Origin: Dipteris shenzhenensis | Taxonomy: Eukaryota | Strand: one strand, 5' to 3' | Length of the DNA: 64,000 bases | Assembly: GCA_047967505.1 (NCBI GenBank) | Contig: CM106538.1 | Shown here: positions 1 through 64,000 of the stretch, piece after piece | Position numbering within the stretch: position 1 is the stretch's first letter | Layout of the letters: each line of letters begins with the position of its first letter | The notes under the pieces: model-generated | Database searches by the model: none | Told to the model about the DNA's origin: nothing | What the model saw: the letters and a program-made list of their open reading frames with translations, nothing else | Program-made: the position numbers and the translations under genes

Positions 1-3000
1 ATTTTTCAAGATGAGACAAAGGTGGGAGGTCCACACAGCCAGTCGTAAAATATTATGCACACACTTCTCAATGCTCCCCTCTTGAAGTAGAGGTGGCATT
101 TATAGCAGTGCCTCCCCAATAAATGAAGGGTTCTCTTGGGAGATGAAGCGTCCTTTAAAATGATTCATTTTCCCTTATGTACACAAATCATCTCAGTCTT
201 GGGATCTCCAAAGTATCCAAATAATCCTATAGTTAATTGTCCAGTGAATATTGGCCTTCGAGTTTTTAATAGCATGACTATTCATGCATATCAAGTGACC
301 TATTCTTTACCCAATACCCCCATGATTATAGTACACACATTTTTTTTCCTTTAAAAGCCTTTTCTTTAAGACTTCCCCTTTATAACAAGGCAAGAATTGT
401 CCCTAATCCCACACTTCTCTTGAGTCCAATTTCCCCCCCCCTTTTTTTTAAGGGTTAGTTTCATGTAATTGCCAGGTTATGGTTAATTATATACCCATTG
501 GGGTTGTTAGATCTTTGAAAAAATATATAGGTCATGTGTCGTTCAACCTATAGCATAGAAAAAATCATTTATATACATGGGAAAAAAACCCCCACTCCTT
601 GACCAGAATTGTCAGGAAGGGGTGCGTGTGTGCATGTGTTTGACTGAACTTTGACTGAACTTCCTTAGAGCTTCAAAACTTTCTTATATCTTTATGTGTC
701 AAAGAGTCATCTAGGGGATCCTTTGCTAGTTGACCTTTTTCCCTCTTTCACTCCTTTACACTAATAGGTTGGTCTTTCTTTCGCTTGGGGCTTTTTTCGT
801 TTGTCTAAGGTTTTGAACTTGTTATTCCTTTCACTAGTAACCCTTAAGTCACCCTCTCTTCTTTCAATTAAATAGCAAGTTTAGCCTATTTACTCTAAGC
901 TATGTTATGCTACTCAAGGTGAAGGGGAAGCCATGTATTGGGAACCGAGTGTCAACATGGTAAATGAGCTGGTGCAACATGAGGTAAGTGATATGAAGAA
1001 ACTAAGCCGCTTAGCTAAGAATGAACACTTAAAAGTATTACAAGATCAAACATGAAACTAAAATATAATGCTCAGTTATATTAAGGTGAATTTCTTTTGG
1101 CGTGTTTGTATTACAAGTAGCTGAGTTATTGACAAAGTGTGTCCCCTCTTGTGTGTGGAGGTCTCTCTCATGGGCAATATTGTGCGGAATACAACTCTCT
1201 CAAAAGAACTCTCAAGTCGTCGATGACTATTTATTGGAGCCTTTTCTATCTCCTTGGCTCCTGTGTTAGCTCTTTATTATGTCATAAGTGTCTTCTCTTT
1301 GGTAATAGCCATTGCCTTTCCCTTCTAAGTATTGCTTCTCCCTTATATGGATTCACGTCTCTATGTATTACATCCCTCTATCACCTTAACCATGTTCAAT
1401 TATCCTTGTGCGATTCTTGATGCGTCAAATTCAGCCATTGTCTGGATGTGTTGGTTGGGGTATGGTGTGGAGGTGTTGGGCTCAGTGAGGAGAACGGGGG
1501 CAATGAATGGGTTCAACCTATGTTGATCTTACCTGGGTGCCTGGAAAGGGGCGAGTAAAGAGGCGGGTGCCTTTAAAATGTTTGTATCTTCCCCTTTTTC
1601 TCCTTAGAAGACCTAATAAAGAGGCATGAAAAAGGTAAAATATGCTTATGTGTCAAGCTCTTATAAAAAGTCGAGTTAGCCAACATGTGGCACAATATTG
1701 GCCCACCAATGTCTTTGGTACCAAGCTAAAATTTGAAAAATTAATGTTCTCCCTCTATGTTTATTCATGCGATGCCTTCATATTTTTGAAAATGTGAAAA
1801 ACTCAATAGGCACAATCCCTTACAATACCACAAAATTAGTTATGCACGAGACTAGCCCCTTTACCCTAAGTGCTTAATCTTATTTCATCCAATGCCAATT
1901 AGAAAGCGTTTCCTTGTCCTCTAACAATGTTACATCGCAACCCTTAAACCATGGATATTATAGAATCCATTGGAAAATTTTCTATAATCCGAAAGGCTAA
2001 TTGGAAAGAAGCACTAGAGTTCTAGGCCTTGCTGGCACCTTGTTGTCTCCATTACTATATCTTCAAGTTAGTCAACTTGTAATGATTATTCCTTGTGATT
2101 CTTTCTCATATCTTTCAATTTTGGAGCTCTTGATATTCTTATATGATAATTTTTTGTATCATTTTTTGTAGTTGTGATTTTGATATTAAATCATTTTTTG
2201 TAGGTAAATGTTATTAAGTTCATCAGTGGTTTGAGCCTAGGGGTCCCACTAAGGAATATTAAAATACATGAATCATAAGAATGGTTTATTAACTGGTCAT
2301 TTTACATTTTTTTCACAAAAGTATACTTATAGGAGGGATTTGAAAATTGAAATTTAGAAAAAGTTAAATGTTCATGAAGGATTATGATAAAAACCCTATG
2401 AATAATAAGGTACTAAAATTGACCCTTTGAGTGCATGTGCTGTCTAGAATACAAAAGTTATATACATAGGGTTATCTAGAATACGAGGGTTATATACAAA
2501 GCCCTACTTGAATCATATTAGGCTATTCACACTATGTCCTTAGCCTTTACAACATCCTTTCTACTCCTATTATGTATAGATTGACTCCTTTTGTACATTG
2601 TAATTTACATCCTTTAACACCTCTTAAATTGGGCCCTTCTATATACTTAATTTAAAAGTTGAAGAATATAAGCTTATTTTCAAAAACCCTACGAGGACCA
2701 TACTAGGTTGTACACTCTTAGCATTTAAAGCACATCCTTTCTACACTTATGGATACATTGGCCCCTTGTGCACTTCATTTTACATCCTTAACACTGCCTC
2801 TTAAATTGCACTTCATAAGATGAGTGTGATTACAAAAGAAAATTATGTACAATGATGTACATTGTTGATGCAAAAGTTGGAGCAAAACAAAAAAATGTTG
2901 GAGCAAAACTAACAAAATAACAAAACAATGCAACTTATTGTTTGTTACTGATGAGACTAAGTTGCAAGAGGTTTTAAGAGACTCCAAGTTGATCTGTAAA

Positions 3001-4271
3001 GCAGAAGGATTTGCCATGGCTCAGTAGTTTTGTGAAGATATCTACTACTTATTCATATGTGTGACAATAAATAAGATCATTATAAAAGTTTTAGAATACA
3101 AAACATTAGAGGAATTTTGGACTCCAAAAAGGCCTTATAAGGAGTGGATTAGCAAAATGGATAAAGAACTAACAAGGCCTATAGAGGGTGCCATCACCCC
3201 ATATGAATCCAAAAAGTACACCTCCCTAGGCTTTGGTGGTTCCAAAAAGTGCACCTCCCTCTCCCACTTGGAGGGGGCCTCCACTTACAAAAATTCACCC
3301 TCTTTACACCATAAGGTGGTCCCCATCTCGTGGGTACCACTCCCCCAAAAAATTTGACTTTTTTGAAAACTTCAAAACTGACCTAAAACCCTTCCAAACC
3401 TTCCCCCAAACCATGCCTATGCACCCAAATCACTTTCCAACAGCCAAATCCTACTTCTTCTCACCATAGTCACCTTCCAACCCCTAAATCGTACTCTTTA
3501 TCACCATAATTACTTTTCAACCCCTGAATCCAATTTTTTCTCCCCATTTTGTTATGTTGTAATCTCAAATCTATGTTGCTTCCATTGATCCTATTCTACC
3601 TTGTACTAGTTTAAAATCTTTTTTCTTTTGACTTTCATGATTTATTTTTTCAAATCCTCTTATGGTTCCATTGGAAGATCACACCAACAAGCCATTAAAA
3701 AGCACCTTGCACATTGAAGTTGCACTAGACTATGCTACGCCTCTTTAATGCAGTGGCCACAAGATCGTTGACAAAGAAACATTAGATTGACTACAATAGC
3801 CATTAGATCGTTTTAACAAGTGCTCCATCTATGTTTGAAAATGTGACATGGTTTGTTTCAATATGTAGGAGATGGTCTTCAAGGCTTACATGGCTATTGT
3901 AAATTCATTGGTCATACTAGTGCTGAAGCCCAATTTACCATGATTCACTTGTTGAGAATGGAAGAAAATATTAAAAGACTTAAATATACCACGCATACTC
4001 TCCATGAACAACTAACTCAAGAATTAAAAAACTTTCTGATTCTAAAATTACAAAAAAACATCACAAGAGGCAATCACAAGATTAGTTGGTGATAAGAGCA
4101 AATTGTTGAAAGAGACTTGGTCCCTCTAGCAATATCTTGCTACATTAACTAGGAGATTAGAGAAAATAAATCCCTCTTTGTTACAAGCACAGGATCAAGG
4201 CTGTGTAACCAATGGAGAGCTTGGTATATGGTGATGGAGCAAGGAAGCATAGGGTGCAAGCTACATATTGA

Positions 4272-4286
4272 AACAGTGTAACATCT
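4272..4286 (+). repeat. Left terminal inverted repeat
   Basis: AACAGTGTAACATCT, preceded by TTGA. Confidence 0.85.
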
Positions 4287-4773
4287 CATTTGAGAACTAT
4301 AACCTCAAAAAGAGAACTCTAGGGGAATCTTTGAAAGATTTCCTCTTTTTCATGTGAATTTTATGTTTATTTGAAAAAGATAGCCTTTTTGCGTGACGGT
4401 TTTTGAAAAATTTCATAAAAACCATGCTTTTGTGAAATTTTGTCGACAAAGTTTTTTTGGAAAACGGGCACAAACACCTACACTTGGAATACCAAATTTG
4501 CAAAAAATACATTAATTTTTTAAAACCAATACAATAAGGGCCTATGCATCCAATGCTCATAAAAGGACCATGGCATAACACATTTCAAAATCCTAAAAAG
4601 GTACAAATCACATTGTTGCACAAACATACATGCCACTGATCCTACAAAGAATAATACTTATCCTTTGATCCTACACCTTCAAATGCACTAGAGCCTGAGC
4701 TTTGTGTGGTAGAAGTTGAACATCCTTCTCTAGGCTATCCACTAGAACATTCTCCGAGTCAACCTGGGTAAGT

Positions 4774-7641
4774 TTAGCTGCCACCCTCTTTTTTGCATGG
4801 CGTGTCTTGGCTTCCATTTGTTGACTGCATCCAATTAATGTCTTTAATATTTTTTGGGATATTATGTATTGTCTCCTTTGGTAAATGCCCGGCTTGTGTT
4901 AATTGAAATGCATATACCAAAATATCTACCTCATCCAATTGTAGAGTATCAATTCTTGGACAATTCTTTGTCGCCCTCTTCCCTTTTTGGCCATGCTTCC
5001 TTGTTACCACCATCTCTGGGTTATATCGACCCATGAAAGCATCCATGGACTTGGTGAAAAACCAATGGACCTCTATTGACTTGGTGTTTGAACCTTCCTT
5101 TTTGACTTTCACAACTTTAGCAATCCAAAAAGGAAATCCACTAGGATCATTTCTTGCTAAAACAGCAACCATCATACCCACTGCCAAGTCCTCGATGATA
5201 CTACTCCACATTTCTTGAACCCTTTCCCTGGCCTTTTTTAGACTTTCTTGCTCCAAGGTACATTTCTCTCTCCTCCCCAAGATAGTTCTTCTTTGAAGGT
5301 GCATGTAAATGCGCACTTGAAGAAGCATTCATACGTGCATTTACAAAATCTTGTTCAATGCATTGTGGCCAACTAAAATCTGACACATCTTGGGGGTCAT
5401 TTAGTAGGTGATTGATAAGTGTTTGGGATACAAAGAATGGATTCCACCATGTCCACACCACATCTTCAAAATATGTTGCAACATGCTGGATTGTTTCTCT
5501 AATCTCATTGACTGAACTTATAGGGTTTGCATCTCTCCCCTCCTTCATGGCTCGTTGCAACTCCCTCACTGATTGTAAAGGTTGTAAGGGTGCCACATAC
5601 AACTCACACTCTGGAACACACTTCAAAAACTTCAATCCTTTGACTGGAACCCAAGTTGGTGATGTGGAATAGAACTTCCCCCACAACAACGTCGTGCCTT
5701 CTTGATCTTTCTTCATTCGAAATTGGTGTTGAAAGCTTAACTCGTTGAGCTTCTCAATAGATCGATCAATTGGCTTGTTGTCACCAAACACAAAGTGTCT
5801 GAAATCTGTTGTTTTTTCCATGTTTGTAATTATCAGTTTTGGCACATATGCATCCTATAAAATGCGTATCATTGCCCTATCCCATGCTTCTTTCCTTCTC
5901 AGCTTTACTGAGAACTAGCTAAACATCTAATCAATATGGTCGTGTGTGTGACCCACCATAAGGAATCCTAATTTCACTTTTAGAAATATGCCTTTCTCAA
6001 CAAGCATGCAAAGATATGCCAACACAACTTGATTCTTGTTCTCTCTCGATGTGTTATCAAGTTGGACATACAACACTTTTGGAAGAGGTTGTGTAAGATT
6101 CCTCAATGCATCATTAAGAATGAAAACTGTGAGATTTCTTACATTTGGTGTCGTAAGATAAACCTTGGGGATTAATTCACCATGGTAGATCATGCATCCA
6201 ACCATGTGATATGTGATGAAGTTCTCCTCTTTCAAATCATTGGGCACTGGTTTGAAGTGTGGAAGATTGGTCTTCTTTTGATCCATCCCATCAATGATGA
6301 TGGTTATGTACTTGTCAGGCTGTTGGTAGCTCTTCTTGCGATGTTTCGCTAACTTCTTCCTTTCTAGAGCTTGCATTTCTCAATGCATTTGCAATTTTGT
6401 GATTGTTTCTTCTGCAAATATAGAAAACAATTAGATGTTGCAAGCAAACCATTTTTGTCAAAAAGAAGCAAAATTTCACGGTATCATTACACACACCTCT
6501 CTCTTGTCCTTGACTTCTATTATGCAAGACCTTCAAGTTTGCACATGTGGCACACACACCAAAGCGACAAAGCTTTGGTATCTTCACATTGTTGAATTCA
6601 TTCTTCCAAATCCTACAAAAATGATGGTATGTCACGTACTTGTCACCTGTAGTAACCATGGCATCCTTGTACATGGAATGGATCTCAAGCTTGGAGAAAT
6701 TATCTGATAAGTGCAACTAGTCACTATTTAGAAGAGCCTCGGCATGTTTTTGCACAAAGTCTTGCAGCCACAAGCATACCATATTGCCATGTGGTCCAGG
6801 CACTCTTATTTTCCTGCTATACAAGTGCAGGGGTCTTTATAGAGGTGGGCCTATAATCTTTTTAGCCTTTTGTTGCCAAGACAATGTGCAAGTCCATATG
6901 CTTTGCAACAAACAATCCTTGAAACGAATTTTGTTCATATTGTTTTCCGTAGGTCTTACAAACCATGCTAAATAAAAATTTTGATCATCTTTATTCATTT
7001 CAACATAATTTTGCCACCGTAAGACCCTTAATTTTGCAACCCCAAAAGTGACTAGGCACATTCTGCTACAGCAAAGAGTATTGCAAGTCTCTTTCAAATG
7101 TGCAGTGTCTAGCATTATACGAGATCTCCCTCTTGTGTAGCTAGACTTTTTGACGTCCACATTCATTGGTCTTCCCTTTAGTCTTAATAGACGAGATTGA
7201 ATTCCACTTCCCCTTTTGTGATAGCCGAGACAGTCATTGAGATCCATCTGGATTAGATGTCCCTTGTAAGAAATAATTTCTAGCTCCAAAAACAAAACAA
7301 AGAGAGCCATTGAATGAACTTAGACATGGACCACATACCTGATAACACTTGTTGACCTCTCGTGCTTGCTTCGACATCTATTATTTCATTGTCTTCAATG
7401 GGAATATCAGGTCCATGGATTTGAGTACCTAGGCTTCTATGTCCACCATCATGCTTAGGTAAAGGAGTAGGAGACACATCCAAGGTGGCCAAAAAGGTTC
7501 CACCACTAGTACAAAATACATGCAATGTAGCAAAGCACCCTTGGAACTGTGAGAAGAAGAAATTGAGATAGACGTAGTGTCAAATAAACCTCCCATGCAG
7601 AAATTTGGCAAGCTTCAAAGGGGATGCCCCAAAAGTGCCAT
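4774..7641 (-). pseudogene. Sola/DUF7869-like DDD transposase (stops and frameshifts; GT-AG intron at 6496-6412)
   Basis: Motifs CCSRMC, FCRIWKNEFNNVKIPKLCRFGVCATC, IIIDGMDQKKTNLPHF, LYVQLDNTSRENKN, FLMVGHTHDHID. Removing intron 6496-6412 joins ORF 6716 in frame to ORF 6376. Start and end coordinates are approximate. Confidence 0.8.
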
Positions 7642-8319
7642 GCAACAATGAAAGGTAGAAATTATGTGCCTGACCATAAAAGTCAAGGTTAGGTTTAGGG
7701 TTTTGGAGCATAGAGGAATTTCTAAAAATAGTATATTTTCTCTATAAACATGAGATTCTCACATTTGTTTCTCATTATTTCCAAATATGCCCAAGAGTTC
7801 AAAGAATCACCAGGTATGTGCAATTTTCTTATGGTTAAGTGTGTTTTATTTTTAATTCAGTCATGAAATCAAATTTTACTGTGTGCTTCAATATAATTTA
7901 CCGTATTTAAAAAATGGGGGTGGTGTGCTTGAATATTATTTAAAGTACTTTATGTTTGCTTTTTTGAAAGCACATTGCTTTGATTGCTAGTCTATCCTAT
8001 TTTACTAAAAATAAAAAGAAACATTTCTAAAACTAAATTCCTCTATATTCTACCCCAATCCCTTCTTGTTAGTTTCTCTAACCTCTCCATCTCTCCCTCT
8101 ACCATCTACCCCTCTCAGCTCTCCAGCTTTGCTAGGTAAGCTCTCCATCTCCTCATGCATTTGTTTAATTTTTTTTGGACTGAAGGGAGCTGCTTCTTCC
8201 CCGCCATCTTTTTCTTCTTCTTCCCCACCATCTTCTTCTTCTTCTTCCCTGAGCTCCCCCACTGATGCGCCCGTCGATTCTCCTCCCCAACCTCTTTTTC
8301 CCCTCACAGATTCAACACA

Positions 8320-8486
8320 CCTTCCACCATGCATGCAACCCAGTCGATGATATCATCGATTGGGCGCTTGCCCGGTCGATGATATCATTGACGAGCTGGT
8401 AGCCTGTCGATGATATCATCGACCGGGCAATGCGCCCATCAATGATATCATCGACTAGGCTACCAGGCTGCATGCATGGTGGAAGG
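8320..8486. repeat. Long hairpin containing four copies of palindrome GTCGATGATATCATCGAC
   Basis: Copies at 8343, 8375, 8406 (perfect) and 8438. Outer arms CCTTCCACCATGCATGCA (8320-8337) and TGCATGCATGGTGGAAGG (8469-8486). Confidence 0.92.
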
Positions 8487-8499
8487 CAAGGTGTTAGCC

Positions 8500-8500
<1 letters not shown>

Positions 8501-8552
<52 letters not shown>

Positions 8553-8659
8553 AGGGAGAGAATCAGAGAGGGAGTTAGGGAGAGAGGGAGAGAAGGAGAG
8601 AGAGAGTTAGGGAGAGAAGGAGTTAGGGAGAGAGGGAGAGAGAGAGTTAGGGAGGTAGG

Positions 8660-8709
<50 letters not shown>

Positions 8710-8716
8710 GTGAGAG

Positions 8717-8766
<50 letters not shown>

Positions 8767-8772
8767 GGAAGA

Positions 8773-8814
<42 letters not shown>

Positions 8815-8859
8815 GTGAGAGGGGAGAGAGAGAGAGAGAGAGAGAGAGAAATAGGAAGA

Positions 8860-8952
<93 letters not shown>

Positions 8953-8972
8953 TAGTTGGAGAGAGGGAGAGG
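8501..8972 (+). repeat. Interrupted (GA)n microsatellite upstream of the ParB-MTase gene
   Basis: About 470 bp of GA dinucleotides with recurring AATAGTGAGAGGGG and AATAGGAAGAAAG interruptions. Confidence 0.95.
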
Positions 8973-9352
8973 GTTTTTTGGTAAATTTTGTTTATTTTTT
9001 GGTCAATTTGTATTGAAAAGCAAAATTTTCTCTTCGAATTATGGAGTTGTTTTTTGTGTTTTTAAATTAAATTTGTGAGAGAGAGAGAGGTGTTTTGGCC
9101 ATAATTTTGTAGTTTTTGCATTGTAGTGTTGTTACTTTCCATGCTTTTTTCTTTTTTATTCTCTAGTCCAAAATCATGTTCCAGTAATAAGCATGTCGGC
9201 ATCTTTTTCCATGAAGAATGTAGATGTTAGAAGCTCAAAGTCTTTTTAGAAACCATCAAACTTGTTGTACTAGCTTTTGTTTTTTTCAACTTGAGATATT
9301 CTCTCCATGATATCATAATATTTTGACATTGTTTATGTCTTTTATAGGTATC

Positions 9353-12300
9353 ATGTCGAACAAACAACCTTTCGGAGAAATCCGTGTCTTTGGAAAGCCC
9401 ACATCGGAGGATGCTTCCAAAAGATAAGGGTGGAAAAGAAAGGCACCAAGGAACCAAAGAAAAGTGTCAAGGATCCAAGTCTTGAGGTGCAACAGCTTCA
9501 ACAGATTTATGATGTTCCTGCTCCGTTGGATGTTCGTTGCAAATTCGAAAATTATGGGACATAGCGAAGTACACAATAACATTGATTCAAAATGGACCAT
9601 CAAAGTTGACACTGATACAAAAGAGATTACTTTGTTGCTTCCAAAGACACTTCCCACTGGAAGATCAGTTTTTAAGCCAATAATATAGATTAAAGATATC
9701 TCAAGAAGTGAGTCCAATGAGGAATGTGTTGAAATGCTTGGGATTGATAACAATAAGAAACCTATTGTTTGTATTGTTATGGAAGAGAAGTTCTCTTTGA
9801 AAGCTGTTACTCCACCCGCTATAGCGGAACAAATAAAACAAATCAAAGAGGAAGGGAAGGTTAGTTACTATCGATAAGTAATTTCTAATTTTCTATGTTT
9901 ATGTAAATTCTTTTGAATACTATGAGAGATTCAACTTTGTTTTGTGTGTCCAGAATCTTATTTATCACTTGACAAATCAAATTGTGGAGGTTGATGAAAT
10001 AATCAAGGAGATGGAGGTATCAACTTCCAATAGTGATTCTGAGGAGCATACAGAGGAGGGTTATGAAGAAGATACCGCAACATCACCAATCAAACCAAGA
10101 GATTCTTCAAAGTCAAAAGGAAAGGGATCTTCCATGTTGGAGCTGAAAATTTTGGGTTTAATACACAAGGATTAAGAACTCCCATGGGTTCACATGGATT
10201 GAGAGCACCTTCTCTTTTAGGCCATCATGGATTGAGTGCACCCCCACGTGGGCATGGTTTGAGCGCACCCCCAAGTCGGCATGGTTTGAGTGCACCACTC
10301 CCGAAAAAATGACCTCTATTGGCTACAAGTGCGTTTCCTCTTGAGTCTTATGAGGATGTTGTTGAGGAGACTCCATCTATTGCACAAGGGAAAAAACAGA
10401 GTAAACCAGGATCAAAGGCTCCAAGGAGAGTACAGCCATTGGATATCATTGAAATCCCAACTAGTGGTGAGCTGCAAGTACCAGGAGCTGACATTGGAGA
10501 TGGTACCTCAGATACACAACAAAATAGAGTCCGAGCAAAGGTACAACAAGATAACCTTGTGGATCGACAGACTTTCTTCTTGCACATTGATCATGTTATT
10601 AAACCTCCTATTGATCCTAGGACTGCTGGCCTTCGACCATTTGAGGTGCATGCAATACATCCTTTCCATATTGAGAATTTGAAGTCATGAAGGAAGGACA
10701 ATCTACATGCACAAGTTGTGAACTACATTGTGCTCGTGGATACAAAAGATTGTCTAGACAATGCATCTTTTGATCGTCGGAAAGCAAATGATTATAACCA
10801 CTTTGTTCTTGGAGGCTTCCATTCAACAAAGGCAAAAAGGCAGTTGAATATTGAGTTTCCATGCAACTCTCATTACAAGACATGTAATTGTACAGTTTAT
10901 GCTGGTTTGACTGATTTGGAGCAAACTTACTGGCTTTTGATCACAATAATGACAATGACTATAGGAAGTCCATGTCTTGGATAGAACGGGTTCGTTTCCA
11001 TCACAATGAGCTCATTTACAAAACTCAATGAGGATTGTTCTTTGATCACTCTAGAGTTTCACTTGTCTTTGTTGAATGAGACTAGGATTTCCGCAACAAT
11101 TAAAGATCCGTCAAGGCCAAGTGACAGCTTCAGATCATGGGACGGTTTCAAATTGCATTTCATAGTGGAGAAGTTTGGGATTTGATAAATGCAATTTTTT
11201 CAAAGTCGGAGAATTTTGAAATCAAAGGGCATAAAAAACTCAAACCTAAAGGAGTCAAGAAAGAAACCTAGACCTTGAGAAGGCATTACCTGAAGAAATT
11301 CGAGCCACAGCATAGAAGAGCATGTAGGGAATTAAAGATGAGATTCTAATTAAGTATGTGCTTGGCAGAGTGGTGTTTGGGGATCTCTCTTTAGATGAAA
11401 TGGCAATGAATTTGATGAGTAAGTAAACTTCTCTCCTTTGCATCATGTCTCTTCTTGATTTTACGTTAATCTCTTTACGAATAATGTTTCAATAGACTTT
11501 GTTTCAACTGTAAAAGTGAGAAGAATTTTACATGTGTTTTCAATGCAGGCATAAAATATACATGAGAATGCAGGAAGCAATGATCCAGCAATTGAACATG
11601 CCAGATTGGGATGCTATTCAGGAGGAGTATCCAGAGAGTAGTAGGATGGAGAGCTTGGCTCCATATTTCAATGTATTCAAAAGCATGGTATGTCAAATTT
11701 GGTATACATATGCTAATGGAAATTTTCTTTCGAATTGTAGATTTGAATGTTTAAGATATTGAGCTATTTTTTTGACAACCACCTCCAGAAAAGAGGCAAG
11801 AAGGGATCTGAGAGTAGTATGATGCCTGCAAGCTTTAAGCGATTGATTGACCGGGCTGCAAAAGAAAAAGACCGTCAAACTTGACAACAATCTATAACTC
11901 TTAGTGATGACATGTTAGAGTTTGACAACCATCCACCAAACTTTTATCGTGTGCTCAACGAAGATTGCAATGAATTGTCGAAGATAGTTCCAAAGAATGA
12001 GTACACATTGGTCATTGCAAACAAACCATATAGATTTGATGTTCCCGGATCCACCTTTGATGAGGTCCCTTACAAAGAAAAGGAACTAATGAGTCTCCTT
12101 GACCAATTCATGTCAATTACGATGGCAACACTTTGGCATGTCATAATTTTTCATTCAAACTTGCAGTATGGGGCAGTGATGAGTGTCATCAATGATAAAT
12201 GTGCTAGATGTGACCACCTTTATTGATGAGTGTAGCAATGAAATGCAAAGATTTTTTTGGCTCAATTATTATTGTTATAATTGTGGTTTCTTTTGATAAA

Positions 12301-12822
12301 TTTAAAACTTATTTTTGTTTCATGTCGTAGGATGAAACCCAATGTGAGACAAATGAAAGGACATCGATTCACGTCTACTATAGAAAACATTTCAGTTGGG
12401 TATTGTATCAAAAACCACAACTCCTAATTAATCAACTCATAGATTTGTTTTCAAATGAGTATGAGTGGGTACTCGATTTATTTGCTGGTTCAGGCACAGT
12501 CACAGCACGTGCCTTAAAAAAGGGTCGAAATGTAATTGCAATTGAAAAAGATCCTATTCAATGTGATTACATAAAGAAGAGAGTGACTGCTATTCATCAC
12601 TTGCCTGATGAGCATCAGGAGCTTGGTTTGAAAGGTGGGAAGTTCAATGTAGATTCGGTGGTAGCCTCGTCAAGGGAGCCCCAACCTCTTGAGCTATTGA
12701 AACCCGATTTTATGGAGGCAAGCGAGCTAGCTGATACATGGGAGAAGGAGGTTGTGAAAGAGAAAGCGATTGACAAACCCATACAGGAAACCCAGACTGG
12801 GAGGGTGATGAAGATGAGGTAG
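9353..12822 (+). pseudogene. Spliced gene: ParB-like domain fused to beta-class N6/N4 DNA methyltransferase
   Basis: ParB-like segment LRPFEV..HIENLK..NYIVLVD..FVLGGFHS..VYAGLT..LAFDHNNDN (10570-10990). Catalytic motif LVIANKPY (NKPY at 12020-12031) precedes QKPQLLINQLIDLFS..VLDLFAGSGT..GRNVIAIEKD (12409-12552). Frame-preserving introns at 9860-9953, ~11423-11548, 11688-11788 and 12226-12330 (donor apparently mutated GT>AT). Several stops and frameshifts. Confidence 0.85.
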
Positions 12823-13136
12823 ATGACACATATGGGAGAATTGAGTAGACTCTAATTATGGAATTGTATTGACAATTTTTTGTATTTGAATGGTTTCAAT
12901 AGACAAGTGTTCTTAAGACATTTTAGAATCCATATGCTTTGAATGTTTTGAACATTTAGTTTTCCCCATTAATTTGTTGTTGGGGATGGTTATGAAGATG
13001 ATGTAGATGACGCATATGGGAGAATTGAGTAGACTCCAATTATGGAATTATATTGACAATTTTGTGATTTTGAATTGTTTCAATATACAAGTGTTCTTAA
13101 GACATTTGAGAATCCATATGCGTTGAATGTTTTGAA
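12808..13136 (+). repeat. ~180-bp tandem duplication at the 3' end of the MTase gene
   Basis: Unit ATGAAGATGA..GTAGATGAC..ATATGGGAGAATTGAGTAGACTC..GAATGTTTTGAA occurs at ~12808 and ~12992. Confidence 0.85.
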
Positions 13137-13529
13137 AAAGGAGGCATTTACTCTTTCCCATTAATTTGATGATATTTTTTGTTCTTTCAATACTTTATGT
13201 GATACCACAAAGTTTAACTTAAGAATTTTGATAAGGTTATGTTACTACACACAGGAATGAAAGTTGTATCATGTAGTTTTTCTATTGAAAATAAAAGGTC
13301 AAAGGAAGGAAAAAACTTAGAGACTTCTTGATTTTTCTAAATACATTGATATTGTGCTCTGTAGTCAAGGTCCTTCATAATTTGCGAGCATTATGTACCA
13401 AAATTGATACGATTTTAAAAGTTTTGAAAAATTCACTACACAAAATATGACCTTTTTTTGAAATTTTTATAATTTTAATGAATTTTTTAGGGAATCTTAA
13501 AACAAGTACCAATGTTACATACTTGAATT

Positions 13530-13544
13530 AGATGTTACACTGTT
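13530..13544 (-). repeat. Right terminal inverted repeat
   Basis: AGATGTTACACTGTT, the exact reverse complement of the left TIR, followed by TTGA. Confidence 0.85.
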
Positions 13545-15775
13545 TTGACTATTTTGTAATTGTGATGCATTACTTACAACCATGTAGTTGTGTATTTTTC
13601 TAATGTCATCGTTCTTTTTACAAGAATTTTATGGAGGAGGTTACTGGAAAAGAATTCCTATAAAACTTTGTACTGTAAAGAGTGTAGTGAAGAAGAGGGA
13701 TCTTCGTCAGTGTGCATTGTGGCATACAATATTGCAAGAGGTTGCACCTAGGAAATATTGTAGACCTATTAGAAGTTGTCCATGCATGTGATGCTGCAAG
13801 CATTAGTAGAGAAGGGTACGTAGTTGTATATAATGTCTTTGTAAAAGCACTTTGAGGTGAAGGTGTGAAGAATCTTTTGTTTCCAAGACCATTACATGTT
13901 AGAAATGTAAGAGAAAAATAAATTCTACTCTCCAAGATCTATTGTATGGGATTTATACACATTTCAGAAAGCATGATGTTGGAAGGCACAAACAAGACAA
14001 GGCCAAGAGAGTAGAAAGAAAGGTGAACAAGCTACCAAGGGGGCAGAGTGTAACAATGTCTTTTTGGATGTACACAACGTCCAAGCTGCAATGGTAGTGT
14101 TTTACAATATGGAATCATAGGGTAAGTGACATTTCTCTTGTTTATTTGAGTCGCAATTTCTTAAAGGTCTTTTTAAATAGTCTAAATCTTATAATTTTTA
14201 AGATTGTGAATAAAAGTTAGTATTTGTGATTAAGTTGGTTATCAAAGGCCATAAGTTAGAGAGGTTGAGTATTACTTTGATGAATGAAGCCCTTGAACAT
14301 GCCAAAAAAAGGGAAGTTAGAGAGGGCCACTTTTTTAGCTCTCATTTCCATAGGGTAGGCTAGGGCTTGGATGTGTTTTGATCACAAAACAAGTAGATGC
14401 TAATGCCCTACAATGTGGGTTTGGAGCTAGTAATGCCACTTGCACAAGGTCAAATTGACTGGATTTCTCTCCGTCTAGACCTTTGGCAAAGTCCTCTCAC
14501 TATGACATTATTACCCAAGCCTTGAGCTCTTAAACGGACCTGTTCGCCACCCTCAGTCCTTGAACCCATGAGTTGAACCATGGTGAGTTGGGATGTAGAT
14601 GGATTCCATGATTATGCAAGATAGGACCACAGCACTAGATTCTTCACTAGAATTGTAGAGCCCTTGTAAGGGGGCCCAATAGACAATCTTATGCTTCATG
14701 ATGAAAAACTCTCTATCATTGTTTGACATTGATTTGTGCTAATTGATGCCTTGACCATCATTTTAAATTGTTGTAGACTATTTGGAGCTCCTCTTGAAAT
14801 TTTCATAAGCTCATAAATGTTTTGTTTTATATTTGGATAGAAGAGTACTTCTCCTCAAAGATAGTGATGGTTTGTAACATAGTTTTTTCCCATCTTCTTG
14901 AAGGATTTTATACAATGATTGTTTCATCTCTTCTATCCAAATTTTCTTCCTTTGAAACTTCCTAATAAGCGCATGGATAAATAAATAGATTTGGGTATTC
15001 TATCAGAAATTGCATGTTGCAATTTCTTTCATGGAATTTCGAACTCTCGTATAATTTATGGTGTACATTCCAATTTGATACTACAATTTTATTCTAAAAA
15101 TGTAAATGTCTACAAGAATTTCATATATCATTGAATCAAATGGAGACATTTCAGAATCAATATTTCTAAATGCATGACGTACTCTTGTTTGTTCTTTATG
15201 GATAAAGACTTTGATATGTCTCATTTTTAAAATACCTGGAGACATAATTTTGTGCATGTGGACTTTGTTGGGGACTCCTCTCAAGGGGTTAAAGATATTG
15301 TGTGATTTGTTGGGTTCTCTTGGAGTCGGTCGGCTAGTCGTATGATCATGAGGTGGTTGCGAGGCTTTGATTGGTGGACCATGCAAGTATTTGGAGGCCG
15401 GCCAATGCATGCAGTATGTGTGGTGGTTCCTTGGTTGAGAGCAAGTAGTTTTTGAAGGTTCACGTGCGGCAACTAACTTCTCTCTCAAGCTGATCAATAT
15501 ATGAACCATGGAGGCAATTGGATCCATCTCTTTGTCAAGGCCGTCGAGCTTGTAGGAGTCGCAACTAGTAGTTGCTTATAGTTCTAGGTATAGGAGTCAT
15601 TTGCAGGTCTTGTAATAGCCAACAAACCCCGTAGGGTTGAGGCTCATTTTGTCAACAAATAATAGGAGGAGTCGAGTCGTTTTCATTGCAGTATTTCATC
15701 TTTTCTATATCACTCTTTTGATGCTATATGTGAAGAGTTGATCTCCAATTAGTTTGATGCTTTGAGAGACAACCG

Positions 15776-16790
15776 TGGTATCAAAGCTTGGTTGTTCTAG
15801 AGGATATGAGAGATTGAGGTTTTTTGGGTTCGAGTAGAGCTCGTCAAGTCCAATGAGCATAATTGCGCTGTGGAGATTTTTGGTGTTGTGTCTTCTTGCT
15901 ACGTGACAAGGAGATCAATAGGTCAACGGTCTACAAAATGCAAGGAGATAACTGTACCTCGTCATCTATGGAGCCAGTAAAGAAGGAGAAAGCTAATTCA
16001 ATCTTGAAGTTCAATGGGAAGAACTTCCCAAGTTGGCAGATGTCCACTAGGTTGTGGCTCATGTGTAAGAATTTGTGGGGGATAGTTTTTGGGAACAAGA
16101 AGAAGCCAACCAAGTCCGGACAGGATGTTGAGAAAGTTTCAATGTGGGAGCAAAAGAATGAGCGGGCTACTAGGAGGATGGGTCGAGCTCTTGGGTCAAA
16201 ATTTTTTCATCACCTAGATGTTTCTAAAACTGCAGCTGAGAACTGGACAACCCTAGAAGTTTAGTTCAATGTATGCATAAAGCATTCTAAAGCAATGTTG
16301 AAGCACGGACTCTACGATTTCAAGATGGACGATAGTGAGAGTCTTGGAATGCTTTTGAATAAAATGCAGGCACTCTGGAAGCAGCTGCAGGATCTAGGAT
16401 TCAGGGTTGAAGAGGATGACAAGAAAGCCATATAGTTGAAAAGTCTTCCCTCCAGGTTCAGTGAGTCTACACGTATTCTCAGGTTGGATGATGAAGCTAA
16501 CTTCATCGACTGCGTAGGACTACTTATGAGCAAGGAGAAGAGGGAGGAGAATCTATTTTCTGGTGATGCTGCATTTGATATGAATGATAAGAAGAATATG
16601 ACCAGAGACACCCTTGCATGTTATTACTGTGGCAAGCTTAGCCACATTGAGAGGTTTTGTGTCAAAAAGCAGAAGGATGAAGAGGCAAAAAAGGAAAAGC
16701 ACAAGGCATGTGTCATCGAGGAGTCTACTTCAGAGGAGTTGGCGGTTTAGTGAGTGATGACATGCCTGACCAAGACTGGGCGTTTTGATT
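15776..16790 (+). mobile_element. Degraded Copia-type gag remnant (possibly a gag-only element)
   Basis: tRNA-Met PBS TGGTATCAAAGC at 15776; KFNGKNFPSWQM..LWGIV; zinc knuckle CYYCGKLSHIERFC; ends DWAF*; no pol recognisable downstream. Confidence 0.75.
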
Positions 16791-18069
16791 TTTAAGATGG
16801 TTATGAGATTTGGCTATGATGCCAAACACTAAGCTTTGATGATTGGAAAAGATCATGAGATTGAGCTACGATGCTCAAGAGTGTTTTCTGTTGACTATGA
16901 TGTTCTTTGTCTCGTTAGGCTATTAAGCTTTGAATTTATGTGGCTGGTCTTTACAAACTATTCCTACAAACTATTTCCTACATTCTAAGGCCATTTAATA
17001 TTGTTTGCATTACCAATCTTTGTATGTATGTGTTCATGCTTATGAGCCCCCGTGGATTAGTAATCTTGAGTCTTAGCTTTTTTTAATCGAGTTAGGTGAA
17101 CACCACAACATTTCATGTTCTACTCATAAGTTGTTTTCACCTTCTAAATATTGTATGATTGCTCTATTGGCCTGTGTATTTGTGACATTGATTTTCAACC
17201 TAAGTAAAAACTTGGATGATACTTCTTTGGCACTTCATTGGCTCCCGTAGTGCATTGTTTGACATTCTATGAAAGCATTCTCCAAGTGGTGCCTTGGTGG
17301 AAATCGATAAGATCTTTTTCACCATTTGCATTCCTATTTTTTGATTTTGTATGGCTAAGGTTTTGGTGCAACATGGTTCTTTGATTTGCTTTTGCCCACT
17401 CTCATGTAATTGCACCTTTACACATAGTTCACTTCATGTTTTGCACTTGTCATGTTTGGTTTATTTATTATTCTACAACTTACAAGTGCCAATATGTCAT
17501 ATTTGGTACATCCCAGCCCACTAATTCACTTTGAAGTGTGCTGCTAGATGGTCCAAAAGTGCACATACGTAAGCTTTAAAAACTCATTTTACCTCTATAT
17601 ACTTAATTTCCTCTTTGGAGGCCTTCGCTATTGTTTAGGCTTTTGTATGATGAGAATATTGGTCATGTTCAAAAATTGATTGTTGCTTTTGTAAACATTC
17701 ATGTTTCTAATTACAAGTTTTCAGCTTTGATGATTACGTTTGGGAATCCATTTGTTGTTTAGTTACGTTGCAAAGAATCCATGCATATCATGAAAAATAA
17801 TCACCATTTTCAATTAATTATATTGGTGCAAATTATATTCGACTCCAAGTTGGCATGACTTGTTCCTTTCACATAAAGACACTTCGCCTAGAGATTTTAT
17901 ACCAAATCTAAATGGATTCACATCTTATTTCAATGTATTATCTATGTGATGTTTCCTTTTTAGTAATGTATTTGATACCATTGTTAGTTGCACTATGATG
18001 TATACACAACGATGCCAATCAATATATTGCCTTAAGAATCTTCTACTTTTAAAGTTATCCATTGGATGC

Positions 18070-18510
18070 CTTTCTTAGCTAGATTATATTATAGTGCTAC
18101 ATTGTAGAATTGGTAAGACTCTCGTATAGCTCATAGGCTTTGTTTCTAGAATGAGGATCTCCTTTGTTTTGTTTCGCAAATGGAGTATATGTGTGGTTTT
18201 GTTTGTACTCTACCTTAAACCTTCTATTTCAAGCCATCTTGTCATCATTAATATGTATTCTTGGAAGCATTATACACAAATTATGCTATATTAATATGCT
18301 GCCTTTTGTAACTTTTTCAGTAATGCTTTCTTAGCTCGACTATGTGTGGTAGAATGGGTCGTGCTCTCATATAGCTCGCAGCTTTGTTTCTAGAACAAGG
18401 ATCTCTTTTGTTTTGTTCCTCAATTGGAATATATGTGTGGCTTTGTTTGTACTCATACCTCAAGCCTTTTATTTCAAGTCACCTTATCATTAATATGCAT
18501 TCTTACAAGC
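18070..18510 (+). repeat. Diverged tandem duplication (~255-bp period)
   Basis: GCTTTGTTTCTAGAA..GGATCTC..TATATGTGTGG..TTTGTTTGTACTC occurs at ~18137 and ~18381. Confidence 0.75.
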
Positions 18511-20131
18511 AATAAAAGCTCTCATAAACCTGCACATAATTCAGAAGTTTCCTTTGCCATTAAAGAATTATTGGAATTTATCTTAGATATATAATAATTT
18601 TTAGATAAATGTATTACTTGTTAATATAATCATATGACCATCATGCCATTGATTTGTTGGTGAGATATGCTGTTGTATTAGATATTCTATCAAGGAAATG
18701 GATAGTACCGACATCTCTAAAAATATATCTCCCAACTACATTATTAGGCTCTGTTTTTTTTTTGGGGGGGGGGGGGGAGGGGGTAGTATAAAATATTTAC
18801 ATTTTGCTGCTACCCTGAGAAGCAAAATCATGGTTGTTACATGCATTGGCCTGAAACAAAAAAAAACATCATGCATCTGAAAAGCATACTACGGCATTTT
18901 GCCCCTCTGAAAACATCTTGCACTGAAGAGCATGTTTGCTCCCCCCAAAACCAAGATAGGGTGAGACCTACATAATTTATTGGTGCAGCTGAATATCCTG
19001 TAATATCAACTGATGAACTTTATCTTCAGTCTCTTTGACCTATGTCATTACTACATTTTTGAAAAAAGAACCCACAAGACCGGTTTGTGCGAACCGTTGC
19101 CAAAGAGGAGTCATTCCTAGCACTGTTCAATAATGTACCCTACACTGCACCAAAACTCTTCTAGTCAGTCTTCGCTACATCTCTCATTAGTATAGCTACC
19201 CAATTCAAAGGCTCCACACAAGGAAGCTTGATATCCTTCCACACACTGTTTGCTAGAGGACAGGCCACAAACAATTGAAAGAGTCGCAAACTTGGGCATC
19301 TCTTGCTGATTTACTGATCATTAAACCCCTCCAGACATTTCATGCAAGAGCAAGCATGTACATATACATCTGTACCTTCTTGAAGTAAAGTGCTCATTAT
19401 ACCCACATCGCGAGCACGTACGGTCAAAGGTCTTGGAGCATTCTGTTGTATTCCAAACCATAATGCTAACTGCAATAAGGCCAGTATAGAGTAGCACACA
19501 AAGCAAGCTGTCGAGTGCACAGCTATTAAACAGCCAAACACAAAGTGAGAATATAATAAGGGAGAATAAGAATCTCATGCATAAGCTTGTACAAGTCTGC
19601 AGCCATTACAAAAGATTCCATTGACAAACCTTGTTAATGGCCACCACATCCACGTCCAAACCTCCTCCAACAACTTGTCTTTGAGAAATGATAGCTGAAA
19701 CATTCACCTCAACTGACTGCTGAGCTTGCCTTACTTTTCTCATTCTTACCAACTTGCTTCTTCACTCCTTAGTGGTTAACTGCCATAGAAGATTCTAATC
19801 TTAAAGATGTCCAAATCACAAATACAAAGTGTAAAGCAAGACTCTAAACAAACTGGAAAGAACAAAATGGTTACTTACAAACACAATGTTCAGATTTCTC
19901 ACAAACCTGTTAGAGAATAAACATAGAATCCATGGAAGAAATTCAAAAATCGAGATTTTCTGTACTAATCTCAAACTTTTCTGTACTAATCACAAACCAT
20001 GCTATATGGGTGTGTATTAGGTGGAAGAAGCAGGATTTTGTTGATACAACAGTGGTCTTATTCAACATATATCAGGTACCCCACGAAATCACAATCTTGT
20101 GTCCAGATCTTCAAAGAAAGAAAAAGATACA

Positions 20132-20461
20132 TCAGTCTAGCATCTTTGTCCAGTCAAATGGATCCCACATCTTCTGAAATTCAATAGCTGACTTCTTTTG
20201 TTGATCATCAGACTGCTGCCTGCGCCCCCTGTGCATCTCTTCTTCTGGCAATTTCAGCATGCCAATGACCACATCTTGCCCAAACTGACTCTTAAAATCA
20301 TTCTCATTATCAATGACATGAACATAGCCAGCATGCAAACCAAACTCCACATGGAAGTATGGAAAATTTTTTGGAATACAGGCACGTAAGCCTTTTTTGC
20401 TTGTGTCAATCAACTTCTTAGCATTGTGCTGACTCCATTCATCCTCTGCCTCGTCAATTGC
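20132..20461 (-). CDS. CWF19L2: CwfJ-family spliceosome disassembly factor, last coding exon
   Basis: AIDEAEDEWSQHNAKKLIDTS..IPKNFPYFHVEFG..WDPFDWTKMLD* matches the plant CWF19L2 C-terminus; acceptor TTTGGACAG; phase 0. Confidence 0.93.
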   Translation of the reverse strand, partial: AIDEAEDEWSQHNAKKLIDTSKKGLRACIPKNFPYFHVEFGLHAGYVHVIDNENDFKSQFGQDVVIGMLKLPEEEMHRGRRQQSDDQQKKSAIEFQKMWDPFDWTKMLD

Positions 20462-21656
20462 CTGTCCAAATGACAAGGTGAGTCTTTAACACAGTTTAAA
20501 TGCTTAATTTTGCAATTTCAATGCCTATATGCTGACAATATTGCAAGAGCTCATATTGTTGCTAAGAATTATTTAAGTGACCTTTCAAAACCAAATCCCA
20601 CTTCAAAGCATACTCCAAACTCCTTGAAAGGTAACAATATCAAATCTTTCCAGTTTCCATCATTATCATCATTAATCTGTTTCAGGCCATGTGTTACCAT
20701 GGCATTCCAACTTAATCTATTATTACTAAAAGAATGTATATTTCAACAGGAGGAGGGGGCCAAAATGCCACTTGATTACTAGGCAAACTAAAGGGAGGCT
20801 TATCTGGCCACACCTTTTACCCTACTAGAAACAAAAATTCAAATCTATCAGGAGTCGCACTTCAACCCATCATAACATAGAGGCTTCAAAAAATCCTCCC
20901 ATAACACCTCAGACCACAATCATAATGTCTATCTGGCAAATCCCTATTGTCATCTACCAAGAGTCCAACTTAGGCCGAGAAACCTACATGGCTTCCAATG
21001 CCTTATTGCTCAGAAGTGGAGAAGACAGCAGCAAAGTACCTACAAGCGCAAACTCTGAAGAATCCAAAGGACATCCAAAAGAAAGGATAGAGCTCGAGTT
21101 GAAGGTGTTATTGCTTAAAAGACCAGAGTGCCCAGGAACAGCTGGAGGTGGGAAGCAATGATAAGAAAACCCTTGAGTTCAAGTCACAAAGGCAGAGATA
21201 ATAGCCTCGAAGGAAATCCATCTCTGCACAAACCCTCCCTCCAAAAGTTGTTAAAGCCAACGTCTCTACAATTGTTATCACCACATATTGCTACATCCTG
21301 CATACAGCTGAAAAAAAATAGTGAAACCTGCTAGACTGCCGTGCCCTTCACAAATTGCATAGGTAAAAACACAATGTGCACACACATATGAATTACTGCA
21401 ATGAATGCCAATCACTGGAGTCTGGCATAGAAGATGCAGACCCTAGCTGAGAAGGTGAGGGTGTGAGGAGATGCCACCTGATGGCTTCACATACAAGCTA
21501 GGGCCTCAAAACCCTCCTCTATGACACAAACACAGTGTGTCCAATCAGAAAGCATTAACACACATGCACGGATGCAATATTGAATCTGATTGGATGCCCT
21601 AATGGTGAGTGTGACACGTCGCATAGCACCTAGGTTAGATCAATAAAGGTGTAAGC

Positions 21657-23497
21657 GCACCTGAAAATTCAGCTAATAGACTCTAGAGCAGCTCTAACTA
21701 TTCAAAATTCACAGGAGGTCGAACAGGTGCATTTGAACCGGTCGAAAAGTCTGAGATCGTCATATGATAAAGTGGTCTACAAGAAGCTCTAGCAACTGGG
21801 TTAGTTTCAAACTATATGATTGCTTAGAAACCAATTGAGCTACAAGGAGAAGTGCCACAAGGACGTGAATTTATGGGACTTTTGATTGGTGACTCCTGTA
21901 ATTTATTGACTGCCTTGAGCCTCTCGGGCACCAAATTCTGGCCACGTGTGCAGGACTTGGGGAATTAAAATTCCTAGTGGGCCCTTGGAAATTGTAAATG
22001 TGCACCCAGTTACTAGGCAATTAATTCCTTGGACCAAAGTGTGCAACAGGGGGCCAAAAGAGTGGTGCAATTGAAAATTGCTATTTTGCGCACAGGACTC
22101 TAAAATCAGCACAAGACACATGTTTGGCATGCAGGAGGCCAAAAAGCAAGCAAAAAAGTCGAAATTTGCTTGCAGGACTGTTTTCTGGACCACAGAAGAA
22201 CAGGGAGAGGCAAGTCACAGGCTGGGAAAGTGCTCCATGGCTATTCTATCACATCACCTTCCTGATTTTTTACCACCAAGGCAGTCTGTGGGCTGCCAGG
22301 GCTGCCAGAAGCTCAAAAACGAAATTCGTTTTGGTGCCAAGAGCCTCCAGATCAGTTCGTTTTTGCTGCTTCCAGGCTGCACAGAGGCTGCTGCAGGCGC
22401 TGCGAGATCTTGTCTGGCTGAGCAGGAGCTTCTACAGGGATTTCGACCTATTTTTGGTTGCTTTTTGGGTTGTTGCTGCTGATTTTGGAGCTTTCAAGGC
22501 TTGGGCGTCTCTTTTTGAGCTGTCTTTGGGCTGTGCTAGGGCAGAATCAACTATAGTTTTTCAGGATCTAGGGTTAAGGTGACCTAATTTCTATGGATTC
22601 TGGGTAGAGGAAGGCTAGGTTTTTCCTGCTTTTGCCGTTCCCGGACTGGTTGCTGGTTGGTTTTTGCCTTTGAAATTGATTCAAGGGTTGGTTTTTGCTG
22701 TTGGGCAGGGGCCAGGAGGGCTACAAATAAGGGTGACTTGTTTGGAAGTGCTTGGTAGATTGATTGCACCATAATTTGGCTGTCTGGGGCTTTTTTGTAC
22801 TTGTTCAGTCGTGTCTGGCGAGTTGGGCACTAGGTTGTGCAGGTGCAGGAAGCGCACAGTCAGTTGATGCCTTCGGGGTTCTGTTGCACAATTGGATGGA
22901 AGGGAGATTGCAGGATTGCCTAGTGATTGGATGCCTATTCGCCATATAAGGTTGAGCAGGGATTGCAGGGTGTTCATGATATTGGAAGTCTGTGGGCAAT
23001 GGTTTGCCTATGGTGTAGCTTTCAGGAGACCTTGTAATCAGCCGCTTGGCTTTTTATGAATATTAAAGAAATACCGCAAGGGGCGCCAGCGTTTGGGGAC
23101 AATCGGTGTCCTTGTTTATGAGTAGGAGCACTCTAGCTCCTTGTGATTAAGTTGTGGTGATAAATTGTTTGGCTATTTACTATGTATGCTATAGTTAAAG
23201 TGGATCTCACCACCCTTTAATCTGTGAAGGCTGGTTTCAGTGGAGAAGCTCCAGCTTATGGTCCACACTCTACTGAGGTGGAAGAGCATACGAGAACTCA
23301 AATGGAAACACCTGAAAATCCAGGTGGAAGACCATACGGTAGCTCAGATGGAAACACACCTGAAAATCCAGCTAATAGACTCTACAGCAGCTCTAACTCT
23401 TCAAAATTCATAGAAGGTCGAACAGGTGCATCCGAACAAGTCCAAAAGTCTGAAATCACCATATGATGAAGTGGTCTACCAGAAGCTCTAGCAACTG
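21657..23497 (+). repeat. ~140-bp direct repeat pair (21657-21798 and 23357-23497)
   Basis: CACCTGAAAAT.CAGCTAATAGACTCTA..AGAAGCTCTAGCAACTG occurs at both sites. Confidence 0.8.
22430..23222 (+). repeat. Non-coding dispersed repeat, copy A
   Basis: Homologous in inverted orientation to 37266-38145, e.g. GGGGCGCCA..AATCGGTGTCCTTGTTT.TGAGTAGGAGCACTCTAGCTCC..CACCCTTTAA. Confidence 0.8.
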
Positions 23498-24639
23498 ATA
23501 TAGTACCTTGAATTGACAATAATGCTACTACATCCAGAACCAGCTAGACATTCCCAATCCATGGAAAGAGCTTTATTCAACGAAGACCAACCAGCGGAGA
23601 CCAACCGGCTATCCAAAAATTTCAGATTATTAATATTGAAACCAACAAATTGCTTCATTAACGCACAAAAAATAACTCTTTTCAGCTTATAACTACTATA
23701 TAGTAAAATCAGACTTAATGACAAAAACATGAGCAACAGAATCCGGCTCATGCATCATTAAATCAACTTTATAGAGTTACAGGAAAATAAGGACATAGAA
23801 GGAATAACTGTTTGTCTTTATTATCAGGATAAAGTTAACAAAATTTCGCCATAGGGCCCTTGAGGTCAGCGTCCAAGCTAATATGCCAACTGTGTATACA
23901 AAAAGTAATAGTGTGGCCCACATAATCCACGTCATATTGGTGTAGGGCCTCTTTTCTTGGTTATTATTTCTTAAGCAATAAATGTGTTGTTGAACCTCTC
24001 CAGTCCTTTTTCCATCATGACGAGCCTTTTGAGTTCTCAAACTCGTCAAATGCTTTTGAGAGATTCTCTATAAATTTAACTTTAAATTCAGCCCAAGAGA
24101 GAGGTGCTTCTAAAGTCCTCTTCAACTCTTGGAATCAAATACTCACATTATCATGCAAGTATGCTTACACAGCAGTCACAAGATGAATTTCCAAATAGCT
24201 CCGAACTAAAATGTGCATCCTAACAATTATTCAAGAGGAATCGAGAGAAAATGATGGATGCCCTGTGGCACAACGGGCATCACGATCTACTGTAAACATG
24301 CTGTTGTGCAGATATGTAACCATTTGGTTCATATAGATCACCTGAGCCATAAACTGAGACCCAAATTCTCTATCCAAAGGCAAGTCGAATCCACGACATT
24401 ATTAGTGCATGCATGCTCCAAATCCACATTGTCTACTACTACCTAAAGATTTGGCTCCACGGTCCACCTGGGAGAATAATTTTCTCAACAAGGTGAGCAC
24501 CAAACACGCAGAGTCAAGTCCTCATGCAAACAAGGATGAAACTATATTTTGGCTATTTTTCGCAAGATATCTGCTTACAACTCAGCGGCCTTTTAAACTG
24601 AAAACGTATTTGAGGCAGCTTGCTTTTTTTTCTAAGTGG

Positions 24640-25520
24640 GATGCATGGCATGAACGTAACTCTGTCCGTGCTCAAAAACTAAGTCCATTGTTTTGGATGC
24701 AACCTTTTGGGATAATGTTGGCCTATTGCTTCAGATCACAAAGCCTATTCTCATTATCTTGAGACTTCTTAATGGGGATGGCCCTTGTATTAGGAAGGTG
24801 TATGAAGGGTTGGATAGGATGATAGAGACTTAAGTCCATTGTTTTGGATGCAATCTTTTGGAATGATCATGCCACGAAGCCTATTGTCATTATGTTGAGA
24901 CTTCTTAATGGGGATGACCCTTGTATTGGCAAGGTGTATGAAGGGTTGGATAAGATGATTGAGACGATTCAAAGTCTAGATGCTTTGTATGGTTGGAGGA
25001 AGGAGGAGTTGAGGATGTGCAACCTCTCAGTGGACAAAATATCATTCTCCTTTGGAGGCTGCACTCTTTGTTTTGGATCCATAATTTCAAGGGAAAGGGC
25101 AAGAAGTGGATACAAAGGTGGTGCAGGGATGGGAGAGAATACTGAGACGACTTCTCTCAAATGTAGATGATAGAAAAAGTGCAAGAGTTGTCATATTACA
25201 AGCAAAGAAAAGGGTTGTTTGATTTGGAGGATGCATGAAATGATAAGTTTAAGATTTCCTTGGTTTGTTGGTGGGAGGACTATGGAGCGAATGCTCCATT
25301 ATTGCATTGTTTGTCCATTTGCATATTGAGCCAGGGTGCAAGCTCTTCACCTATTGAGCACTTGTGGAGCAATTTTGGAAACATTGCATCTTAAAAGAGG
25401 AACATGTGATGTTTGGGGAGAAGGGGGAGGGGGGGAGAGGAGCAGGCCTGGGGTTCAAAAGGGAAATAAGCTTGTATTGGTCAATGGAAACTTGCATTTG
25501 CTTAACAAGTTTAGGGAAAA
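24640..25520 (+). pseudogene. hAT transposase C-terminal remnant
   Basis: TKPIVIMLRLLNGDDPCIGKVYEG and WWEDYGANAP..ILSQGASSSPIEHLWS..KR (hAT dimerisation region); internal ~150-bp tandem duplication at 24680/24832. Confidence 0.8.
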
Positions 25521-26296
25521 ATATACTTCTAACCCTGACGTGGATGATGATAGTGATGCACCAGAGGATGATCCTCGGCATGAGGATGATGATGAGGCCC
25601 AAGATTATGATGATGAGACTAAGGAGGGGAAGCCTCTATCACTATGCCCCCTTCGGACCTCTAGGGCTGTCTCAGAGCGTTCTCGTTCCCTATTAACAAT
25701 GACCCAAACTTCCCTCTACCTTAGGAACACTCATTTTATTTCCTTGGCCATGTGGTGATCAATATTTGGTTCCCATAATTTAGTCAAGATGCATGAAGTC
25801 CTTAATGTGGGAAGAGGGTTATAGTAGATGTAGTGACATCCATAATTTTTTGAACCACTCTCATTAAGAAATGTAAGTTACCCGGAAGTCCGAATGCAGA
25901 TAACTATGCGGTCTTATTGGCTAAGGGCCTCACATGAAAAGAGTACGACACAACGGTAAAGAATGTAAATTTGGAGATTAAGGATACTTGGGCCATACTC
26001 TACAAAGGAATTATTTGAATAATTTAAATAGCTCCATTACTTTTGAGAAATATGGACACTTGATTCCTTCAAGATGAGCATAATATACACAACTCCTCTC
26101 ATTAGTTGTATGCAGGTGGAGCACAATGATGCCCATGCATTTTTTTTGTGAATTTTTTTAATTAATAAAAGCTCTTTGTATTCAGCTAAAGAGAAAAATG
26201 AAAAGGTTTGATTTTTGTTCTATGAGTTTATTGATGGTTTCCCTGAGCATCCTTCTAATGAGCAACATATTGTAAAATAGAATTAGTGCCAACAAC

Positions 26297-27955
26297 TGTT
26301 CTAGTGCCTAACCGTTTAAGTAAAACCAAAAACGAGTAAGTAGAAAGCAATTGTATGAGTACCCTAGAAAACCCAATAGCTACCCTTGGGCTGCCGCAAC
26401 TCACAACAAACAGGGTGGGGTTATCCCAGCAAAGGCTGTGACAGTTGGCAAGGTCTCCAGGGCTTGGATCTGGCCTGGCAGGAGGCGGATCTGGAGCAGC
26501 AAGCAGGCGGGCTAATCCCAGGTCAAAGGCACACTGATTGGCAAGGTTGAGCAGGTTTATAGCCAGCAAATGGCAGGGTATGCAATCTCCAAGGGCTGGG
26601 CCCTGCATGGAACAAGGGGGCTGCAAAAGGGGAATGCCCTGCCCTTAAATACAGCTGAGGCTGGCTGGGCGGCCAGCACACAGCCCACAAAGGGTCCCCA
26701 CAGCTCCATAAAAAGGGGCTGGCAGGTCGGTTGGTGGACAGACCAAGGAGTTCGGTTTTTGAGGCAGCAAGTCAGCCAGGAAGAAGGGCTGCCGGTCTGG
26801 CAGCCTTCAGGGGGCAGTTTGGAGCAGAGGAGCAGCACACTTGGGAGCACATGGCTAAGGGATCTAGGAGTGTCTCGGAGGTAGTAGGACAACATCTTTT
26901 GGTGAGGACAAAGGACCATGGTTTGGTGGTACTTTTGCCCTCTATTGTATTGTGTCCATTGGACAGAAATATTTTGTTGGTCCTGTGTCTTCTTCTGAGC
27001 ATTGTCTATTTGCTGTTCTGACCATCTATGTGAAGCACATTAAGTGAAGAAATTTGTGATTCCCTCCACACGACACACTATGTGAGCTCCCGGGCTATTC
27101 TATCAGTCTTCCGTTGTGTGTACCCATTGTTGGCTGATTTCTAACATGGTATCAAAGCCCAAATAGGAGGCCCACAAGTGTGGGAGCTTGAAGGCAGGGA
27201 CCTTGCTGAAGGACGACCTTGTTTCAGGGCTCTAGGGAATCGACTTCCACGACTGGAGGATTGTGCCCTTGTGAGAAGGAGGGTAACTCACGTTCAATCA
27301 GGTGTGTAAAGCATTCTTTTCTACAGATGGTGGTGTTTGCTTTCGAATTTGTTATGTAGTATAGCAGCAAAGATGGCGATTTCAGAAACATAAGCCTCTT
27401 CATTCATTGCTCTTCCCTCCTCCTCCTCTAGTCGAGTTCTTTCTTTAACCATCCCTAACTTGAAGAGTCCGGAAAACTAGATGGGACCAATTATTCTATC
27501 TCAAAGGTGAAAATCCAAAGTCATTTAGTGGCTCAGAATTTGTGGAAGCTGACAACAGAAACAAAGGCGAAGCCAGAGAACATGCTAGACAAACAAGGGA
27601 GGATACTTGTATCGGTAGATGAAGATGAACTCGAAGCGTGGGAGGATAGAGATGCCCAAGCATTGGCCTTGATCATAGGGACTATGGCGGACTCAGTGAT
27701 TCCTCATATCTAGATATCAGTAGAGGCGTGGGCCATTCTAAAGGATCTGTATGAGACAAATAATACATCCCAGATCTTGACTCTTCAGCATCTACTCTAC
27801 AACACGTATATGAATGAGAGAGATTCAATTCATGACCACTTGGCGAAAGTCAAGGTGGTAAGAGATCAACTAGCATTGGTTGGTCAGAAGCTAGACTCAA
27901 TCCATTAGCCTTGATGGTACTTGTGATATGCTACCATGGAGTTTCAAGAGCTTTG
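26297..27955 (+). mobile_element. LTR, PBS and degraded Copia-type gag
   Basis: TG..AACA block ending at 27146; PBS TGGTATCAAAGC at 27147; KLDGTNY..NLW..DAQALALI..AWAILKDLYE. LTR start is approximate. Confidence 0.7.
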
Positions 27956-27989
27956 TTTACGACGGTGACAACAAGACAGAGGACCAAGA

Positions 27990-29090
27990 GGATAGGCCCG
28001 TGGCATATTACAGCAGAAAGCTCAACGATGCCGAAAAGAACTATTCAATTTATGATAGAGAGCTACTCGGTGTCATCCAGGCATTAAAAAATTGGAAGCC
28101 TTTCCTCTACAGACGGACTTTCACGATCAAGACAGATCACCAAGCCCTTAATTGACTTCAGACAATGCCTAGTTCACAATGAAGTGATCTGTAGCAACGG
28201 TGGAGCCAAATATTCCAGTAGTTTGAGGAAATGATCGAGTACGTCCCCGGCAGAAACAACCCTATTGCCGATGCTCTCAATCAAAAAGGTTCAATCCAGA
28301 CCATTGAGAAGACCAGTATGCTCGAAATCAAGAAAAAGAATCTTGATGGTATGAAGGCACAGTACGCAAAGTCAACAAAGTTTGGCACCCAATTCCAATT
28401 AGCCACAACTCTTGCTCCAGGCCATTACTCATTAGAGGACGATTGACTTTTCTATAAGAAAAGATTATATATACTCAAAGACAAATGGTAGTTGCTTCTC
28501 CACGATGCCCATGATGCCCTCACCAGTGGTCATAGAGGTAACAATGGTACTTCAGAAATTAGAGCGCTATTTCTATTAGCCAAAGATGTGGAAGGACATA
28601 TACGGCTACGTTCAAAATTGTCAGAAGGCGGCTGGCTTACTGATGCCATTGCCAATCCCAAACGGTCTATTCCATGACATCAGCATCGACTTCTTGGGGC
28701 CACTTCCAACATCTGCAAGTACGCATAACACTCAATGTCTTACTATTGTTTGTCGCTTTAGTAAATATTGTATGCTTATTCCCTGCAAACGTAGCTCGTT
28801 TGTTCATAAAGTATTGGTACCCTATTGGGGGGTCACCAAGGACCATCACATCCGACAAGGACTCCAAATTCACGTCTAATTTTTGGCAAGCCTTGTTTGA
28901 TAATTTTGGTACTAAGCTATAGATGTCCAACGCTTTCCATCCGCAATCAAATGGAGGGATGGAAAAATATAATGGTATGGCATTTGATATTTTGAAATCA
29001 TATTATCATGATGCTCAAAGAAAGTGAAAGTAGTTTCTTCCGCTTATGCAGGCCATTTTGAACAATACCTATTCTTCGAGCATTGGTCGC
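27990..29090 (+). pseudogene. Ty3/Gypsy RNase H and integrase remnant
   Basis: RPVAYYSRKLNDAEKNYSIYDRELLGV..TDHQAL; GLLMPLPIP..ISIDF; ITSDKDSKFTSNFW; FHPQSNG. Confidence 0.85.
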
Positions 29091-30368
29091 ACACCGCGTT
29101 GGGAAGGCGGTTTACATCACTCCTTAGCCGAATGGTGTCTCCATCTCTTGAAGCCAATAAAACCACGGAATCTAGGGTAGAGAGGGAATGTCACATGCAC
29201 CCCTGCACTTGGGTGCAATGTGACACACTGGCTACATCAACAAGTGCGTAATAGTTCCCTAATAGGAGATTTTGTCGTATGTAGTGACCCCTTTGTGAGC
29301 CCTTGTCCAGGGACAATCAAGCACAAGCTACGTAAGTCAAGCTCTCAGCCTTAGGTCAAGTCAGACAGATCAGTCCTTGTTCACTGGTACCCACTAGCTG
29401 GTACCCACTAGAGAACAATAGGGTAGTGTTTCCATCTTAGGATTAGAGATAGGTCTAGGTCCAGCCTGGCCCCCTCAGGGCTGGAACAAGTGAAGGCAAT
29501 GGGCTGGGGAAGGGCTGCCTTTATAGGCTATCCTGCCACCTTGTATCGGGCCAAGGGCTGCATTTATGGGGCCAAGGGCCCAACCAACCAGCCCCAAACA
29601 GCCGACTGACAAGTCGGCCAGTTTGGACAGGTTGGCTCAGCCCTCCAGCCCTATAAATAGGAGGCCTCCAAGCCCTCGTTCCATTCAACTCTCCCAGCTT
29701 TCAGCCCTCCAATAGCTCTCTTCCAGCCTCTCGTGTGCAGCCCTGAACACCTCCAGAGTTGGCCCTGATCAGCCTCAGCTTTGGCCCTCAATTCAGCCTG
29801 TCCGGAAGGTGTATACGCAGCCACAGTTGAGGATTTGGACCAGAAAACGGAGTAAAGTTTGGGGTACTGTTTTAGCAGCTCTTTACAGTTCTATTTACAG
29901 TTTTGCACAGCTCACTTCTCAGCTCTTTATTTCAGTCATCTCTCAACTCTCTTTTTCATTCTCTCACTCACACCGTAACCCTGCATCCCGGTGGATAGCA
30001 CAAGCCTCTTCCTTGCCTTGCAGAAGTGCCCTACATTGTCAGTGTGGACAACATCAAGCTCTCGGTATTGGTCGGTGTTGCCTCTCAGGTCTTTGGGTCT
30101 GTAATACATGTGCACAGTGTACTCTTCAGAAGCACATTTCCGTGCTCTCTCAAAGAGTGTCATTTGTATCTTTCAATTCTCCAAGTACAAAGCAACTTCT
30201 CCCCTGATTGGGGGAGGGGCCCTAAGTGAGTACAGGGACCCAATCAGTTGTTGACTCCATTCTCTCTCTACCCTCATCTCCTCTCTCTCTCTATGGTGCA
30301 TAACGTTAATTCCTCGCTAAAGGTTTAAAGAAGGTCTTGTTGTGATTACATGATCGGATAACCGTTGC

Positions 30369-30838
30369 ATGTTACAGCGGGAGATGCTAGCACTTGCGAG
30401 AGCTAGCATCCACCAAGCTATGGATAGAGCTACGATGTATGTGGATCAAAATAGATCTTTTAGAGAATTTAAGGAAGGAGAAAAAGTTTTTCTCAGAGTT
30501 CCTTCACACTCCAAGTCTTTGACTGCAGGAGAGTGTGCTAAGTTATTACCCCAATATTGTGGGCCATGGTTAATTCTTAAAAGAATAGGAAAGGTGGCCT
30601 ATAAATTGGAATTACCACAAGGTTGTAATGTGTACCCAGTGTTTCATGTCTCTCGTTTAAAGAAGGTTTTGCACCAACATGACTCACTAATTGAGGGTGA
30701 TGTTTTGTTTCAGGAGATAGAGGATAATGCAAACAAGAATCTTGGAATGGTTAAGGTACTTGGGAATCCGTATACCATATGTCGAGAGTATTCCCAAATT
30801 CCATTATCAAGGAGGTTGATGCCTGAACAGGGAAGGAA
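30369..30838 (+). pseudogene. Ty3/Gypsy integrase C-terminal remnant followed by PPT
   Basis: KLLPQYCGPWLILKRIGKVAYKLELP..VFHVSRLKK; purine tract AGGGAAGGAA followed by TGTT at 30839 (probable LTR start). Confidence 0.8.
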
Positions 30839-32849
30839 TGTTATGCTCTAGTTGAGATAACAAGACCTCGGAAGGGTCGGTGGACACTTTCCTTTTAGGA
30901 GGACCGACTTTTGTATTATATTTTGTTGTGAGCTTAATGTAAATGATTAAAGGAATTAATGTCAAGGTCCTAAGTGAAGGCGAAATCGCGCGGACTAGAT
31001 GGTTCTGAGGTCAGGGGCCTAGGTGCACCAAAAGTTGTAATTGCCAAGGGGCAAATGGAATTAAAAATCTACTGCAAGAGAGGGGTAAATGGTGCATTTA
31101 AGTAACGCCCTACAATTGTGACATGTGGCATGTAGAACCATCTAGGGGATTGTAGGTTTTAGTGAAAGCATGCAAGAGGAAAAATGCACGTGATCTTTTG
31201 AGCTTGTTTTGCCAGAGGCTAGGTCGGTAGTTTAAAAGCATGCCATCGCCCATGATTCTATATCTCAGACTGCCCGTGGTTGGTTCCTTGTGGTTCGATC
31301 ATTTCAGATACAAGGATGAAGACTTAGCTGAAGAAAAGCTGCCCACCTAGGCTGACTACCCAGGCAGCAAGTCACTACTTAGAGAGTCTACATAAGCTCA
31401 GAGGAGCACGCAGGATCAAAGATCTAGAAGTGCCAGGCAGATAGTAGGACGACTTTGGTAAGATCAGAGGACCACGTTTTGGTGGGACTCCACATCTCTT
31501 TTGTATTTGGGTGGACGGAAATATATCATTGTGGCTTCTATATTTGTCTTGGATGCATTGCACTCACATCGATGATTGTGAAGTACACACAAAAAAAGAA
31601 GTTTGATTCCGTAATGAAACACTTCCACATGTAACTCCTAGGGAAGCTCTATCAGTCTTCCGCTGTGGGATACCCTCTGGTGGGAGGCGGATTGTACAGT
31701 GGGTACAGCAGCACCTAAGAAGAAGATGAACAGCAGGTGGCTGGAGCAGGATCTCTGGAGCAAATGGGTCAGCAGTTTGCTGGCACTTGTAGGGCCTGGA
31801 GATTGCAGGTGGGCTGGGGCAAGAGGAACTTGTAAACAGGGCCTTAAATAGACCTTGAACAGGTCGGATGATCAAAGAAGGGCAGACTCAGTCAGCCCAG
31901 CCTGCGGTTGGCTGACACAATAGTCTGCAGCAGGTCTCCAGGTTTGAGGGCTGTACGACCTATAAATAGGCCCCATGAGGGGGCAATCATTAATTCCAGG
32001 ACACCACACATTAGGCTGCATTCCAGGGCAGCAAAGAGGTCAGGAATCAGTGCATGTTGGAGCAGACATTTCGCAGATCCAGAGCAGACCTAGGTGCAAA
32101 CCTACATCCAGTAGGAGAGCATAAGGAGCTGCAGAGGAAGCGTCTGTCAACAAAGAACAACAGAGCAGAACATTTACAGGAGTGCTCAGCCTTAAGCAGC
32201 TACTGAATCCTATGACAGAGACATGTGGCAGGGTGCAGCAAAACAGAGCCTTGTTTTGAAACCTTACCTCAAGGATTGTTTCTGGCAAGTTTTTGTACTT
32301 GAGGTTTGTCTGTCTATCTATTTTGTCTTGGATTCTTTTAGATCTCCTTACATTTACATACAGTGAGTTGTGTTCCGCATAAGTATCTTGTGATCTTGGG
32401 GTGAATCTTCGGCTGCATAGGAGTGTTGGCCTCAAGCAAGCAACCTCTCTCTCAAGTTTTCTAACAGATACACCCTCCAGTAAGGCCACGCAACTGCAAG
32501 CATAGATGTAACCCCGTGAGGACCGCCTAACAAAACCCCGTTTAGCTTCTTAGGCAAGAAAACCACCTCATCAAGACAGCCTTTTGTACCGCATTCTATA
32601 GCCAGAGCGACAAGCCCATAGCTACTAGACAAGGCCAAAACAGATGCTGAGTTCAAGGGGAAGGTGGTTCACATACACCCACTTGACCAGTCTCTATCAC
32701 CTGCAACCATTTGTGCAATACTTTGCATAAGAGGAACCTAACACTACCAAAGCCATAGCATTTCAGATTTCACTACTCCTATTCCACCACCATCTGCACC
32801 TCCTCATGCCTTATTTACTTGACCACTAGAAAGCCTGATATTATTTTAT

Positions 32850-33298
32850 ATAGTGAGTCAATCTATGCATGAACCCAAGGAGTCGCACTGGAAAGCAGCC
32901 AAGACAGTACTGAGGTATCTGAAGGATACCATGGGCTTGTATATGCAAAAGATGAAGACATAAATCTTCAGATGCAGACTGGGCAGGTTGCACTTGGTTG
33001 GAGCAGTAAGAAGCAACAGACACTTGCATTAGCATGGCAGTATGTGAGGCCATATATTTGAGGCGAGAGACTGGTAGTGCAGCTGTGTTCCACCACATCA
33101 GAAGCTGTATATGTTTGGCAAAAAATTATGTGTTTCATGCAAGGACAAAGCACGTGGAGATGCAGTTTCATTTCATCAAGGAAAAGCTTGCATCACGGGA
33201 GATAGATCTCATATTTTCCACCACAAATGAGCAGGTTCCTGATATTTTCACAAAGCCTTAGGTGGCAGGAAGTTTCAAAGTGAGCATTAAGGGAGACT
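32850..33298 (+). pseudogene. Copia RT/RNase H 3' remnant
   Basis: HWKAAKTVLRYLK; SDADWAG; FHARTKHVEMQFHFIKE..DIFTKP; PPT AAGGGAGAC. Confidence 0.8.
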
Positions 33299-34007
33299 AT
33301 TACAGGTTAATGCTCAAATTAATGTACTCATTGATGCCATTTCTGGACCAACTAGTAGTCGTTTTAAAATCTGACATCAATTAAAGCTAAGCTACGGCAT
33401 TTCAATGAGCCAGTAAAAATGTTGGCCTTCCACAAGAAACCCTAGAATTGTGACTACATGCGTAGTATCTTCTTCATGTGAGTACCTCTCACACATGTTT
33501 TGTATGCTGTCCCTCTCCGATTGTGAGAGTTCAATCAATACAAAGCCAACTGCTTTCTCATTCTTGCTTGCTCCTGCTGACTCAACTCCCTCTTAAGGTG
33601 GGTCAAGAGCAGGAGCAAGGCCAATATCCTCTCTGTAGATGATGCACATGGACAAGTTTGGCAGAGCTGAACACTAAAATTATGGAATTTTACAAGAGAT
33701 TCAAAATGAATGCATCCTAACTAGGACATCAACCAGTCTCAGTCTGCCTCAAAGTGCTTGCAGACCTTGGGAGCACAAGCAGAGTGGAAACCTTTTCAAA
33801 CATAGTTCCAGCTGTTCCAAGCACTCGTTAATGCCACTAATAGAACAACGCAAGACGCTTTCACCTTAGAATCTCATCACATTAGCAAGAAGAATAAAAC
33901 CAACCCAATGAAGACAAAAGAATTCAAACTAAGTCCAAGAGTAACCAGTCATTCAAGATACTGTTTTTCCTCATACCTTTCCAAGCCAGAAATGAAAGCA
34001 CATGTAC

Positions 34008-34220
34008 CTTTTTAAAATAAAGCGGAGCCTGCTTTGCCACTTGACGAGGCAGAGGGATACATTCCACCAAACAATGGCGACGCTGCTTTGCTAAATGAAT
34101 GGCAGTTTCCAGAAAAACAACATCCTTGTCTTGCTCTGCAAACATCCTTAGCAGGCACTTCTTGTAATTACGCAACTCTTCCCAGACATTTTCATCCAAG
34201 TTTCGAGAAGCTCCTTCATG
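34008..34220 (-). CDS. CWF19L2: CwfJ-family protein, penultimate exon (71 codons)
   Basis: HEGASRNLDENVWEELRNYKKCL..VFLET..RHCLVECIPLP..APLYFKK; acceptor CCCTTACAG and donor AAG|GTACAT; joins the last exon in phase 0. Confidence 0.93.
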
Positions 34221-36239
34221 CTGTAAGGGAACATATAATACAGTTAGCAATTCTGATTCACACACTGCCCACTATCTGTTACAACATACCCACCTGAAGG
34301 AAAATTTGAAGCAATGAGTGATTAGATAAGAGAATCACCATATACACAATGACATCAAAAGAACACCACTCCTGGACAAACACAACTTCTATGTGAAAAT
34401 AAAACTTCCAACTGTGACTCGGAAGACCCTTTAAGGGGCAAAGTTAAAACAGAAACATGGTACAAAAATCCAACAAAAACCCTATCAAGCAATTTAAGCG
34501 TACAATGTCATCTATAGTGCCTCCTGCTAACTGCAGTTCAGGACATTATATTCTCATGTAATTGCTCAATAGCAACCAGAATGGGAATCTCTTGCAATTA
34601 CTGAATAGCGATCAGAATGTGATTAGGGATGATTAAGATACCAGCTGATGGGTTGTAGAGCATTGGTGTTGCTTATCTGGAATTAGAACTACAACAGTCT
34701 CACAAACCCGTGCTACATTCAGCCTTATCATGAGGCTAGTGAGGGATTTGTTAGGAAAATGGTCATTATAACCAGGGCCATACCACTCAAGCCAAATGGA
34801 GGCGCCTGATTGTTTTTTCAATGAAGTGCATCTCAATAATGGCAAGCTGGCAATAGGTCAAGTGCAATTGTCAGGTGTTTTCCAATATACAGAGAGAAGT
34901 GCAATAAGTTGAGTGCAATTGTCATGTGTTTTCCAATATACAGAGAGAAGCTCCAGAAAAAATTTTGCCAAGCATCTCTCGATTTGCAGAAGCTCTTCAA
35001 GTTAGGATGCCCATTTTATAAATCTGTTCCAAGATGAAATGGGATTAAAAAAAGGAAAAATACTGAATTTAAGTGACAGTAACTCACCTTCAACTAAGCC
35101 TTGTGCTTTCATAGCCAAGGTAGGTCTAGTAAGCATACCGTATGGAATTTTCTGTACAGTACAGTATGGTACGCATACCAAAAGTAATAGTGCTTTTTCT
35201 TTCTTTTTTTGGTTAGCGGGAGAGACGAGGGGAGGGGCAGGGTTGTTTGAAAAAGCAAATTTTTGAGAAGGGGTGTGGTTCAAATGTGTCCCCTTCCTTG
35301 TAACTATAAAATGTACCTAAAAATCCCTTTGCCGCTTTAAATCAATTGGCACTTGTTTGTGTACAGTTGCCACCTCTTCCCTTCTCATCCTACCTCAAGG
35401 CTGGTTTCTACCCCTTCCTACAGCCGACAAAGTCCTCTTTCATATTTGATGTGACAAGGCTGCCCCTTGGCTCCCTTTTTGTTTCTCTTCTTTGCAACGG
35501 CCTGAGACATTTCATGATTAAGAACGTTCCGGGAACTCCCGATGCCAGAACAAAAAAGTTTGGGGATGGGGGAACATAAAAGAGCAAACGGGAATGCCAC
35601 ATAATATGACACATCATCAATCACATGCAACTATACAAGGGGGCTGGGGGTGGGCTGAGCTGTGAGGGCTGAGAGAGTAGGAGAAACTGTAGTGAGGGCT
35701 GAGAGGGTAGCATAGGCTGGAACCAGAGCTGAGAGGCAATAAAAGCACAGAAATGGGCGCAAACGCACAGTTTTGGCCTGCTTTGCCAGTCTGTGCCACG
35801 CCAAATCTCGGAATGCCAATGACTGCATGGAAATGCGCTCCGGGAGTGGGGGATCGTGTTCCCTCGGTGTTCCCCAACCTGCTTGGCATTCCAAGAATGT
35901 TCAAACTGTTCAGACTTCACCATCCATGCCATGGTGCACACAACCTCGTAGACTGTAGAGAATAGACTCTTAAGTCGCGAATCGTTACTTAAGTATGTTC
36001 TGCAATGTTGATCTAGTAATAAGGTTCGATTAAATCTCTTTGTGTATTATTTAGTTCCATGTATGATGTATGTAAATCAATAGTCAACTATGGTAGAATC
36101 TACTTGATTGTTGGTGGTGATTAATTAGTACATTCAATGGCAGCTATTAAAATAACTCCTCCTCATACGCTACATCTTATTGTGTCAAAGCATGTTTTTT
36201 ACTTATAAAAGCTACAGGTTATAAAGTGCCCTATGGAGT

Positions 36240-37080
36240 CTACATACTGTATGTCCCTGCCAAGCATCTGAAAACCAACAGGCTGACTCACATACACTTC
36301 TTCCCAAAAGTCCCCATTAAGTAAGGCTGTTTTTATATCCAACGGCATGTAGGCCATTCTATGGGCTATCCATAGGTGCCACTCATTCCTTGGTGTGTGC
36401 CTTGTAGGCCTAGTTACAGTTAGTTGGGTCACTTGGTATAGTTAGTCAAGCTTAAAAGCTACAATTTGCTCAGCATGCGTCCCAGTCACAAGCATGTCAT
36501 CCACATAGAGTACTAAAATCAGCAAATCTATCCCACTCTTGAGAATGTAAAGAGTAGCCTCAGTAGGGCCGTTTTGAAAGCCAGGTGTAAGCAAATGAGC
36601 ATGTATCCTAGAATACCAAGCCCGGGGTGCCTACTTTAATCCATAGAGGGCTTTCTTTAAGCGGGATACCTTACTTTCAGAACCTTCAACCTCAAAGGGG
36701 CTGAGTATCATGCTGCACATGTGGCTGCAAATGACCAACAGATGTAGGAGGAGCAGCCTCAAATGTAACATCACAATGAGCATATGACGGAAACAAAGGC
36801 ATCAAGCTGTCAAAGAGATCTGGCGCATCAACAACGGGCTGTTTTTGACAGTCCAGCAAAGGCATAGAGGAGGATTCATCAAATACAACATCCATATTGA
36901 CAAAACACTTGCCCGTGCGGGGGGCTGGTAGAGATTATAGCCCTTGCTCTCTGAGCTATACCCAATAAAATTGCATTTGACAGCTTTATCATCTAACTTT
37001 GTGCATGTCTAAGAAGGCACATGTGCATATGCCAAGCATCCAAAAGTCCTCATGTGAGAAATCTAGGGCTTACGACTTGC
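36240..37080 (-). pseudogene. Scrambled Copia integrase/RT remnant
   Basis: KLDDKAVKCNFIGYSSESKGY; ALYGLK..PRAWY; LDIKTALLNGD..VYVSQPVGF. Confidence 0.75.
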
Positions 37081-37265
37081 ATCTGTCATACGCATCAAGT
37101 CTATATAGCCCTCTAGTCAATGTCCCAGTCAACACCATGGTAAAGGCATGTGTATCATCATAGACCGCACACCGAACACCATCAAAGAAAACCTGATAGC
37201 CATAAGTAGTAAGGCACATTGTCTAGAGTAACTAGACCTGAAACCAGCCTCAACAACGTACGTCA

Positions 37266-38145
37266 TAAAGGGTGGTAGGATCCACTTAATTAAAGGGTGG
37301 TAGGATCCACTTAATTACAACATATACAGTAATTTGACAAATAATTATGCACCACATATCAAATCACAAGGGAGCTAGAGTGCTCCTACTCAGAAACAAG
37401 GACACCGATTGGCCCCAATGGCGCCCCTTGCAGTATTTATTTAACATTCATTTGAAGCCAAGCGGCTGATTACAAACGTCTCTGGGAAGCTGCACCACAG
37501 GCAAACCAACACCCACAGGCTCCCTGTCCAGAAAGGTCTCTGGGAAGCTACACCACAGGCAAACCAACACCCGTCGCCCGCGGACTCCCTGTCCAGCCCA
37601 CCCTGTAATTCCCTGCTCAACTCCAAACGGTGAAATGGCATCCAATTACTAGACAACCCTCTGTCCTCACCCAACCAAAGCATGCAACATAGACCCCAAA
37701 AACATCCACTGTCTGTGCCACACCTACAATTCCACAACAAAGGGCCCAACCAGCCAAACACGGCTGAACAACAGCAAGACAAAGCCCTCAACAGCCAAAC
37801 TCTGGTGCAATCAATCAACAAAGCACTCCCAAACAAGTTGCCTCAATCTATAGCCTCTCTGACCACTGCCCAACAGCAAGAATCAACCTTTCTTTGCGAG
37901 GAAAGAAACCCAAACGCAATAACTAGCCAGCAACCATCAGGGAACGGCAAAAGCAAGCCTTCTTCTACCCCCAATATCCACAGAAGATAGGTTACCGGGA
38001 CTGAAAAATCCTAGATCCTGCAAAGAAAAGCTGATTCTGCTCTAGCATAGCCCCAAAAGCAGCTTAGAAGAGAACACCCACGCTTGGAAAGTTACCAAAA
38101 TCAGCAGCAACACCCAGAAAACTTTAGAAATCAGGTCGAAATCTC
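37266..38145 (-). repeat. Non-coding dispersed repeat, copy B
   Basis: Reverse complement of copy A; the terminal 24-mer TAAAGGGTGGTAGGATCCACTTAA is duplicated. Confidence 0.8.
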
Positions 38146-40745
38146 CTACAGAACCAAGAAAGCCTGAAAAAGCAAATCACAATTTTCTACAGCTACCTAG
38201 ATAGCTTGGAAACACCTGGAACAGCCTTGGAACAGGACGCAATCACCTGGCACATGGTCTAGTATGGCATAAATAAGTCAAACAACCACTTGCCTGCTGA
38301 TAGAGAGTGACATCACATGCACCGCTGGCATCCTCAGAAGAGAAGGGAAAACCGTGCTCTAATGGTGTGGATACTGGCTTGCAATCTTCAAACTAAAAAT
38401 GCTGCAAAAGCTGTCCAATATACTTGGATTGTGACATCAAAATGCCCCCCTCACTGCTAGCACATTGAATGCCCAGATAGTAATGCAAAAGACCAAGATC
38501 AGACATAGCAAATGTCTTCTATAAGTACATGTACCACTAGGACACTTAGTTCAGTTAGGGCACTTAGCCCTAGGGTTTTGTTATATTGGCTCTCTCTTGA
38601 GCTTCTACTTAGTTTTGCAGCAATTCATTACAACAGCTCGTTTTTTGTCCTCTCTCCTTTTTTGAGCTTCCATTGCTTGCCCTAACCTACAGTGGTATTA
38701 GAGCAGGTTGGGGATCCATTCCCTCAGTCATTGCTGGCTTGTTCAAGCTGTTTGGCAGCCCCAGGACCTATCATTCTTGTTGGTTTGCTGGTTTTCTACA
38801 CACCCATGAGCATTTGTGGCCTCTCCGAGCACTTCCGTCGCAGGTAGTTTGTTTTACGCGTGTGAAGATTGCGTTTTGGAGCGCCTGCTGCGAAGGAGGT
38901 GCATTTTTGGACGATTTCAGGCTAGCTGGGACCTGTGCGGGTTCACACGTGTGGATTTTTTGCTGCTGTACGGGACTGTACGGAGCTTGGTGTCTGCATT
39001 TAATGCCCAACTGAACCGGTACGGAACTGTACGAAAGATTTCGCCTACAATTCATGCATTTCGGAGGCTGTATGGACCTGCAGAACAGCATTTAATACTG
39101 GTGCAGCATAGTACGGATAGTTGTACGGCCATTTTCTTGCTGTTCGGACTTGCTGCGCATGCATTTAGTGTTGTATGCCCTGCCCCTCGAGGCTCGTGGC
39201 AGCATTTCAAAGGTGTTTCCTTACTATCTTGTGTTGCGTGCCAAAGTTTGGAGGCATTTGGAGCTTGTTGCAGTGATCTGGAGGTCCCTCCTTGAGCCCA
39301 TTCCTCTTCATTTGGCTTCCCTTTGCCTCGGGCTGCGAGTTCCCTTCCATTGGATCACCCTCCTCTCATTTCGAAGTGTTCTCCTACTTGTGGGAGCACT
39401 TTCTCTTGCTGTAAGTCTCATTTCCAGCCCTCTCTTGGCATCTCTCATTGCCATTTTCTGTCCTTTTCACCTCTCCTTCAAGGGTGAATCCCTCTGCTCG
39501 CATTTGGAACCTTTTCCCTACTATATTTTCAGGCTACATCATTGGGTAAGCCTCGTTTGTATTGGTTCTTTCCAATTTCTGCAAAACAGCCCTTTCTTTC
39601 TTTGTTTGCATTTTGGAAAGGCCTCATGTTGCCTTGGAAGGCCTCGTGTTGCCTTTTGGGGAATTTTTGCAAGAGATACACCTTGAGACAACAAAGCCTT
39701 TTGCAGTAAAAAGCTTTGAAGCTTGAGCAGCGTTTTGCCTTTTGATTTTGAGATGTCGCCTTCCTCTCATTTGCCTTGCATTTGCCTTGAATTTCAGCAC
39801 CATGACTAGCAGCAAGGATGATTTGTTTGGGATGCTTGGGGCTGAGGACAAGCTTGATGGCACAAATTACCCCAGGTGGGCATACATGATGAGGCATGTT
39901 TTGGTTGCCAAGAATTTATGGAACATTGTATCAAGCGCTAAGGTTAAGCCTACTCATAATGCTGCTTCTGGTGCTACAGCTTTTGCCTCTGGTATTACAA
40001 GTACTGCTTCAGGCTCATTTGGTGATGGGTCTAATGCTACTTCTGGAGCAACCACATCTTTTACTACAGGTACTTTGCCTCCTACACAGAGGCAGATTCA
40101 GTGGGACGGTCGTGATGCCAAAGCACATGCCTTGATTGTTCTTTCAGTTAAAAGGGTCATTATCTCTCATATCCGGTCTTGCAAGACAGCAAAGCAAGCG
40201 TGGAATCAGCTTGCATCCTTATACCATGTGCGGAATGAGGCGAGAGTTGCCTATCTCCGCAAGCAGTTGAAGGATTTGAGCTTGAAGAGGGTGGTAATGA
40301 GGATGCCTATCTTACCAATGTGAGAGATTTGAAAGAGCAGTTGGCTAATATTGATGAGGTGGTACCTGATTCTCAGCTTGTTTCTTGTTTCTAATATCCT
40401 TGATGGGTTTTGACTCTTATCACGGCTTTGCTACTACATTGAGGTTGGTAGCAAGTGGCAACGCCAACCATTATTCCTTTGACCAGCTTACTTCAAGAGG
40501 AACAAAGCCATGCAAACCTTGCTACCCGGCATAAAAACAAAGGCAAAGGCAAGGTTTCAGCTAGTAAACCCCCTCATTCACAAGATGGTCACTCCCATAA
40601 TGCTTCTTCTTCGAGGGATAAGAAGAAGAAAAAGAGATGCAACTATTGCAAGAAACGCGGGTATGACATTTCTGAATGCAGGAAGAGAATTGCATCAGGA
40701 AGGTCTTGTAGTATCTGATTCTCCTAGTCTAGATAATCGACATGA

Positions 40746-43384
40746 TGTTGGAATACTGAAAGGAAAGAGTAGAGTGGACACAAAATCAGAATACTTGCTT
40801 ATGGAATGAAGAAAAGTGAGGTCCTTAAGTAGGCACCTCATACAAGCTCACTGACATCACTGATGACTTCAGAGCTCCACAATCATCTCCTCAATCTGCT
40901 CCTAGATTCTCTCAATCATCCTATGTGGCTCTCCACCACCTAACTGTGCTTGTGGGCACCTAACTGTGCCTCTAGCACTCACACATAGAAACATAAGGTG
41001 TGCCTGAGGCATACACCTTCAGATATCCCAACAAACCCCTCCTCAAGGAAATGCCTCAGGCTATGTCAAGGATACATCTAGTCTCATAGTTTCTCATGCC
41101 ATCTCATGGTGGTCAAGGATTAATCTATGGCTAGGTTCTCATGCTAGCAAGGGTTCCCTTGGGTGTAAGGTAAACAAAAGGGATACAAAAAGACCTTCCA
41201 ATGGTTATCTCCCCTGCATGTACATGCACACAATGTCTGCAGGAGGTACCATGGAACAAAACATACACATGGCCTACATCATAAGGTGACCAGAGGTGTT
41301 TACAAAACACACAAAACACAATAGTTTATTTTCATTCATTTTGGAGGACTATCCAGGCTGAGTACCTTGACATAAAAAGAGAGATCTGGAGCATACATAG
41401 AGATGTGTTTAAAATGCATAATCTTCAAAGGATGCCTCATCTTGTGGAGGCTCATTAACTGTAAGTAGATTTGCATTTTCTGTCTTTGCTTTGGCTCTGC
41501 AAAACTTCTCATGATGGTTGTTCTTGCCACAGTGCTTGCATGGATTAACTTTGAAGCAGTCCTTTGAAAGGTGATTTGTCTTTCCACAGTGATTGCAAGG
41601 AGTATACTTGCCCTTCTTGACTTTTACAGCATAAGCAGTGTCATTGCCTTTCCTTAGCTCCATATGCCTTTCTTCTTCTTGGAGAGCAGAGATAATGCCT
41701 TCAAGGTTAGGATTGGGAAGATTCTTCAAAGTGCTAACAATGTGATCAAAACTTTCAGGCATACTCTTAAGTAACACTGCCATAGCATCATCAGGAGTGA
41801 TAGGAGAGTTGATAGAAGCTAATTGAGTCATAAGACTCCGCATATAGTTGACATGAGCAGCTAAAGTAGTATCACTTGCCATCTTTAATTCAAAGAAAGA
41901 GATTTTAAGTGATAGTTTAGAGATGTGAGAGCTTGCACCAAAAATCATGTCTAGCTTCTGCCAAGCTTCCGAAGGAGACTCCAAATCAGAGATATGGTGT
42001 ATATAATCATCACCCAAAGCAAGAGTAATGATACCATATGCCTTTTCTTCTCTTGCTGGATCCCTTGCTGGTCGTGTCGGTGTTGAGGATTCTCCAGCAT
42101 TGGAGGCTGTAGAAGAAGCGGTAGGAGTAGGTTTGACAAGTCCCCATAAGTTCTCCCGCATCAATGCAAATTTCACCTTCATTTGCCATGTATGGAAGCC
42201 CTTTCCATTGAACTTCTCAAGATTATATATGGTAGCCATGAGAGGGTCTAACCCAGATATTGGGCAGTGTCTATCTCTCTTACAAGGCAAAAATAACTGA
42301 AAGACTTCCAAAATATGAGCACTTAATGTAGCAAATAGTAGTGACTAGATTTCAAACAATGATGCTTCTTCTTACATGCTTCATAGAAGTGGATGAAATA
42401 AACATTTTCCAATCAAAACCAGGTCTAGCAAGTCAAAACAAAACTGAATCCACACTTGTACTGAAGTTATTGAAAGCTTCAAAAAACCAGAAATGCTAGA
42501 GTAGCATTTTATGTAGCATCATCTTCAAAAACTTGTCCAAAACTATCAAAACTGAAAAGCTGAACTTGGAGGGCTTGTAGCTCACTCTTCAAAGCAAGGA
42601 AAAGAGGGCTTTCTGAAGCAAAAGAAAGCTCATATACCAGAGAAGGTCCAGCACAGAGGTTGGACGAAATGGTGCGCACTTTTGCCCGGGAGAGTTGCTA
42701 CAGGCTGAAACTGAGTTTTGACGATTTCTCCCTCGTTACTGAACCAAATGACCTGAAAAATGGCTCAAAATCTTCGTCTTGAGGTCGCCCATCTACTCCT
42801 AAGAGGGCTCAGGCAGTGGCAGAGTAGGCAGGGAGTATTGAGCAACAGAAGAAATTCGCTGTTTGGAGAATGGCAGCCACCACAGACGTTTTTTCTTCAA
42901 TTGCTTGCAGGTGGAAGTTCGCCCATACTAGAGGAGTTTCCAGCTCAGAGGGTTTGGGCAATGGCTGTTTGTAGATGGAGAACCAAGCTCTCAAAGATTT
43001 TGGGAAGAAAGAGGAAAATGGAGAAGAAGAAGAAGATGATGATGATGATGATGTGGCAGAAATGGGCTCAAGGGGGATCAAAGGGCTCTGATACCATGTT
43101 GGAATACTGAAAGGAAAGAGTAGAGTGGACACAAAATCAGAATACTTGCTTATGGAATGAAGAAAAGTGAGGTCCTTAAGTAGGCACCTCATACAAGCTC
43201 ACTGACATCATTGATGACTTCAGAGCTCCACAATCATCTCCTCAATCTGCTCCTAGATTCTCTCAATCATCCTATGTGGCTCTCCACCACCTAACTATGC
43301 TTGTGGGCACCTAACTGTGCCTCTAGCACTCACACATAGAAACATAAGGTGTGCCTGAGGCATACACCTTGAGATATCCCAACA
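40746..43384 (-). mobile_element. Gag-only non-autonomous LTR retrotransposon (TR-GAG type), 2,639 bp
   Basis: 288-bp TG..CA LTRs at 40746-41033 and 43097-43384 (3 differences seen); TSD CATGA; PBS at 43085-43096; PPT next to 41034; no pol. Confidence 0.93.
41409..42239 (-). CDS. gag: Intact Gag (276 aa) with two CCHC zinc knuckles
   Basis: MATIYNLEKFNGKGFHTWQMKV..; CNHCGKTNHLSKDC and CKHCGKNNHHEKFC. Confidence 0.88.
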   Translation of the reverse strand: MATIYNLEKFNGKGFHTWQMKVKFALMRENLWGLVKPTPTASSTASNAGESSTPTRPARDPAREEKAYGIITLALGDDYIHHISDLESPSEAWQKLDMIFGASSHISKLSLKISFFELKMASDTTLAAHVNYMRSLMTQLASINSPITPDDAMAVLLKSMPESFDHIVSTLKNLPNPNLEGIISALQEEERHMELRKGNDTAYAVKVKKGKYTPCNHCGKTNHLSKDCFKVNPCKHCGKNNHHEKFCRAKAKTENANLLTVNEPPQDEASFEDYAF

Positions 43385-45441
43385 CATGAGCCAGCTAACT
43401 TTGCACAAGACCAGCATTGGGCTTTTCTTGTTACGTGTCGATATAATCCCGATGTTCATGATGTTCATGAAGGGTCGCGTCGACAAAAGAGAGCACGTAC
43501 AAGATACAGGGGTCGATGAGAAACGCCGTCACGTCAACTAGGATAGATGAAAAAAGGAATACAAGATACTTGTACCTAGACCTAAAGGAATACAAGGTAC
43601 TTGTACCTAGCCCTAGGACTAAGTGTCCTAGGTGTCACATAGAACTAAGTGTCCTATGAGGCCTACCAGGCACAAACGCTACAAGTGCCTATATTTATGC
43701 CTACAAGGCACATACCATAGCCTATAGGGCATCACTAGAACCACCAGGAGATGGCCTACAAACCCCCCTCCATGGGATGGGCTAAAGTACTCTGGAAACG
43801 TCTCAGAATACCTGGTATTTTCTGGTCATCGTGGCACATGTTCCTCCAAAAGGATATAGCCACCTACGAATGTGCAAGGGATGTCAGATCATGTAACAAA
43901 GGGAACCAAGTGTAAAGCCTGTCGAAAGACTTCGAACTTCAGACGAGGAAGTGCCTCTATAAACATATCTCCTATGTTGTCCTCTATGGGAAGATAGGAC
44001 AACTCTATGTCTCCTGTTGACAACCGCTCCCGAACATAATGATAGTGAACTTCAATATGCCTGATACGCGCATGAAACACTGGGTTACGCGCAATGGCCA
44101 AAGCACTCTGACTATCAGTGTAGACCATAGTGGAGGATGTCTGGCGAATACCAAGATTCGTAAGTAACTGTCGAAGCCAAACACACTCTACTGTAGCGGT
44201 GAAAGCTGCCCTGTACTCAGCCTCATAGCTAGATGTGGCAACTGTTGGTTGCTTCTTGCTGAGCCAAGAGATACATGAATTGCCAAGCAAAAAACAATTG
44301 CCAGTATGTGACACTCTAGTGTCGGAACATCCTGCCCAGTCACTATCCGTGTAAGCATGCATAGTAAGTGAACCCTGATCACCATAGAAGAGGGCTAAAT
44401 CCTGAGTGCCTCTAAGATATTTGAAGACTCTCTTCACTGCCTGCCAATGCTGTGAATTGGGCATGTGCATGAATCTGCTGAGCTGACATACTGCATACTG
44501 TAAGTCAGGTTTGGTGTGACATAAATAAATAAGGTACAACCGAAACTGAATTTAAAAACTGTCCACAGCTCTCCCTTCTCCAAAGCTCTCCCTCTCTCTG
44601 GACAAACACTAGGGCCCAGGACAAATTGTCGGGCTGGACCCCCCCGAAGGTCTTTATTACTTTCAGAAAAACTGTTACAAAAGTTCAGCAGGAAGCTGTC
44701 TCGTAAGTCTCTCTCATAAAACGTCAAAAGAACTCTCTTTCTTACAAGAGCTTCAAGCCCCATTCAAATTGGCAACATGCCACTTGTCTAAAATCTAGAC
44801 TAACTCTTATTACAAGCCACATAGGGCCATTCTGGAGTCTTCCAGGCTCTCGGTCACACGAACCGCTTCCTAGGTGCTTGTCAGGCTCCCATCTCGCTTA
44901 GGAAAATAATCCTTCCTAGTACCTGCAACAATTAATTAAAGCGCACCACCATGGTACCCATTAATTGTTAGCGCTTTGCATGCAAAATAACACACTGTGG
45001 ACTAATCCTAGTCACGGTGGGCGTCCCCACTGAACACATGTGCACATCTAAACAAATATATATATATATATATAAATATATATATATTTTCTCTGGTTGA
45101 CCGGAGTCAACACTCTTGATTATAATTAAAGAGCTTCGACCCAAGGTCAGGGCGCCTTAATTATAGCCAAGTCTCTCCAACCGAGGTTGGCACATCTTGG
45201 TTAACCGGTGTTAACCCCTCTTGGCGCATGCCAAGTCTTGTTGACCGAAGTCAACGCTCTCTGACCATAGTCAGGTTTACTTGACTAGAGTCAAGTATCT
45301 TTGACCGTAGTCAATCCTTTGACCATTAAAATAACTCTTTGACCGTAATTAACACATATAAAACTCTTTAATTATGATCAAATAAATGGTCAACTGTACT
45401 TTGACTTAGGATATTTACATTTGGTGACATCCCCTCGGCTT

Positions 45442-48400
45442 CTATTCAGTTGACCTCAACTGAAAAGCTTCCTTGTAAACATCCAAAAGCTGTGGATGAT
45501 CGGATAACATGTCTTCGTCCATCCACTTGGCATCTAATGCCGTATAATTCTTGAATTTTACAAGATACCTGTAAAATTCTTTACCCTGAGGGCCTTTACG
45601 TACAATATGGTACACAATTTGCTCTGGCTGAAGGACTTCCTCCAGCTCATCCACTTCTGGTGGATCTTCTGATACTGGTTCTGTAGGCTCTGGTCCCTGA
45701 AATTTCTTTAGAAGACTCACATGGAATGCATTGTGAATCCTCCAATGCTCTGGCAATGCTAATCTGTATGCAACCTCATTTATTCTTTCTGTAACCCTGA
45801 AAGGGCCATAGTATCTGGGAGATAACTTTGCATACACTTTCTGTTTGCCTTTAAACTTGCGGAGCCTAGCTTTTTCAAACTTTAAAAGTACCCAGTCCCC
45901 TTCCTTGAGATCCAACTGTCTCCTATGTTTATCTGCAGCCCTTTTATGTTTCTCTTGAGACCTTTCAATTGCTGTCCGGACTTGGCTGTAAGCTGTCTGG
46001 AGGTCTCTTACAAACTGATCAGCTGCAAATATTTCATCTTTAGTCCTCAATATAGGTGGCAAAATCACCTTCCCATATATGACTTCAAAAGGGGCTTTCC
46101 CTGTAGAGCTATGTACTGTATTATTGTAAGCAAACTCTACTAACGGTAGGTACTTTTCCCAGTCTGAACTTTGGTCACCCACGTAGCATTTCAGCATATC
46201 CAAAATGGTAGAATTTGCTACTTCACTTTGACCATCTGTCTGGGGATGGAAAGAAGAAGAAAAATTCAAATTCGTCCCCATGTTATCAAATAAAGCTCTC
46301 CAGAATAGACTGGTCATTCTGGGATCTCGATCACTAACAATGGACTTAGGCATACCATGATGTTTAAAGATCTGTGCCATAAACAACTTAGCCATATGAT
46401 CTGCCTTTATGGTTTTGCGAACCGGAAGGAAATGAGCTTGCTTGCTGAATCTGTCTATGATAGTCCAAATCCCGTCATTTCCTGACTTTGATCTTGGCAA
46501 ATCAAAAATAAAGTCCATTGTAATATTTTCCCATGGTGCCTGAGGCACGGGAAGAGGCATAAGTAGGCCAGGTGCCTTCTGTCTATCATACTTCATTTTC
46601 TGACACGTAAGGCATTCAGTAACAAACTGATGTATATCTTTCCGCATTTCTGGCCAAAAGAAATACCTCTCTAGTGCTAGAGTTGTTGCTGTAATTCCTC
46701 TGTGTCCAGCATAGGGAGGTGCATGGCATTCCTCCAAAATCTTTTTCCTCATCTCCTGGGTGATGCATAGGCAATCATCTTTCATTAAATACCCATCTTT
46801 CAGGGAATAGTGACTGGTGGATTGCCCTTCTTGCATCTGCTGTAAAATTTCACCAAAATCAGAATCATGAGCATATTGTTCCCTCATGTCTTCCAGGTCT
46901 TGATGATAAGCAATAGTTACATTATTGACCTGGGGTCTTCGGGACAAGGCATCTGCCACTCTGTTCCGAATTCCTGGAGTATGGACAATCTGAAAATGAT
47001 ACATTGACAGCATGTTTGCCCATTTCATATGCTTCTCTGAAAGCTTGGTCTGAGTCAAAAAGTATTTCAGACTTTGGTGATCTGTTTTAACAGTAAAATC
47101 TGCACCCAAAAGGTAATGTTTCCAGGTATGGATAGCATGAATTACAGCCAATAACTCTTTCTCATAGATTCCTAAATATCTTTCCGCATCCCGAAGTCGC
47201 CTGCTTTCATAAGCTACTACATGACCATTCTGATGCAATGCAGCCCCAACACATTCTCCACAAGCATCACAATCCACATCAAAAGACTGATACATATCCG
47301 GAACTACCAGAATAGGCTCTGTAGTCAACTTTTCCTTGAGTGTATTGAATGCTTTCTTCTGTGATAATCCCCATGTGAAGGCTGCATTTTTCTTAGTGAG
47401 GTCATGTAATGGAGCTGCGATATCAGCAAAATGTCTGATAAACCTTCTGTAGTAAGAACACAAGCCTAAAAAGCTTCGAACTTCATGCACAGTTTTCAGC
47501 TCTGGCCATTCTTGAATGGCACGGATCTTCGCTGGATCCATTTGTATCCCATTCTTGGATATTATATGCCCCAGATAATGGATTTCTTCCAAGAAGAACT
47601 CACTTTTCTTGCTGTTTGCATAGAGCTGATGATTTCTCAGCTCTTGAAACACTATAGCAAGATGTTCTCTGTGGTCTTCATCTGTCTTAGAAAAAACTAA
47701 GATATCATCAAAGAAAGTACCGGTAAAATGCCTGTACTTCCGGAAGATGCGATCCATCATTCTATTAAATGTGGCTGGAGCATTTGTCAATCCAAAAGGC
47801 ATCACTAAGTATTCATACAACCCGAATGTTGTGCGGAATGCTGTCTTATGCACATCCTGAGGCTGTATCCTCACTTAGTGGTAGCCACTCTTCAAGTCTA
47901 TCCTGCTGAAAACTGAAGCTCCATTTAACTGATCCAAGACATCATCAATACGCGGAATAGGGAATCTATTCTTGATGGTCATTTTGTTCAGTGCGCGATA
48001 ATCAACGCACATACGGAATGAACCATCTTTCTTCTGTACTAACAGTACAGGGGAACAAAAAGGAGACGAGCTGGGCTGAATCAAGCCTTTGGACAGCAAG
48101 TCCTGTACTTGAGCCATAATCTCCTCTCTCTGAGTCGCACTGACTCTATAAGGGGGTCTGTTTGGTGGCTCACTACCAGGCATTAACTCTATCTGATGAT
48201 CTTCTGGTCTCTCTGGGGGTAACTCCCCTGGCAAAACATCAGAAAAGCAATCTTTAAAGTTTACCAAAAACTGAAACTTATCTTTGTCTGCATCATTCAT
48301 TTCAGCATGCATATCAGTCTCTTTTTCTTTTACAAAAACCATGTACGCAGAAATTGCAGACTTTATTGCTTTACCGCATGAAACATCAGATACAATGGGG

Positions 48401-50103
48401 ATAGTGTCCCCTTTATTCCTGGCAATTACACGCTGATTTTTCCCCCTATGTACAAATTCCAGCACTCTTTCAGGAAGAGTCAACTTCACTGCCTTACGAT
48501 GAAACCAAGGCATCCCCAAAACTACATCATAATGTTTCAGTGGAGAAATGAAGAAGTCTTCCTGATCCACATAACTCTGAATATGAAGACGGAGCTTCCC
48601 TATCAAGGGAGTAACTGGCACAGGATTCCCACAAAACATTTGATCGGCATCCAAAGCCCTGCCTAGCTCTTCCGTCTTTATTCCCAGCCTCAGGGCTAGA
48701 TCCTCTGATATGAAATTATCAGTAGCCCCTGGATCAAATAAAATCAGCGCTTGCTGGTCTCTAACTTTGCCCCATGATAGCAGCAATTCTCGTTCTTCTG
48801 GGTTCAAAGCATGACCCAGTATATCAGGAATACCCCCCGCCATTGGCTTTTGCGGTCCTCGTGGCTTCTCTGCCTCTTTTCCCTTCGATGATGAAGGCTT
48901 TTCTGGGCACTGGGCAGCCACATGCCCCTCTTTACCGCACCTGAAGCATTTCCCATCTCTACGGAATTCCGCTATCTGTTCAGGGGTAAAAATAGATTTG
49001 CCCTTATAGGTCTTTGAGAACTGAGTACCCCTCGGCTTCTGAGACTGAAACCCTTTCTTTTCAGCCTTAGGGGACTCTTTCTTTTCTGATTTTTGAAAAT
49101 CAGATTTCTTTTTATCAGCACGTCCTGCATGCAAGGATGGCACTGTAGATGGATCTTGTAGCGGTACAAGACTCGCTACTGAGGCTGAATGCATAAGATC
49201 TTGAATATTCTTTGCCCCCAAAGCATTCACTACTGCCTGAATTCTTGGAGTGAGACCTGCTCTGTACTTCCTCATCTGGGTACCTTTGGAGATCTTTTTG
49301 AACGGTGCAACCTGCAAATAAGCATCCCAGAACTTTTGGTTGTACCCATCCACTGTATCTCCTGCATCCATGTGCAAGCTGTCCCAGTCTTGAAGAACAT
49401 GGTCTCTGAACTGTTTAGGCATGAACTGCTGGTAGAAGGCTTTCTTGAAGCCCTTCCACTTTCTTGGGGCTGACCCATCTGTAGTCAGTGCACTCCACCA
49501 TGCACTAGCCGTTGCTGTTAAGTGTAAGCTGACCATTCTTAATTTGGAGGATTCTGAAAATTTCTCTGTACCAAATGCAGCATCAAACTGTCTGATAAAC
49601 TGCAATGCTTTGTCTGTATGACCATACTGTCCATTGTAGGTCATAAACTTGACAGATTTTCCTCCCTCTTTAAATTCCTTGGTCGCTTTGGAAGACTTTC
49701 TCTTCCCAGACTTCTCGTGTTCCTTCTTCCTGGATGGTTTATCTGATAAGGAAGAAGAAGACACAGAAGTCGAACTCGAGGTAGACGGTGATGGACTAGG
49801 AGATCAGTGACGATGCCTCGATCTCTTTTTACTATGGAACCGTCTCCTATGAGATCTATGAGATCTCTCTCTCTCAGACTGTACACGGGAGTGTGCCTCT
49901 GGCATTGGCACGTCATATACTGGATCAGGCATAGCCTCTGCTGGAAACAAATGCTGAGCCCTGGGATCCCTTTTAAGATTTTCCAGCTCTTGTATACGAG
50001 TGCGTACCATTTGTTCAAATTCTTGTTGAGTTTGTGGCACATTCCTCTGTCTTGGATGCTCATCCCTATCTTGAGAATCCCACTGGATAGGTGATTGATC
50101 CAT
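45442..50103 (-). pseudogene. Single-frame gag-pol (gag, protease, RT, RNase H, integrase, chromodomain) with two in-frame stops
   Basis: [45 protein letters not shown]. Stops at 49804-49806 and 47875-47877. Confidence 0.9.
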
Positions 50104-50749
50104 ATTCTGAGATCTGCAGATTTCTCACACAGTGCGGGTAACTGATGCACACTACCTTTGCTTTTCCAACAGAAAAGGTACCTCAACAAGAGGTGTTTTG
50201 CATTCACAATCTATGCCAGTACTGGCTGTCAGTTCAAGGCATGTACCCACACAGTTGCCAAAGCATCATCAACTATGTTGCCCTTTTCTGGCTGCTGCAG
50301 ATGGCTTCAAAAGGCATCTGTTTTTCCCTCTTTTTACTGCTCAAAGGCATGCATTCTCCTTTTTCTGCAAATCTCTGTTTTCTCTGCTTTTCTCTGGTTT
50401 TCTGCTACTTTTCTGACAGTAAAAACCTGACAGGCAGGAGAAAATTGATAGCCAAAACTGTCTCTGCAACTGTCTCTTTTTTTTTTTTTTTTTTTTTTTT
50501 TGAAAACAGTAACCAGATGGAGTGACTGCTAGTTAGTCTAACCAGACTAACTGGTTCTGGTTACACCAACCAAACTGATCTGGTTAGGCCAGATTAACTG
50601 GACTAAAGTTGAACTAACTGGACACTGGTTCAACTAACCAGAGTTAACTGACTACGGTTGACTTAACCAGGGTTTCTCTAACCACAGGTCAACCAACCAG
50701 GGTTTAACTGTACCAGGGTTAACTTAACCACTGGTCTGCCAGGCTGGCT

Positions 50750-50905
50750 GCCACGTGTCAGTGCCATGTCAGCATCTGAGCTGTCTGCCACCTGTACTGC
50801 GCCACGTCAGCGCCACGTGTCCTGTGCCACGTGTCACTGCCACGTCATCTGGTGCACTGTGAACCTGCTGGCTGCCACGTCAGCATCACGTCAGCGCCAC
50901 GTGTC
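50750..50905. promoter_or_regulatory. Cluster of ABRE/G-box-like motifs in the chromovirus leader
   Basis: Four GCCACGTGTC and three GCCACGTCA within ~155 bp. Function is inferred only. Confidence 0.5.
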
Positions 50906-53900
50906 AGATCTGCCATGTCACGAAAGCCATGTCACCCTAAGGTCGAACCTTGGATGAAAAACGGGCGACGAAACTCTATGCAGCAGTCACGCGCCGTCGC
51001 GTTCACAGACTGGTGGTCTACTCTATCGTTCTCGAAGCGCCCGCTGCAGGGAATCAAAGAAGGTTGTTCAAAGCAGATATAGCTTCATCCGTCTACGCTT
51101 CATCGGCACCTTTCTCATAGCATTTGTTAGTTGTGCCGTCTGCGAGGAGTAGCCTTTAAAGGCATAGCTGTAGCGTGGCATCAACGCTGTACGTCGGGTG
51201 AATCCACACTAGTGCGGCACAACATTATTTTGTCAAAATCGTATTCCGCCAGTACTATCAGAAGTCCGTGTATTCTCTCAGCACCTGACGAATACTTTAC
51301 GCTCAAGACCGTCATCTCCAGGGAAAAAGATGAATCCGGCTCTGATACCAATACAACCGAAACTGAATTTAAAAACTGTCCACAGCTCTCCCTTCTCCAA
51401 AGCTCTCCCTCTCTCTGGACAAACACTAGGGCCCAGGACAAATTGTCGGGCTGGACCCCCCCGAAGGTCTTTATTACTTTCAGAAAAACTGTTACAAAAG
51501 TTCAGCAGGAAGCTGTCTCGTAAGTCTCTCTCATAAAACGTCAAAAGAACTCTCTTTCTTACAAGAGCTTCAAGCCCCATTCAAATTGGCAACATGCCAC
51601 TTGTCTAAAATCTAGACTAACTCTTATTACAAGCCACATAGGGCCATTCTGGAGTCTTCCAGGCTCTCGGTCACACGAACCGCTTCCTAGGTGCTTGTCA
51701 GGCTCCCATCTCGCTTAGGAAAATAATCCTTCCTAGTACCTGCAACAATTAATTAAAGCGCACCACCATGGTACCCATTAATTGTTAGCGCTTTGCATGC
51801 AAAATAACACACTGTGGACTAATCCTAGTCACGGTGGGCGTCCCCACTGAACACATGTGCACATCTAAACAAATATATATATATATATATAAATATATAT
51901 ATATTTTCTCTGGTTGACCGGAGTCAACACTCTTGATTATAATTAAAGAGCTTCGACCCAAGGTCAGGGCGCCTTAATTATAGCCAAGTCTCTCCAACCG
52001 AGGTTGGCACATCTTGGTTAACCGGTGTTAACCCCTCTTGGCGCATGCCAAGTCTTGTTGACCGAAGTCAACGCTCTCTGACCATAGTCAGGTTTACTTG
52101 ACTAGAGTCAAGTATCTTTGACCGTAGTCAATCCTTTGACCATTAAAATAACTCTTTGACCGTAATTAACACATATAAAACTCTTTAATTATGATCAAAT
52201 AAATGGTCAACTGTACTTTGACTTAGGATATTTACATTTGGTGACATAAGGCATCCAACAGCCTGCTGATAAAGAGTGATATCACATGGTGGGCTCCCAT
52301 CATGAGCTGAGAATTTGAAGCCAAGGTCCACTGGAGTAGAGAGATTGGCTTGCAATCCTCGAACTGAAAATGATCGAGGAGCTCTCCAATATACTTGGAC
52401 TGAGACATCATGATACCCCCCTCAACATGAGCAAACTGAATGCCCAAATAATAGTGGAGCTGTCCCATGTCTGACATTTCAAAAACCTGCTGCAAATCAG
52501 CCTTGAAAGCTGCAATATGCTGAGTATTTGGGCCCGTGATGAGCATATCATCCACATATAAAATCAGCACTAAAAAATCAGATCCACTCCCACGGACATA
52601 AAGAGTGGGTTTCTGTGGGGCTATTCTGAAAACCAAGAGATAGTAAGTGTGCATTAATTTTGGCATACCATGCCCTGGGTGCCTGCTTCAAACCATAAAG
52701 GGCTTTTTTAAGCCGGCATACCTTGTTTTCAGAATTAACAACCTCAAAGCCACGAGGTTGTGTGACATATACTTCTTCCTGCACATCCCCATGAAAAAAA
52801 GCAGTCTTGATGTCAAGTTGGTGCACTTGCCAATGATGATGGGCTGCAATGGCAATGACACATCTAATGGTAGTAATCCTGGATGTGGGAGCAAATGTCT
52901 CCTCAAAGTCAATGCCTTGTTGTTGGGCATATCCTTTTGCTACAAGATGGGCTTTGTATCGATCTATGCTGCCAGCAGATTTCCTTTTCAATTTGTAGAC
53001 CCACCAGGTACCAATGGCATGCTTGCCGGGAGGGAGATCTACTAATTCCCATGTGTCATTTTTAGGAATGGATTGTAACTCGGCTTTCATTGCATCCATC
53101 CACTCTTTGTTGTCAAAAGCATCTTTATGGCACAAAGGCTCTTCATTGCAAACTGTAGCAAGGAGTGCAAACTCAAGAAAGTGACCATGCATCTGTCTAT
53201 TCCCTGATCTTGTCCGGGCAGCAAAAGGCTGATCTTGTTTGCTGTCCCTCAATGTATCAAGAAGCCATCTGGGAACTTGCCTTTGGTGTCTATTGACAGC
53301 TCTTTCTTCAATTACTGCATCAGGAATACCGGGATCATTTTGTGCCAGAAGAAAAACCTGCAAATCAGCATGGGGTACTGGCTGATCATTGCTGGTTGGA
53401 GGGCCTGCAGGAGACTCATGTTGCTGGTCAAAGACCTCTTCTGAGGATGGTAGAGGTAACCAAGATTCAAAGGCATCAAACATGTCAACTTCTGCCTTAG
53501 CTTTGCAGTCCACAAGAGGAGAAGCTGAATGTTCAGCAAAGATTACATCTCTACTGACAATAATCCTCCTAGTATTTGGTTGGTATAACCGATACCCTCT
53601 GCTCTGCTGGCTGTAACCAATAAATATGCATTTGATTGCCTTGTCATCAAGCTTATGTCTCAGCTGAGATGGTACATGAACATTTGCACGAGACCCAAAA
53701 ACTCTCATGTGTGAAAGTGAAGGCTTCCTGCCTTTCCATGCTTCATAAGGTGTAACAGTCTTCAATGCCCGTGTAGGTGATCTATTCAGCACATAGTTGG
53801 CACACATTATTGCATCAAGCCAAAATTTATTGGGCAAAGACTTGGCCTTAAGCATGCATCTGGCCATCTCCATTGTGGACCTGTTTTTCCTTTCAGAAAC

Positions 53901-53935
53901 AGGATTCTGCTAAGGAGTGTAAGGAGTAGTGCATG

Positions 53936-54280
53936 AGTGAATAATGCCCCGTGAAGACATAAATGCTCAAACTCCTTTGACATATACTCTCCCCCCCTAT
54001 CTGTGTAGAGGGTGACAAGCTTGCATCCTGATTCATTCTCAACCATATTCAGCCACCTCTGAAAGCAGGAGAAAACTTCAGATTTCGCTTTTAAAGGATA
54101 TACCCTGCACTAGTGAATAATGCCCCGTGAAGACATAAATGCTCAAACTCCTTTGACATATACTCTCCCCCCCTACCTGTGTTAAGGGTGATAAGCTTGC
54201 ATCCTGATTCATTCTCAACCATATTCAGCAACCTCTGAAGCATGAGAAAACTTCAGATTTGGCTTTTAAAGGATATACCC
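53936..54280 (-). repeat. ~175-bp tandem duplication inside the Copia B integrase
   Basis: AGTGAATAATGCCCCGTGAAG..AAAGGATATACCC occurs at ~53936 and ~54112. Confidence 0.85.
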
Positions 54281-57200
54281 AGCAATATCTTGTGAAATCA
54301 TCAATGAGAGTCATGAAATATTTGTACTCCCCAATGGCATTTGTCCTCATTGGGCCACAGACATCACTATGCACTACCTGTAATTTCCTTTGTGAGAGTT
54401 TTGGACAATTCTTTTGAAAGGAAACCGATGCATCTTACCCAAAAGACAACCCTCACACACATGTTTGGAAACTGTGTGAGTTTGAGATACATCATTTGCC
54501 ATCAACTATGAATGTAGCTTTGCAAGAGCTCTATAATTGAGATGACCCATTCTCTCATGCCAAAGATGAGTTTCAGCAAGCTGTGAATCTGAAATAGCAA
54601 ATGCTTCAATAGAAAGTGCAGCTGAGTGATGATCAAGGTGATAAAGTCCCTTTTGCAAAGTATCAGTGAGACTTTTGGCATTGTCATCATGAAGATCATA
54701 AACTAGGAAACTGTAGCCATCAAAAACCACTCTGAAAACTGAAGTAGCAATTGCTGAAATTGAGATCAAGTTGACTTCAATTCCAGGCACAAAGAGAACA
54801 TTTGTCAAAGTGACAAGATGACTTGAAATAGATGTGACCTGCACATCTCCAATTCCTTTTACAGCATATGAAGCATTACTAGCACATGTGACAGTCCCCC
54901 CTTGAGGTGCATCAGCTAAAGAGTGAAACAACTGTCTGCAAGATGTGACATGCTTGGAAGCGCCACTATCAAAGTACTAGGACTGAGCATCATTAGCAAT
55001 AAAGAGTGCATCAACTTTGGAGGGATCAAATGAGCAATCGACAGTCCATGCCCAATCATCCTGGAGAGCATGTGCATGTGAAGCATCTGCTGGCTCATGG
55101 GATTCAATAGCATGTGAGGCATTAACTGTCAATCCTGCTTTCTTTTTCTCCGAAGCAATGCGCTTCCTGCATTTTGAAATGTCATGTCCAGGCTTGCAAC
55201 AATAGTTGCATCTTTTCTTCTTTGACTTATCTGCAGTATTTTTAGATGCATGGGAGGAATCGCAACTGCTATGCGCAGATTTAGGCTTGCCCATAGGCTT
55301 GGAAGCCTTGCCTCTTCCTGTCTGCTGTGAAGCAAATGCATGATCAGGAATAATGGCTTGTCTATTAGCTCGACTTTGCTCTTCCTGCAAAAGCAAAGTA
55401 ACTAGCTGATCAAAAGAATAGTGGTCTGGATTACCCATGGCCACTAATCGAAGGGTTGTAGCAAACCCTTGGTATGTATCTGGCAGTCCATTCAATGTGG
55501 TACTGACAAGCTGTGAATTTGACACCACCTCATCAATGTTGGCAAGTTGTTCCATGAGGTCCTTGACCTTTGTCAAGTATGCATCCATAGAGTCACCTTC
55601 ATTCATACTGACTTCCTATAATTGCCTTCTCAAATATGCAACACGAGCTTCATTGCGAATCTGATAGAGAGAAGCCAATTTATCCCAAGCATCCTTTGCT
55701 GTCCTGCAAGACCGGATGTGTGGAATAATGATTCTCTTGCATGATAAAGCAATACATGAATGTGCATTTGCATCTCTTGCATCCCATCTTGACTGTTCCT
55801 AAGTTGGAAGAGCAGCAGCAGGAGTGCTAGAAGATGAGGCATCAAGAGGAGTACCCCCTGCAGAGGGACCAACAATAGAGGCAACCACTGTAGCATTGGC
55901 TGGCCTCAGATCAACCCCAGAAATAATATTCCACAAATGCTTTGCAACAAGAATATGTTTAATGAGATAAGACCACATCGGATAGTTGGTGCCATCCAAC
56001 TTATCATCTCCATGAAGAACGCCAAATAGATCTTGATTGTTCCTAGCCATAGCAAATGTGATACCCTGAAAGAGACCTGAAAACCCAAAAGCCTCAAGGC
56101 TATCACTGCAAAAGCTGGCTGTCCAAAAACGACAGCAAATATCTGCAAATTTCAAACCGAAAACAAAGGGCAAATGTAGATCTGACCCAAATGTGACTGT
56201 CGCACGCAATGTTCACTGCAAGAAACAGCAAATCTGGCAAAAGCTCCAAAATTAATGAGGGCAAATAGGCCAAAAGGAGGTGAAATGCAGAAAAGCCCCA
56301 AATTTTGCTGAAATTTTTGCAAATGTGACCCAATGTATGATAATCTGACACAATGTATAGCCTCAAGGCTTGAAACTGCAAAAATATGAGTTACTGTCCC
56401 AAACACCAGTTGAAATTGAGCTCCCAACACAAAAGCCCCAAATTTTGTTGACCTAAGTGATGACGTGGCACAAGGTGACAGTCCTGAACCTGAAATTAAC
56501 TGAAACCTTCAATTTTTGGAAGGATTTCAGTTGTCAGTCAACCTTGTCCAAAGTATTGTATTGACGGGTTGAAGGTCCAGATGTCAAAAGCCCTAAATTT
56601 TCTGTTGGAAATTAGGGTTTGACAGTAAAAACTGTCAAAAAACAGTAAAAAATCAGCAAAGAAGCTTGTGGATAGCAAAAGATAGTTGAATCTCCTAGAA
56701 CAAGTTCTCAAATGCAAGTACACTCTTCCACGAGATGGGAGCAGCCAATAGAAGCTTCAAGGGAGTAGCTAGAGAGGAGACGCCTTCTGGAGAGAAGGTA
56801 AGTCGCCACCTTCTAGTGCCACTGAAGGTTGAAGCTCAAATCTGGTGAGAAATGGATCCCAAGTTAGTCATCCAGTTGAGAGGGCCACCTGTGAGTGTAC
56901 TGGAGCTGGATAAAGGGCTGTAGCAGCAGCTCGAGATGAAAAGGCAGCCAAATCAGCCTCGAACTGAGTGTAGAGCTGCAAGGCACCCTTGGAACAGCCT
57001 CTAGACAAGTCGCGACTAGTAGGCGCCTAGTGTAGAAGCAGTTCAAAGTAATTTCCAGCAATGAAAGGCCTTGAACTAACCATGAAGAGCTGATGTGGTC
57101 CACGAAAAAACTGGAGCAAGGTCCTAGAGCAGTCGCCTCAGCTTGGCACCAGCAATGAGGCACGTTTTGGTGACGAAAGAGCGCTGGAAGCCTGGGACAG

Positions 57201-58123
57201 CAGCTGGAGGAAGCGTACGGGATCCGTACGTATCTGTACGGACGTCCGTACAGGTGTACAAACAGTACGAAGCAGATCTGGGCTCTGATACCACTGAAGA
57301 GTCGCGTAGACAAAAGAGAGCACGTACAAGGTACAGGGGTCGATGAGAAACGCCGTCACGAGTTATCGCTGCGCTTTGTTAAACAACCTAGAACGAGATG
57401 CGCAGCTCCTGCGAGCTTCCCCCTCCCCCTCCGTACCTCTACCTCCCCTAGCCCTCCTCCTCCTCGCCTCGACCTCACCTCCCCCTCACCCGCTGCCGCT
57501 GCGCCCTCCCTCGCCATCCCCGCTCACCTCCGCCTCACCCCCCCTCGCACCTCCACTCACCCTCCTCGCAACCCCGCCTCACCCCACCCTCACCCCCTCA
57601 CCCCGCCTCACCCCCCCGCCTCGCTCCGCCCCCCCTCGCCACGCTCACCCCCCCTGCTCCGTCTCCTCTCCCCTTGCCCTTCCGCTCCACCCCTCCCCGC
57701 TTTCGCTCCGCTCACCCCCCGCCTCCCGCTATGCCCACCCGCCCCTCGCCTCCCGCCCCCGCCCCCTTTCGCCTCTCCGCCCCTCCATTTCACCCCCGTC
57801 TCCCCCTCCCGCTCTCCGCCCCCGCCCCCCCCGCCCCTTCGCTCCACCCCGCCCCTTCATCCCACCCCTTCCCCCGCCCCTCGCCCACCTCTCGCCCCAC
57901 TCCGCCTCTCCCCCGCCCCCGCTTCCGTTCCCGCCTCCTCTCCACCGCCCCCACTCCTCCACTCCGCGCCATCTCCGCTTCCTGCCCCCCCATCCCGCTT
58001 CCTCCGCCCTCCGCCCTCCATCCTTCCGCCACACCCAGGCTCCACCCTCCCGCATCTACCCCCCCCCCTTTTTTGGGTGGCAGCCTCTTCCTCATCGGAA
58101 GCCTCGCAGTTTGTCTTGGCGGT

Positions 58124-60153
58124 ATGGCGGCTCCCTGCCCGGAACCGGAGGCCCAGACGGAGCCTCCCTCTCCAGATGCCTACCGCGTCATCCTGACAGA
58201 GCAACAATCATCTCGGGTTCAAGAGGTTGCCAATAACTTTGCCCTTACCTCTGTTTATGGCAGAGTCATTGGACATTCCCCCTCCAGATCAGCCATCAGG
58301 GACTGGCTCCAGTCCACTCTCATGCTAGAGGACGGCCATATTGAGGAGGTGGCCCTTATGGGAAGGGGCATCTTCTGGCTCAAACTCTCCAACACGAAAG
58401 CTGCGAGCAACCTGATTGCTGGCTCCCCCACGACAGTGGATGGAAAGATTATCATGATAGTCTCGTGGTACCGCGGATTTAGCGCAGCGGATTTTGATGC
58501 TCGGTTCCGTATACCTCGTCATCCAGTGACGCTAGTTTTTCCATGTCTTGCTGCTTCGATTGTCAGGGACCTGGGCTCCCACTTTGGCTGGGTTATGCAC
58601 GATACTTTCGCCGATGCGGTGACTACGGCAGGAGCCCCCGAGTCCGTGTGGCTGTGGCGGATCCTGCGACTCTCCCGACAGTGATCGAGATCGTGACAGA
58701 TGCCGGCAGCATCACCCAGAGCATGGTAGTCACCGGACAGCCAGGGCAGTTTCTGAGGTGTCACGGCTTTGGGCACCTGGCGGCTGTTTGTCCACGCTTC
58801 GCCAGCTCTTCTCGGCCCCCCCCGCCCCCCCCTCTCCGCCCCCGCCCCCCCCTCCGGGCAGCCACGCCAGGAGGAGCAGAGGCAGCCGGAGCCCGGACCA
58901 GAGTTAGCTGGCGGCTGGACTGAGGTTAGAAGGAAAAGAGGAAAGAACAAGAAGATTTATGATAAAGGCAAAGAGGCTGAGGTTACCCAACCTGCAGCTG
59001 CACCTCAGAGACCCGACAGGCAGTCACCCCAGGGACCTGGGAGAGCATCTTCTTCGACGGTAGCCCGCCCTCCACAGCCTCAGGTCCCCCTCTCCTCCTC
59101 TCCCCAGCCTCTTCCCATTCAGCCCCAGGCCACCCCCCATCTGCACCCCATTTCTCCCGACCCACAGCTTCAGCCCCCTCCTCGTCCTCCTCAGTCTTCT
59201 CCCCCTCCTTCTCAGCCCCAGTTCCAGATGCATCCCCATCCCTCCCCCCCCCCCGCCTCTTTCAGCTCTCCCGCAGAGCTAGTTGCACCGACGGTTCCTC
59301 AGCCGAGGGCAGCCCCCGCTCCCCCTCCTCCTCCTCCGCTAGTCGCCCCTGAGGAGTCTGAGTTGCCTATTCCCCAGCCTCCTCCCCCTCCCCCTCCGCT
59401 GGCAGGACACCCTGAGTCTACACCTTCACCGGAGCAGGCTTCTCTGTCCGCTAGCCCCTCAGTGGCAGACTCTGACGGGCCTCAGCTTCAGGAGAGAGAG
59501 CTCCCCCGCGACTTTTACAGATCTGGCCCCTGGGACTACTTGGATATGGCCGACCTCGGGACTTTCCCTGCTTGCCTCGACATCAGTATCTTCCTGCTCC
59601 GCAAAGGGGCGGATGGGAAGATAGCCGCCTTGGCCCCCAGGGATGGCCCTAGCTTTGCTTTCACGTTCCTTAGCGAGGGCACCGAGACCTGGACAGACGA
59701 CTCGGTCTAGGAGGCTCTCAAGGAGCAGACACATGCTCAGGTTTGCTCCAAGATAGGCCCGTCCGGTGGGCAGCTTCTCGAGACTCAGTGGTCCGAGGGT
59801 GACGTGCGCCTGCGGTGGCGTTGCGCCGCCAAACGCTTCAGACTGATTGTGATCCTCAGGCCCCCCTGTCTTGGCCCCTCCCCCAAGATGTCAGAGCCTG
59901 GACCCCTCAGAAACTCCGCGCTTTCTACGGCATGTCCACCTCAGAGATCTCGAGCTGGCTCGAGAAAGCTTTCGTTCATGGTACCAAAGGCCTCTCGCCT
60001 TTGCTGAAGGTGTTGAAGGACGGGCAGGATGACCCCGCCTCCCCCTCCAAACCTTCCCATAAGCGTCAGCGCCTCCACTCCGAAATGTCAGCTTCTTCTT
60101 CGACTTCGACCGCGAGCAGACAGTTGTTCGCAGCCTCCCAGTCCTCACCATGA
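58124..60153 (+). pseudogene. LINE ORF1 (DUF4283-like region, zinc-knuckle remnant, Pro-rich linker); frameshifted
   Basis: VYGRVIG..MGRGIFWLKL..GSP..W; knuckle remnant RCHGFGHLAAVC; final stop overlaps the ORF2 start (ATGA at 60150-60153). Confidence 0.75.
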
Positions 60154-63100
60154 GCCTACACCTCGTTTCCTGGAATGTGAACGGGTTTCACTCTTCTGGA
60201 ACCCGTGGTCCTAGGAAGCTCATTTTGAGACAGGAACTTCAGCCAGCAGTGATTGGTCGTTTGGATGTACTTCTGCTCCAGGAGCACAAGCTTTCAACGG
60301 CTCACTCCCGTAGATGCGGGAAGATTCTCCCTGGACGTTCTCACACTTATTGGGAGCCCTCGATCGGCGCACTGGGGAGTGGTGGTGGTGTCTGTACCTC
60401 CGTGGGCGAGCAGCTAGCCCAGGGAGTTTTCGGTCATGGCACGCTGATACCAGGCCGTGCCCTTTGGGTAGGCCTGGCACTGGAGGGATCCAGAGTTGGA
60501 GTACCTCAACATTTATGCTCCCACAGATCTCCGTTGTAGAGCCACCTTCTGGAGGACACTTACAGGGATTCTCCCAGACATGGATTCCTGGATTGTTGGA
60601 GGTGACTTCAACAATCTGGAGACCTTGGAGGACCAGCAGGGCAGAGGACCGGAGTTTACAGGTATGTCTCAGGCAGAGCAGTCAGCTTGGGACTCTTTTA
60701 TCTTTGCGACAGGAGGAAGGGACAGTTGGCGAGACACGTCCTTCCGACGTTGGCACGGGAGCTTGGACTTCTCGTGGGGCTTCCGCAGGGAAGGAGGTAG
60801 ACTCCTGGAGAGGCTGGACAGATTTTATGTTAGTGATTGGGCCATCGGCAGAGGCGGTCAGGCGGGTATAGTTCCAGGGACGACACTGTCCGACCATGCG
60901 CCTGTGTTCTTATCATTAGATTCGGCAGCTCAGACCCTTCCCCCCCGCTCATGCCGGATTCCTGACTCCATTTTCTCGAGGGAGGATGTGCGCAGCAGTA
61001 TATGCAGTCTTTGGGACAGAGACTGGGGCGAGTGCGTGGATCTGGTTGGCTCGGTGGCGCAGGCTTTGCAGGAGTCCAGCCAGATCTGCCAGCTCGCAGC
61101 CCTACAGGTTCGACAGGATTGGTGGGGCAGAGAGAGAGCTCTTCGGAGGGACCTCGCCTCCATTCAGCGACTCCAGCAGGCTTCCCCGGGCTCGGAGGAG
61201 CTTCGGATCCAGGCCCTTCGAGCCAGAGCCCTTCTGGAGGAGACACTCCAGCGTCGCTCAGAGTTTTCCTATCACGCCTCTCTCTCCTTTTGGGCCCGGA
61301 AGGGTGACCGGATGTGCAGGGAGTTCTTCAGGACGCATGGCCAGAGAGCTGCAGGTGATCAGCTTCGGAGTCTCAGGACAGCGGATGGACACATCGTTAC
61401 GGATCCGGAAGAGGTCTTGGGGTTGGCCACTGACTTCTACAGGACCCTTTTCCAGCAGGAGCCGCTTGCCCCTCGTACTCGACGTGCCCGAGAGGAGGTG
61501 TGGAGGCACACTCCATCCCTGGTCCAGCCTAGCATGCAGGCGACGTTGTTGGCACCGTTCACCACGGATGAGATGCTGGAGGCCTTGATGGCCATCGATG
61601 GACAGAAATGCCCAGGTGAGGATGGGCTATCCCGGGCATTCTTCACCTCCTTCTGGGACCAGATCCATCAGCCCCTCCTTGCAGCTCCGCAGAGGATTTT
61701 CAGCAGCGGTCATATGCCAGAGAGCCTTTCCTCGGGACTGATTTGCCTCATCCCGAAGGGAGGAGATAGACAGGAGATCCGTCAGTGGCGCCCGATCACT
61801 CTCCTTACCACTGCCTACAAAATCCTCGCCAAGATGATCAGCGCCAGAGTTCGGCCTCTACTCCCAGACCTTATCCATGACACTCAGACAGGCTTTGTCC
61901 AGGATCGCAGTATCCTGGATAATGTCTTCACCTTTTCAGAGGCGGCGGAGTGGGCTCAGCACAGCGGATCACACCTTGCCATTCTACTTCTCGACTTTGA
62001 GAAGGCCTACGATCGAGTGGACTGGTCCTTTTTGGAGGGGACTCTGAAGCGGCTAGGTTTCCCAGCAGGTTGGATTCAGGGTATCTCAGCTTTGTACAGG
62101 ACAGCTTCTAGCACGGTCATCATTGGAGGCAGGATGGGTGAGCGTTTTAGCTTGGAGAGATCAGTGCGTCAGGGCTGCCCCCTTGCTCCTTACCTGTTTC
62201 TCTTCTTCGCCGAGGCTATGACTTACTACCTTCGGGCGAGGTCTACAGGGATCAGGGGTGTTCGCCTTCCACTCCGGGAGGACACGGAGCTTTTGGACTC
62301 GGAGTACGCAGATGATACAGCCCTGTATGTCCAGGACGATGAGAGGATGCTGGAGAGGGTGCGGATGGCCCTGGAGGTCTTCTGCTCGGCCGCTGGTGTG
62401 AAAATCAACTGGAACAAATCAGTTGGTTTTCTCACAGACCCCTGGGCGTGTTCTCAGTGGGGGAGGTTTTTGGGTTTCAGATGGATCCCACGGGGACAGA
62501 CAGCTAGATACCTTGGTTTTCAGGTTGGCCTGGACATCACGCCAGCTCAGCAGTTTCTCCCGGTGCTAGACTCCATCCAACGGAAGCAGGCTTTCTGGAG
62601 CACTGCTAAGCTTTCCCTTGCAAGTCGTGCCCTGGTAGTTAACCAGGTCCTCCTAGCCACGGCTTGGTATGTGGCTTCCTGTTGGTGTTTCTCGAGATCC
62701 AGCGTGGCACAGCTCAGGAGGCTGGTTCGGAACTTCCTTTGGTCCGGGGAGGATGGCCTCAGAGATACCAGAGCCAGGGTTGCTTGGCAGACAGTCATTC
62801 TTCCGCAGGCTGAGGGTGGCCTGGGGGTCATCGATCCAGAGCTTCAGAGTCAGGCCTTGTTAGGCAAGCTTGTCATCCGCGGTTTGACCCCGGGGGGGCA
62901 GACGTGGAAGATGCTACTTCAACAGGGGGTTGGTTCTTGTGTCCCGCGCCGAGGTGGAGAGTGGCTACCGTCCCTCAGGTGGATCTTCACTTCCGCCCCG
63001 CTCACTCAGCCCCGTTCCCCACTCGTTCGTAGCCTCCTCATGGTTTGGAGGCGGCTCCGCCTCAGTCTCATTCAGTCCCCTCCTAGCTGTCAGGAGGAGA

Positions 63101-64000
63101 TCGATCGCCAGCCGCTTATCTGGAACGGTCAGGTCAGAGATGCCGAGGGCCTTCAGTTGGGGGAGAGATCACATATCAGGTGGGATGGCTGGATGAGGGG
63201 GCCAGCCCGGTCCCTTCGAGTTTGGAGGGACACGTACAGACATCTGGAGACGGCTGATCTTGCAGACGCAGCTGGAGGTGCACGTGGAGCCCAGGCGAGA
63301 CACACGGAGATCGACGGCGCGATCCCAGCTGATTGGTTGGTTCCACCTGAGCCTCAGATCCTCATGCCTGGTGACGACCGCTGGCTGGGACAGTTCACAC
63401 CCCATGGCATCCCACTGGTGGTCGCAGGACGTATGGATGACTCCTCTATTTCCTTCTTCGAGGTTATGGGGGATGGACGACTCAGGAGAGAGGATGCGCT
63501 CATCGACCCCCTACTCCCATGGCAGAGGGTTCGGGTCGTAGGCCTTTTGGGGAAGGTCTGGCGTACCGATCCTAGCATCGAGCAGGATCAGATGCAGCTT
63601 TGGCGTCTCTGGCTCTGGGAGGGGCGGGCCTTGTCAGAGCTTGATTGGGACCCAGGAGAGTGGTGGTGGCCAGAGATTGTGACAGGACAGGGGCCGACCT
63701 CCTTCTTCGCCTACAGCACGACTCTGGGCAGGCGAGTTCTTGGGAGGATGCAGAGCCGCCCCCCCACCCAGCGGCCCAGCTGGTATGCACAGGGTATTTC
63801 CAGGTTCTTTTTGCAGGCCTTCTGGAAGGCCTTGTGGGAGAGCTGGCGGCCGCGGAAGATCTCCTACTTCCTGTGGCTTCTTGCCCACAAAGGTCTTCCA
63901 GTGGGGAGCTGGTTGCGGCAGATAGGCCAGGACGGATGCTGTCATATTTGCCATGAGGATGAGGAGTCACCAAAACACTGCCTGTGGAGCTGCACTCGCG
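60150..64000 (+). pseudogene. LINE ORF2 (APE endonuclease, RT, C-terminal CCHC); one frameshift near 60503, then apparently open to the window end
   Basis: SWNVNG, LQEH, GDFN, SDH, WRPITLL, DFEKAYD, RQGCPLAP, EYADD, CHIC..H..C. Confidence 0.92.

Follow-up and report, generated by a model that had tools for sequence, protein, structure and literature searches.

The closest described counterpart of the element reported here is Sola1-1_Ec32 from the brown alga Ectocarpus, a DNA transposon curated as Sola1 (Genome Biol 2025, PMC12477816). According to the main-text account, it carries a gene with a ParB-like and a DNA methyltransferase part opposite its transposase, and its authors propose that the accessory protein binds and modifies its own element (PMC12477816). 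The kind of element, which a preliminary description of our locus had regarded as possibly undescribed, is thus already known. Our element, compared with Sola1-1_Ec32 by description only, likewise has its transposase and accessory gene on opposite strands, yet it spans 9.3 kb as against 21.5 kb, and intact relatives of its accessory protein have about 670–830 residues as against 1104. Its host is a land plant (fern-like) rather than a brown alga (a stramenopile), and it contains palindrome arrays, of which the main-text account in PMC12477816 makes no mention for Sola1-1_Ec32.

The Plavaka elements of the red alga Bostrychia, with the accessory genes PAG2 and PAG3, are DNA transposons that encode both an N6-adenine methylase and a protein with a ParB N-domain; tandem inverted-repeat arrays adjoining the ParB gene are the proposed binding sites of its product, according to the available part of the report (10.1101/2025.02.11.637652). 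Their transposase belongs to a different superfamily (Plavaka/CACTA-like), and they have two genes, ParB-2OG oxygenase and methylase-SET, whereas our family has a single ParB-methyltransferase fusion.

Fusions of ParB with an N6_N4 methyltransferase also occur in phages and prophages and, as far as the accessible text of their description goes, show the same order of a ParB fold followed by a beta-class enzyme as seen here (PNAS 2025, PMC12704722). The methyltransferase domain of a Ginkgo relative matches the phage family phrog_67 (E 1.5e-27), and tblastn finds phage methylases with this domain (4e-9); for the ParB-like part, no sequence match to phage records was detectable. Unlike the phage fusions in that description, the eukaryotic accessory genes are interrupted by introns and encode a long helical insert, and other residues take the place of the arginine in the nucleotide-binding motif.

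Prokaryote-type adenine methyltransferases are further carried by DAM-LTR and DIRS retrotransposons, for which self-marking has been proposed (10.64898/2026.05.21.726589). In the available portion of that account, these enzymes are Dam-class with a conserved NPP motif and lie in retrotransposon polyproteins of unicellular eukaryotes, whereas in our family the enzyme is of the beta class (N6_N4) and has its own gene on a DNA transposon. The N4CMT of bdelloid rotifers is reportedly, like the enzyme of our family, a bacterial-type beta-class amino-methyltransferase in a eukaryotic genome, but it is said to have become a host gene by domestication, to be joined to a chromodomain, and to be neither transposon cargo nor equipped with a ParB domain.

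Boundaries of the element and its transposase

The window, by which we mean the whole stretch of 64,000 nucleotides that was analyzed, comes from Dipteris shenzhenensis (GCA_047967505.1, contig CM106538.1). We regard it as probable that positions 4272–13544 (9273 bp) are one decayed cut-and-paste insertion with a DUF7869 transposase, a ParB-like methyltransferase gene and palindromes, which in its intact form may bind and methylate itself.

The left TIR, AACAGTGTAACATCT, at 4272–4286 on the plus strand, with similarity running on to 4290, is answered by its exact reverse complement at 13530–13544 on the minus strand. The two are perfect over 15 bp, and the inverted repeat stretches to 20 nt at 95%. 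A motif scan of the 64 kb window, allowing up to two mismatches, found AACAGTGTAACATCT only at these two places. Directly outside, the sequence reads TTGA at both edges (4268–4271 and 13545–13548), which bears out the TIR- and TSD-bounded DNA transposon, with perfect 15-bp TIRs and a 4-bp TTGA TSD, that the preliminary description had claimed. In a related contig of run X1, the alignment begins at 4273 with the contig's own first letter, and related contigs of this run span both gene regions of the element. The TSD did not recur in the relative L002, which has TGGC on one flank and CAAT on the other and is possibly a chimeric short-read assembly; the 4-bp TSD is therefore known from the window copy alone.

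The transposase pseudogene lies on the minus strand at 4837–7199, as aligned to residues 46–806 of P0014, an 870-residue fern protein that also served for residue numbering. Its DUF7869 catalytic core (5678–6235, minus strand) contains the motifs IDGMDQ, QLDN and GHTHDHID. With the three in-frame stops directly downstream of GHTHDHID, the third motif, read as X, it matches Pfam DUF7869 (PF25273) over profile positions 3–186 of 192 (E 2e-41, 142.1 bits against a cut-off of 26); a single ORF of the transposase reaches E 3e-29. The residues D326, D404 and D446 (P0014 numbering) are invariant across 29 aligned relatives, so that, at the level of sequence, the minus-strand DDD transposase claimed earlier holds. 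There are 36 longer relatives, from ferns, a liverwort and animals, 35 of them with 697–1036 residues and one a fused protein of 1820. The transposase of L002 is an intact ORF of 890 residues, relative to which that of the window has seven in-frame stops and two frame changes.

The accessory gene and its two domains

The accessory gene, a ParB-like plus amino-methyltransferase pseudogene, occupies 9350–12822 on the plus strand (start approximate), as judged by alignment to L002 and other relatives, and the ParB-like and methyltransferase domains follow each other along the window in the same order as in the relatives. The part matching exon 1 of L002 has eight in-frame stops and two frame changes, and the methyltransferase domain is apparently partly deleted near 12400. 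The preliminary description had taken it for a divergent spliced gene. It is divergent, and two intron positions agree with the intact relative L002, but the gene is broken and some of the apparent splicing had to be rejected as frameshift or deletion damage. Both the transposase and the accessory gene are pseudogenes in the window copy, which is therefore unable to write any mark, although the preliminary description had suggested a family with its own 6mA/4mC writer. It is a fossil without activity that could at best be mobilized in trans.

The remnant of the ParB/Srx-fold N-domain (VLGGFHSTKAKRQL ... VYAGLT; 10565–11010, plus strand) is interrupted near 10691 by a TGA stop and around 10915–10921 by a frameshift. 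Sequence searches with this region yielded 70 relatives at E<=1e-3. Of the three Pfam assignments proposed for the element, DUF7869 and N6_N4_Mtase were recovered, but ParBc (PF02195) was not: it had no match on 10313–10984 of the window even at E<=10, none in the 10 long relatives scanned (E<=0.01) and none in the products of L002, L010 and L080 (E<=0.1). The sole related profile signal was a weak match of L002 exon 1 to DUF6551 (E 0.031), and a sequence-profile search of the PDB gave no matches. The ParB assignment comes instead from homologues and from structure prediction, which was made on relatives (P0039, P0066) and not on the broken window copy. The model of the homologue P0039 (pLDDT 78.9) superimposes on Myxococcus xanthus ParB (7bnk_A) with Z 10.9 and an rmsd of 2.0 over 96 residues; 25 chains had Z>=8, and the best-scoring ones were all of the ParB/Srx fold (ParB, Noc, PadC, KorB with Z 8.8, sulfiredoxin). 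By this prediction, the N-terminal domain of the accessory protein has the fold of the ParB N-domain. The arginine of the ParB CTPase motif GxxRxxA is absent, its position reading S, T or C (GGxHS/T/C); at the nucleotide-binding motif, where V-I/L-G-G-x-H-S/T/C-x-x-A-R/K is the family consensus, the window has GGFHSTKAK.

In the methyltransferase part, an exon at 11945–12223 (plus strand) contains motif IV by alignment to four relatives, and an exon at 12406–12822 (plus strand) contains motif I (FAGSGT) according to both Pfam and alignment. The ORF 12331–12822 matches N6_N4_Mtase (PF01555) with E 8e-13 (49.2 bits, cut-off 26.7), as do three of the ten long relatives scanned. As in the beta-class order, motif IV comes first, at about 12020, and motif I follows at about 12480. 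The model of the relative P0066 (pLDDT 78.6) had M.BceJIV, CcrM, M1.HpyAVI and RsrI as top Foldseek matches (E 8e-10 and weaker), and the fold matches also included the bdelloid rotifer N4CMT (8s9m); the methyltransferase domain of the relatives is thus CcrM-like in its predicted fold. Motif I (SGSGT/AGSGT) and a D..P-Y/H core are conserved in ferns, Ginkgo and Chara, and in L002 the frames stay open across the three exon ORFs of the methyltransferase gene. The canonical motif IV, (D/N/S)-P-P-(Y/F/W), is not found in the window, which reads NKPY; the four aligned relatives have DIPH, DFPY (twice) and DAPY, L002 has DIPY, and only the distant lineage L080 has the canonical DPPY. Since motif IV departs from (D/N/S)PPY in the window, the aligned relatives and L002, catalytic activity is uncertain.

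The gene pair and the palindrome arrays in related loci

Among 80 related metagenome loci with the transposase, 13 have the accessory gene, including 11 of the 17 whose sequence reaches 2.5 kb or more beyond the transposase on its upstream side. The 11 loci represent nine lineages at <=77% nucleotide identity and all show the divergent arrangement, although ten of them come from assemblies with one common id prefix and may reflect few organisms sampled in a single campaign. One of the 11 is L080, whose transposase shares only 26% identity with the fern query. The remaining six informative loci do not have the gene, which is therefore not universal in DUF7869 elements. The expectation that both genes sit inside the same TIRs is borne out by L002, where the intact transposase ORF lies together with an accessory gene of three exons inside 37-nt TIRs (97%). 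Homologues were found, in a patchy spread, in ferns, a lycophyte, a liverwort, Ginkgo, Chara and hemichordates, extending a layout that, in the available parts of the earlier accounts, was reported only from algae. Among the Riccia genes listed, no adjacent locus tags of the two gene types were seen. The repeated occurrence of the pair and the layout of L002 support the view that the transposase's family carries the ParB-like methyltransferase gene as a passenger that recurs and is lineage-conserved.

Between the divergent genes of the window lies a composite palindrome of 167 bp (8320–8486, no strand), which contains four sites of 16–18 bp of the GTCGATGATATCATCGAC type, starting at 8344, 8376, 8407 and 8439. 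In terms of TCGATGATATCATCGA, the four copies at 8344–8454 comprise two exact ones and two with one mismatch, where 0.01 would be expected by chance. The preliminary description had noted this palindrome array, and arrays recur in relatives, 0.5–1 kb upstream of the transposase start. The pattern CGAT[AG]..[CT]ATCG has 108 matches in 368 kb of loci, against 6–15 across 20 shuffles, and in the eight two-gene loci having any, all 43 matches lie between the genes. The palindrome sequence varies from lineage to lineage; L080 has a different one, TCAAAATATTTTGA, in six copies between its two genes. By a strict rule, recurrent palindromes are present in 5 of 11 loci with the accessory gene and in none of 6 without it (a small sample). 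The array is supported as a feature of the family, and inverted-repeat arrays near the gene, as candidate parS-like sites, are seen in the window, the eight two-gene loci and L080.

Two other readings of the element's identity have to be weighed here. Sola elements were reportedly defined by Bao et al. in 2009 through a 4-bp TSD and a DDD triad. With TTGA on both sides and the D/D/D triad suggested by the alignment, membership of the transposase in Sola is plausible, and we consider the transposon most likely to be Sola1-type, its link to curated Sola1 being the accessory gene common to it and Sola1-1_Ec32. DUF7869 elements could conversely make up a DDD superfamily of their own, or one without a name, that shares merely the 4-bp TSD with Sola, and 'DUF7869' is not mentioned in the literature searched; both defining features nevertheless agree with Sola, and the only published element with an opposite-strand accessory gene of the same type is curated as Sola1, as far as the main text of its description goes (PMC12477816), so that we think a separate superfamily unlikely. 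Much less credible is that the methyltransferase gene is a chance neighbor, or the one-off capture of a host or horizontally acquired gene. There is a single copy in the 64 kb window, but the same divergent pair in 11 of 17 informative loci and nine lineages, its enclosure by the TIRs of L002 and the coverage of both gene regions by contigs of run X1 make this very improbable.

Possible function of the accessory gene

In a set of lineages, the core of the Sola1-like element is fixed and consists of a transposase gene, a divergent accessory gene and a palindrome array between them. The predicted accessory protein begins with a ParB/Srx-fold domain, continues through a helical middle region and ends in a beta-class (CcrM/RsrI-like) amino-methyltransferase. 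ParB and KorB recognize inverted-repeat sites, and by analogy the accessory protein of intact copies may recognize the palindromes. It would then add methyl groups to N6 of adenine or N4 of cytosine within its own element or nearby, and this methylation might regulate the divergent promoter region or mark the element.

The same parts would be present if the accessory protein bound specific DNA sequences and repressed or activated the divergent promoters in the manner of KorB or ParB, with a methyltransferase domain that no longer methylates DNA. The first proline of motif IV is lost in the four aligned relatives, as in the NKPY of the window and the DIPY of L002, KorB is among the structural matches, and the palindromes lie in the upstream region common to both genes. 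On the other hand, motif I and the D..P-Y/H core are retained from ferns to Ginkgo and Chara, L080 keeps its DPPY, the three exon ORFs of L002 remain open, and the confidently modeled domain matches active DNA methyltransferases in its predicted fold; a pure regulator is possible but doubtful. Transposases often bind internal or subterminal repeats, and the position of the arrays upstream of the transposase start, together with the shape of the window array as one long hairpin-capable palindrome, might suggest that the palindromes are bound by the transposase, or are hairpin or recombination structures, unrelated to the ParB-like protein. However, neither the TIRs of the window nor those of L002 contain the half-site TCGAT(G/A), and none of the six loci with the transposase alone has recurrent palindromes (a small sample). 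In addition, the red-algal Plavaka, with another transposase, also has inverted-repeat arrays beside a ParB-domain gene, according to the available part of its report (10.1101/2025.02.11.637652). We find this second account rather improbable.

Returning to the element that binds and methylates itself, a further-reaching version, which we offer only tentatively, is that methyltransferase and array form a eukaryotic counterpart of a ParB-parS module, one that spread over land plants, charophytes and deuterostomes on Sola1-like transposons while its sites co-evolved with the protein, and that intact fern copies bind their array and deposit 6mA or 4mC on the element. The presence of enzyme-written 6mA or 4mC in land plants is under debate, and transposons that conserve an amino-methyltransferase gene provide concrete candidates for this question, with intact copies in related contigs such as L002, and the lineage-variable palindrome arrays between the genes offer a ready binding-site hypothesis for the ParB-like domain. 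If the module reading is true, non-5mC DNA methylation in a land plant would have a natural source carried by a transposon.

Two further features of the window copy are a long (GA)n-rich microsatellite adjoining the palindrome (8494–8961, no strand, from reading of the sequence), which is probably specific to this copy, and a tandem duplication of about 185 bp with 87% identity (12799–13171, plus strand), which spans the 3' end of the accessory gene.

Element boundaries and transposase

The transposon at 4272-13544 (9273 bp) is real, as the preliminary description had proposed: its left terminal inverted repeat (TIR), AACAGTGTAACATCT at 4272-4286, returns as an exact reverse complement at 13530-13544, and TTGA flanks the element on both sides (4268-4271 and 13545-13548). 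Even with two mismatches allowed, AACAGTGTAACATCT matches nowhere else in the 64 kb window, and the similarity of the TIRs reaches 20 nt at 95%. Self-comparison revealed no second copy of the element in the 64 kb window. A search of sequencing runs with the window listed one DNA run, with a small share, and no RNA run. Among the pieces listed for one related run, no joint skips 4272-13544 and therefore no empty site was seen. Contigs 80-95% alike from this run, X1, span 4273-8165, as three overlapping pieces, and also about 10717-12030; in one of them the alignment begins at 4273 with the contig's own first letter.

On the minus strand, the transposase matches the Pfam family DUF7869 with an E-value of 3e-29. 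Reading three in-frame stops as X improves this to 2e-41, and the match then spans positions 3-186 of the 192 in the profile. Full-length relatives align to window 7199-4837, and a search for longer proteins found 36 relatives, 35 of them with 697-1036 aa and one a fused protein of 1820 aa. Aspartates D326, D404 and D446 (in IDGMDQ, QLDN and HTHDxID) are invariant among 29 aligned transposases, as would fit the DDD enzyme that had been claimed. L002, a related metagenome locus, has one intact 890-aa ORF; compared with it, the window copy shows seven in-frame stops and two frame changes, and some of the stops fall on conserved positions (e.g. GHTHDHID*MFS*FS). A literature search for 'DUF7869' returned no paper naming the family in the limited part of the literature covered.

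The C-terminus of the transposase (4837-5300, minus strand) contains a conserved module, VGM.VA..A....FWIAKV...VHWY...AF.G.Y..E, which is common to fern and other relatives and has no Pfam match. Speculatively, it might be a chromatin-reader-like targeting domain.

The accessory gene and its domains

The plus-strand ORF at 12331-12822 matches N6_N4_Mtase with 49.2 bits (cut-off 26.7) and also phage DNA methylases (4e-9), and window pieces upstream of it align in order to the same relatives. In this alignment, a ParB-like region (10565-11010, plus strand) is followed on the same strand by a helical middle region, the motif IV exon (11945-12223) and the motif I exon (12406 onward). Two alignment gaps, one after SLDEM and one after the motif IV exon, coincide with the intron positions of L002, and the accessory gene is thus a spliced eukaryotic gene. 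The earlier claim of splicing holds for these two introns, but damage accounts for much of what had looked like splicing. Over a stretch that is a single exon in L002 and in the related locus L010, the window has eight in-frame stops and two frame changes. Near 12400 its reading frames overlap, and relatives carry about 44 residues more at this point. Because of the stops, the frame changes and the overlapping frames, both genes of the window copy are pseudogenes.

About 185 bp are duplicated in tandem (87% identity, 12799-13171) across the region of the methyltransferase stop codon. X1 contigs on 9005-10806, which takes in the upstream part and the N-terminal half of the accessory gene, reach a word depth of about 312-362 versus about 6-14 on the rest of the element, and one of these contigs departs from the window sequence at 10806. 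An amplified derivative, or a fragment borne by another repeat, may lie behind this difference; word depth is not copy number.

Of the domains named in the preliminary description, DUF7869 and N6_N4_Mtase were recovered by Pfam, but ParB was not, whether in the window or in any relative that was scanned. ParB was likewise missed by a sequence-profile search of the PDB with alignment A1 and by tblastn of window 10313-10984 against phages. With the ParB-like region as query, an exhaustive HMMER search gave 70 relatives at E≤1e-3, and with these as alignment two AlphaFold models of accessory-protein relatives were built. The predicted ParB domain of P0039 (pLDDT 78.9) does have the ParB fold: it superimposes onto M. 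xanthus ParB with a Z-score of 10.9 and an rmsd of 2.0 over 96 residues, and every one of its best-scoring matches has the ParB/Srx fold (ParB, Noc, PadC, KorB, sulfiredoxin). The full-length model of P0066 (pLDDT 78.6) matches the beta-class adenine methyltransferases M.BceJIV, CcrM, M1.HpyAVI and RsrI, as well as a rotifer N4C enzyme. The nucleotide-binding arginine of ParB is substituted in the family (consensus GGxH-S/T/C). Motif IV reads NKPY in the window, DIPH, DFPY (twice) and DAPY in the four relatives aligned to it, and DIPY in L002; the canonical DPPY occurs only in a distant locus, L080.

Recurrence of the gene pair and the palindromes

Scanning metagenomes with the transposase alignment yielded 80 loci; the same kind of scan with P0066 alone gave no relative. 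Using 13 accessory-gene relatives as tblastn queries, we found the accessory gene in 13 of the 80 loci. Seventeen loci are informative, as their sequence continues for 2.5 kb or more upstream of the transposase start, and 63 are too short on that side. The gene is present in 11 of the 17 and absent from six (L038, L053, L057, L058, L061, L062); among the short loci, L059 and L071 have matches downstream. The 11 positive loci represent nine lineages with at most 77% nucleotide identity in the transposase gene (L002 and L004 are 99% identical, L007 and L020 100%), although the assemblies behind ten of them share a single id prefix, and these ten may stand for few organisms. The divergent orientation seen in the window is kept in ten, L020 being rearranged.

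In L002, an intact transposase ORF and an accessory gene of three exons lie between 37-nt TIRs (97%) at 98-134 and 7655-7691. Both genes of L014 lie between the arms of a perfect 26-nt inverted repeat, 8.6 kb apart, which the contig end truncates. The termini of L001, L002, L003 and L036 stop at the same ...GGTGTT, with different flanks, and share an AACA start with the window; beyond this start, the termini of the window and the other families differ. No matching target-site duplication flanks L002, and the window TIR, sought with up to three mismatches, is at the ends of none of the 80 loci. In Riccia, three accessory-gene homologues and nine listed DUF7869 genes (proteins of at least 689 aa) have no adjacent locus tags, and the match lists of the two genes, compared for contigs of equal size, showed no coincidence.

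L010 (1-8811) lies within a Ty3/gypsy pol gene, between the RT/RNase H and integrase parts, and has TAGGGAA at both junctions; no matching TIR could be defined at its ends.

The window element contains four palindromic sites, which are not peculiar to this copy. The pattern CGAT[AG]-spacer-[CT]ATCG occurs 108 times in 368 kb of loci versus 6-15 times in 20 shuffles, in arrays that repeat roughly every 40-52 bp. All 43 matches in the eight two-gene loci that have the pattern fall between the two genes. The half-site is kept across lineages, the spacer is lineage-specific, and neither the TIRs of the window nor those of L002 contain the half-site. By a strict rule, five of the 11 loci that carry the accessory gene have recurrent palindromes, as against none of the six informative loci that lack it. 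L080, whose transposase has only 26% identity to the query, carries a different palindrome, TCAAAATATTTTGA, in six copies between divergent genes.

L080 (1059-7643 of a metagenome contig) has an uninterrupted accessory ORF of 828 aa; its transposase consists of two ORFs, split just upstream of GHTHDDVDQ, the second opening with MMVGHTHDDVDQ. In the window, a (GA)n-rich microsatellite of roughly 470 bp (8494-8961) with a repeating internal pattern adjoins the palindrome and enlarges the intergenic region relative to related loci.

Interpretation, distribution and surroundings

We consider it quite probable that the element is a decayed representative of a DUF7869 family (probably Sola1) that has a palindrome array and a lineage-conserved ParB-methyltransferase gene. 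An accessory gene captured by chance is highly improbable, being contradicted by its presence in 13 of 80 loci and by L002, where both genes share one pair of TIRs; present in 11 of 17 informative loci, and there in nine lineages, the pair is a recurrent trait, as the preliminary description had supposed, and not a matter of chance neighbours. A transposase from a superfamily other than Sola seems unlikely.

For the accessory protein of this probable Sola1 family, analogy and co-variation suggest that it might bind the palindromes, with the chances about evenly balanced, and that it could methylate the element, for which we would put the case neither higher nor lower. The palindromes could instead serve the transposase or act as hairpins, which we regard as improbable. 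It is somewhat less doubtful, if still unlikely, that the protein is a regulator only and its methyltransferase domain dead.

The preliminary description could not confirm that the element is undescribed, and its layout is already published. In the sections covered, the reports describe Sola1-1_Ec32 of Ectocarpus, in which, as in the window element, the strand that does not encode the transposase carries a gene combining a ParB-like domain with a 4mC/6mA methyltransferase (PMC12477816); Plavaka elements of Bostrychia, which have accessory genes with ParB domain and adenine methylase and tandem inverted-repeat arrays adjoining the ParB gene (bioRxiv 10.1101/2025.02.11.637652); and an enrichment of ParB-N6_N4 fusions in phages (PMC12704722). 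Because of these reports, the kind is known. New here are its presence and conservation in ferns, other streptophytes and hemichordates, the regular palindrome array in a DUF7869 transposase family, and the non-canonical motifs; a literature search found no report of the layout in ferns or land plants in the limited part covered.

Named relatives of the accessory gene occur in Adiantum (two species), Diphasiastrum, Riccia, Ginkgo and Chara (six or more genes), and in the hemichordates Ptychodera and Saccoglossus. In the hemichordate proteins P0084, P0103 and P0109, homology extends over the ParB-like region, the middle region and a portion of the methyltransferase region, with weak E-values for the ParB region (P0084 2e-5, P0103 4e-4; P0109 belongs to the P0103 cluster). 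They read DVPxxW where plants have D-x-P-Y-G-F.

Elsewhere in the window, GC content reaches 54-61% in 56001-64000, where long overlapping ORFs (57174-59710, 60920-61588) have no Pfam match. The stretch 41409-55615 is rich in retrotransposons, with a Ty3/gypsy gag-pol in two long open frames (47875-49803 and 45442-47874, minus strand) and Ty1/copia gag and RT fragments (41409-42344, 52578-53909, 54977-55615). A fern is the most likely source of the window, since the best named relatives of the neighbouring Ty3/gypsy ORF are in the fern Adiantum nelumboides (55-66% identity), compared with about 40% in seed plants.

Follow-up and report, generated by a model that had tools for sequence, protein, structure and literature searches.

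Four phased palindromes within a long hairpin between the divergent genes of a candidate land-plant transposon

Between two divergently oriented genes of a candidate cut-and-paste transposon we found an array of four phased 18-bp palindromes, enclosed entirely in an imperfect palindrome of 167 bp (8320..8486) which was delimited by its symmetry and folding and is capable of forming a long hairpin or cruciform. The array lies in a stretch of 64,000 nt from Dipteris shenzhenensis (GCA_047967505.1, contig CM106538.1), to which we refer as the window. Tentatively, we favour reading the array as a native set of dimer-binding sites for a protein encoded by the element itself, probably its ParB-fold methyltransferase, which would recognise its own control region. 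That a protein binds the array, which protein it is and what its binding would bring about are the parts that we infer.

Anatomy of the array and its hairpin

A search of the window for the 18-mer GTCGATGATATCATCGAC with up to three mismatches returned four matches, every one of them inside the array. This count compares with 0.01 expected by chance, and none of 100 shuffles gave four. The copies are found at 8343..8360 (GTCGATGATATCATCGAT, one mismatch, C to T at 8360 in a CHG context), 8375..8392 (GTCGATGATATCATTGAC, one mismatch, CpG to TpG at 8389), 8406..8423 (no mismatches) and 8438..8455 (ATCAATGATATCATCGAC, two mismatches, both G to A at CpG). Thus the positions 8343, 8375, 8406 and 8438, where an earlier note on this DNA had reported four 18-bp palindromes, were right, although the exact palindrome occurs at 8406 only. 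The degenerate 16-mer TCRATGATATCATYGA is matched exactly by all four copies in the window search, against an expectation of 0.03, and the 12-bp core GATGATATCATC is invariant across the four. The eight half-sites comprise five of the form GTCGATGAT and three variants. Regarding the spacing, the start-to-start distances are 32, 31 and 32 bp, around 3.0 helical turns, and TRF reported a period of 32 with 3.7 copies at 8339-8455, which agrees with the period of 31-32 bp given before.

We also searched the window for the half-site, allowing up to one mismatch, and obtained 26 matches against 8.4 expected. The array accounts for seven of them; the other 19 are scattered, and only two of these (5191 and 11977) fall within the transposon. 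None of the matches in the window is close to the termini of the element; therefore, the array is not simply the end-binding site of a transposase. The array is the single one in the 64-kb window, where no further copy of the hairpin or of the element was found.

Copies 3 and 4, spacer included, repeat copies 1 and 2 in reverse-complement orientation. The inner arms span 59 nt each (8339-8397 and 8401-8459), leave 3 nt between them and show 83% complementarity in an ungapped comparison. When the two halves were aligned with gaps, 72 of the 77 aligned columns were identical, the five substitutions were all transitions and there were 12 gap columns, so that the near reverse complementarity claimed for the two pairs, spacers included, was borne out. 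The structure is closed by outer arms detected in an inverted-repeat search. The left one (8320..8340, CCTTCCACCATGCATGCAACC) is 21 nt long and contains the palindrome CATGCATG, and the right one (8466..8486), also of 21 nt, is its reverse complement at 95%; 18 of these nucleotides pair perfectly and correspond to the 18-bp outer arms described earlier. The 14-mer core of the outer arms is present in the 64-kb window solely in these two places. Furthermore, 7-8 additional nt in the right half reproduce the central spacer in reverse complement, and this gives the order palindrome-A-palindrome-B-palindrome-rcA-palindrome-rcB.

The region 8310-8496 folds with -77.5 kcal/mol as DNA (z -14.5) and with -130 kcal/mol as RNA (z -15.1), and in neither case was any of 200 shuffles as stable. 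Base pairing runs a few bases past the outer arms, where the flanks AACAC and GTGTT prolong the inverted symmetry. We looked for a target-site duplication at the ends of the hairpin (...AACACA and CAAGGT...) and found only the 2-bp CA/CA. Outside the hairpin, on the plus strand at 8265..8278, there is a relic fragment, ATGCGCCCGTCGAT, made of the spacer and the first 6 nt of the palindrome. It is the undecayed form of 8430-8443, and this sequence has two matches in the window against 0.00 expected. The lack of a target-site duplication, together with a relic of spacer plus half-site beyond the outer arms, argues against a discrete insertion; the independent MITE with its own duplication, which the earlier note had considered as the outcome contrary to its reading, is likewise disfavoured by ends that share only CA/CA. 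Each half already holds two phased palindromes, and therefore the basic repeat is older than the inverted duplication. By the same token, since the halves represent one inverted duplication, the four sites may be two sites copied once and need not reflect selection for four.

The hairpin also differs from the rest of the element in its CpG content. It holds 11 CpG with an observed/expected ratio of 0.93, against 0.33 for the element overall and a median of 0.32 for its windows, and none of the other 875 windows of 167 bp in the element reaches 11 CpG, the maximum being 6. The four deviations from the consensus of the palindrome are all C-to-T or G-to-A, three at CpG and one at CHG. Such transition-only deviations look like the decay of four once-perfect sites by deamination driven by cytosine methylation. 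Those at 8360 and 8438 mirror each other, so they are probably older than the inverted duplication. The CpG retention means either that protection or selection acted on these sites for a long time in the active lineage, or that the hairpin is younger than the rest of the element.

The flanks have opposite strand polarity. The left flank (8200..8319) is pyrimidine-rich, with a purine fraction of 0.21, and the right flank (8487..8999) is purine-rich, with a fraction of 0.88-0.95, and includes a (GA)n microsatellite of around 470 bp which starts just right of the hairpin. The polarity flips exactly at the hairpin. This flip, together with the pairing that continues past the arms, does not agree with insertion into a microsatellite that was already there.

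The candidate transposon and its methyltransferase gene

To judge from its sequence, the window is land-plant-like DNA. Pfam identified in it a Ty3/chromovirus polyprotein, a copia gag and reverse transcriptase, and a LINE-type reverse transcriptase, and no tRNA genes were found in the window. The bacterial framing of the earlier note therefore had to be dropped: a bacterial origin is ruled out by these LTR and LINE retroelements, by the lack of tRNA genes and by the fern, liverwort and Ginkgo relatives described below.

A candidate left terminal inverted repeat, AACAGTGTAACATCTCATT, lies on the plus strand at 4272..4290 with TTGA before it (4268-4271), and a candidate right one lies on the minus strand at 13526..13544 with TTGA after it (13545-13548). 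The repeats are 19-20 nt long with one mismatch and bracket exactly a DUF7869 gene and a methyltransferase gene. In 1-22000, no inverted pair other than 4271-4290/13526-13545 reaches 19 of 20 matches over a separation of 2 kb or more; a comparable pair appeared in 4 of 200 local shuffles. Because this pair has TTGA on both sides, 4272-13544 was taken as a candidate cut-and-paste transposon of 9.3 kb, in which terminal inverted repeats and a target-site duplication surround a transposase-like gene, as is usual for this kind of element.

The transposase-like gene (4837..7199, minus strand) was recognised by its DUF7869 domain (Pfam, E 3e-29) and is broken over three frames. In tblastn, residues 46-806 of an 870-aa Ceratopteris protein align to 7199 to 4837 in three frames, which means that the gene is interrupted or frameshifted. 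The protein has 91 relatives at E <= 1e-3 among 280 candidates, and the best named ones come from ferns (Adiantum, Ceratopteris), the liverwort Riccia and Ginkgo; marine animals come next. In an alignment of 11 family members D326, D404 and D446 are invariant and there are conserved cysteines, a pattern from which we read a putative DDE/D-type transposase. A PDB profile search with this protein returned nothing. Our guess is that it is a transposase of the Sola superfamily with a 4-bp duplication. The available part of the Repbase paper lists Sola merely as a superfamily. Literature searches on DUF7869 and PF25273 yielded no papers, and those on a comparable land-plant element found none either.

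The array is situated near the middle of the candidate element. The nearest homology-supported coding sequences begin around 1.1 kb to its left (7199, minus strand) and around 1.9 kb to its right (10343, plus strand). In our own reading, an in-frame ATG at 9554 may be placed around 1.07 kb to the right. Its description as lying between divergent genes was accordingly correct in orientation, but the genes are interrupted eukaryotic genes at these distances. This copy of the element is dead, as seen from in-frame stops, frameshifts and transition decay; the plus-strand gene has an in-frame TGA at 10688-10690 and, by our own reading, another in-frame stop at 9686-9688.

The plus-strand gene (10343..12822) encodes a putative ParB/Srx-fold N-terminal domain, a helical middle part and an N6_N4 (beta-class) DNA methyltransferase. 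The exon 12331-12822 corresponds to the C-terminal half of PF01555 (N6_N4_Mtase, E 8e-13). Motif IV reads NKPY in the window gene, DAPY in homologue P0102 and DIPH in homologue P0117. For the N-terminal part we used a query of 145 residues (10547-10984, with the in-frame TGA read as X), and 65 proteins were obtained at E <= 1e-3 in an exhaustive search. Pfam placed PF01555 downstream in 4 of 22 longer homologues (3 of them above the curated cutoff) and ParBc in none of the 22. Two homologues of around 670 aa, P0117 (Ginkgo Gb_37443) and P0102, align in the same order along 10649-12687 of the window, from the domain through the methyltransferase, and therefore this is one fusion gene. The neighbouring methyltransferase proposed in the earlier note is thus confirmed as one of N6_N4 type, joined to the domain with the predicted ParB fold.

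Regarding the ParB domain that had been proposed there, the fold was recovered by modelling, whereas searches by sequence were negative: no ParB was found in Pfam (E up to 10), NCBIfam, PHROGs (23 members) or a PDB profile search. An AlphaFold model of 10547-10984, built on an alignment of 23 sequences, had a pLDDT of 88.3 and a pTM of 0.79. Among the 28 Foldseek matches to the PDB that were listed, 27 were Noc, ParB, PadC, KorB, sulfiredoxin, SbnI or pNOB8 ParB-N structures and the remaining one was the uncharacterised Atu1540. The top match, 7ol9_B (E 3.5e-4, TM 0.52), is the sole listed one with E <= 0.001, the TM of the top matches ranges from 0.52 to 0.54, and other ParB-family fold matches in the PDB were 6sdk and 8qa9. 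The predicted structure therefore supports a ParB/Srx fold for the N-terminal domain.

The domain departs from canonical ParB proteins at one key position. The family consensus is V.GG.HS..A (VLGGFHSTKA in the window) and the arginine-bearing nucleotide motif (Box II, GERR-type) is absent, where equating the position of GGxHS with Box II is our own reading of the alignment. In the available portion of a survey of ParB folds (PMC12704722), mutation of the Box-II arginine abolishes nucleotide binding, phage ParB-fold fusions to N6_N4 methyltransferases are frequent, and some fusions to SAM-dependent methyltransferases bind ATP rather than CTP. When P0117 was compared with phages, the match was confined to the methyltransferase part, at around 25% identity, and the predicted ParB domain was unmatched.

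A model of a full-length homologue had a pLDDT of 62.5, with a confident helical block at aa 260-345. It matched the beta-class adenine methyltransferases CcrM, M1.HpyAVI, M.BceJIV and M.RsrI, and also Noc and KorB; for Noc, ParB and KorB the alignments of this model gave an rmsd of around 15 A and a TM no higher than that of the N-terminal domain alone. By NCBIfam profile the nearest named enzyme is CcrM. The site of CcrM is GANTC, and a by-eye check did not find GANTC in the array. The EcoRV and TaqI sub-sites of the palindrome, which had been offered as a clue to the specificity of the methyltransferase, are uninformative, because short restriction sites that are palindromic occur within every palindrome of 18 bp. 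Besides, we take the EcoRV and TaqI enzymes to belong to methyltransferase classes other than the present beta-class one.

What the array may do

According to the reading that we favour, the array would be a native cis-acting module of a cut-and-paste transposon of around 9.3 kb, whose host is a land plant of the fern or gymnosperm kind. With a spacing of about three turns, four sites for dimers would face the same side of the helix within the region that controls the divergent genes. The likeliest ligand would be the protein of the element that combines the predicted ParB/Srx fold with a beta-class N6-adenine/N4-cytosine methyltransferase, and once docked this protein may mark its own element or regulate both promoters. 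This reading of self-recognition draws on analogy with two systems discussed below, PAG3, where it is proposed, and VANC, where it is demonstrated. Several observations count against it. Around 1.9 kb and a 470-bp microsatellite separate the array from the first homology-supported exon of the methyltransferase. The ParB homology comes from a predicted fold (TM 0.52-0.54, best E 3.5e-4); in canonical ParB, moreover, it is the helix-turn-helix that reads parS and not the N-terminal domain. The GGxHS motif also lacks the arginine needed for nucleotide binding, and the red-algal parallel itself depends on a weak HHpred match. Finally, the whole reading is drawn from one decayed copy of element and array.

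The main rival is that the hairpin is a structural accident or passenger, that is, a functionless local inverted duplication or miniature foldback-type insertion between the genes of this one copy, and we consider this a serious but rather unlikely explanation. It would suit the fact that one half is plainly a reversed copy of the other (72 of 77 columns), that the extra 7-8 nt in the right arm could be the sign of a messy rearrangement, that the surroundings are rich in slippage-prone repeats, that the 21-nt outer arms resemble the terminal repeats of small elements and that the 64-kb window has a single copy. However, the ends show no target-site duplication beyond CA/CA, and related sequence (8265-8278) lies outside its supposed ends. 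Furthermore, the basic phased repeat predates the inverted duplication, the CpG retention is extreme for this element and the polarity switch of the flanks is unlike insertion into a (GA)n tract. If the hairpin were a mere local duplication in one dead copy, it would be of little consequence. An alternative in which the host reads the region is a bidirectional promoter or CpG-island-like element. Host transcription factors would then bind the palindromes and the CATGCATG boxes, and the GA/CT-rich flanks would be the leaders of two divergent transcripts. The location between divergent genes, the CpG ratio of 0.93 within CpG-poor DNA, the purine-rich sequence running outward on both strands and the presence of CATGCATG in the outer arms, which we take to be the RY motif of plant B3 factors, are all compatible with it. 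Nevertheless, no host factor is known to us whose 18-bp site has this sequence, searching the literature for the 12-mer core returned only unrelated papers, and exact three-turn phasing of four long identical palindromes is more typically a feature of proteins that bind such sites as dedicated dimers, so that we regard a host-read promoter as unlikely.

If transcribed, the near-perfect hairpin of 167 nt, with the stable RNA fold given above, would be diced into small RNAs which silence or regulate all copies of the family, and this copy does look silenced and decayed by C-to-T transitions. We consider such a source of hairpin RNA quite improbable, because it explains neither the four phased internal palindromes nor the CpG retention, and because no Rfam family was matched in the window at the gathering score. 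In 8250-8560 there were 14 sub-threshold Rfam matches, all far below the thresholds. They fell on both strands, with unrelated miRNA families making up most of them and a snoRNA one; such weak matches are what any long hairpin yields. As for the parS-like loading site suggested in the earlier note, a true parS-type centromere or sliding CTP-clamp loading site, as in bacterial ParABS or KorB, is highly improbable here. Plasmid centromeres and KorB operators are organised as palindrome arrays, four 18-bp palindromes are what would be sought as a repeated site of around 14-18 bp, and the N-terminal domain is predicted to share the fold of ParB, Noc and KorB. Yet this element resides in a eukaryotic chromosome, a Pfam scan of 31 ORF translations (some overlapping, some outside the element) found no ParA-type family, and GGxHS stands in place of the arginine-bearing nucleotide motif. 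Two 12-mer cores 15-25 nt apart were found at just 3 loci among 185,579 prokaryotic genomes (one per species), and all three are unrelated 29-bp tandem duplications without ParB or methyltransferase, with housekeeping genes (PFK/PurE/PurK or pectinesterase/RelA-SpoT) as neighbours. The hairpin had no match in phage and plasmid collections.

Going further than the favoured reading, fern and gymnosperm DUF7869 transposons might use self-targeting adenine methylation, in which a ParB-fold module derived from phage or plasmid ParB-methyltransferases would dock on the array as dimers, write 6mA (or 4mC) and keep the CpG-rich promoter free of silencing 5mC. We put this forward as a speculation that we regard as unlikely. 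If true, a land-plant transposon would have domesticated a prokaryotic cassette of site plus reader-writer for anti-silencing.

Likeness to known systems

In bacteria, parS, Noc-binding sites and KorB operators are palindromes of 13-18 bp, often in arrays or promoter regions, which are read by dimers. The present array resembles them in that palindromes lie beside a protein with a predicted ParB N-terminal fold. It differs in its eukaryotic chromosome, in that no ParA was found in the scanned ORFs and in the missing nucleotide-binding arginine motif, and the sequence of its palindrome is not known to be related to the parS, NBS and OB consensus sequences.

The nearest precedent is that of the Plavaka transposons, from which the present element is nonetheless distinct. 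Its transposase-like gene shows only DUF7869 and not a Plavaka/CACTA (EnSpm) transposase, its termini are AACAGTG... and do not follow the consensus of CACTA-type termini, and no SET or 2OG domain was seen. According to the accessible part of 10.1101/2025.02.11.637652, giant Plavaka transposons of red algae carry PAG2 (a PF01555 methylase with SET) and PAG3 (a ParB-like module with a 2OG oxygenase), tandem inverted-repeat arrays adjoin the PAG3 genes and self-binding is proposed; the ParB call for PAG3 is a weak HHpred match (e-value 0.29). Both cases would thus bring together, in a DNA transposon, a PF01555 methylase, a ParB-like module and an adjacent inverted-repeat array, the likeness of the arrays being by description, and by analogy both suggest an accessory protein which binds its own element. 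As far as that part of the source goes, there are further differences: the predicted ParB fold and the methylase form one polypeptide here and belong to separate PAG2 and PAG3 genes there, the element measures 9.3 kb here against 17-19 kb, and the host is a land plant and not a red alga. Defining features of Plavaka and of bacterial ParABS were looked for and not found in the element that carries the array, which is therefore neither a Plavaka member nor a ParABS system. If the favoured reading is true, the idea from red algae of transposon ParB-like proteins acting with their own arrays would be extended to land plants, here with another type of transposase and with the two domains in one protein.

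The VANC anti-silencing proteins are not known to have a ParB fold or a methyltransferase domain, their motifs are short and not 18-bp palindromes, and the VANDAL transposons that encode them differ from the present element in being Mutator-like. In Arabidopsis, as described in the available text of PMC5735166, VANC was demonstrated experimentally to target tandem repeats in the non-coding DNA of its own VANDAL transposon, and its targets 'often form tandem repeats'. The likeness, inferred in our case by analogy with that text, is that an accessory protein would read motifs multiplied in its own element and alter the DNA methylation of that element.

With MITE and foldback elements the hairpin shares a non-coding length of around 170 bp, inverted-repeat ends, the capacity for a long hairpin and arms made of sub-repeats. 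However, it lacks a target-site duplication, occurs once in the 64 kb, has homologous sequence beyond its ends and is rich in GC and CpG, not in AT. The existence and role of DNA adenine methylation in plants are disputed. If confirmed, the present case would provide a testable system for it, with a defined protein, an 18-bp site and a prediction. In the consulted part of Iyer et al. (PMC4738411), ParB-linked methylases are reported in some algae and chytrids, and not in land plants.

Two observations on motifs elsewhere in the window may be added. The 19 scattered half-site matches equal the highest value among the shuffles, and a fifth match to TCRATGATATCATYGA, with two mismatches, lies at 43199.

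The candidate transposon and its right end

On the basis of terminal inverted repeats and of TTGA on both flanks, we delimited a candidate DNA transposon of 9.3 kb (4268-13548). The inverted repeats at its termini are 19 nt long, with one mismatch between them, and the genes enclosed are a DUF7869 transposase-like gene and the gene for a ParB-fold methyltransferase. Both protein families are also present in Adiantum and Ginkgo. Furthermore, no published description of a land-plant element combining DUF7869 and a ParB-fold methyltransferase was found in our literature search.

Regarding the right subterminal region of the element, we observed a tandem duplication of around 185 bp (12799-13171), whose copies are 87-92% identical and which occupies the point where the methyltransferase reading frame ends and the sequence directly beyond it. 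A fragment resembling the terminal inverted repeat also lies in the region of this duplication, at 13063-13086.

The methyltransferase gene and its upstream sequence

Motif IV, a catalytic motif of the methyltransferase, is NKPY in the gene of the window (11885-12226), and DAPY and DIPH in two homologues, all of which depart from the usual consensus (D/N/S)PP(Y/F). Judging from these residues, this may be a methyltransferase family with an unusual active site or, alternatively, the copies bearing NKPY, DAPY and DIPH may have decayed.

Just upstream of the exon that encodes the ParB-fold domain there are four tandem units of 27 bp (10193-10306), of the form CATGG(A/T)TTGAG.GCACC..., which in one frame give a repeated HGLSAP-like peptide. 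Also upstream of this domain, the stretch 9428-9877 has a coding-like appearance; an ATG (9554) and a single TAG (9686-9688) lie in its reading frame. This stretch had no Pfam match and was not matched by the queries with ParB-fold methyltransferase homologues. It might represent either a first exon specific to this lineage or a small gene in its own right.

The hairpin arms and the half-site

The outer arms that close the hairpin around the four phased palindromes (8320-8340 and 8466-8486) are inverted copies containing ATGCATGG, and therefore open reading frames starting with MHGGR read outward on both strands, at 8050-8334 (minus) and 8430-8984 (plus). These frames are probably a by-product of the palindrome. 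A (GA)n microsatellite is found at 8500-8971, interspersed with GTTAGGGAGAGA units, i.e. with TTAGGG-containing blocks.

The 9-mer half-site GTCGATGAT, which is one half of the 18-bp palindrome of the array, matched 19 times outside the array in the whole window when up to one mismatch was allowed, against 8.4 +/- 3.1 expected, a count equal to the highest one that the shuffles gave. The matches were scattered, without clustering.

Other elements in the window

The minus strand carries a cluster of LTR-retroelement genes (41409-53873), made up of a copia gag (41409-42311), a chromodomain-containing Ty3/chromovirus gag-pol (45442-49764) and a copia RT (52578-53873). Between 56001 and 64000 the GC content rises abruptly from around 0.42 to 0.54-0.61. 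A LINE-like element is represented by a long open frame with RVT_1 and zf-RVT (60496-63999), which continues past the end of the window.

Follow-up and report, generated by a model that had tools for sequence, protein, structure and literature searches.

The methyltransferase gene in the window (the whole stretch of 64,000 nt of Dipteris shenzhenensis DNA that was analysed) belongs to a DNA transposon of 9.3 kb (4272-13544), in which it is the second gene. In our view it is quite probably the decayed accessory gene of a dead cut-and-paste element of about this length. The copy in the window is inert and has no function. Intact, conserved copies found elsewhere suggest, by their sequences, that the transposon family makes its own predicted DNA-methylating enzyme. 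The features of the element are listed in Table 1.

Table 1 Features of the transposon and of the methyltransferase gene. Positions are those of the window. A dot denotes features without strand.
Feature	Position	Strand	Basis and remarks
Left target-site duplication TTGA	4268..4271	.	Same four bases at 13545-13548, directly outside both inverted ends
Left terminal inverted repeat AACAGTGTAACATCTCATT	4272..4290	+	4271-4290 against 13526-13545, 95% complementary
Decayed DUF7869-type transposase gene	4837..7199	-	Pfam PF25273, E 3e-29 on ORF 5927-6379
Array of palindromic units GTCGATGATATCATCGAC	8339..8459	.	Divergent intergenic region; period 32, 3.7 copies
(GA)n microsatellite	8500..8971	.	Intergenic region; about 237 units
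Exon 1 remnant, conserved N-terminal domain (GG-x-H-S..A..., DHN-x-DN-x-YR)	10343..11422	+	tblastn of relatives
Intron 1 (GT..AG)	11423..11548	+	Read from sequence
Exon 2	11549..11687	+	Aligns to Ginkgo P0152 segment HKVYMKIQEHMARGLNCLSWEEV...PYFIAF
Intron 2 (GTATGT..CAG, phase 0)	11688..11788	+	ORFs on either side match successive stretches of relatives
Exon 3, N-terminal (catalytic) methyltransferase half	11789..12225	+	Premature TGA 11882-11884; decayed motif IV ANKPYRF 12017-12037
Intron 3, splits Trp codon	12226..12330	+	Donor AT (12226-12227) instead of GT
Last exon	12331..12822	+	Target-recognition remnant, motif X YQKP 12406-12417, motif I 12469-12498, acidic tail to stop
Tandem duplication	12799..13136	.	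184-nt unit, 1.8 copies, 91%; overlaps the gene's end
Right terminal inverted repeat	13526..13544	-	Inverted-repeat search; window terminus reads ...ACACTGTT
Right target-site duplication TTGA	13545..13548	.	Read from sequence

Results

The methyltransferase gene of the window

Both halves of a permuted (beta-class) N6_N4 amino-methyltransferase are found at 11912-12600, in a gene that is present in a single copy in the window. The translation of the frame 2 ORF at 11885-12226 contains KNEYTLVIANKPYRFDVPGSTFDEVPY and ends in CDHLY*, and that of the ORF at 12331-12822 contains YQKPQLLINQLIDLFSNEYEWVLDLFAGSGTVTARALKKGRNVIAIEKD. In these translations motif IV (ANKPYRF, 12017-12037) and motif I (VLDLFAGSGT, 12469-12498) lie on the same strand and in the order seen in the relatives. 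Since the catalytic motif is upstream of the SAM-binding motif, the permutation is of the beta type, as the preliminary description had read it. Pfam N6_N4_Mtase (PF01555) matches the ORF at 12331-12822 with E 8.3e-13 (49.2 bits, cut-off 26.7), in a match that spans profile positions 162-221 of 221 and hence only the C-terminal third, and the Pfam scan matched no family to the upstream ORF at 11885-12226. Compared with 1.84 billion representatives, the upstream half retrieved 52 proteins at E<=1e-3, seven of them at E<=1e-10 (best E 3.4e-14), with full-length methyltransferases among the 52. Motif X (YQKP) and DLFAGSGT of the window both align to M.RsrI. The beta-class domain with spliceosomal introns proposed earlier is borne out by the PF01555 match, by the fold matches described below and by an intron common to the relatives.

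Splicing of intron 1 restores ...EMAMNLMSK/HKIYMRMQE (the slash denotes the junction), which matches ...EMVTEFNK/SHKVYMKIQE of the relatives. Exon 3 ends with ...TAT TG at 12225 and the next exon opens with G at 12331, so that removal of intron 3 gives L-Y-W-M-K-P-N, the junction previously suggested. The same Trp codon is split (TG/GTAAG...AG/G) in eight of the nine loci examined, the window reading TG/ATGAGT...TAG/G; in the ninth, the decayed locus L007, no Trp-codon intron junction was seen.

The gene is broken into five frame segments with several stops. In exon 1 a stop interrupts the frame at 10688-10690, the frame shifts near 10921-10927 and changes further near 11010-11250, and more stops follow at 11313-11315 and 11325-11327; a counterpart of the first 170-230 or so residues of the relatives' exon 1 was not found in the window by tblastn of relatives. 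The last exon is 62% identical to residues 518-611 of Ginkgo P0096 and carries a deletion and frameshift at 12404-12405. Here ...ENISVGY (ending at 12403) and YQKP (starting at 12406) are only 2 nt apart, whereas about 40-47 residues separate VGY and YQKP in P0001, P0002, Ginkgo P0096 and locus L019, so the deletion suspected at this point is real. The suspicion that NKPY is a decayed motif also holds, the family consensus being D-I-P-[Y/H]-G-[F/Y]. With its stops, frameshifts, AT donor, decayed motif IV and deletion of about 45 codons, the window copy is a pseudogene. Being dead, it can do nothing itself.

The transposon

The inverted ends of the element match at 18 of 19 positions (4272-4290 against 13526-13544), or at 19 of 20 with one more base on each side, and the match extends to 33 nt at 82%. 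It is the sole long-range inverted 20-mer match with at most one mismatch in the first 20 kb of the window, and it brackets both genes; any comparable inverted match was seen in 2 of 60 dinucleotide shuffles used as a control. The register of the 4-bp target-site duplication was picked after the fact and is weak on its own. One related DNA contig (run X1) aligns from 4273 onward. By description, which is the level at which the two were compared, the 4-bp target-site duplication and short terminal inverted repeats resemble those that part of PMC3627910 gives for Sola2.

The transposase gene lies head-to-head with the methyltransferase gene, with the palindrome array between them. In a tblastn of P0040, residues 46-806 were covered in three frames, with six in-frame stops in the aligned pieces. 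The DUF7869 columns invariant in nine relatives include GMDQ, QxDN and GHTHxxxDQ; they fit a DDD/E triad, which remains a putative assignment. Arrays of TCGATAC-N3-GTATCGA stand upstream of the methyltransferase gene in six of the eight L019-like-clade loci whose sequence extends upstream, and the GTCGATGATATCATCGAC array of the window is at the equivalent place. The gene for the plant N-terminal domain adjoins these palindrome arrays.

Low-coverage DNA contigs of two runs span 3107-14141 at 80-95% likeness, which fits a repeat; for the window's own lineage, these diverged contigs are the further copies seen.

Relatives of the methyltransferase and its catalytic motif

Relatives were found in Chara, Riccia, Diphasiastrum, Adiantum and Ginkgo. 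They are also present on the 80 metagenome contigs retrieved, of which several are plainly plant genomic. Riccia, Adiantum and Ginkgo have both the methyltransferase and the DUF7869 families. The deposited proteins bear the names hypothetical protein or DNA methylase N-4/N-6 domain-containing protein, and a full-text literature search found no description of this transposon-borne methyltransferase family.

Where the motif region was recognised (29 loci), D-I-P-[Y/H]-G is kept in 28, with D-I-P-Y in 16, D-I-P-H in 12 and D-I-P-R in one. The consensus of motif IV is ADIPYGF or ADIPHGF, and other relatives have D-A-P-Y, D-V-P-Y or D-F-P-Y. The first Pro of the canonical (D/N/S)-P-P-(Y/F/W) is absent throughout the family, so we regard the family as a variant and the window copy, with N-K-P-Y, as decayed. 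The family motif starts with D and is not the S-P-P-Y/F of N4-cytosine enzymes. Intact relatives keep F-x-G-x-G in addition to D-I-P-[Y/H]-G.

PF01555 matches the full-length Ginkgo protein P0096 with E 7.6e-18 (65.7 bits) and P0151 with 68.9 bits. The model of P0096 has a mean pLDDT of 54 overall, with the methyltransferase part mostly at 70-91. Foldseek with this model gave CcrM first (E 3.6e-14), then MboIIA, M.BceJIV and RsrI, at probability 1.00, and ranked these N6-adenine enzymes above the N4C enzymes N4CMT and PvuII; the fold comparison refers to the Ginkgo relative, the window copy being without about 45 residues of the domain. By sequence the nearest solved enzymes are RsrI (2.3e-6), MboIIA (5e-6) and CcrM (5e-6). 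The preliminary description took the first position of motif IV (D or N) as a hint at 6mA rather than 4mC; the nearest structures agree with this, and the target itself stays a prediction.

The ratio dN/dS was computed over 306 methyltransferase codons for 15 pairs. It is 0.05 for L014 and L013 (dN 0.020, dS 0.372), 0.02 for L019 and L012, and 0.02-0.03, with dS above 2, for the pairs L019-L011, L014-L011 and L011-L013. In the other 10 pairs dS is saturated and dN is at most 0.16. On these codon comparisons, the intact relatives are under strong purifying selection (dN/dS 0.02-0.05). Failed profile searches, or loss of the motif in all copies together with neutral evolution, had been named beforehand as what would speak against a methyltransferase family; the profiles match, the relatives keep the motif, and selection is strongly purifying instead of neutral.

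The replacement of the first Pro by Ile, Ala, Val or Phe, and of the aromatic residue by His in one clade, means that the proteins could be inactive DNA binders. The family protein would then be a catalytically dead accessory factor with a methyltransferase fold, and this would be in keeping with the failure of Pfam to recognise the upstream half of the domain. The same has been proposed for the methyltransferase-like domains of DIRS1, whose copies are described as likely inactive in part of PMC4738411. We find this explanation unlikely. The Asp, the second Pro, the aromatic residue or His, the Gly of motif IV, YQKP and F-x-G-x-G-T are all strongly constrained, which is the pattern of an active SAM enzyme. 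Moreover, Erm/KsgA-type adenine methyltransferases function with N-[IL]-P-Y.

DUF6551 matches the N-terminal domain weakly (E 0.009-0.03) in 2 of 13 members, and a language-model Atlas search gave DUF3723 (0.95) and a ParB_N cluster (0.92). A PDB profile search gave no ParB match for this domain, and its fold model, with a pLDDT of 40.7, is unusable. Its GG-x-H-S..A box resembles the ParB box. The architecture is comparable to that of prokaryotic and phage ParB-methyltransferase fusions, in which a beta-class methyltransferase comes after a DNA-binding or nuclease-like domain at the N-terminus, but homology of the N-terminal domains is unsupported by hhalign against a ParB-methyltransferase, which aligned only 34 C-terminal columns, that is, the methyltransferase end.

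Linkage of the two genes

The terminal 93 nt of the query locus L019 have matches in 15 other loci, of which twelve continue to the end ...GTGTT and three (L043, L063 and L051) have variant ends. The flanks after the shared terminus differ among the 15 junctions; what is seen of the relatives' element is its right end. The methyltransferase gene ends about 0.75-1.2 kb from this conserved terminus, ...ACGTGTT. Outside the window, transposase and methyltransferase are directly linked on two short contigs. On L019 a DUF7869 protein is represented by its first 23 residues (83% identity), encoded divergently from the methyltransferase gene as in the window; on L068 a DUF7869 gene adjoins the C-terminal end of the methyltransferase, in a differing orientation.

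The methyltransferase gene might instead form a mobile or repeated unit of its own, or be a passenger that was captured and has no role, nested beside a DUF7869 transposon to which it does not belong. DUF7869 was seen in only 2 of the 80 loci and, at E<=1e-5, in none of the long loci L007, L031, L014 and L010. The 99% identity of L018 to L019 begins only at L019:1183, a point between the two genes that leaves out the transposase side, so the methyltransferase unit may also spread without the transposase. Similarly, L014 and L031 have only their 3' 3.2 kb in common. In two runs the contig depth at window 9005-10806, which includes part of the gene's 5' region, is 20- to 900-fold above the rest, an unexplained excess that could reflect a composite structure. 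Most loci, however, are too short to reach a transposase 1.3-2.8 kb upstream. In the window the one significant long-range inverted repeat encloses both genes, as does the TTGA duplication, and the order of transposase, palindromes and methyltransferase recurs in L019, although the two show no similarity at the nucleotide level. A functionless passenger is also disfavoured by the purifying selection seen over saturated dS. A separate unit thus seems to us quite improbable.

Comparison with known systems

The family resembles the bacterial N6-adenine enzymes CcrM, M.MboIIA, M.RsrI and M.BceJIV in having motif IV before motifs X and I, in matching PF01555 and in fold (Foldseek E 1e-12 to 4e-14). 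It differs from them in identity (about 20%), in motif IV (D-P-P-Y in the bacterial enzymes against D-I-P-[YH]-G), and in its introns, its conserved N-terminal extension of about 330 residues and its acidic tail. The plant genes lie in a eukaryotic transposon, whereas the bacterial enzymes are at home in restriction-modification or the cell cycle.

Rotifer N4CMT and Marchantia MpDN4MT1a/b likewise have N6_N4_Mtase domains of bacterial type that are encoded by intron-bearing eukaryotic genes, and the structure of N4CMT ranks lower among the fold matches but is still significant (E 1.3e-10). N4CMT carries a chromodomain and is said, in the part of PMC8885841 concerned, to have no eukaryotic homologues. 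As far as the accounts drawn on describe them, these enzymes are single or tandem host genes with S-P-P-Y, in contrast to the multicopy, transposon-borne plant family with D at the first position.

The preliminary description had placed the window gene with these enzymes, as a horizontally acquired host gene. On such a reading, the window copy would be a decayed paralogue with a transposon as its neighbour by chance. Conserved intron positions and a very low dN/dS are what a host gene should have. Furthermore, methyltransferase-only forms without the N-terminal domain exist (P0114, 347 aa; P0116, 416 aa), and L031 is near an ORF that reads as an ordinary plant-type dehydrogenase. Against a domesticated gene, the family is multicopy: Ginkgo has at least five paralogues, single samples yield numerous contigs whose coverage varies widely, and two DNA runs contain diverged copies. 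The window gene is enclosed with the transposase by terminal inverted repeats and a target-site duplication, the same divergent layout with DUF7869 is found in L019, and the gene keeps a fixed distance from a shared terminus that is followed by differing flanks in 15 loci. The comparison with DN4MT1 also fails at the catalytic motif, which is TSPPY in MpDN4MT1 and D-I-P-[YH] in the transposon-borne family. We therefore consider the host-gene explanation very unlikely.

Phages often carry beta-class methyltransferases and ParB-methyltransferase fusions, and two viral contigs and a bacterial fusion (L057, ORF 3536-4891, ParB_N E 1.1e-5 with 25.8 bits against a cut-off of 26.3, PF01555 E 1.2e-43) were found with the family's patterns. 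That the gene is left over from an endogenised giant virus or from an insertion of phage type is hardly credible: the viral and bacterial matches are limited to the last 60-125 residues (31-44% identity), three spliceosomal introns interrupt the gene, its neighbours in the window are a eukaryotic transposase and plant retrotransposons, and no viral hallmark gene was present among the ORFs scanned.

The nearest parallel in kind is given by other mobile elements that carry a DNA-modification enzyme of their own, which probably acts on their own epigenetic state. These include DNMT retrotransposons, DAM-LTR/DIRS elements, giant-virus Mariner elements with methyltransferases and fungal TET/JBP transposons, as described in parts of the 2026 preprint 10.64898/2026.05.21.726589, PMC3627910, PMC5890265 and PMC12730594. 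They use C5-DNMT, Dam-type N-P-P or TET/JBP enzymes in retrotransposons, viruses and fungi, whereas the streptophyte case combines a beta-class N6_N4 enzyme and a distinct N-terminal domain with a DUF7869-transposase cut-and-paste element.

Discussion

A transposon that brings its own methyltransferase is the explanation we prefer. The element would once have held two divergently transcribed genes with the palindrome array between them, a minus-strand gene for a DUF7869-type DDE/D transposase and a plus-strand, intron-bearing gene for a conserved N-terminal domain fused to the permuted (beta-class) N6_N4 DNA amino-methyltransferase. The protein of an intact element would methylate DNA, with adenine N6 a likelier target than cytosine N4. 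The predicted methylation may fall at or near the TCGAT-containing palindromes between the genes. It could adjust how the element itself is transcribed or transposed, or weaken silencing by the host. IS10 and Tn5 are regulated by Dam. Retrotransposon-borne Dam enzymes have recently been proposed to act in this way.

Extended to the whole family, the proposal is that a lineage of cut-and-paste transposons found from charophytes to gymnosperms encodes an active N6A or N4C methyltransferase fused to a sequence-specific DNA-binding domain, that this protein binds the TCGAT palindromes between the two genes, and that its non-C5 methyl mark controls the divergent promoter or shields the element from 5mC silencing. 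We put this forward as a tentative and still doubtful hypothesis.

Reports of 6mA and 4mC in land-plant DNA are disputed. If the enzyme is active, it would be a concrete and testable writer for these marks in ferns, lycophytes, liverworts and gymnosperms. Land plants are thought, in part of PMC4738411, to have few amino-methyltransferases. If the marking of promoters is true as well, land-plant genomes would have in this transposon family a natural source of 6mA or 4mC. With regard to annotation, members of the family may be mistaken for host methyltransferases. The idea of element-borne epigenetic enzymes has so far been based on retrotransposons and fungal TET/JBP elements, and an active enzyme would add the cut-and-paste DNA transposons of plants to the elements that carry their own.

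Methyltransferase domain and gene structure in the window

The two halves of the methyltransferase domain lie in successive open reading frames of the plus strand. The downstream frame matched the N6_N4_Mtase profile (PF01555) over its final 60 positions with E 8.3e-13 and 49.2 bits, the Pfam cut-off for this family being 26.7 bits. The upstream frame matched no Pfam family in the Pfam scan; when it was compared with 1.84 billion representative proteins, 52 proteins were found at E<=1e-3 (best 3.4e-14), including full-length proteins that carry both methyltransferase halves. Since the catalytic motif precedes the SAM-binding motif, the beta permutation claimed in the preliminary description is confirmed. 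The frog protein P0129, a repetitive fibronectin gene model, was excluded from the matches. The window holds one methyltransferase copy only, and no RNA families were found in it with Rfam.

Homology to full-length relatives spans approximately 10343-12687 and is divided into five consecutive frame segments, as obtained by tblastn with the Ginkgo proteins P0096 (full length), P0151 and P0152, the Adiantum protein P0137 and the JGI contig protein P0144. Three frame changes between the segments are introns. In eight of the nine loci examined, the Trp codon split by the third intron is split in the same way (TG/GTAAG...AG/G, slashes marking the splice boundaries); in the window this intron reads TG/ATGAGT...TAG/G, so that the donor is AT. 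The common position shows that the L-Y-W-M-K-P-N junction, previously read by removing the intron, is right, and indicates that the intron is old. Relatives have an extra intron within motif I, the SAM-binding motif (DLFSGSG/../GTT; 4205/4291 in locus L019, 4198/4252 in locus L005, and others), and motif I of the window (12469-12498) is contiguous without it. The difference is a loss or gain of an intron inside a transposon gene.

Apart from the lesions listed in the table, two earlier suspicions were borne out. The catalytic motif (motif IV), thought to be a decayed NKPY, reads A-N-K-P-Y-R-F in the window where relatives have A-D-I-P-Y-G-F. Similarly, a deletion had been suspected between ENISVGY and YQKP; in the window, SVGY (ending at 12403) and YQKP (starting at 12406) are separated by 2 nt with a shifted frame, whereas roughly 40-47 residues lie between them in the related proteins P0001 and P0002, in Ginkgo P0096 and in L019. 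In a further copy, from a public DNA run, 11 letters stand in place of 12342-12406. Judged by its sequence, the methyltransferase copy of the window is a pseudogene. A 184-nt tandem duplication (1.8 copies, 91%, window 12799-13136) extends over the final codons of the gene and its stop.

Coordinates of features in the window. Column Strand is empty where no strand is assigned.
Feature	Position	Strand	Remarks
DUF7869 (PF25273) gene	4837-7199	-	ORF 5927-6379 match E 3e-29
Palindromic unit array	8339-8459		GTCGATGATATCATCGAC; units also given as TCGATGATATCATCGA; between the two genes
In-frame stop	10688-10690	+	damage
Frameshift	near 10921-10927	+	within most conserved block (LLAFDHNNDNDYR)
Additional stops and changes of frame	between 11010 and 11327	+	damage
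Intron 1	11423-11548	+	GT..AG
Intron 2	11688-11788	+	GT..AG, phase 0
TGA	11882-11884	+	stretch coding in relatives
ORF, first half with catalytic motif	11885-12226	+	reads ...KNEYTLVIANKPYRFDVPGSTFDEVPY...WHVIIFHS...CDHLY*
Intron 3	12226-12330	+	splits Trp codon
ORF, second half with SAM-binding motif	12331-12822	+	reads ...YQKPQLLINQLIDLFSNEYEWVLDLFAGSGTVTARALKKGRNVIAIEKD...
Copia pieces (gag, RT)	15863-16264 (region 15863-16750), 41409-42344, 52578-53909		
Ty3/gypsy chromovirus	45442-49803	-	polyprotein largely open, 642 + 810 codons
LINE	60472-63999		GC-rich reverse transcriptase ORF, 1176 codons, runs past window end

Members of the family and selection

Named members were found in Ginkgo biloba (Gb_37443 and four paralogues, 58-95% identity), Adiantum nelumboides, Diphasiastrum complanatum (where the gene model fuses the methyltransferase to a P450), Riccia sorocarpa and Chara braunii. 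Scanning metagenome contigs yielded 80 loci, several of them plainly plant genomic, with LINE, gag and dehydrogenase ORFs adjoining the gene. Many of the loci contain intact copies, in which a first exon of 470-569 uninterrupted codons is followed by four short exons. In a distant relative (L075:65-2218, about 26-30% identity) we observed one uninterrupted 718-codon ORF without any Pfam match, covering the N-terminal domain and a D-A-P-Y-G-W motif; it may represent an intron-poor lineage from another eukaryote group.

Motif IV was recognised in 29 loci and reads DIPYGF in 16, DIPHGF in 10, DIPHGY in two and DIPRGY in one, the last being L007, which is itself decayed. Together with the D-A-P-Y, D-V-P-Y and D-F-P-Y of other relatives, these counts point to a family motif D-x-P-[Y/H]-G, which lacks the canonical first proline. 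We estimated selection for 15 pairs of loci from 306 methyltransferase codons. The ratio dN/dS was 0.05 for L014 and L013 (dN 0.020, dS 0.372), 0.02 for L019 and L012, and 0.02-0.03 for three further pairs with dS >2; in the remaining 10 pairs dS is saturated, with dN <=0.16. Exon 1 behaves similarly (ratios 0.03-0.04). The preliminary description had held that failure of profile searches, or a family without any intact catalytic motif and under neutral evolution, would speak against it; given the profile matches, the motif kept in relatives and the low dN/dS, neither applies at the level of the family.

Likely target and N-terminal domain

By sequence, P0096 has four solved relatives only at E<=1e-3, M.RsrI, M.MboIIA, CcrM and M.BceJIV, and each of them is an N6-adenine enzyme. 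The AlphaFold model of P0096 has a mean pLDDT of 54 overall and mostly 70-91 in the methyltransferase part. With this model, CcrM (E 3.6e-14), MboIIA, BceJIV and RsrI took the top ranks in Foldseek, and the N4-cytosine enzymes N4CMT (1.3e-10) and M.PvuII (2.2e-10) came lower. As both the nearest solved sequences and the top-ranked folds are N6-adenine enzymes, adenine is the more likely target. The catalytic motif of MpDN4MT1 is TSPPY according to the available part of a bioRxiv paper, in contrast to the D-x-P-[Y/H]-G of the transposon family. In the viral scan, two phage-like contigs were found, with similarity confined to the SAM-binding end.

A stretch of approximately 330 residues preceding the methyltransferase shows strong conservation, with invariant Tyr, Gly-Gly-x-His, Ala, Pro, Tyr, Leu and His. 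We take the block V-I-G-G-x-H-S-x-E-A-R-R-Q-L to resemble a ParB box. In Pfam scans, one at E up to 10 and one member by member, DUF6551 matched in two of 13 members (E 0.009-0.03), and the language-model neighbours of the domain were DUF3723 clusters (0.95) and a ParB_N cluster (0.92). A profile search of the domain against PDB gave no match, and the AlphaFold model of P0151 (pLDDT 40.7) was too poor for use. The peptide patterns of the family also led to a bacterial contig, L057, which encodes a 452-residue fusion of ParB_N (E 1.1e-5, just below the Pfam cut-off) and N6_N4_Mtase (PF01555, E 1.2e-43) at 3536-4891. This fusion is a prokaryotic architecture that the plant protein resembles; hhalign of the family with it aligned only the C-terminal 34 columns.

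The transposon in the window

An inverted repeat (4271-4290 and 13526-13545, 19 of 20 positions) encloses the methyltransferase gene and the presumed transposase gene. It is the sole long-range inverted match of such quality in the first 20 kb, and any such match occurred in only 2 of 60 dinucleotide shuffles. If the ends are set at 4272 and 13544, TTGA stands directly outside both sides; a related contig of the public DNA run X1 aligns from 4273. For Sola2, 4-bp target site duplications are given in the accessible text of Bao and Jurka (PMC3627910). Contigs of X1 and X2, two low-coverage DNA runs, cover 3107-14141 and are mostly 80-95% alike, as one would expect from a repeat family. A long (GA)n tract is also present between the two genes.

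The protein of the minus-strand gene has 91 relatives at E<=1e-3, from ferns, Riccia, Ginkgo, sea urchin, amphioxus, coral and clam. The gene itself is decayed, in three frames with 6 stops. In nine relatives the blocks G-M-D-Q, Q-x-D-N and G-H-T-H-x-x-x-D-Q are invariant, which would fit a DDD/E transposase. Pfam recognised no domain other than DUF7869, the rve match in protein P0022 being a separate N-terminal piece; an Atlas search with the transposase returned DUF7869 clusters only, and a profile search of it against PDB gave no match.

We also observed that contig depth over 9005-10806 is 317-362 in X1 and 3225-7776 in X2, compared to roughly 5-20 in most neighbouring bins, an excess of 20- to 900-fold over the surroundings across both runs. 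In X1 as in X2, the excess stops abruptly at 10806 with an identical loose-end sequence, and the consensus of this sequence has no other match within the window. The stretch includes the start of the conserved N-terminal domain, and may represent a non-autonomous derivative of very high abundance, or else a high-copy repeat of its own. Around the transposon, the region is rich in repeats and retrotransposons. Beyond 56 kb, GC content rises from about 0.38 to 0.55-0.61.

Transposon context in relatives

Between the window and the fetched loci, nucleotide similarity covers no more than some 90 nt, within the SAM-binding exon, and the terminal inverted repeat motif of the window is absent from these loci. 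In relatives the element terminus was seen at the right end only. Within the pairs L019/L018 and L014/L031, which come from different contigs, the sequences are almost identical as far as a shared point, beyond which they diverge. The terminal 93 nt of L019 are matched by 15 further loci (blastn-short), 12 of which continue to the ...GAACGCGAACGTGTT end and three of which have variant ends; the flanks examined beyond the ends differ from each other. This terminus lies 0.75-1.2 kb past the gene stop, compared to 0.72 kb in the window. About 20 nt inside the ...ACGTGTT terminus there is a subterminal hairpin, AAGTGGAA...TTCCACTT (L019:5347-5372; equivalent in 15 further loci).

The transposase was reached in only two of the 80 loci. 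At the start of L019 stand the 23 N-terminal residues of a DUF7869 protein, 19 of them identical to the related protein P0019. The gene of this DUF7869 protein is divergent from the methyltransferase gene and 1.3 kb apart; as far as the contig sequence extends, this is the same layout as in the window. In L068 the end of the methyltransferase gene adjoins a convergent DUF7869 gene. Left of L019:1183, L018 and L019 have no similarity. Between its two genes, L019 contains nine 41-bp units (663-1046), each with CCAATTCGATAC-TGA-GTATCGAATTGG. Their invariant core, TCGATAC-N3-GTATCGA, also occurs upstream of the gene in L016, L011, L014, L022 and L028, where flanks and spacers vary; with L019 included, six of the eight loci of the L019-like clade with upstream sequence have it. 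The core was not seen in L005, L010 and L023, and the palindrome of L009 is unrelated. The palindrome arrays of relatives and of the window occupy an equivalent place, upstream of the methyltransferase gene, and look like putative operator or recognition sites.

Discussion

The feature in the window belongs to a dead DNA transposon, of which it is the accessory gene, likewise dead. The family of this transposon appears to encode its own beta-class amino-methyltransferase. The architecture is conserved, and Dam is known to regulate IS10 and Tn5. A further parallel is the recent proposal for Dam-bearing retrotransposons, as put forward in the available part of a preprint (10.64898/2026.05.21.726589). 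On these grounds we propose that the enzyme would methylate adenine within or close to the palindrome arrays that lie in the bidirectional control region, or across the element more widely, and that such methylation might tune transposase expression or counter host silencing.

From the literature searched, the methyltransferase family looks undescribed, although supplementary files may list further families. No publication mentioning DUF7869 was found in this literature, nor any description of the family in the literature on Sola transposons. A search for DNA transposons together with N6_N4_Mtase gave a sole match which, from its accessible part, is an unrelated seaweed study, and for N6_N4_Mtase there was no plant-transposon title among the matches listed. 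Searching for transposon-encoded adenine methyltransferases led to retrotransposons and viral Mariner elements. In the accessible portions of these sources, the 2026 preprint places Dam-type domains in retrotransposons only (10.64898/2026.05.21.726589), and Bao and Jurka report methyltransferases in giant-virus Mariner elements (PMC3627910). Likewise in the parts available, Iyer et al. give few N6A-methyltransferases in land plants, with ParB-linked enzymes only in algae, chytrids and haptophytes (PMC4738411), and Rodriguez et al. describe the bdelloid enzyme as without eukaryotic homologues (PMC8885841). Mobile elements with DNA-modifying enzymes are a known theme, to which the transposon methyltransferase family adds a variant.

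Follow-up and report, generated by a model that had tools for sequence, protein, structure and literature searches.

The window examined here, a stretch of 64 kb (64,000 nucleotides) of Dipteris shenzhenensis contig CM106538.1, has a plant-like gene content and contains, at 4272-13544, an element of 9,273 bp bounded by terminal inverted repeats (TIRs) together with a flanking TTGA duplication at both ends, which is almost certainly a TIR (cut-and-paste) DNA transposon. Two genes within it form a divergent pair: a DUF7869 transposase on the minus strand and, as the second gene on the plus strand, a fusion of a predicted ParB-fold domain to an amino-methyltransferase (ParB-MTase). The features of the element are as follows.

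4268-4271, plus strand: target-site duplication TTGA (4 bp), left copy
4272-4290, plus strand: left TIR, beginning AACAG (relatives begin AACAC); the contig of another copy matches from 4273 inward
4774-7319, minus strand: broken DUF7869 transposase gene (PF25273, E 3e-29; tblastn match 4837-7082, best E 9e-74)
8342-8456, no strand assigned: four TCGAT-N6-ATCGA palindromes, starting at 8344, 8376, 8407 and 8439 (spacing 32, 31 and 32)
9350-10465, plus strand: decayed sequence, probably the 5' part of the ParB-MTase gene, judged from frame pieces
10562-10965, plus strand: predicted ParB/Srx-fold domain, broken by a TGA and a frameshift at about 10913-10921
10811-10825, plus strand: P-motif position, GGFHS
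10939-10947, plus strand: DHN
10966-11417, plus strand: candidate DNA-binding part, helical, following the ParB domain; interrupted by stops and, at about 11233-11250, by a frameshift
11532-11693, plus strand: linker exon remnant (match to relative P0043 at 11250-11693)
11780-12223, plus strand: permuted amino-methyltransferase, first half, with motif IV NKPY at 12020-12031
12403-12822, plus strand: methyltransferase second half, with SAM-binding motif DLFAGSGT and an acidic tail (PF01555, E 1.7e-12)
13526-13544, minus strand: right TIR
13545-13548, plus strand: target-site duplication TTGA, right copy

In its longest piece the window transposase shares 37% identity with the intact transposase (897 aa) of locus L039. 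The N-terminal part of the transposase is rich in Cys and His, and its motifs may resemble those of the Sola superfamily; the name DUF7869 occurs in 0 papers of the literature searched. Other copies of the element were found in one public DNA run, covering nearly its entire length. TIR pairs were identified in the window and in loci L022, L023, L039 and L065, and a 4-bp duplication in two of these five elements with both ends (TTGA in the window, TGTT in L023); L022, L039 and L065 show no target-site duplication, and their assemblies may be collapsed.

Elsewhere the window also carries Ty3 and copia retrotransposons and a LINE-type endonuclease. A Ty3 chromovirus-type element with long open gag and pol frames (44535-52000) lies inside copia remains, and its LTR stretches are 100% identical over 300 nt, as in a young insertion. 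Exons of a host CwfJ-domain gene (PF04676, PF04677) lie about 13 kb apart at 20132-20485 and 33924-34271 (minus strand).

The sequence-only reading had joined two open reading frames, at 10319 and 10718, across a single TGA into one ParB-like pattern. The two do share a frame, in which HIENLK (10667-10684), YIVLVD (10724-10741), FVLGGFHS (10802-10825) and VYAGLT (10895-10912) all lie; however, the breaks exceed the one TGA (10688-10690) and include frameshifts, and the closing LA..HN of the pattern is off-frame, behind the frameshift at about 10913-10921. The interval proposed for the domain, 10570-11000, agrees with its core (about 10562-10965). An intact relative, P0058, aligns to 10466-11414 in three pieces and frames (E 9e-48), the first two pieces being 41% and 44% identical, and because of this match the resemblance of the window domain is not a matter of chance. 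A second frameshift follows at about 11233-11250; relative to the Ginkgo protein, the methyltransferase part of the window copy lacks a match for about 43 residues. With its stops, at least two frameshifts, methyltransferase gap and decayed motif IV, the window copy of the ParB-MTase gene is a pseudogene. Recoding of the TGA at 10688-10690 was rejected: the column holds Lys, Met or Gln, and other breaks surround it. With exon 1 of L039 as query, tblastn gave no match in the window before 10481. The read-through domain had no match in Pfam, 0 of 33 candidates in a word-index protein search and one chance match among PDB sequences; the methyltransferase piece had 0 of 27 candidates in the word-index search.

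Several further peculiarities of the second gene were noted. Very deep contigs (about 290-870, against a depth of 6-9 elsewhere in the element in run X1) cover only 8962-10806 in four of four public DNA runs and turn away at 10806; apparently this is a high-copy derivative holding only the 5' part of the gene and ending just before the P motif. A short tandem of roughly 27-bp units, encoding a GLSAP-like peptide repeat, occupies 10190-10310 in the 5' part, and other copies of the element are without 27 bases at 10238. A 154-nt direct duplication (92%) lies at the 3' end of the methyltransferase gene (12799-13136).

Relatives were gathered with the unaltered methyltransferase piece 11885-12223 as query, which gave 52 proteins; P0035 and P0049 were spurious repeats and were removed before the motif count. 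Ten relatives were looked up, with Ginkgo, Chara braunii, Adiantum nelumboides, Riccia and Diphasiastrum among the named sources. The upstream ParB-fold domain is present in the proteins of Ginkgo, Chara, one Adiantum and one further relative, and the gene models of Riccia and Diphasiastrum hold the methyltransferase part without it. A profile of the four upstream domains brought in 20 additional proteins (from 2,123 candidates), and closer alignment gave 142 loci, of which the 80 kept for counts share neighbouring accession numbers, are probably one data set and hence are not independent. Among viral contigs, none of 469 candidate stretches held a relative.

The layout of the element recurs in these loci: where the upstream sequence measures at least 3.3 kb, a divergent DUF7869 transposase precedes the gene in 12 of 12 cases. 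L039 represents an entire element, with 37-nt TIRs, the transposase ORF, a 573-aa first exon and methyltransferase exons, and its ParB-MTase gene is spliced. Stops interrupt the ParB exon in 28 of the 70 distinct related rows. For 35 distinct sequences free of stops, with pairs too close or saturated left out, the median dN/dS was 0.027 (range 0.016-0.068; 24 of 595 pairs usable) for the ParB core and 0.055 (40 of 595 usable) for the helical part. Intact relatives are under purifying selection, and the ParB-fold domain is strongly constrained. The fusion of ParB and amino-methyltransferase belongs, as second gene, to a family of TIR transposons in streptophyte plants.

Three local arrangements were seen in passing. 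The Chara braunii gene model GBG86584.1 (P0021) contains two ParB-MTase units in tandem; in L025 (4033-6332) an element's right end adjoins the central part of an oppositely oriented transposase gene, which probably reflects nested insertion; and past the right TIR of L022 (10952-15592), long direct repeats and inverted repeats form a complex array.

The methyltransferase is a permuted (beta-class) amino-methyltransferase of PF01555, its motif IV preceding the SAM-binding motif I. Its best PDB matches are DpnA (E 3e-8), CcrM, M.MboII and M.RsrI, with DpnA and CcrM nearest. Motif IV reads DIPY in 44 of 47 related loci and NKPY in the dead window copy; SPPY was found in none of the 47 loci or of 50 representative matches.

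Fold tests were all carried out on an intact relative, P0059, and not on the broken window sequence, to which the P0058 alignment provides the link. The P0059 model (pLDDT 79.6, core mostly above 85) superposes on Myxococcus ParB (7bnk) with Z 10.5 and an rmsd of 2.0 A over 95 residues, the alignment extending to model residue 159; matches to sulfiredoxins end at 146. In a comparison with 48,161 representative PDB chains the best eight all have the ParB/Srx fold: PadC (Z 9.9), pNOB8 ParB (9.1), KorB (8.6), SerK (7.5), two sulfiredoxins, SbnI and Atu1540, the first unrelated chain standing at Z 5.0. Foldseek against PDB placed ParB, Noc, KorB and Srx in its top ranks, with none at E 0.001 (best 7.2e-3), and five viral models match P0059 at E of 0.001 or below, three of them named partition proteins. 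At the level of sequence the signal is weak: a PHROG match to a ParB-like partition protein at E 0.0011, no ParB_N from Pfam, whether in the read-through of the window or among four relatives, and a comparison with profiles of four phage ParB_N domains that is not significant (E 0.11; reversed control 0.57). Structure searches with the P0059 model thus returned the ParB/Sulfiredoxin match that the sequence-only reading had anticipated, and the domain very probably adopts this fold, judged from the model. Behind it, alignments to 5k5a/5k5d, 6t1f and 8qa9 continue into the helical part at rmsd 3.8-5.5, where pLDDT is 51-74; that to 6t1f, 135 residues at rmsd 5.5, is a weak helix-turn-helix match.

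The second distinctive component of the element is the palindrome array between the genes. In the window the palindromes span 8344-8454, and the whole array is also one long inverted repeat that folds as one long hairpin (z -10.9); inverted duplication alone could produce part of this pattern. TCGAT-N6-ATCGA occurs five times in 64 kb, against 0.76 expected, a count that is not a blind test, the pattern having been drawn from the data beforehand. As a family pattern the N6 spacer was rejected, being exact in only one of the 80 loci; N7 fits the relatives, with 208 sites in 45 of the 80 loci, against 5-18 sites for 12 other spacers and 6-19 in Markov controls (n=20). Of the 208 N7 sites, 198 are situated upstream of the ParB exon at a distance of 500-2000 nt, and none is inside the transposase gene. 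Their consensus, AANTCGATRC-NNN-GYATCGANTT, is present in up to 15 copies; linkers vary from site to site and the palindrome core is kept. Spacings group at 31-33, 40-43 and 50-54 bp, and the 28 distinct distances are consistent with a periodicity of roughly 10.4 bp, a fit equalled by one in 10,000 random draws. Of 22 loci whose upstream sequence measures at least 1500 nt, 19 contain an exact site, and such sites occur in every clade of the protein tree. The window, despite only 41% protein identity to relatives, has an array of its own. No palindrome sites were seen in L024, L046 and L065, and the intact, high-depth family of L039 and L040 has one or two sites each. The TIRs lack the motif, and in viral contigs the consensus palindrome appears in five, as single sites only. 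The phased array may be a loading site for the enzyme. Immediately behind it, still between both genes, lies a long GA-rich simple repeat (8470-8990).

From these sequence comparisons, the best reading appears to be an amino-methyltransferase that loads at sites and marks the element encoding it, a reading to which we would give about an even chance (probability roughly 0.5). A dimer of the protein would bind the inter-gene palindromes via the helical region behind the ParB domain, and the ParB domains would self-associate along the phased array, with the canonical CTP switch either absent or altered. Such self-association would concentrate the methyltransferase on the element, where the enzyme would lay N6-methyladenine or N4-methylcytosine on promoters and body, and the self-mark would most likely keep the element active or regulate transposition. 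Observed-to-expected CpG ratios of 0.27-0.87 in elements, often above the flank of L009 (0.32) and not above that of L022 (0.68), speak neither for nor against protection from 5mC; young elements would show an excess of CpG anyway.

An unlikely alternative is that the array has nothing to do with ParB-MTase and serves the transposase, a host factor or a hairpin, the domain being, for example, a metal-dependent nuclease or NTPase. The residues E51, H59, H110, D150 and H151, a set of His, Asp and Glu that would suit such an enzyme, are conserved at 93-100%, the transposase has a Cys/His-rich N-terminal part of its own, the window array forms a stable hairpin, and one intact family gets by with just one or two sites. 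However, the array lies far from the element ends, whose TIRs are free of the motif, and the varied linkers, kept core and helical phasing suit binding to duplex DNA better than a hairpin.

In its nucleotide-binding motifs the domain departs from ParB. The register of these motifs was set by eye from Spo0J (1vz0; AGERR, with a helix ending EN that corresponds to DHN) and from the weak profile comparison at E 0.11. The P motif was not among the search patterns that gathered the 80 loci; E51 and R53 were. The sequence-only reading had likened the window to a ParB signature with G-x-H-R. The motif in the window reads GGFHS; in the relatives it is GGSHS, and the Arg column of GxxR holds Ser in 69, Leu in one and Arg in none of 70 rows. 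Conservation of GGxH(S/R), raised earlier as a check, is therefore borne out for the Ser form (GGSHS in 64 of 70 distinct relatives) and not for the Arg form (0 of 70). The Arg position is occupied by Ser, Thr or Cys in the Chara, Adiantum and Ginkgo rows. The Glu of Box II and that of Box III are catalytic in ParB. The Box II column here is Ser in 69 of 70 rows and Box III is His-Asn (68 and 67 of 70), the Asn alone being kept and the Glu replaced by His. Sulfiredoxins carry their catalytic Cys and an Arg within a GGCHR motif. In the family the Cys column is Ser in 69 of 70 rows, Cys appears only in two Ginkgo proteins, and there is no Arg.

The idea of a canonical CTP-binding clamp is weakened by these counts, and such a clamp is doubtful because the P-motif Arg is absent, replaced by Ser, Thr or Cys throughout the family. 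Because the defining Arg and Glu are missing, the family, as far as its sequences indicate, is outside the ParB CTPases, though its presumed working resembles that of a ParB-parS module joined to a writer enzyme. A nucleotide-gated sliding clamp with a rebuilt pocket, which would load at the palindromes, close on CTP or ATP and carry the methyltransferase along the element, is distinctly unlikely. The best superpositions are with nucleotide-bound ParB dimers, Box III helix included, parS-like palindromes are present, and the P-motif Gly (G108, 69 of 70), the Box III Asn (N152, 67 of 70) and the Arg near the C motif (R53, 69 of 70) are kept, while the nearly invariant R115 could perhaps replace the lost Arg. 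Against such a clamp, R53 is Cys or His in Adiantum-type rows and in the window, and the Arg absent from all 70 rows is the residue whose change from R to A, according to PMC12704722, abolished NTP binding in the ParB-fold binders tested. Passive cargo, a captured gene without function for the element, or a chance resemblance to ParB is highly improbable. In its favour, the window copy is dead, related rows carry stops, and Pfam and the phage profiles are silent on ParB_N, but this reading is largely refuted by a layout fixed in all 12 long loci, the structural match, relatives that extend from Chara to Ginkgo, and a dN/dS of about 0.03.

The family shares features with several described systems. 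With bacterial ParB-parS (Spo0J, Myxococcus ParB, KorB, Noc, PadC) it shares the N-terminal fold and Box III helix (Z 8.6-10.5), a helical region behind the fold and palindromic sites in cis; it differs in having GGSHS in place of GERR (1vz0) and His in place of the Box III Glu, and in that the plant protein is fused to a methyltransferase and encoded in a spliced gene of a eukaryotic transposon. Fusions of ParB with an N6_N4_Mtase domain are, according to PMC12704722, typical of and enriched in phages. Those found beside phage terminase genes have the same domain order (PF02195 and PF01555 in four of four scanned), and differ in keeping the Arg (GGHQR, NGHTR), in having DPPY, and in a methyltransferase 23-29% identical to the plant family. 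By tblastn, the ParB domain had no match in 50,697 phage records.

An analogy in position is to the anti-silencing protein VANC of the Arabidopsis VANDAL transposons, likewise a second transposon gene with element-specific repeats in non-coding DNA; PMC5735166 describes target repeats in non-coding regions and an effect across the whole element. VANC removes 5mC, whereas the plant family has a methyltransferase domain and palindromic repeats. By analogy, ParB-MTase may occupy the place that VANC has in VANDAL elements, and VANC may serve as a model for its working.

Prokaryotic-type amino-methyltransferases in eukaryotes are also represented by Marchantia MpDN4MT1, bdelloid N4CMT and the clades of Iyer et al. 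2016. In the passages concerned, N4CMT has the same Pfam family name as the plant methyltransferase and contains a chromodomain (PMC8885841), and MpDN4MT1 has TSPPY and no extra domains (bioRxiv 10.1101/2021.02.12.428880); the plant family differs from both in its DIPY motif, its ParB-fold partner and its mobile gene. The ParB-linked eukaryotic methyltransferases in passages of PMC4738411 are of two kinds, a fusion to a ParB-type HTH (chlorophytes and chytrids) and one to FHA (haptophytes), and the present fusion is not among the eukaryotic methyltransferase clades described in those passages.

By language-model features the nearest named Atlas cluster is DUF3723 of the fungal Starships (0.95-0.96), a conserved Starship cargo gene of unknown function according to passages of PMC9156397. 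Starships differ in using a tyrosine recombinase, Pfam DUF3723 had no match in the relatives scanned, and homology to DUF3723 is a lead only. Unnamed clusters from molluscs, sponges and basidiomycetes score, together with DUF3723, 0.94-0.96 against the domain; possibly there is a wider eukaryotic group of ParB folds on mobile elements. A more far-reaching and fairly unlikely version would have a ParB-fold clamp with a rebuilt nucleotide pocket load at the array and spread 6mA or 4mC over the element against host 5mC silencing, with Starship DUF3723 and uncharacterised animal proteins as further ParB folds of mobile elements. DNA-modifying enzymes also travel aboard the TET/JBP-carrying DNA transposons of fungi, with another enzyme and other transposases; passages of PMC12730594 argue for passive exchange of cargo there, and ParB is absent from them. 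The literature search found no description of the present element; subscription papers, Repbase entries and bioRxiv supplements were outside its scope, so an earlier description is possible.

The family appears, from its sequences, to consist of DNA transposons with a ParB-fold methyltransferase as second gene and an internal palindrome array, and is new to the literature searched. It points to mobile elements as a source of bacterial-type amino-methyltransferases in Chara, ferns and Ginkgo, with the methyltransferase part only in a liverwort and a lycophyte, and thus bears on the question of candidate enzymes for writing 6mA or 4mC into plant DNA. It adds to the range of the predicted ParB fold a strongly selected protein of a eukaryotic transposon whose P motif lacks Arg. 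Protein and candidate 23-bp site are available together, which makes the site-loading model directly testable; if loading and spreading were to prove true, the family would represent a new anti-silencing strategy and possibly a tool for site-directed methylation.
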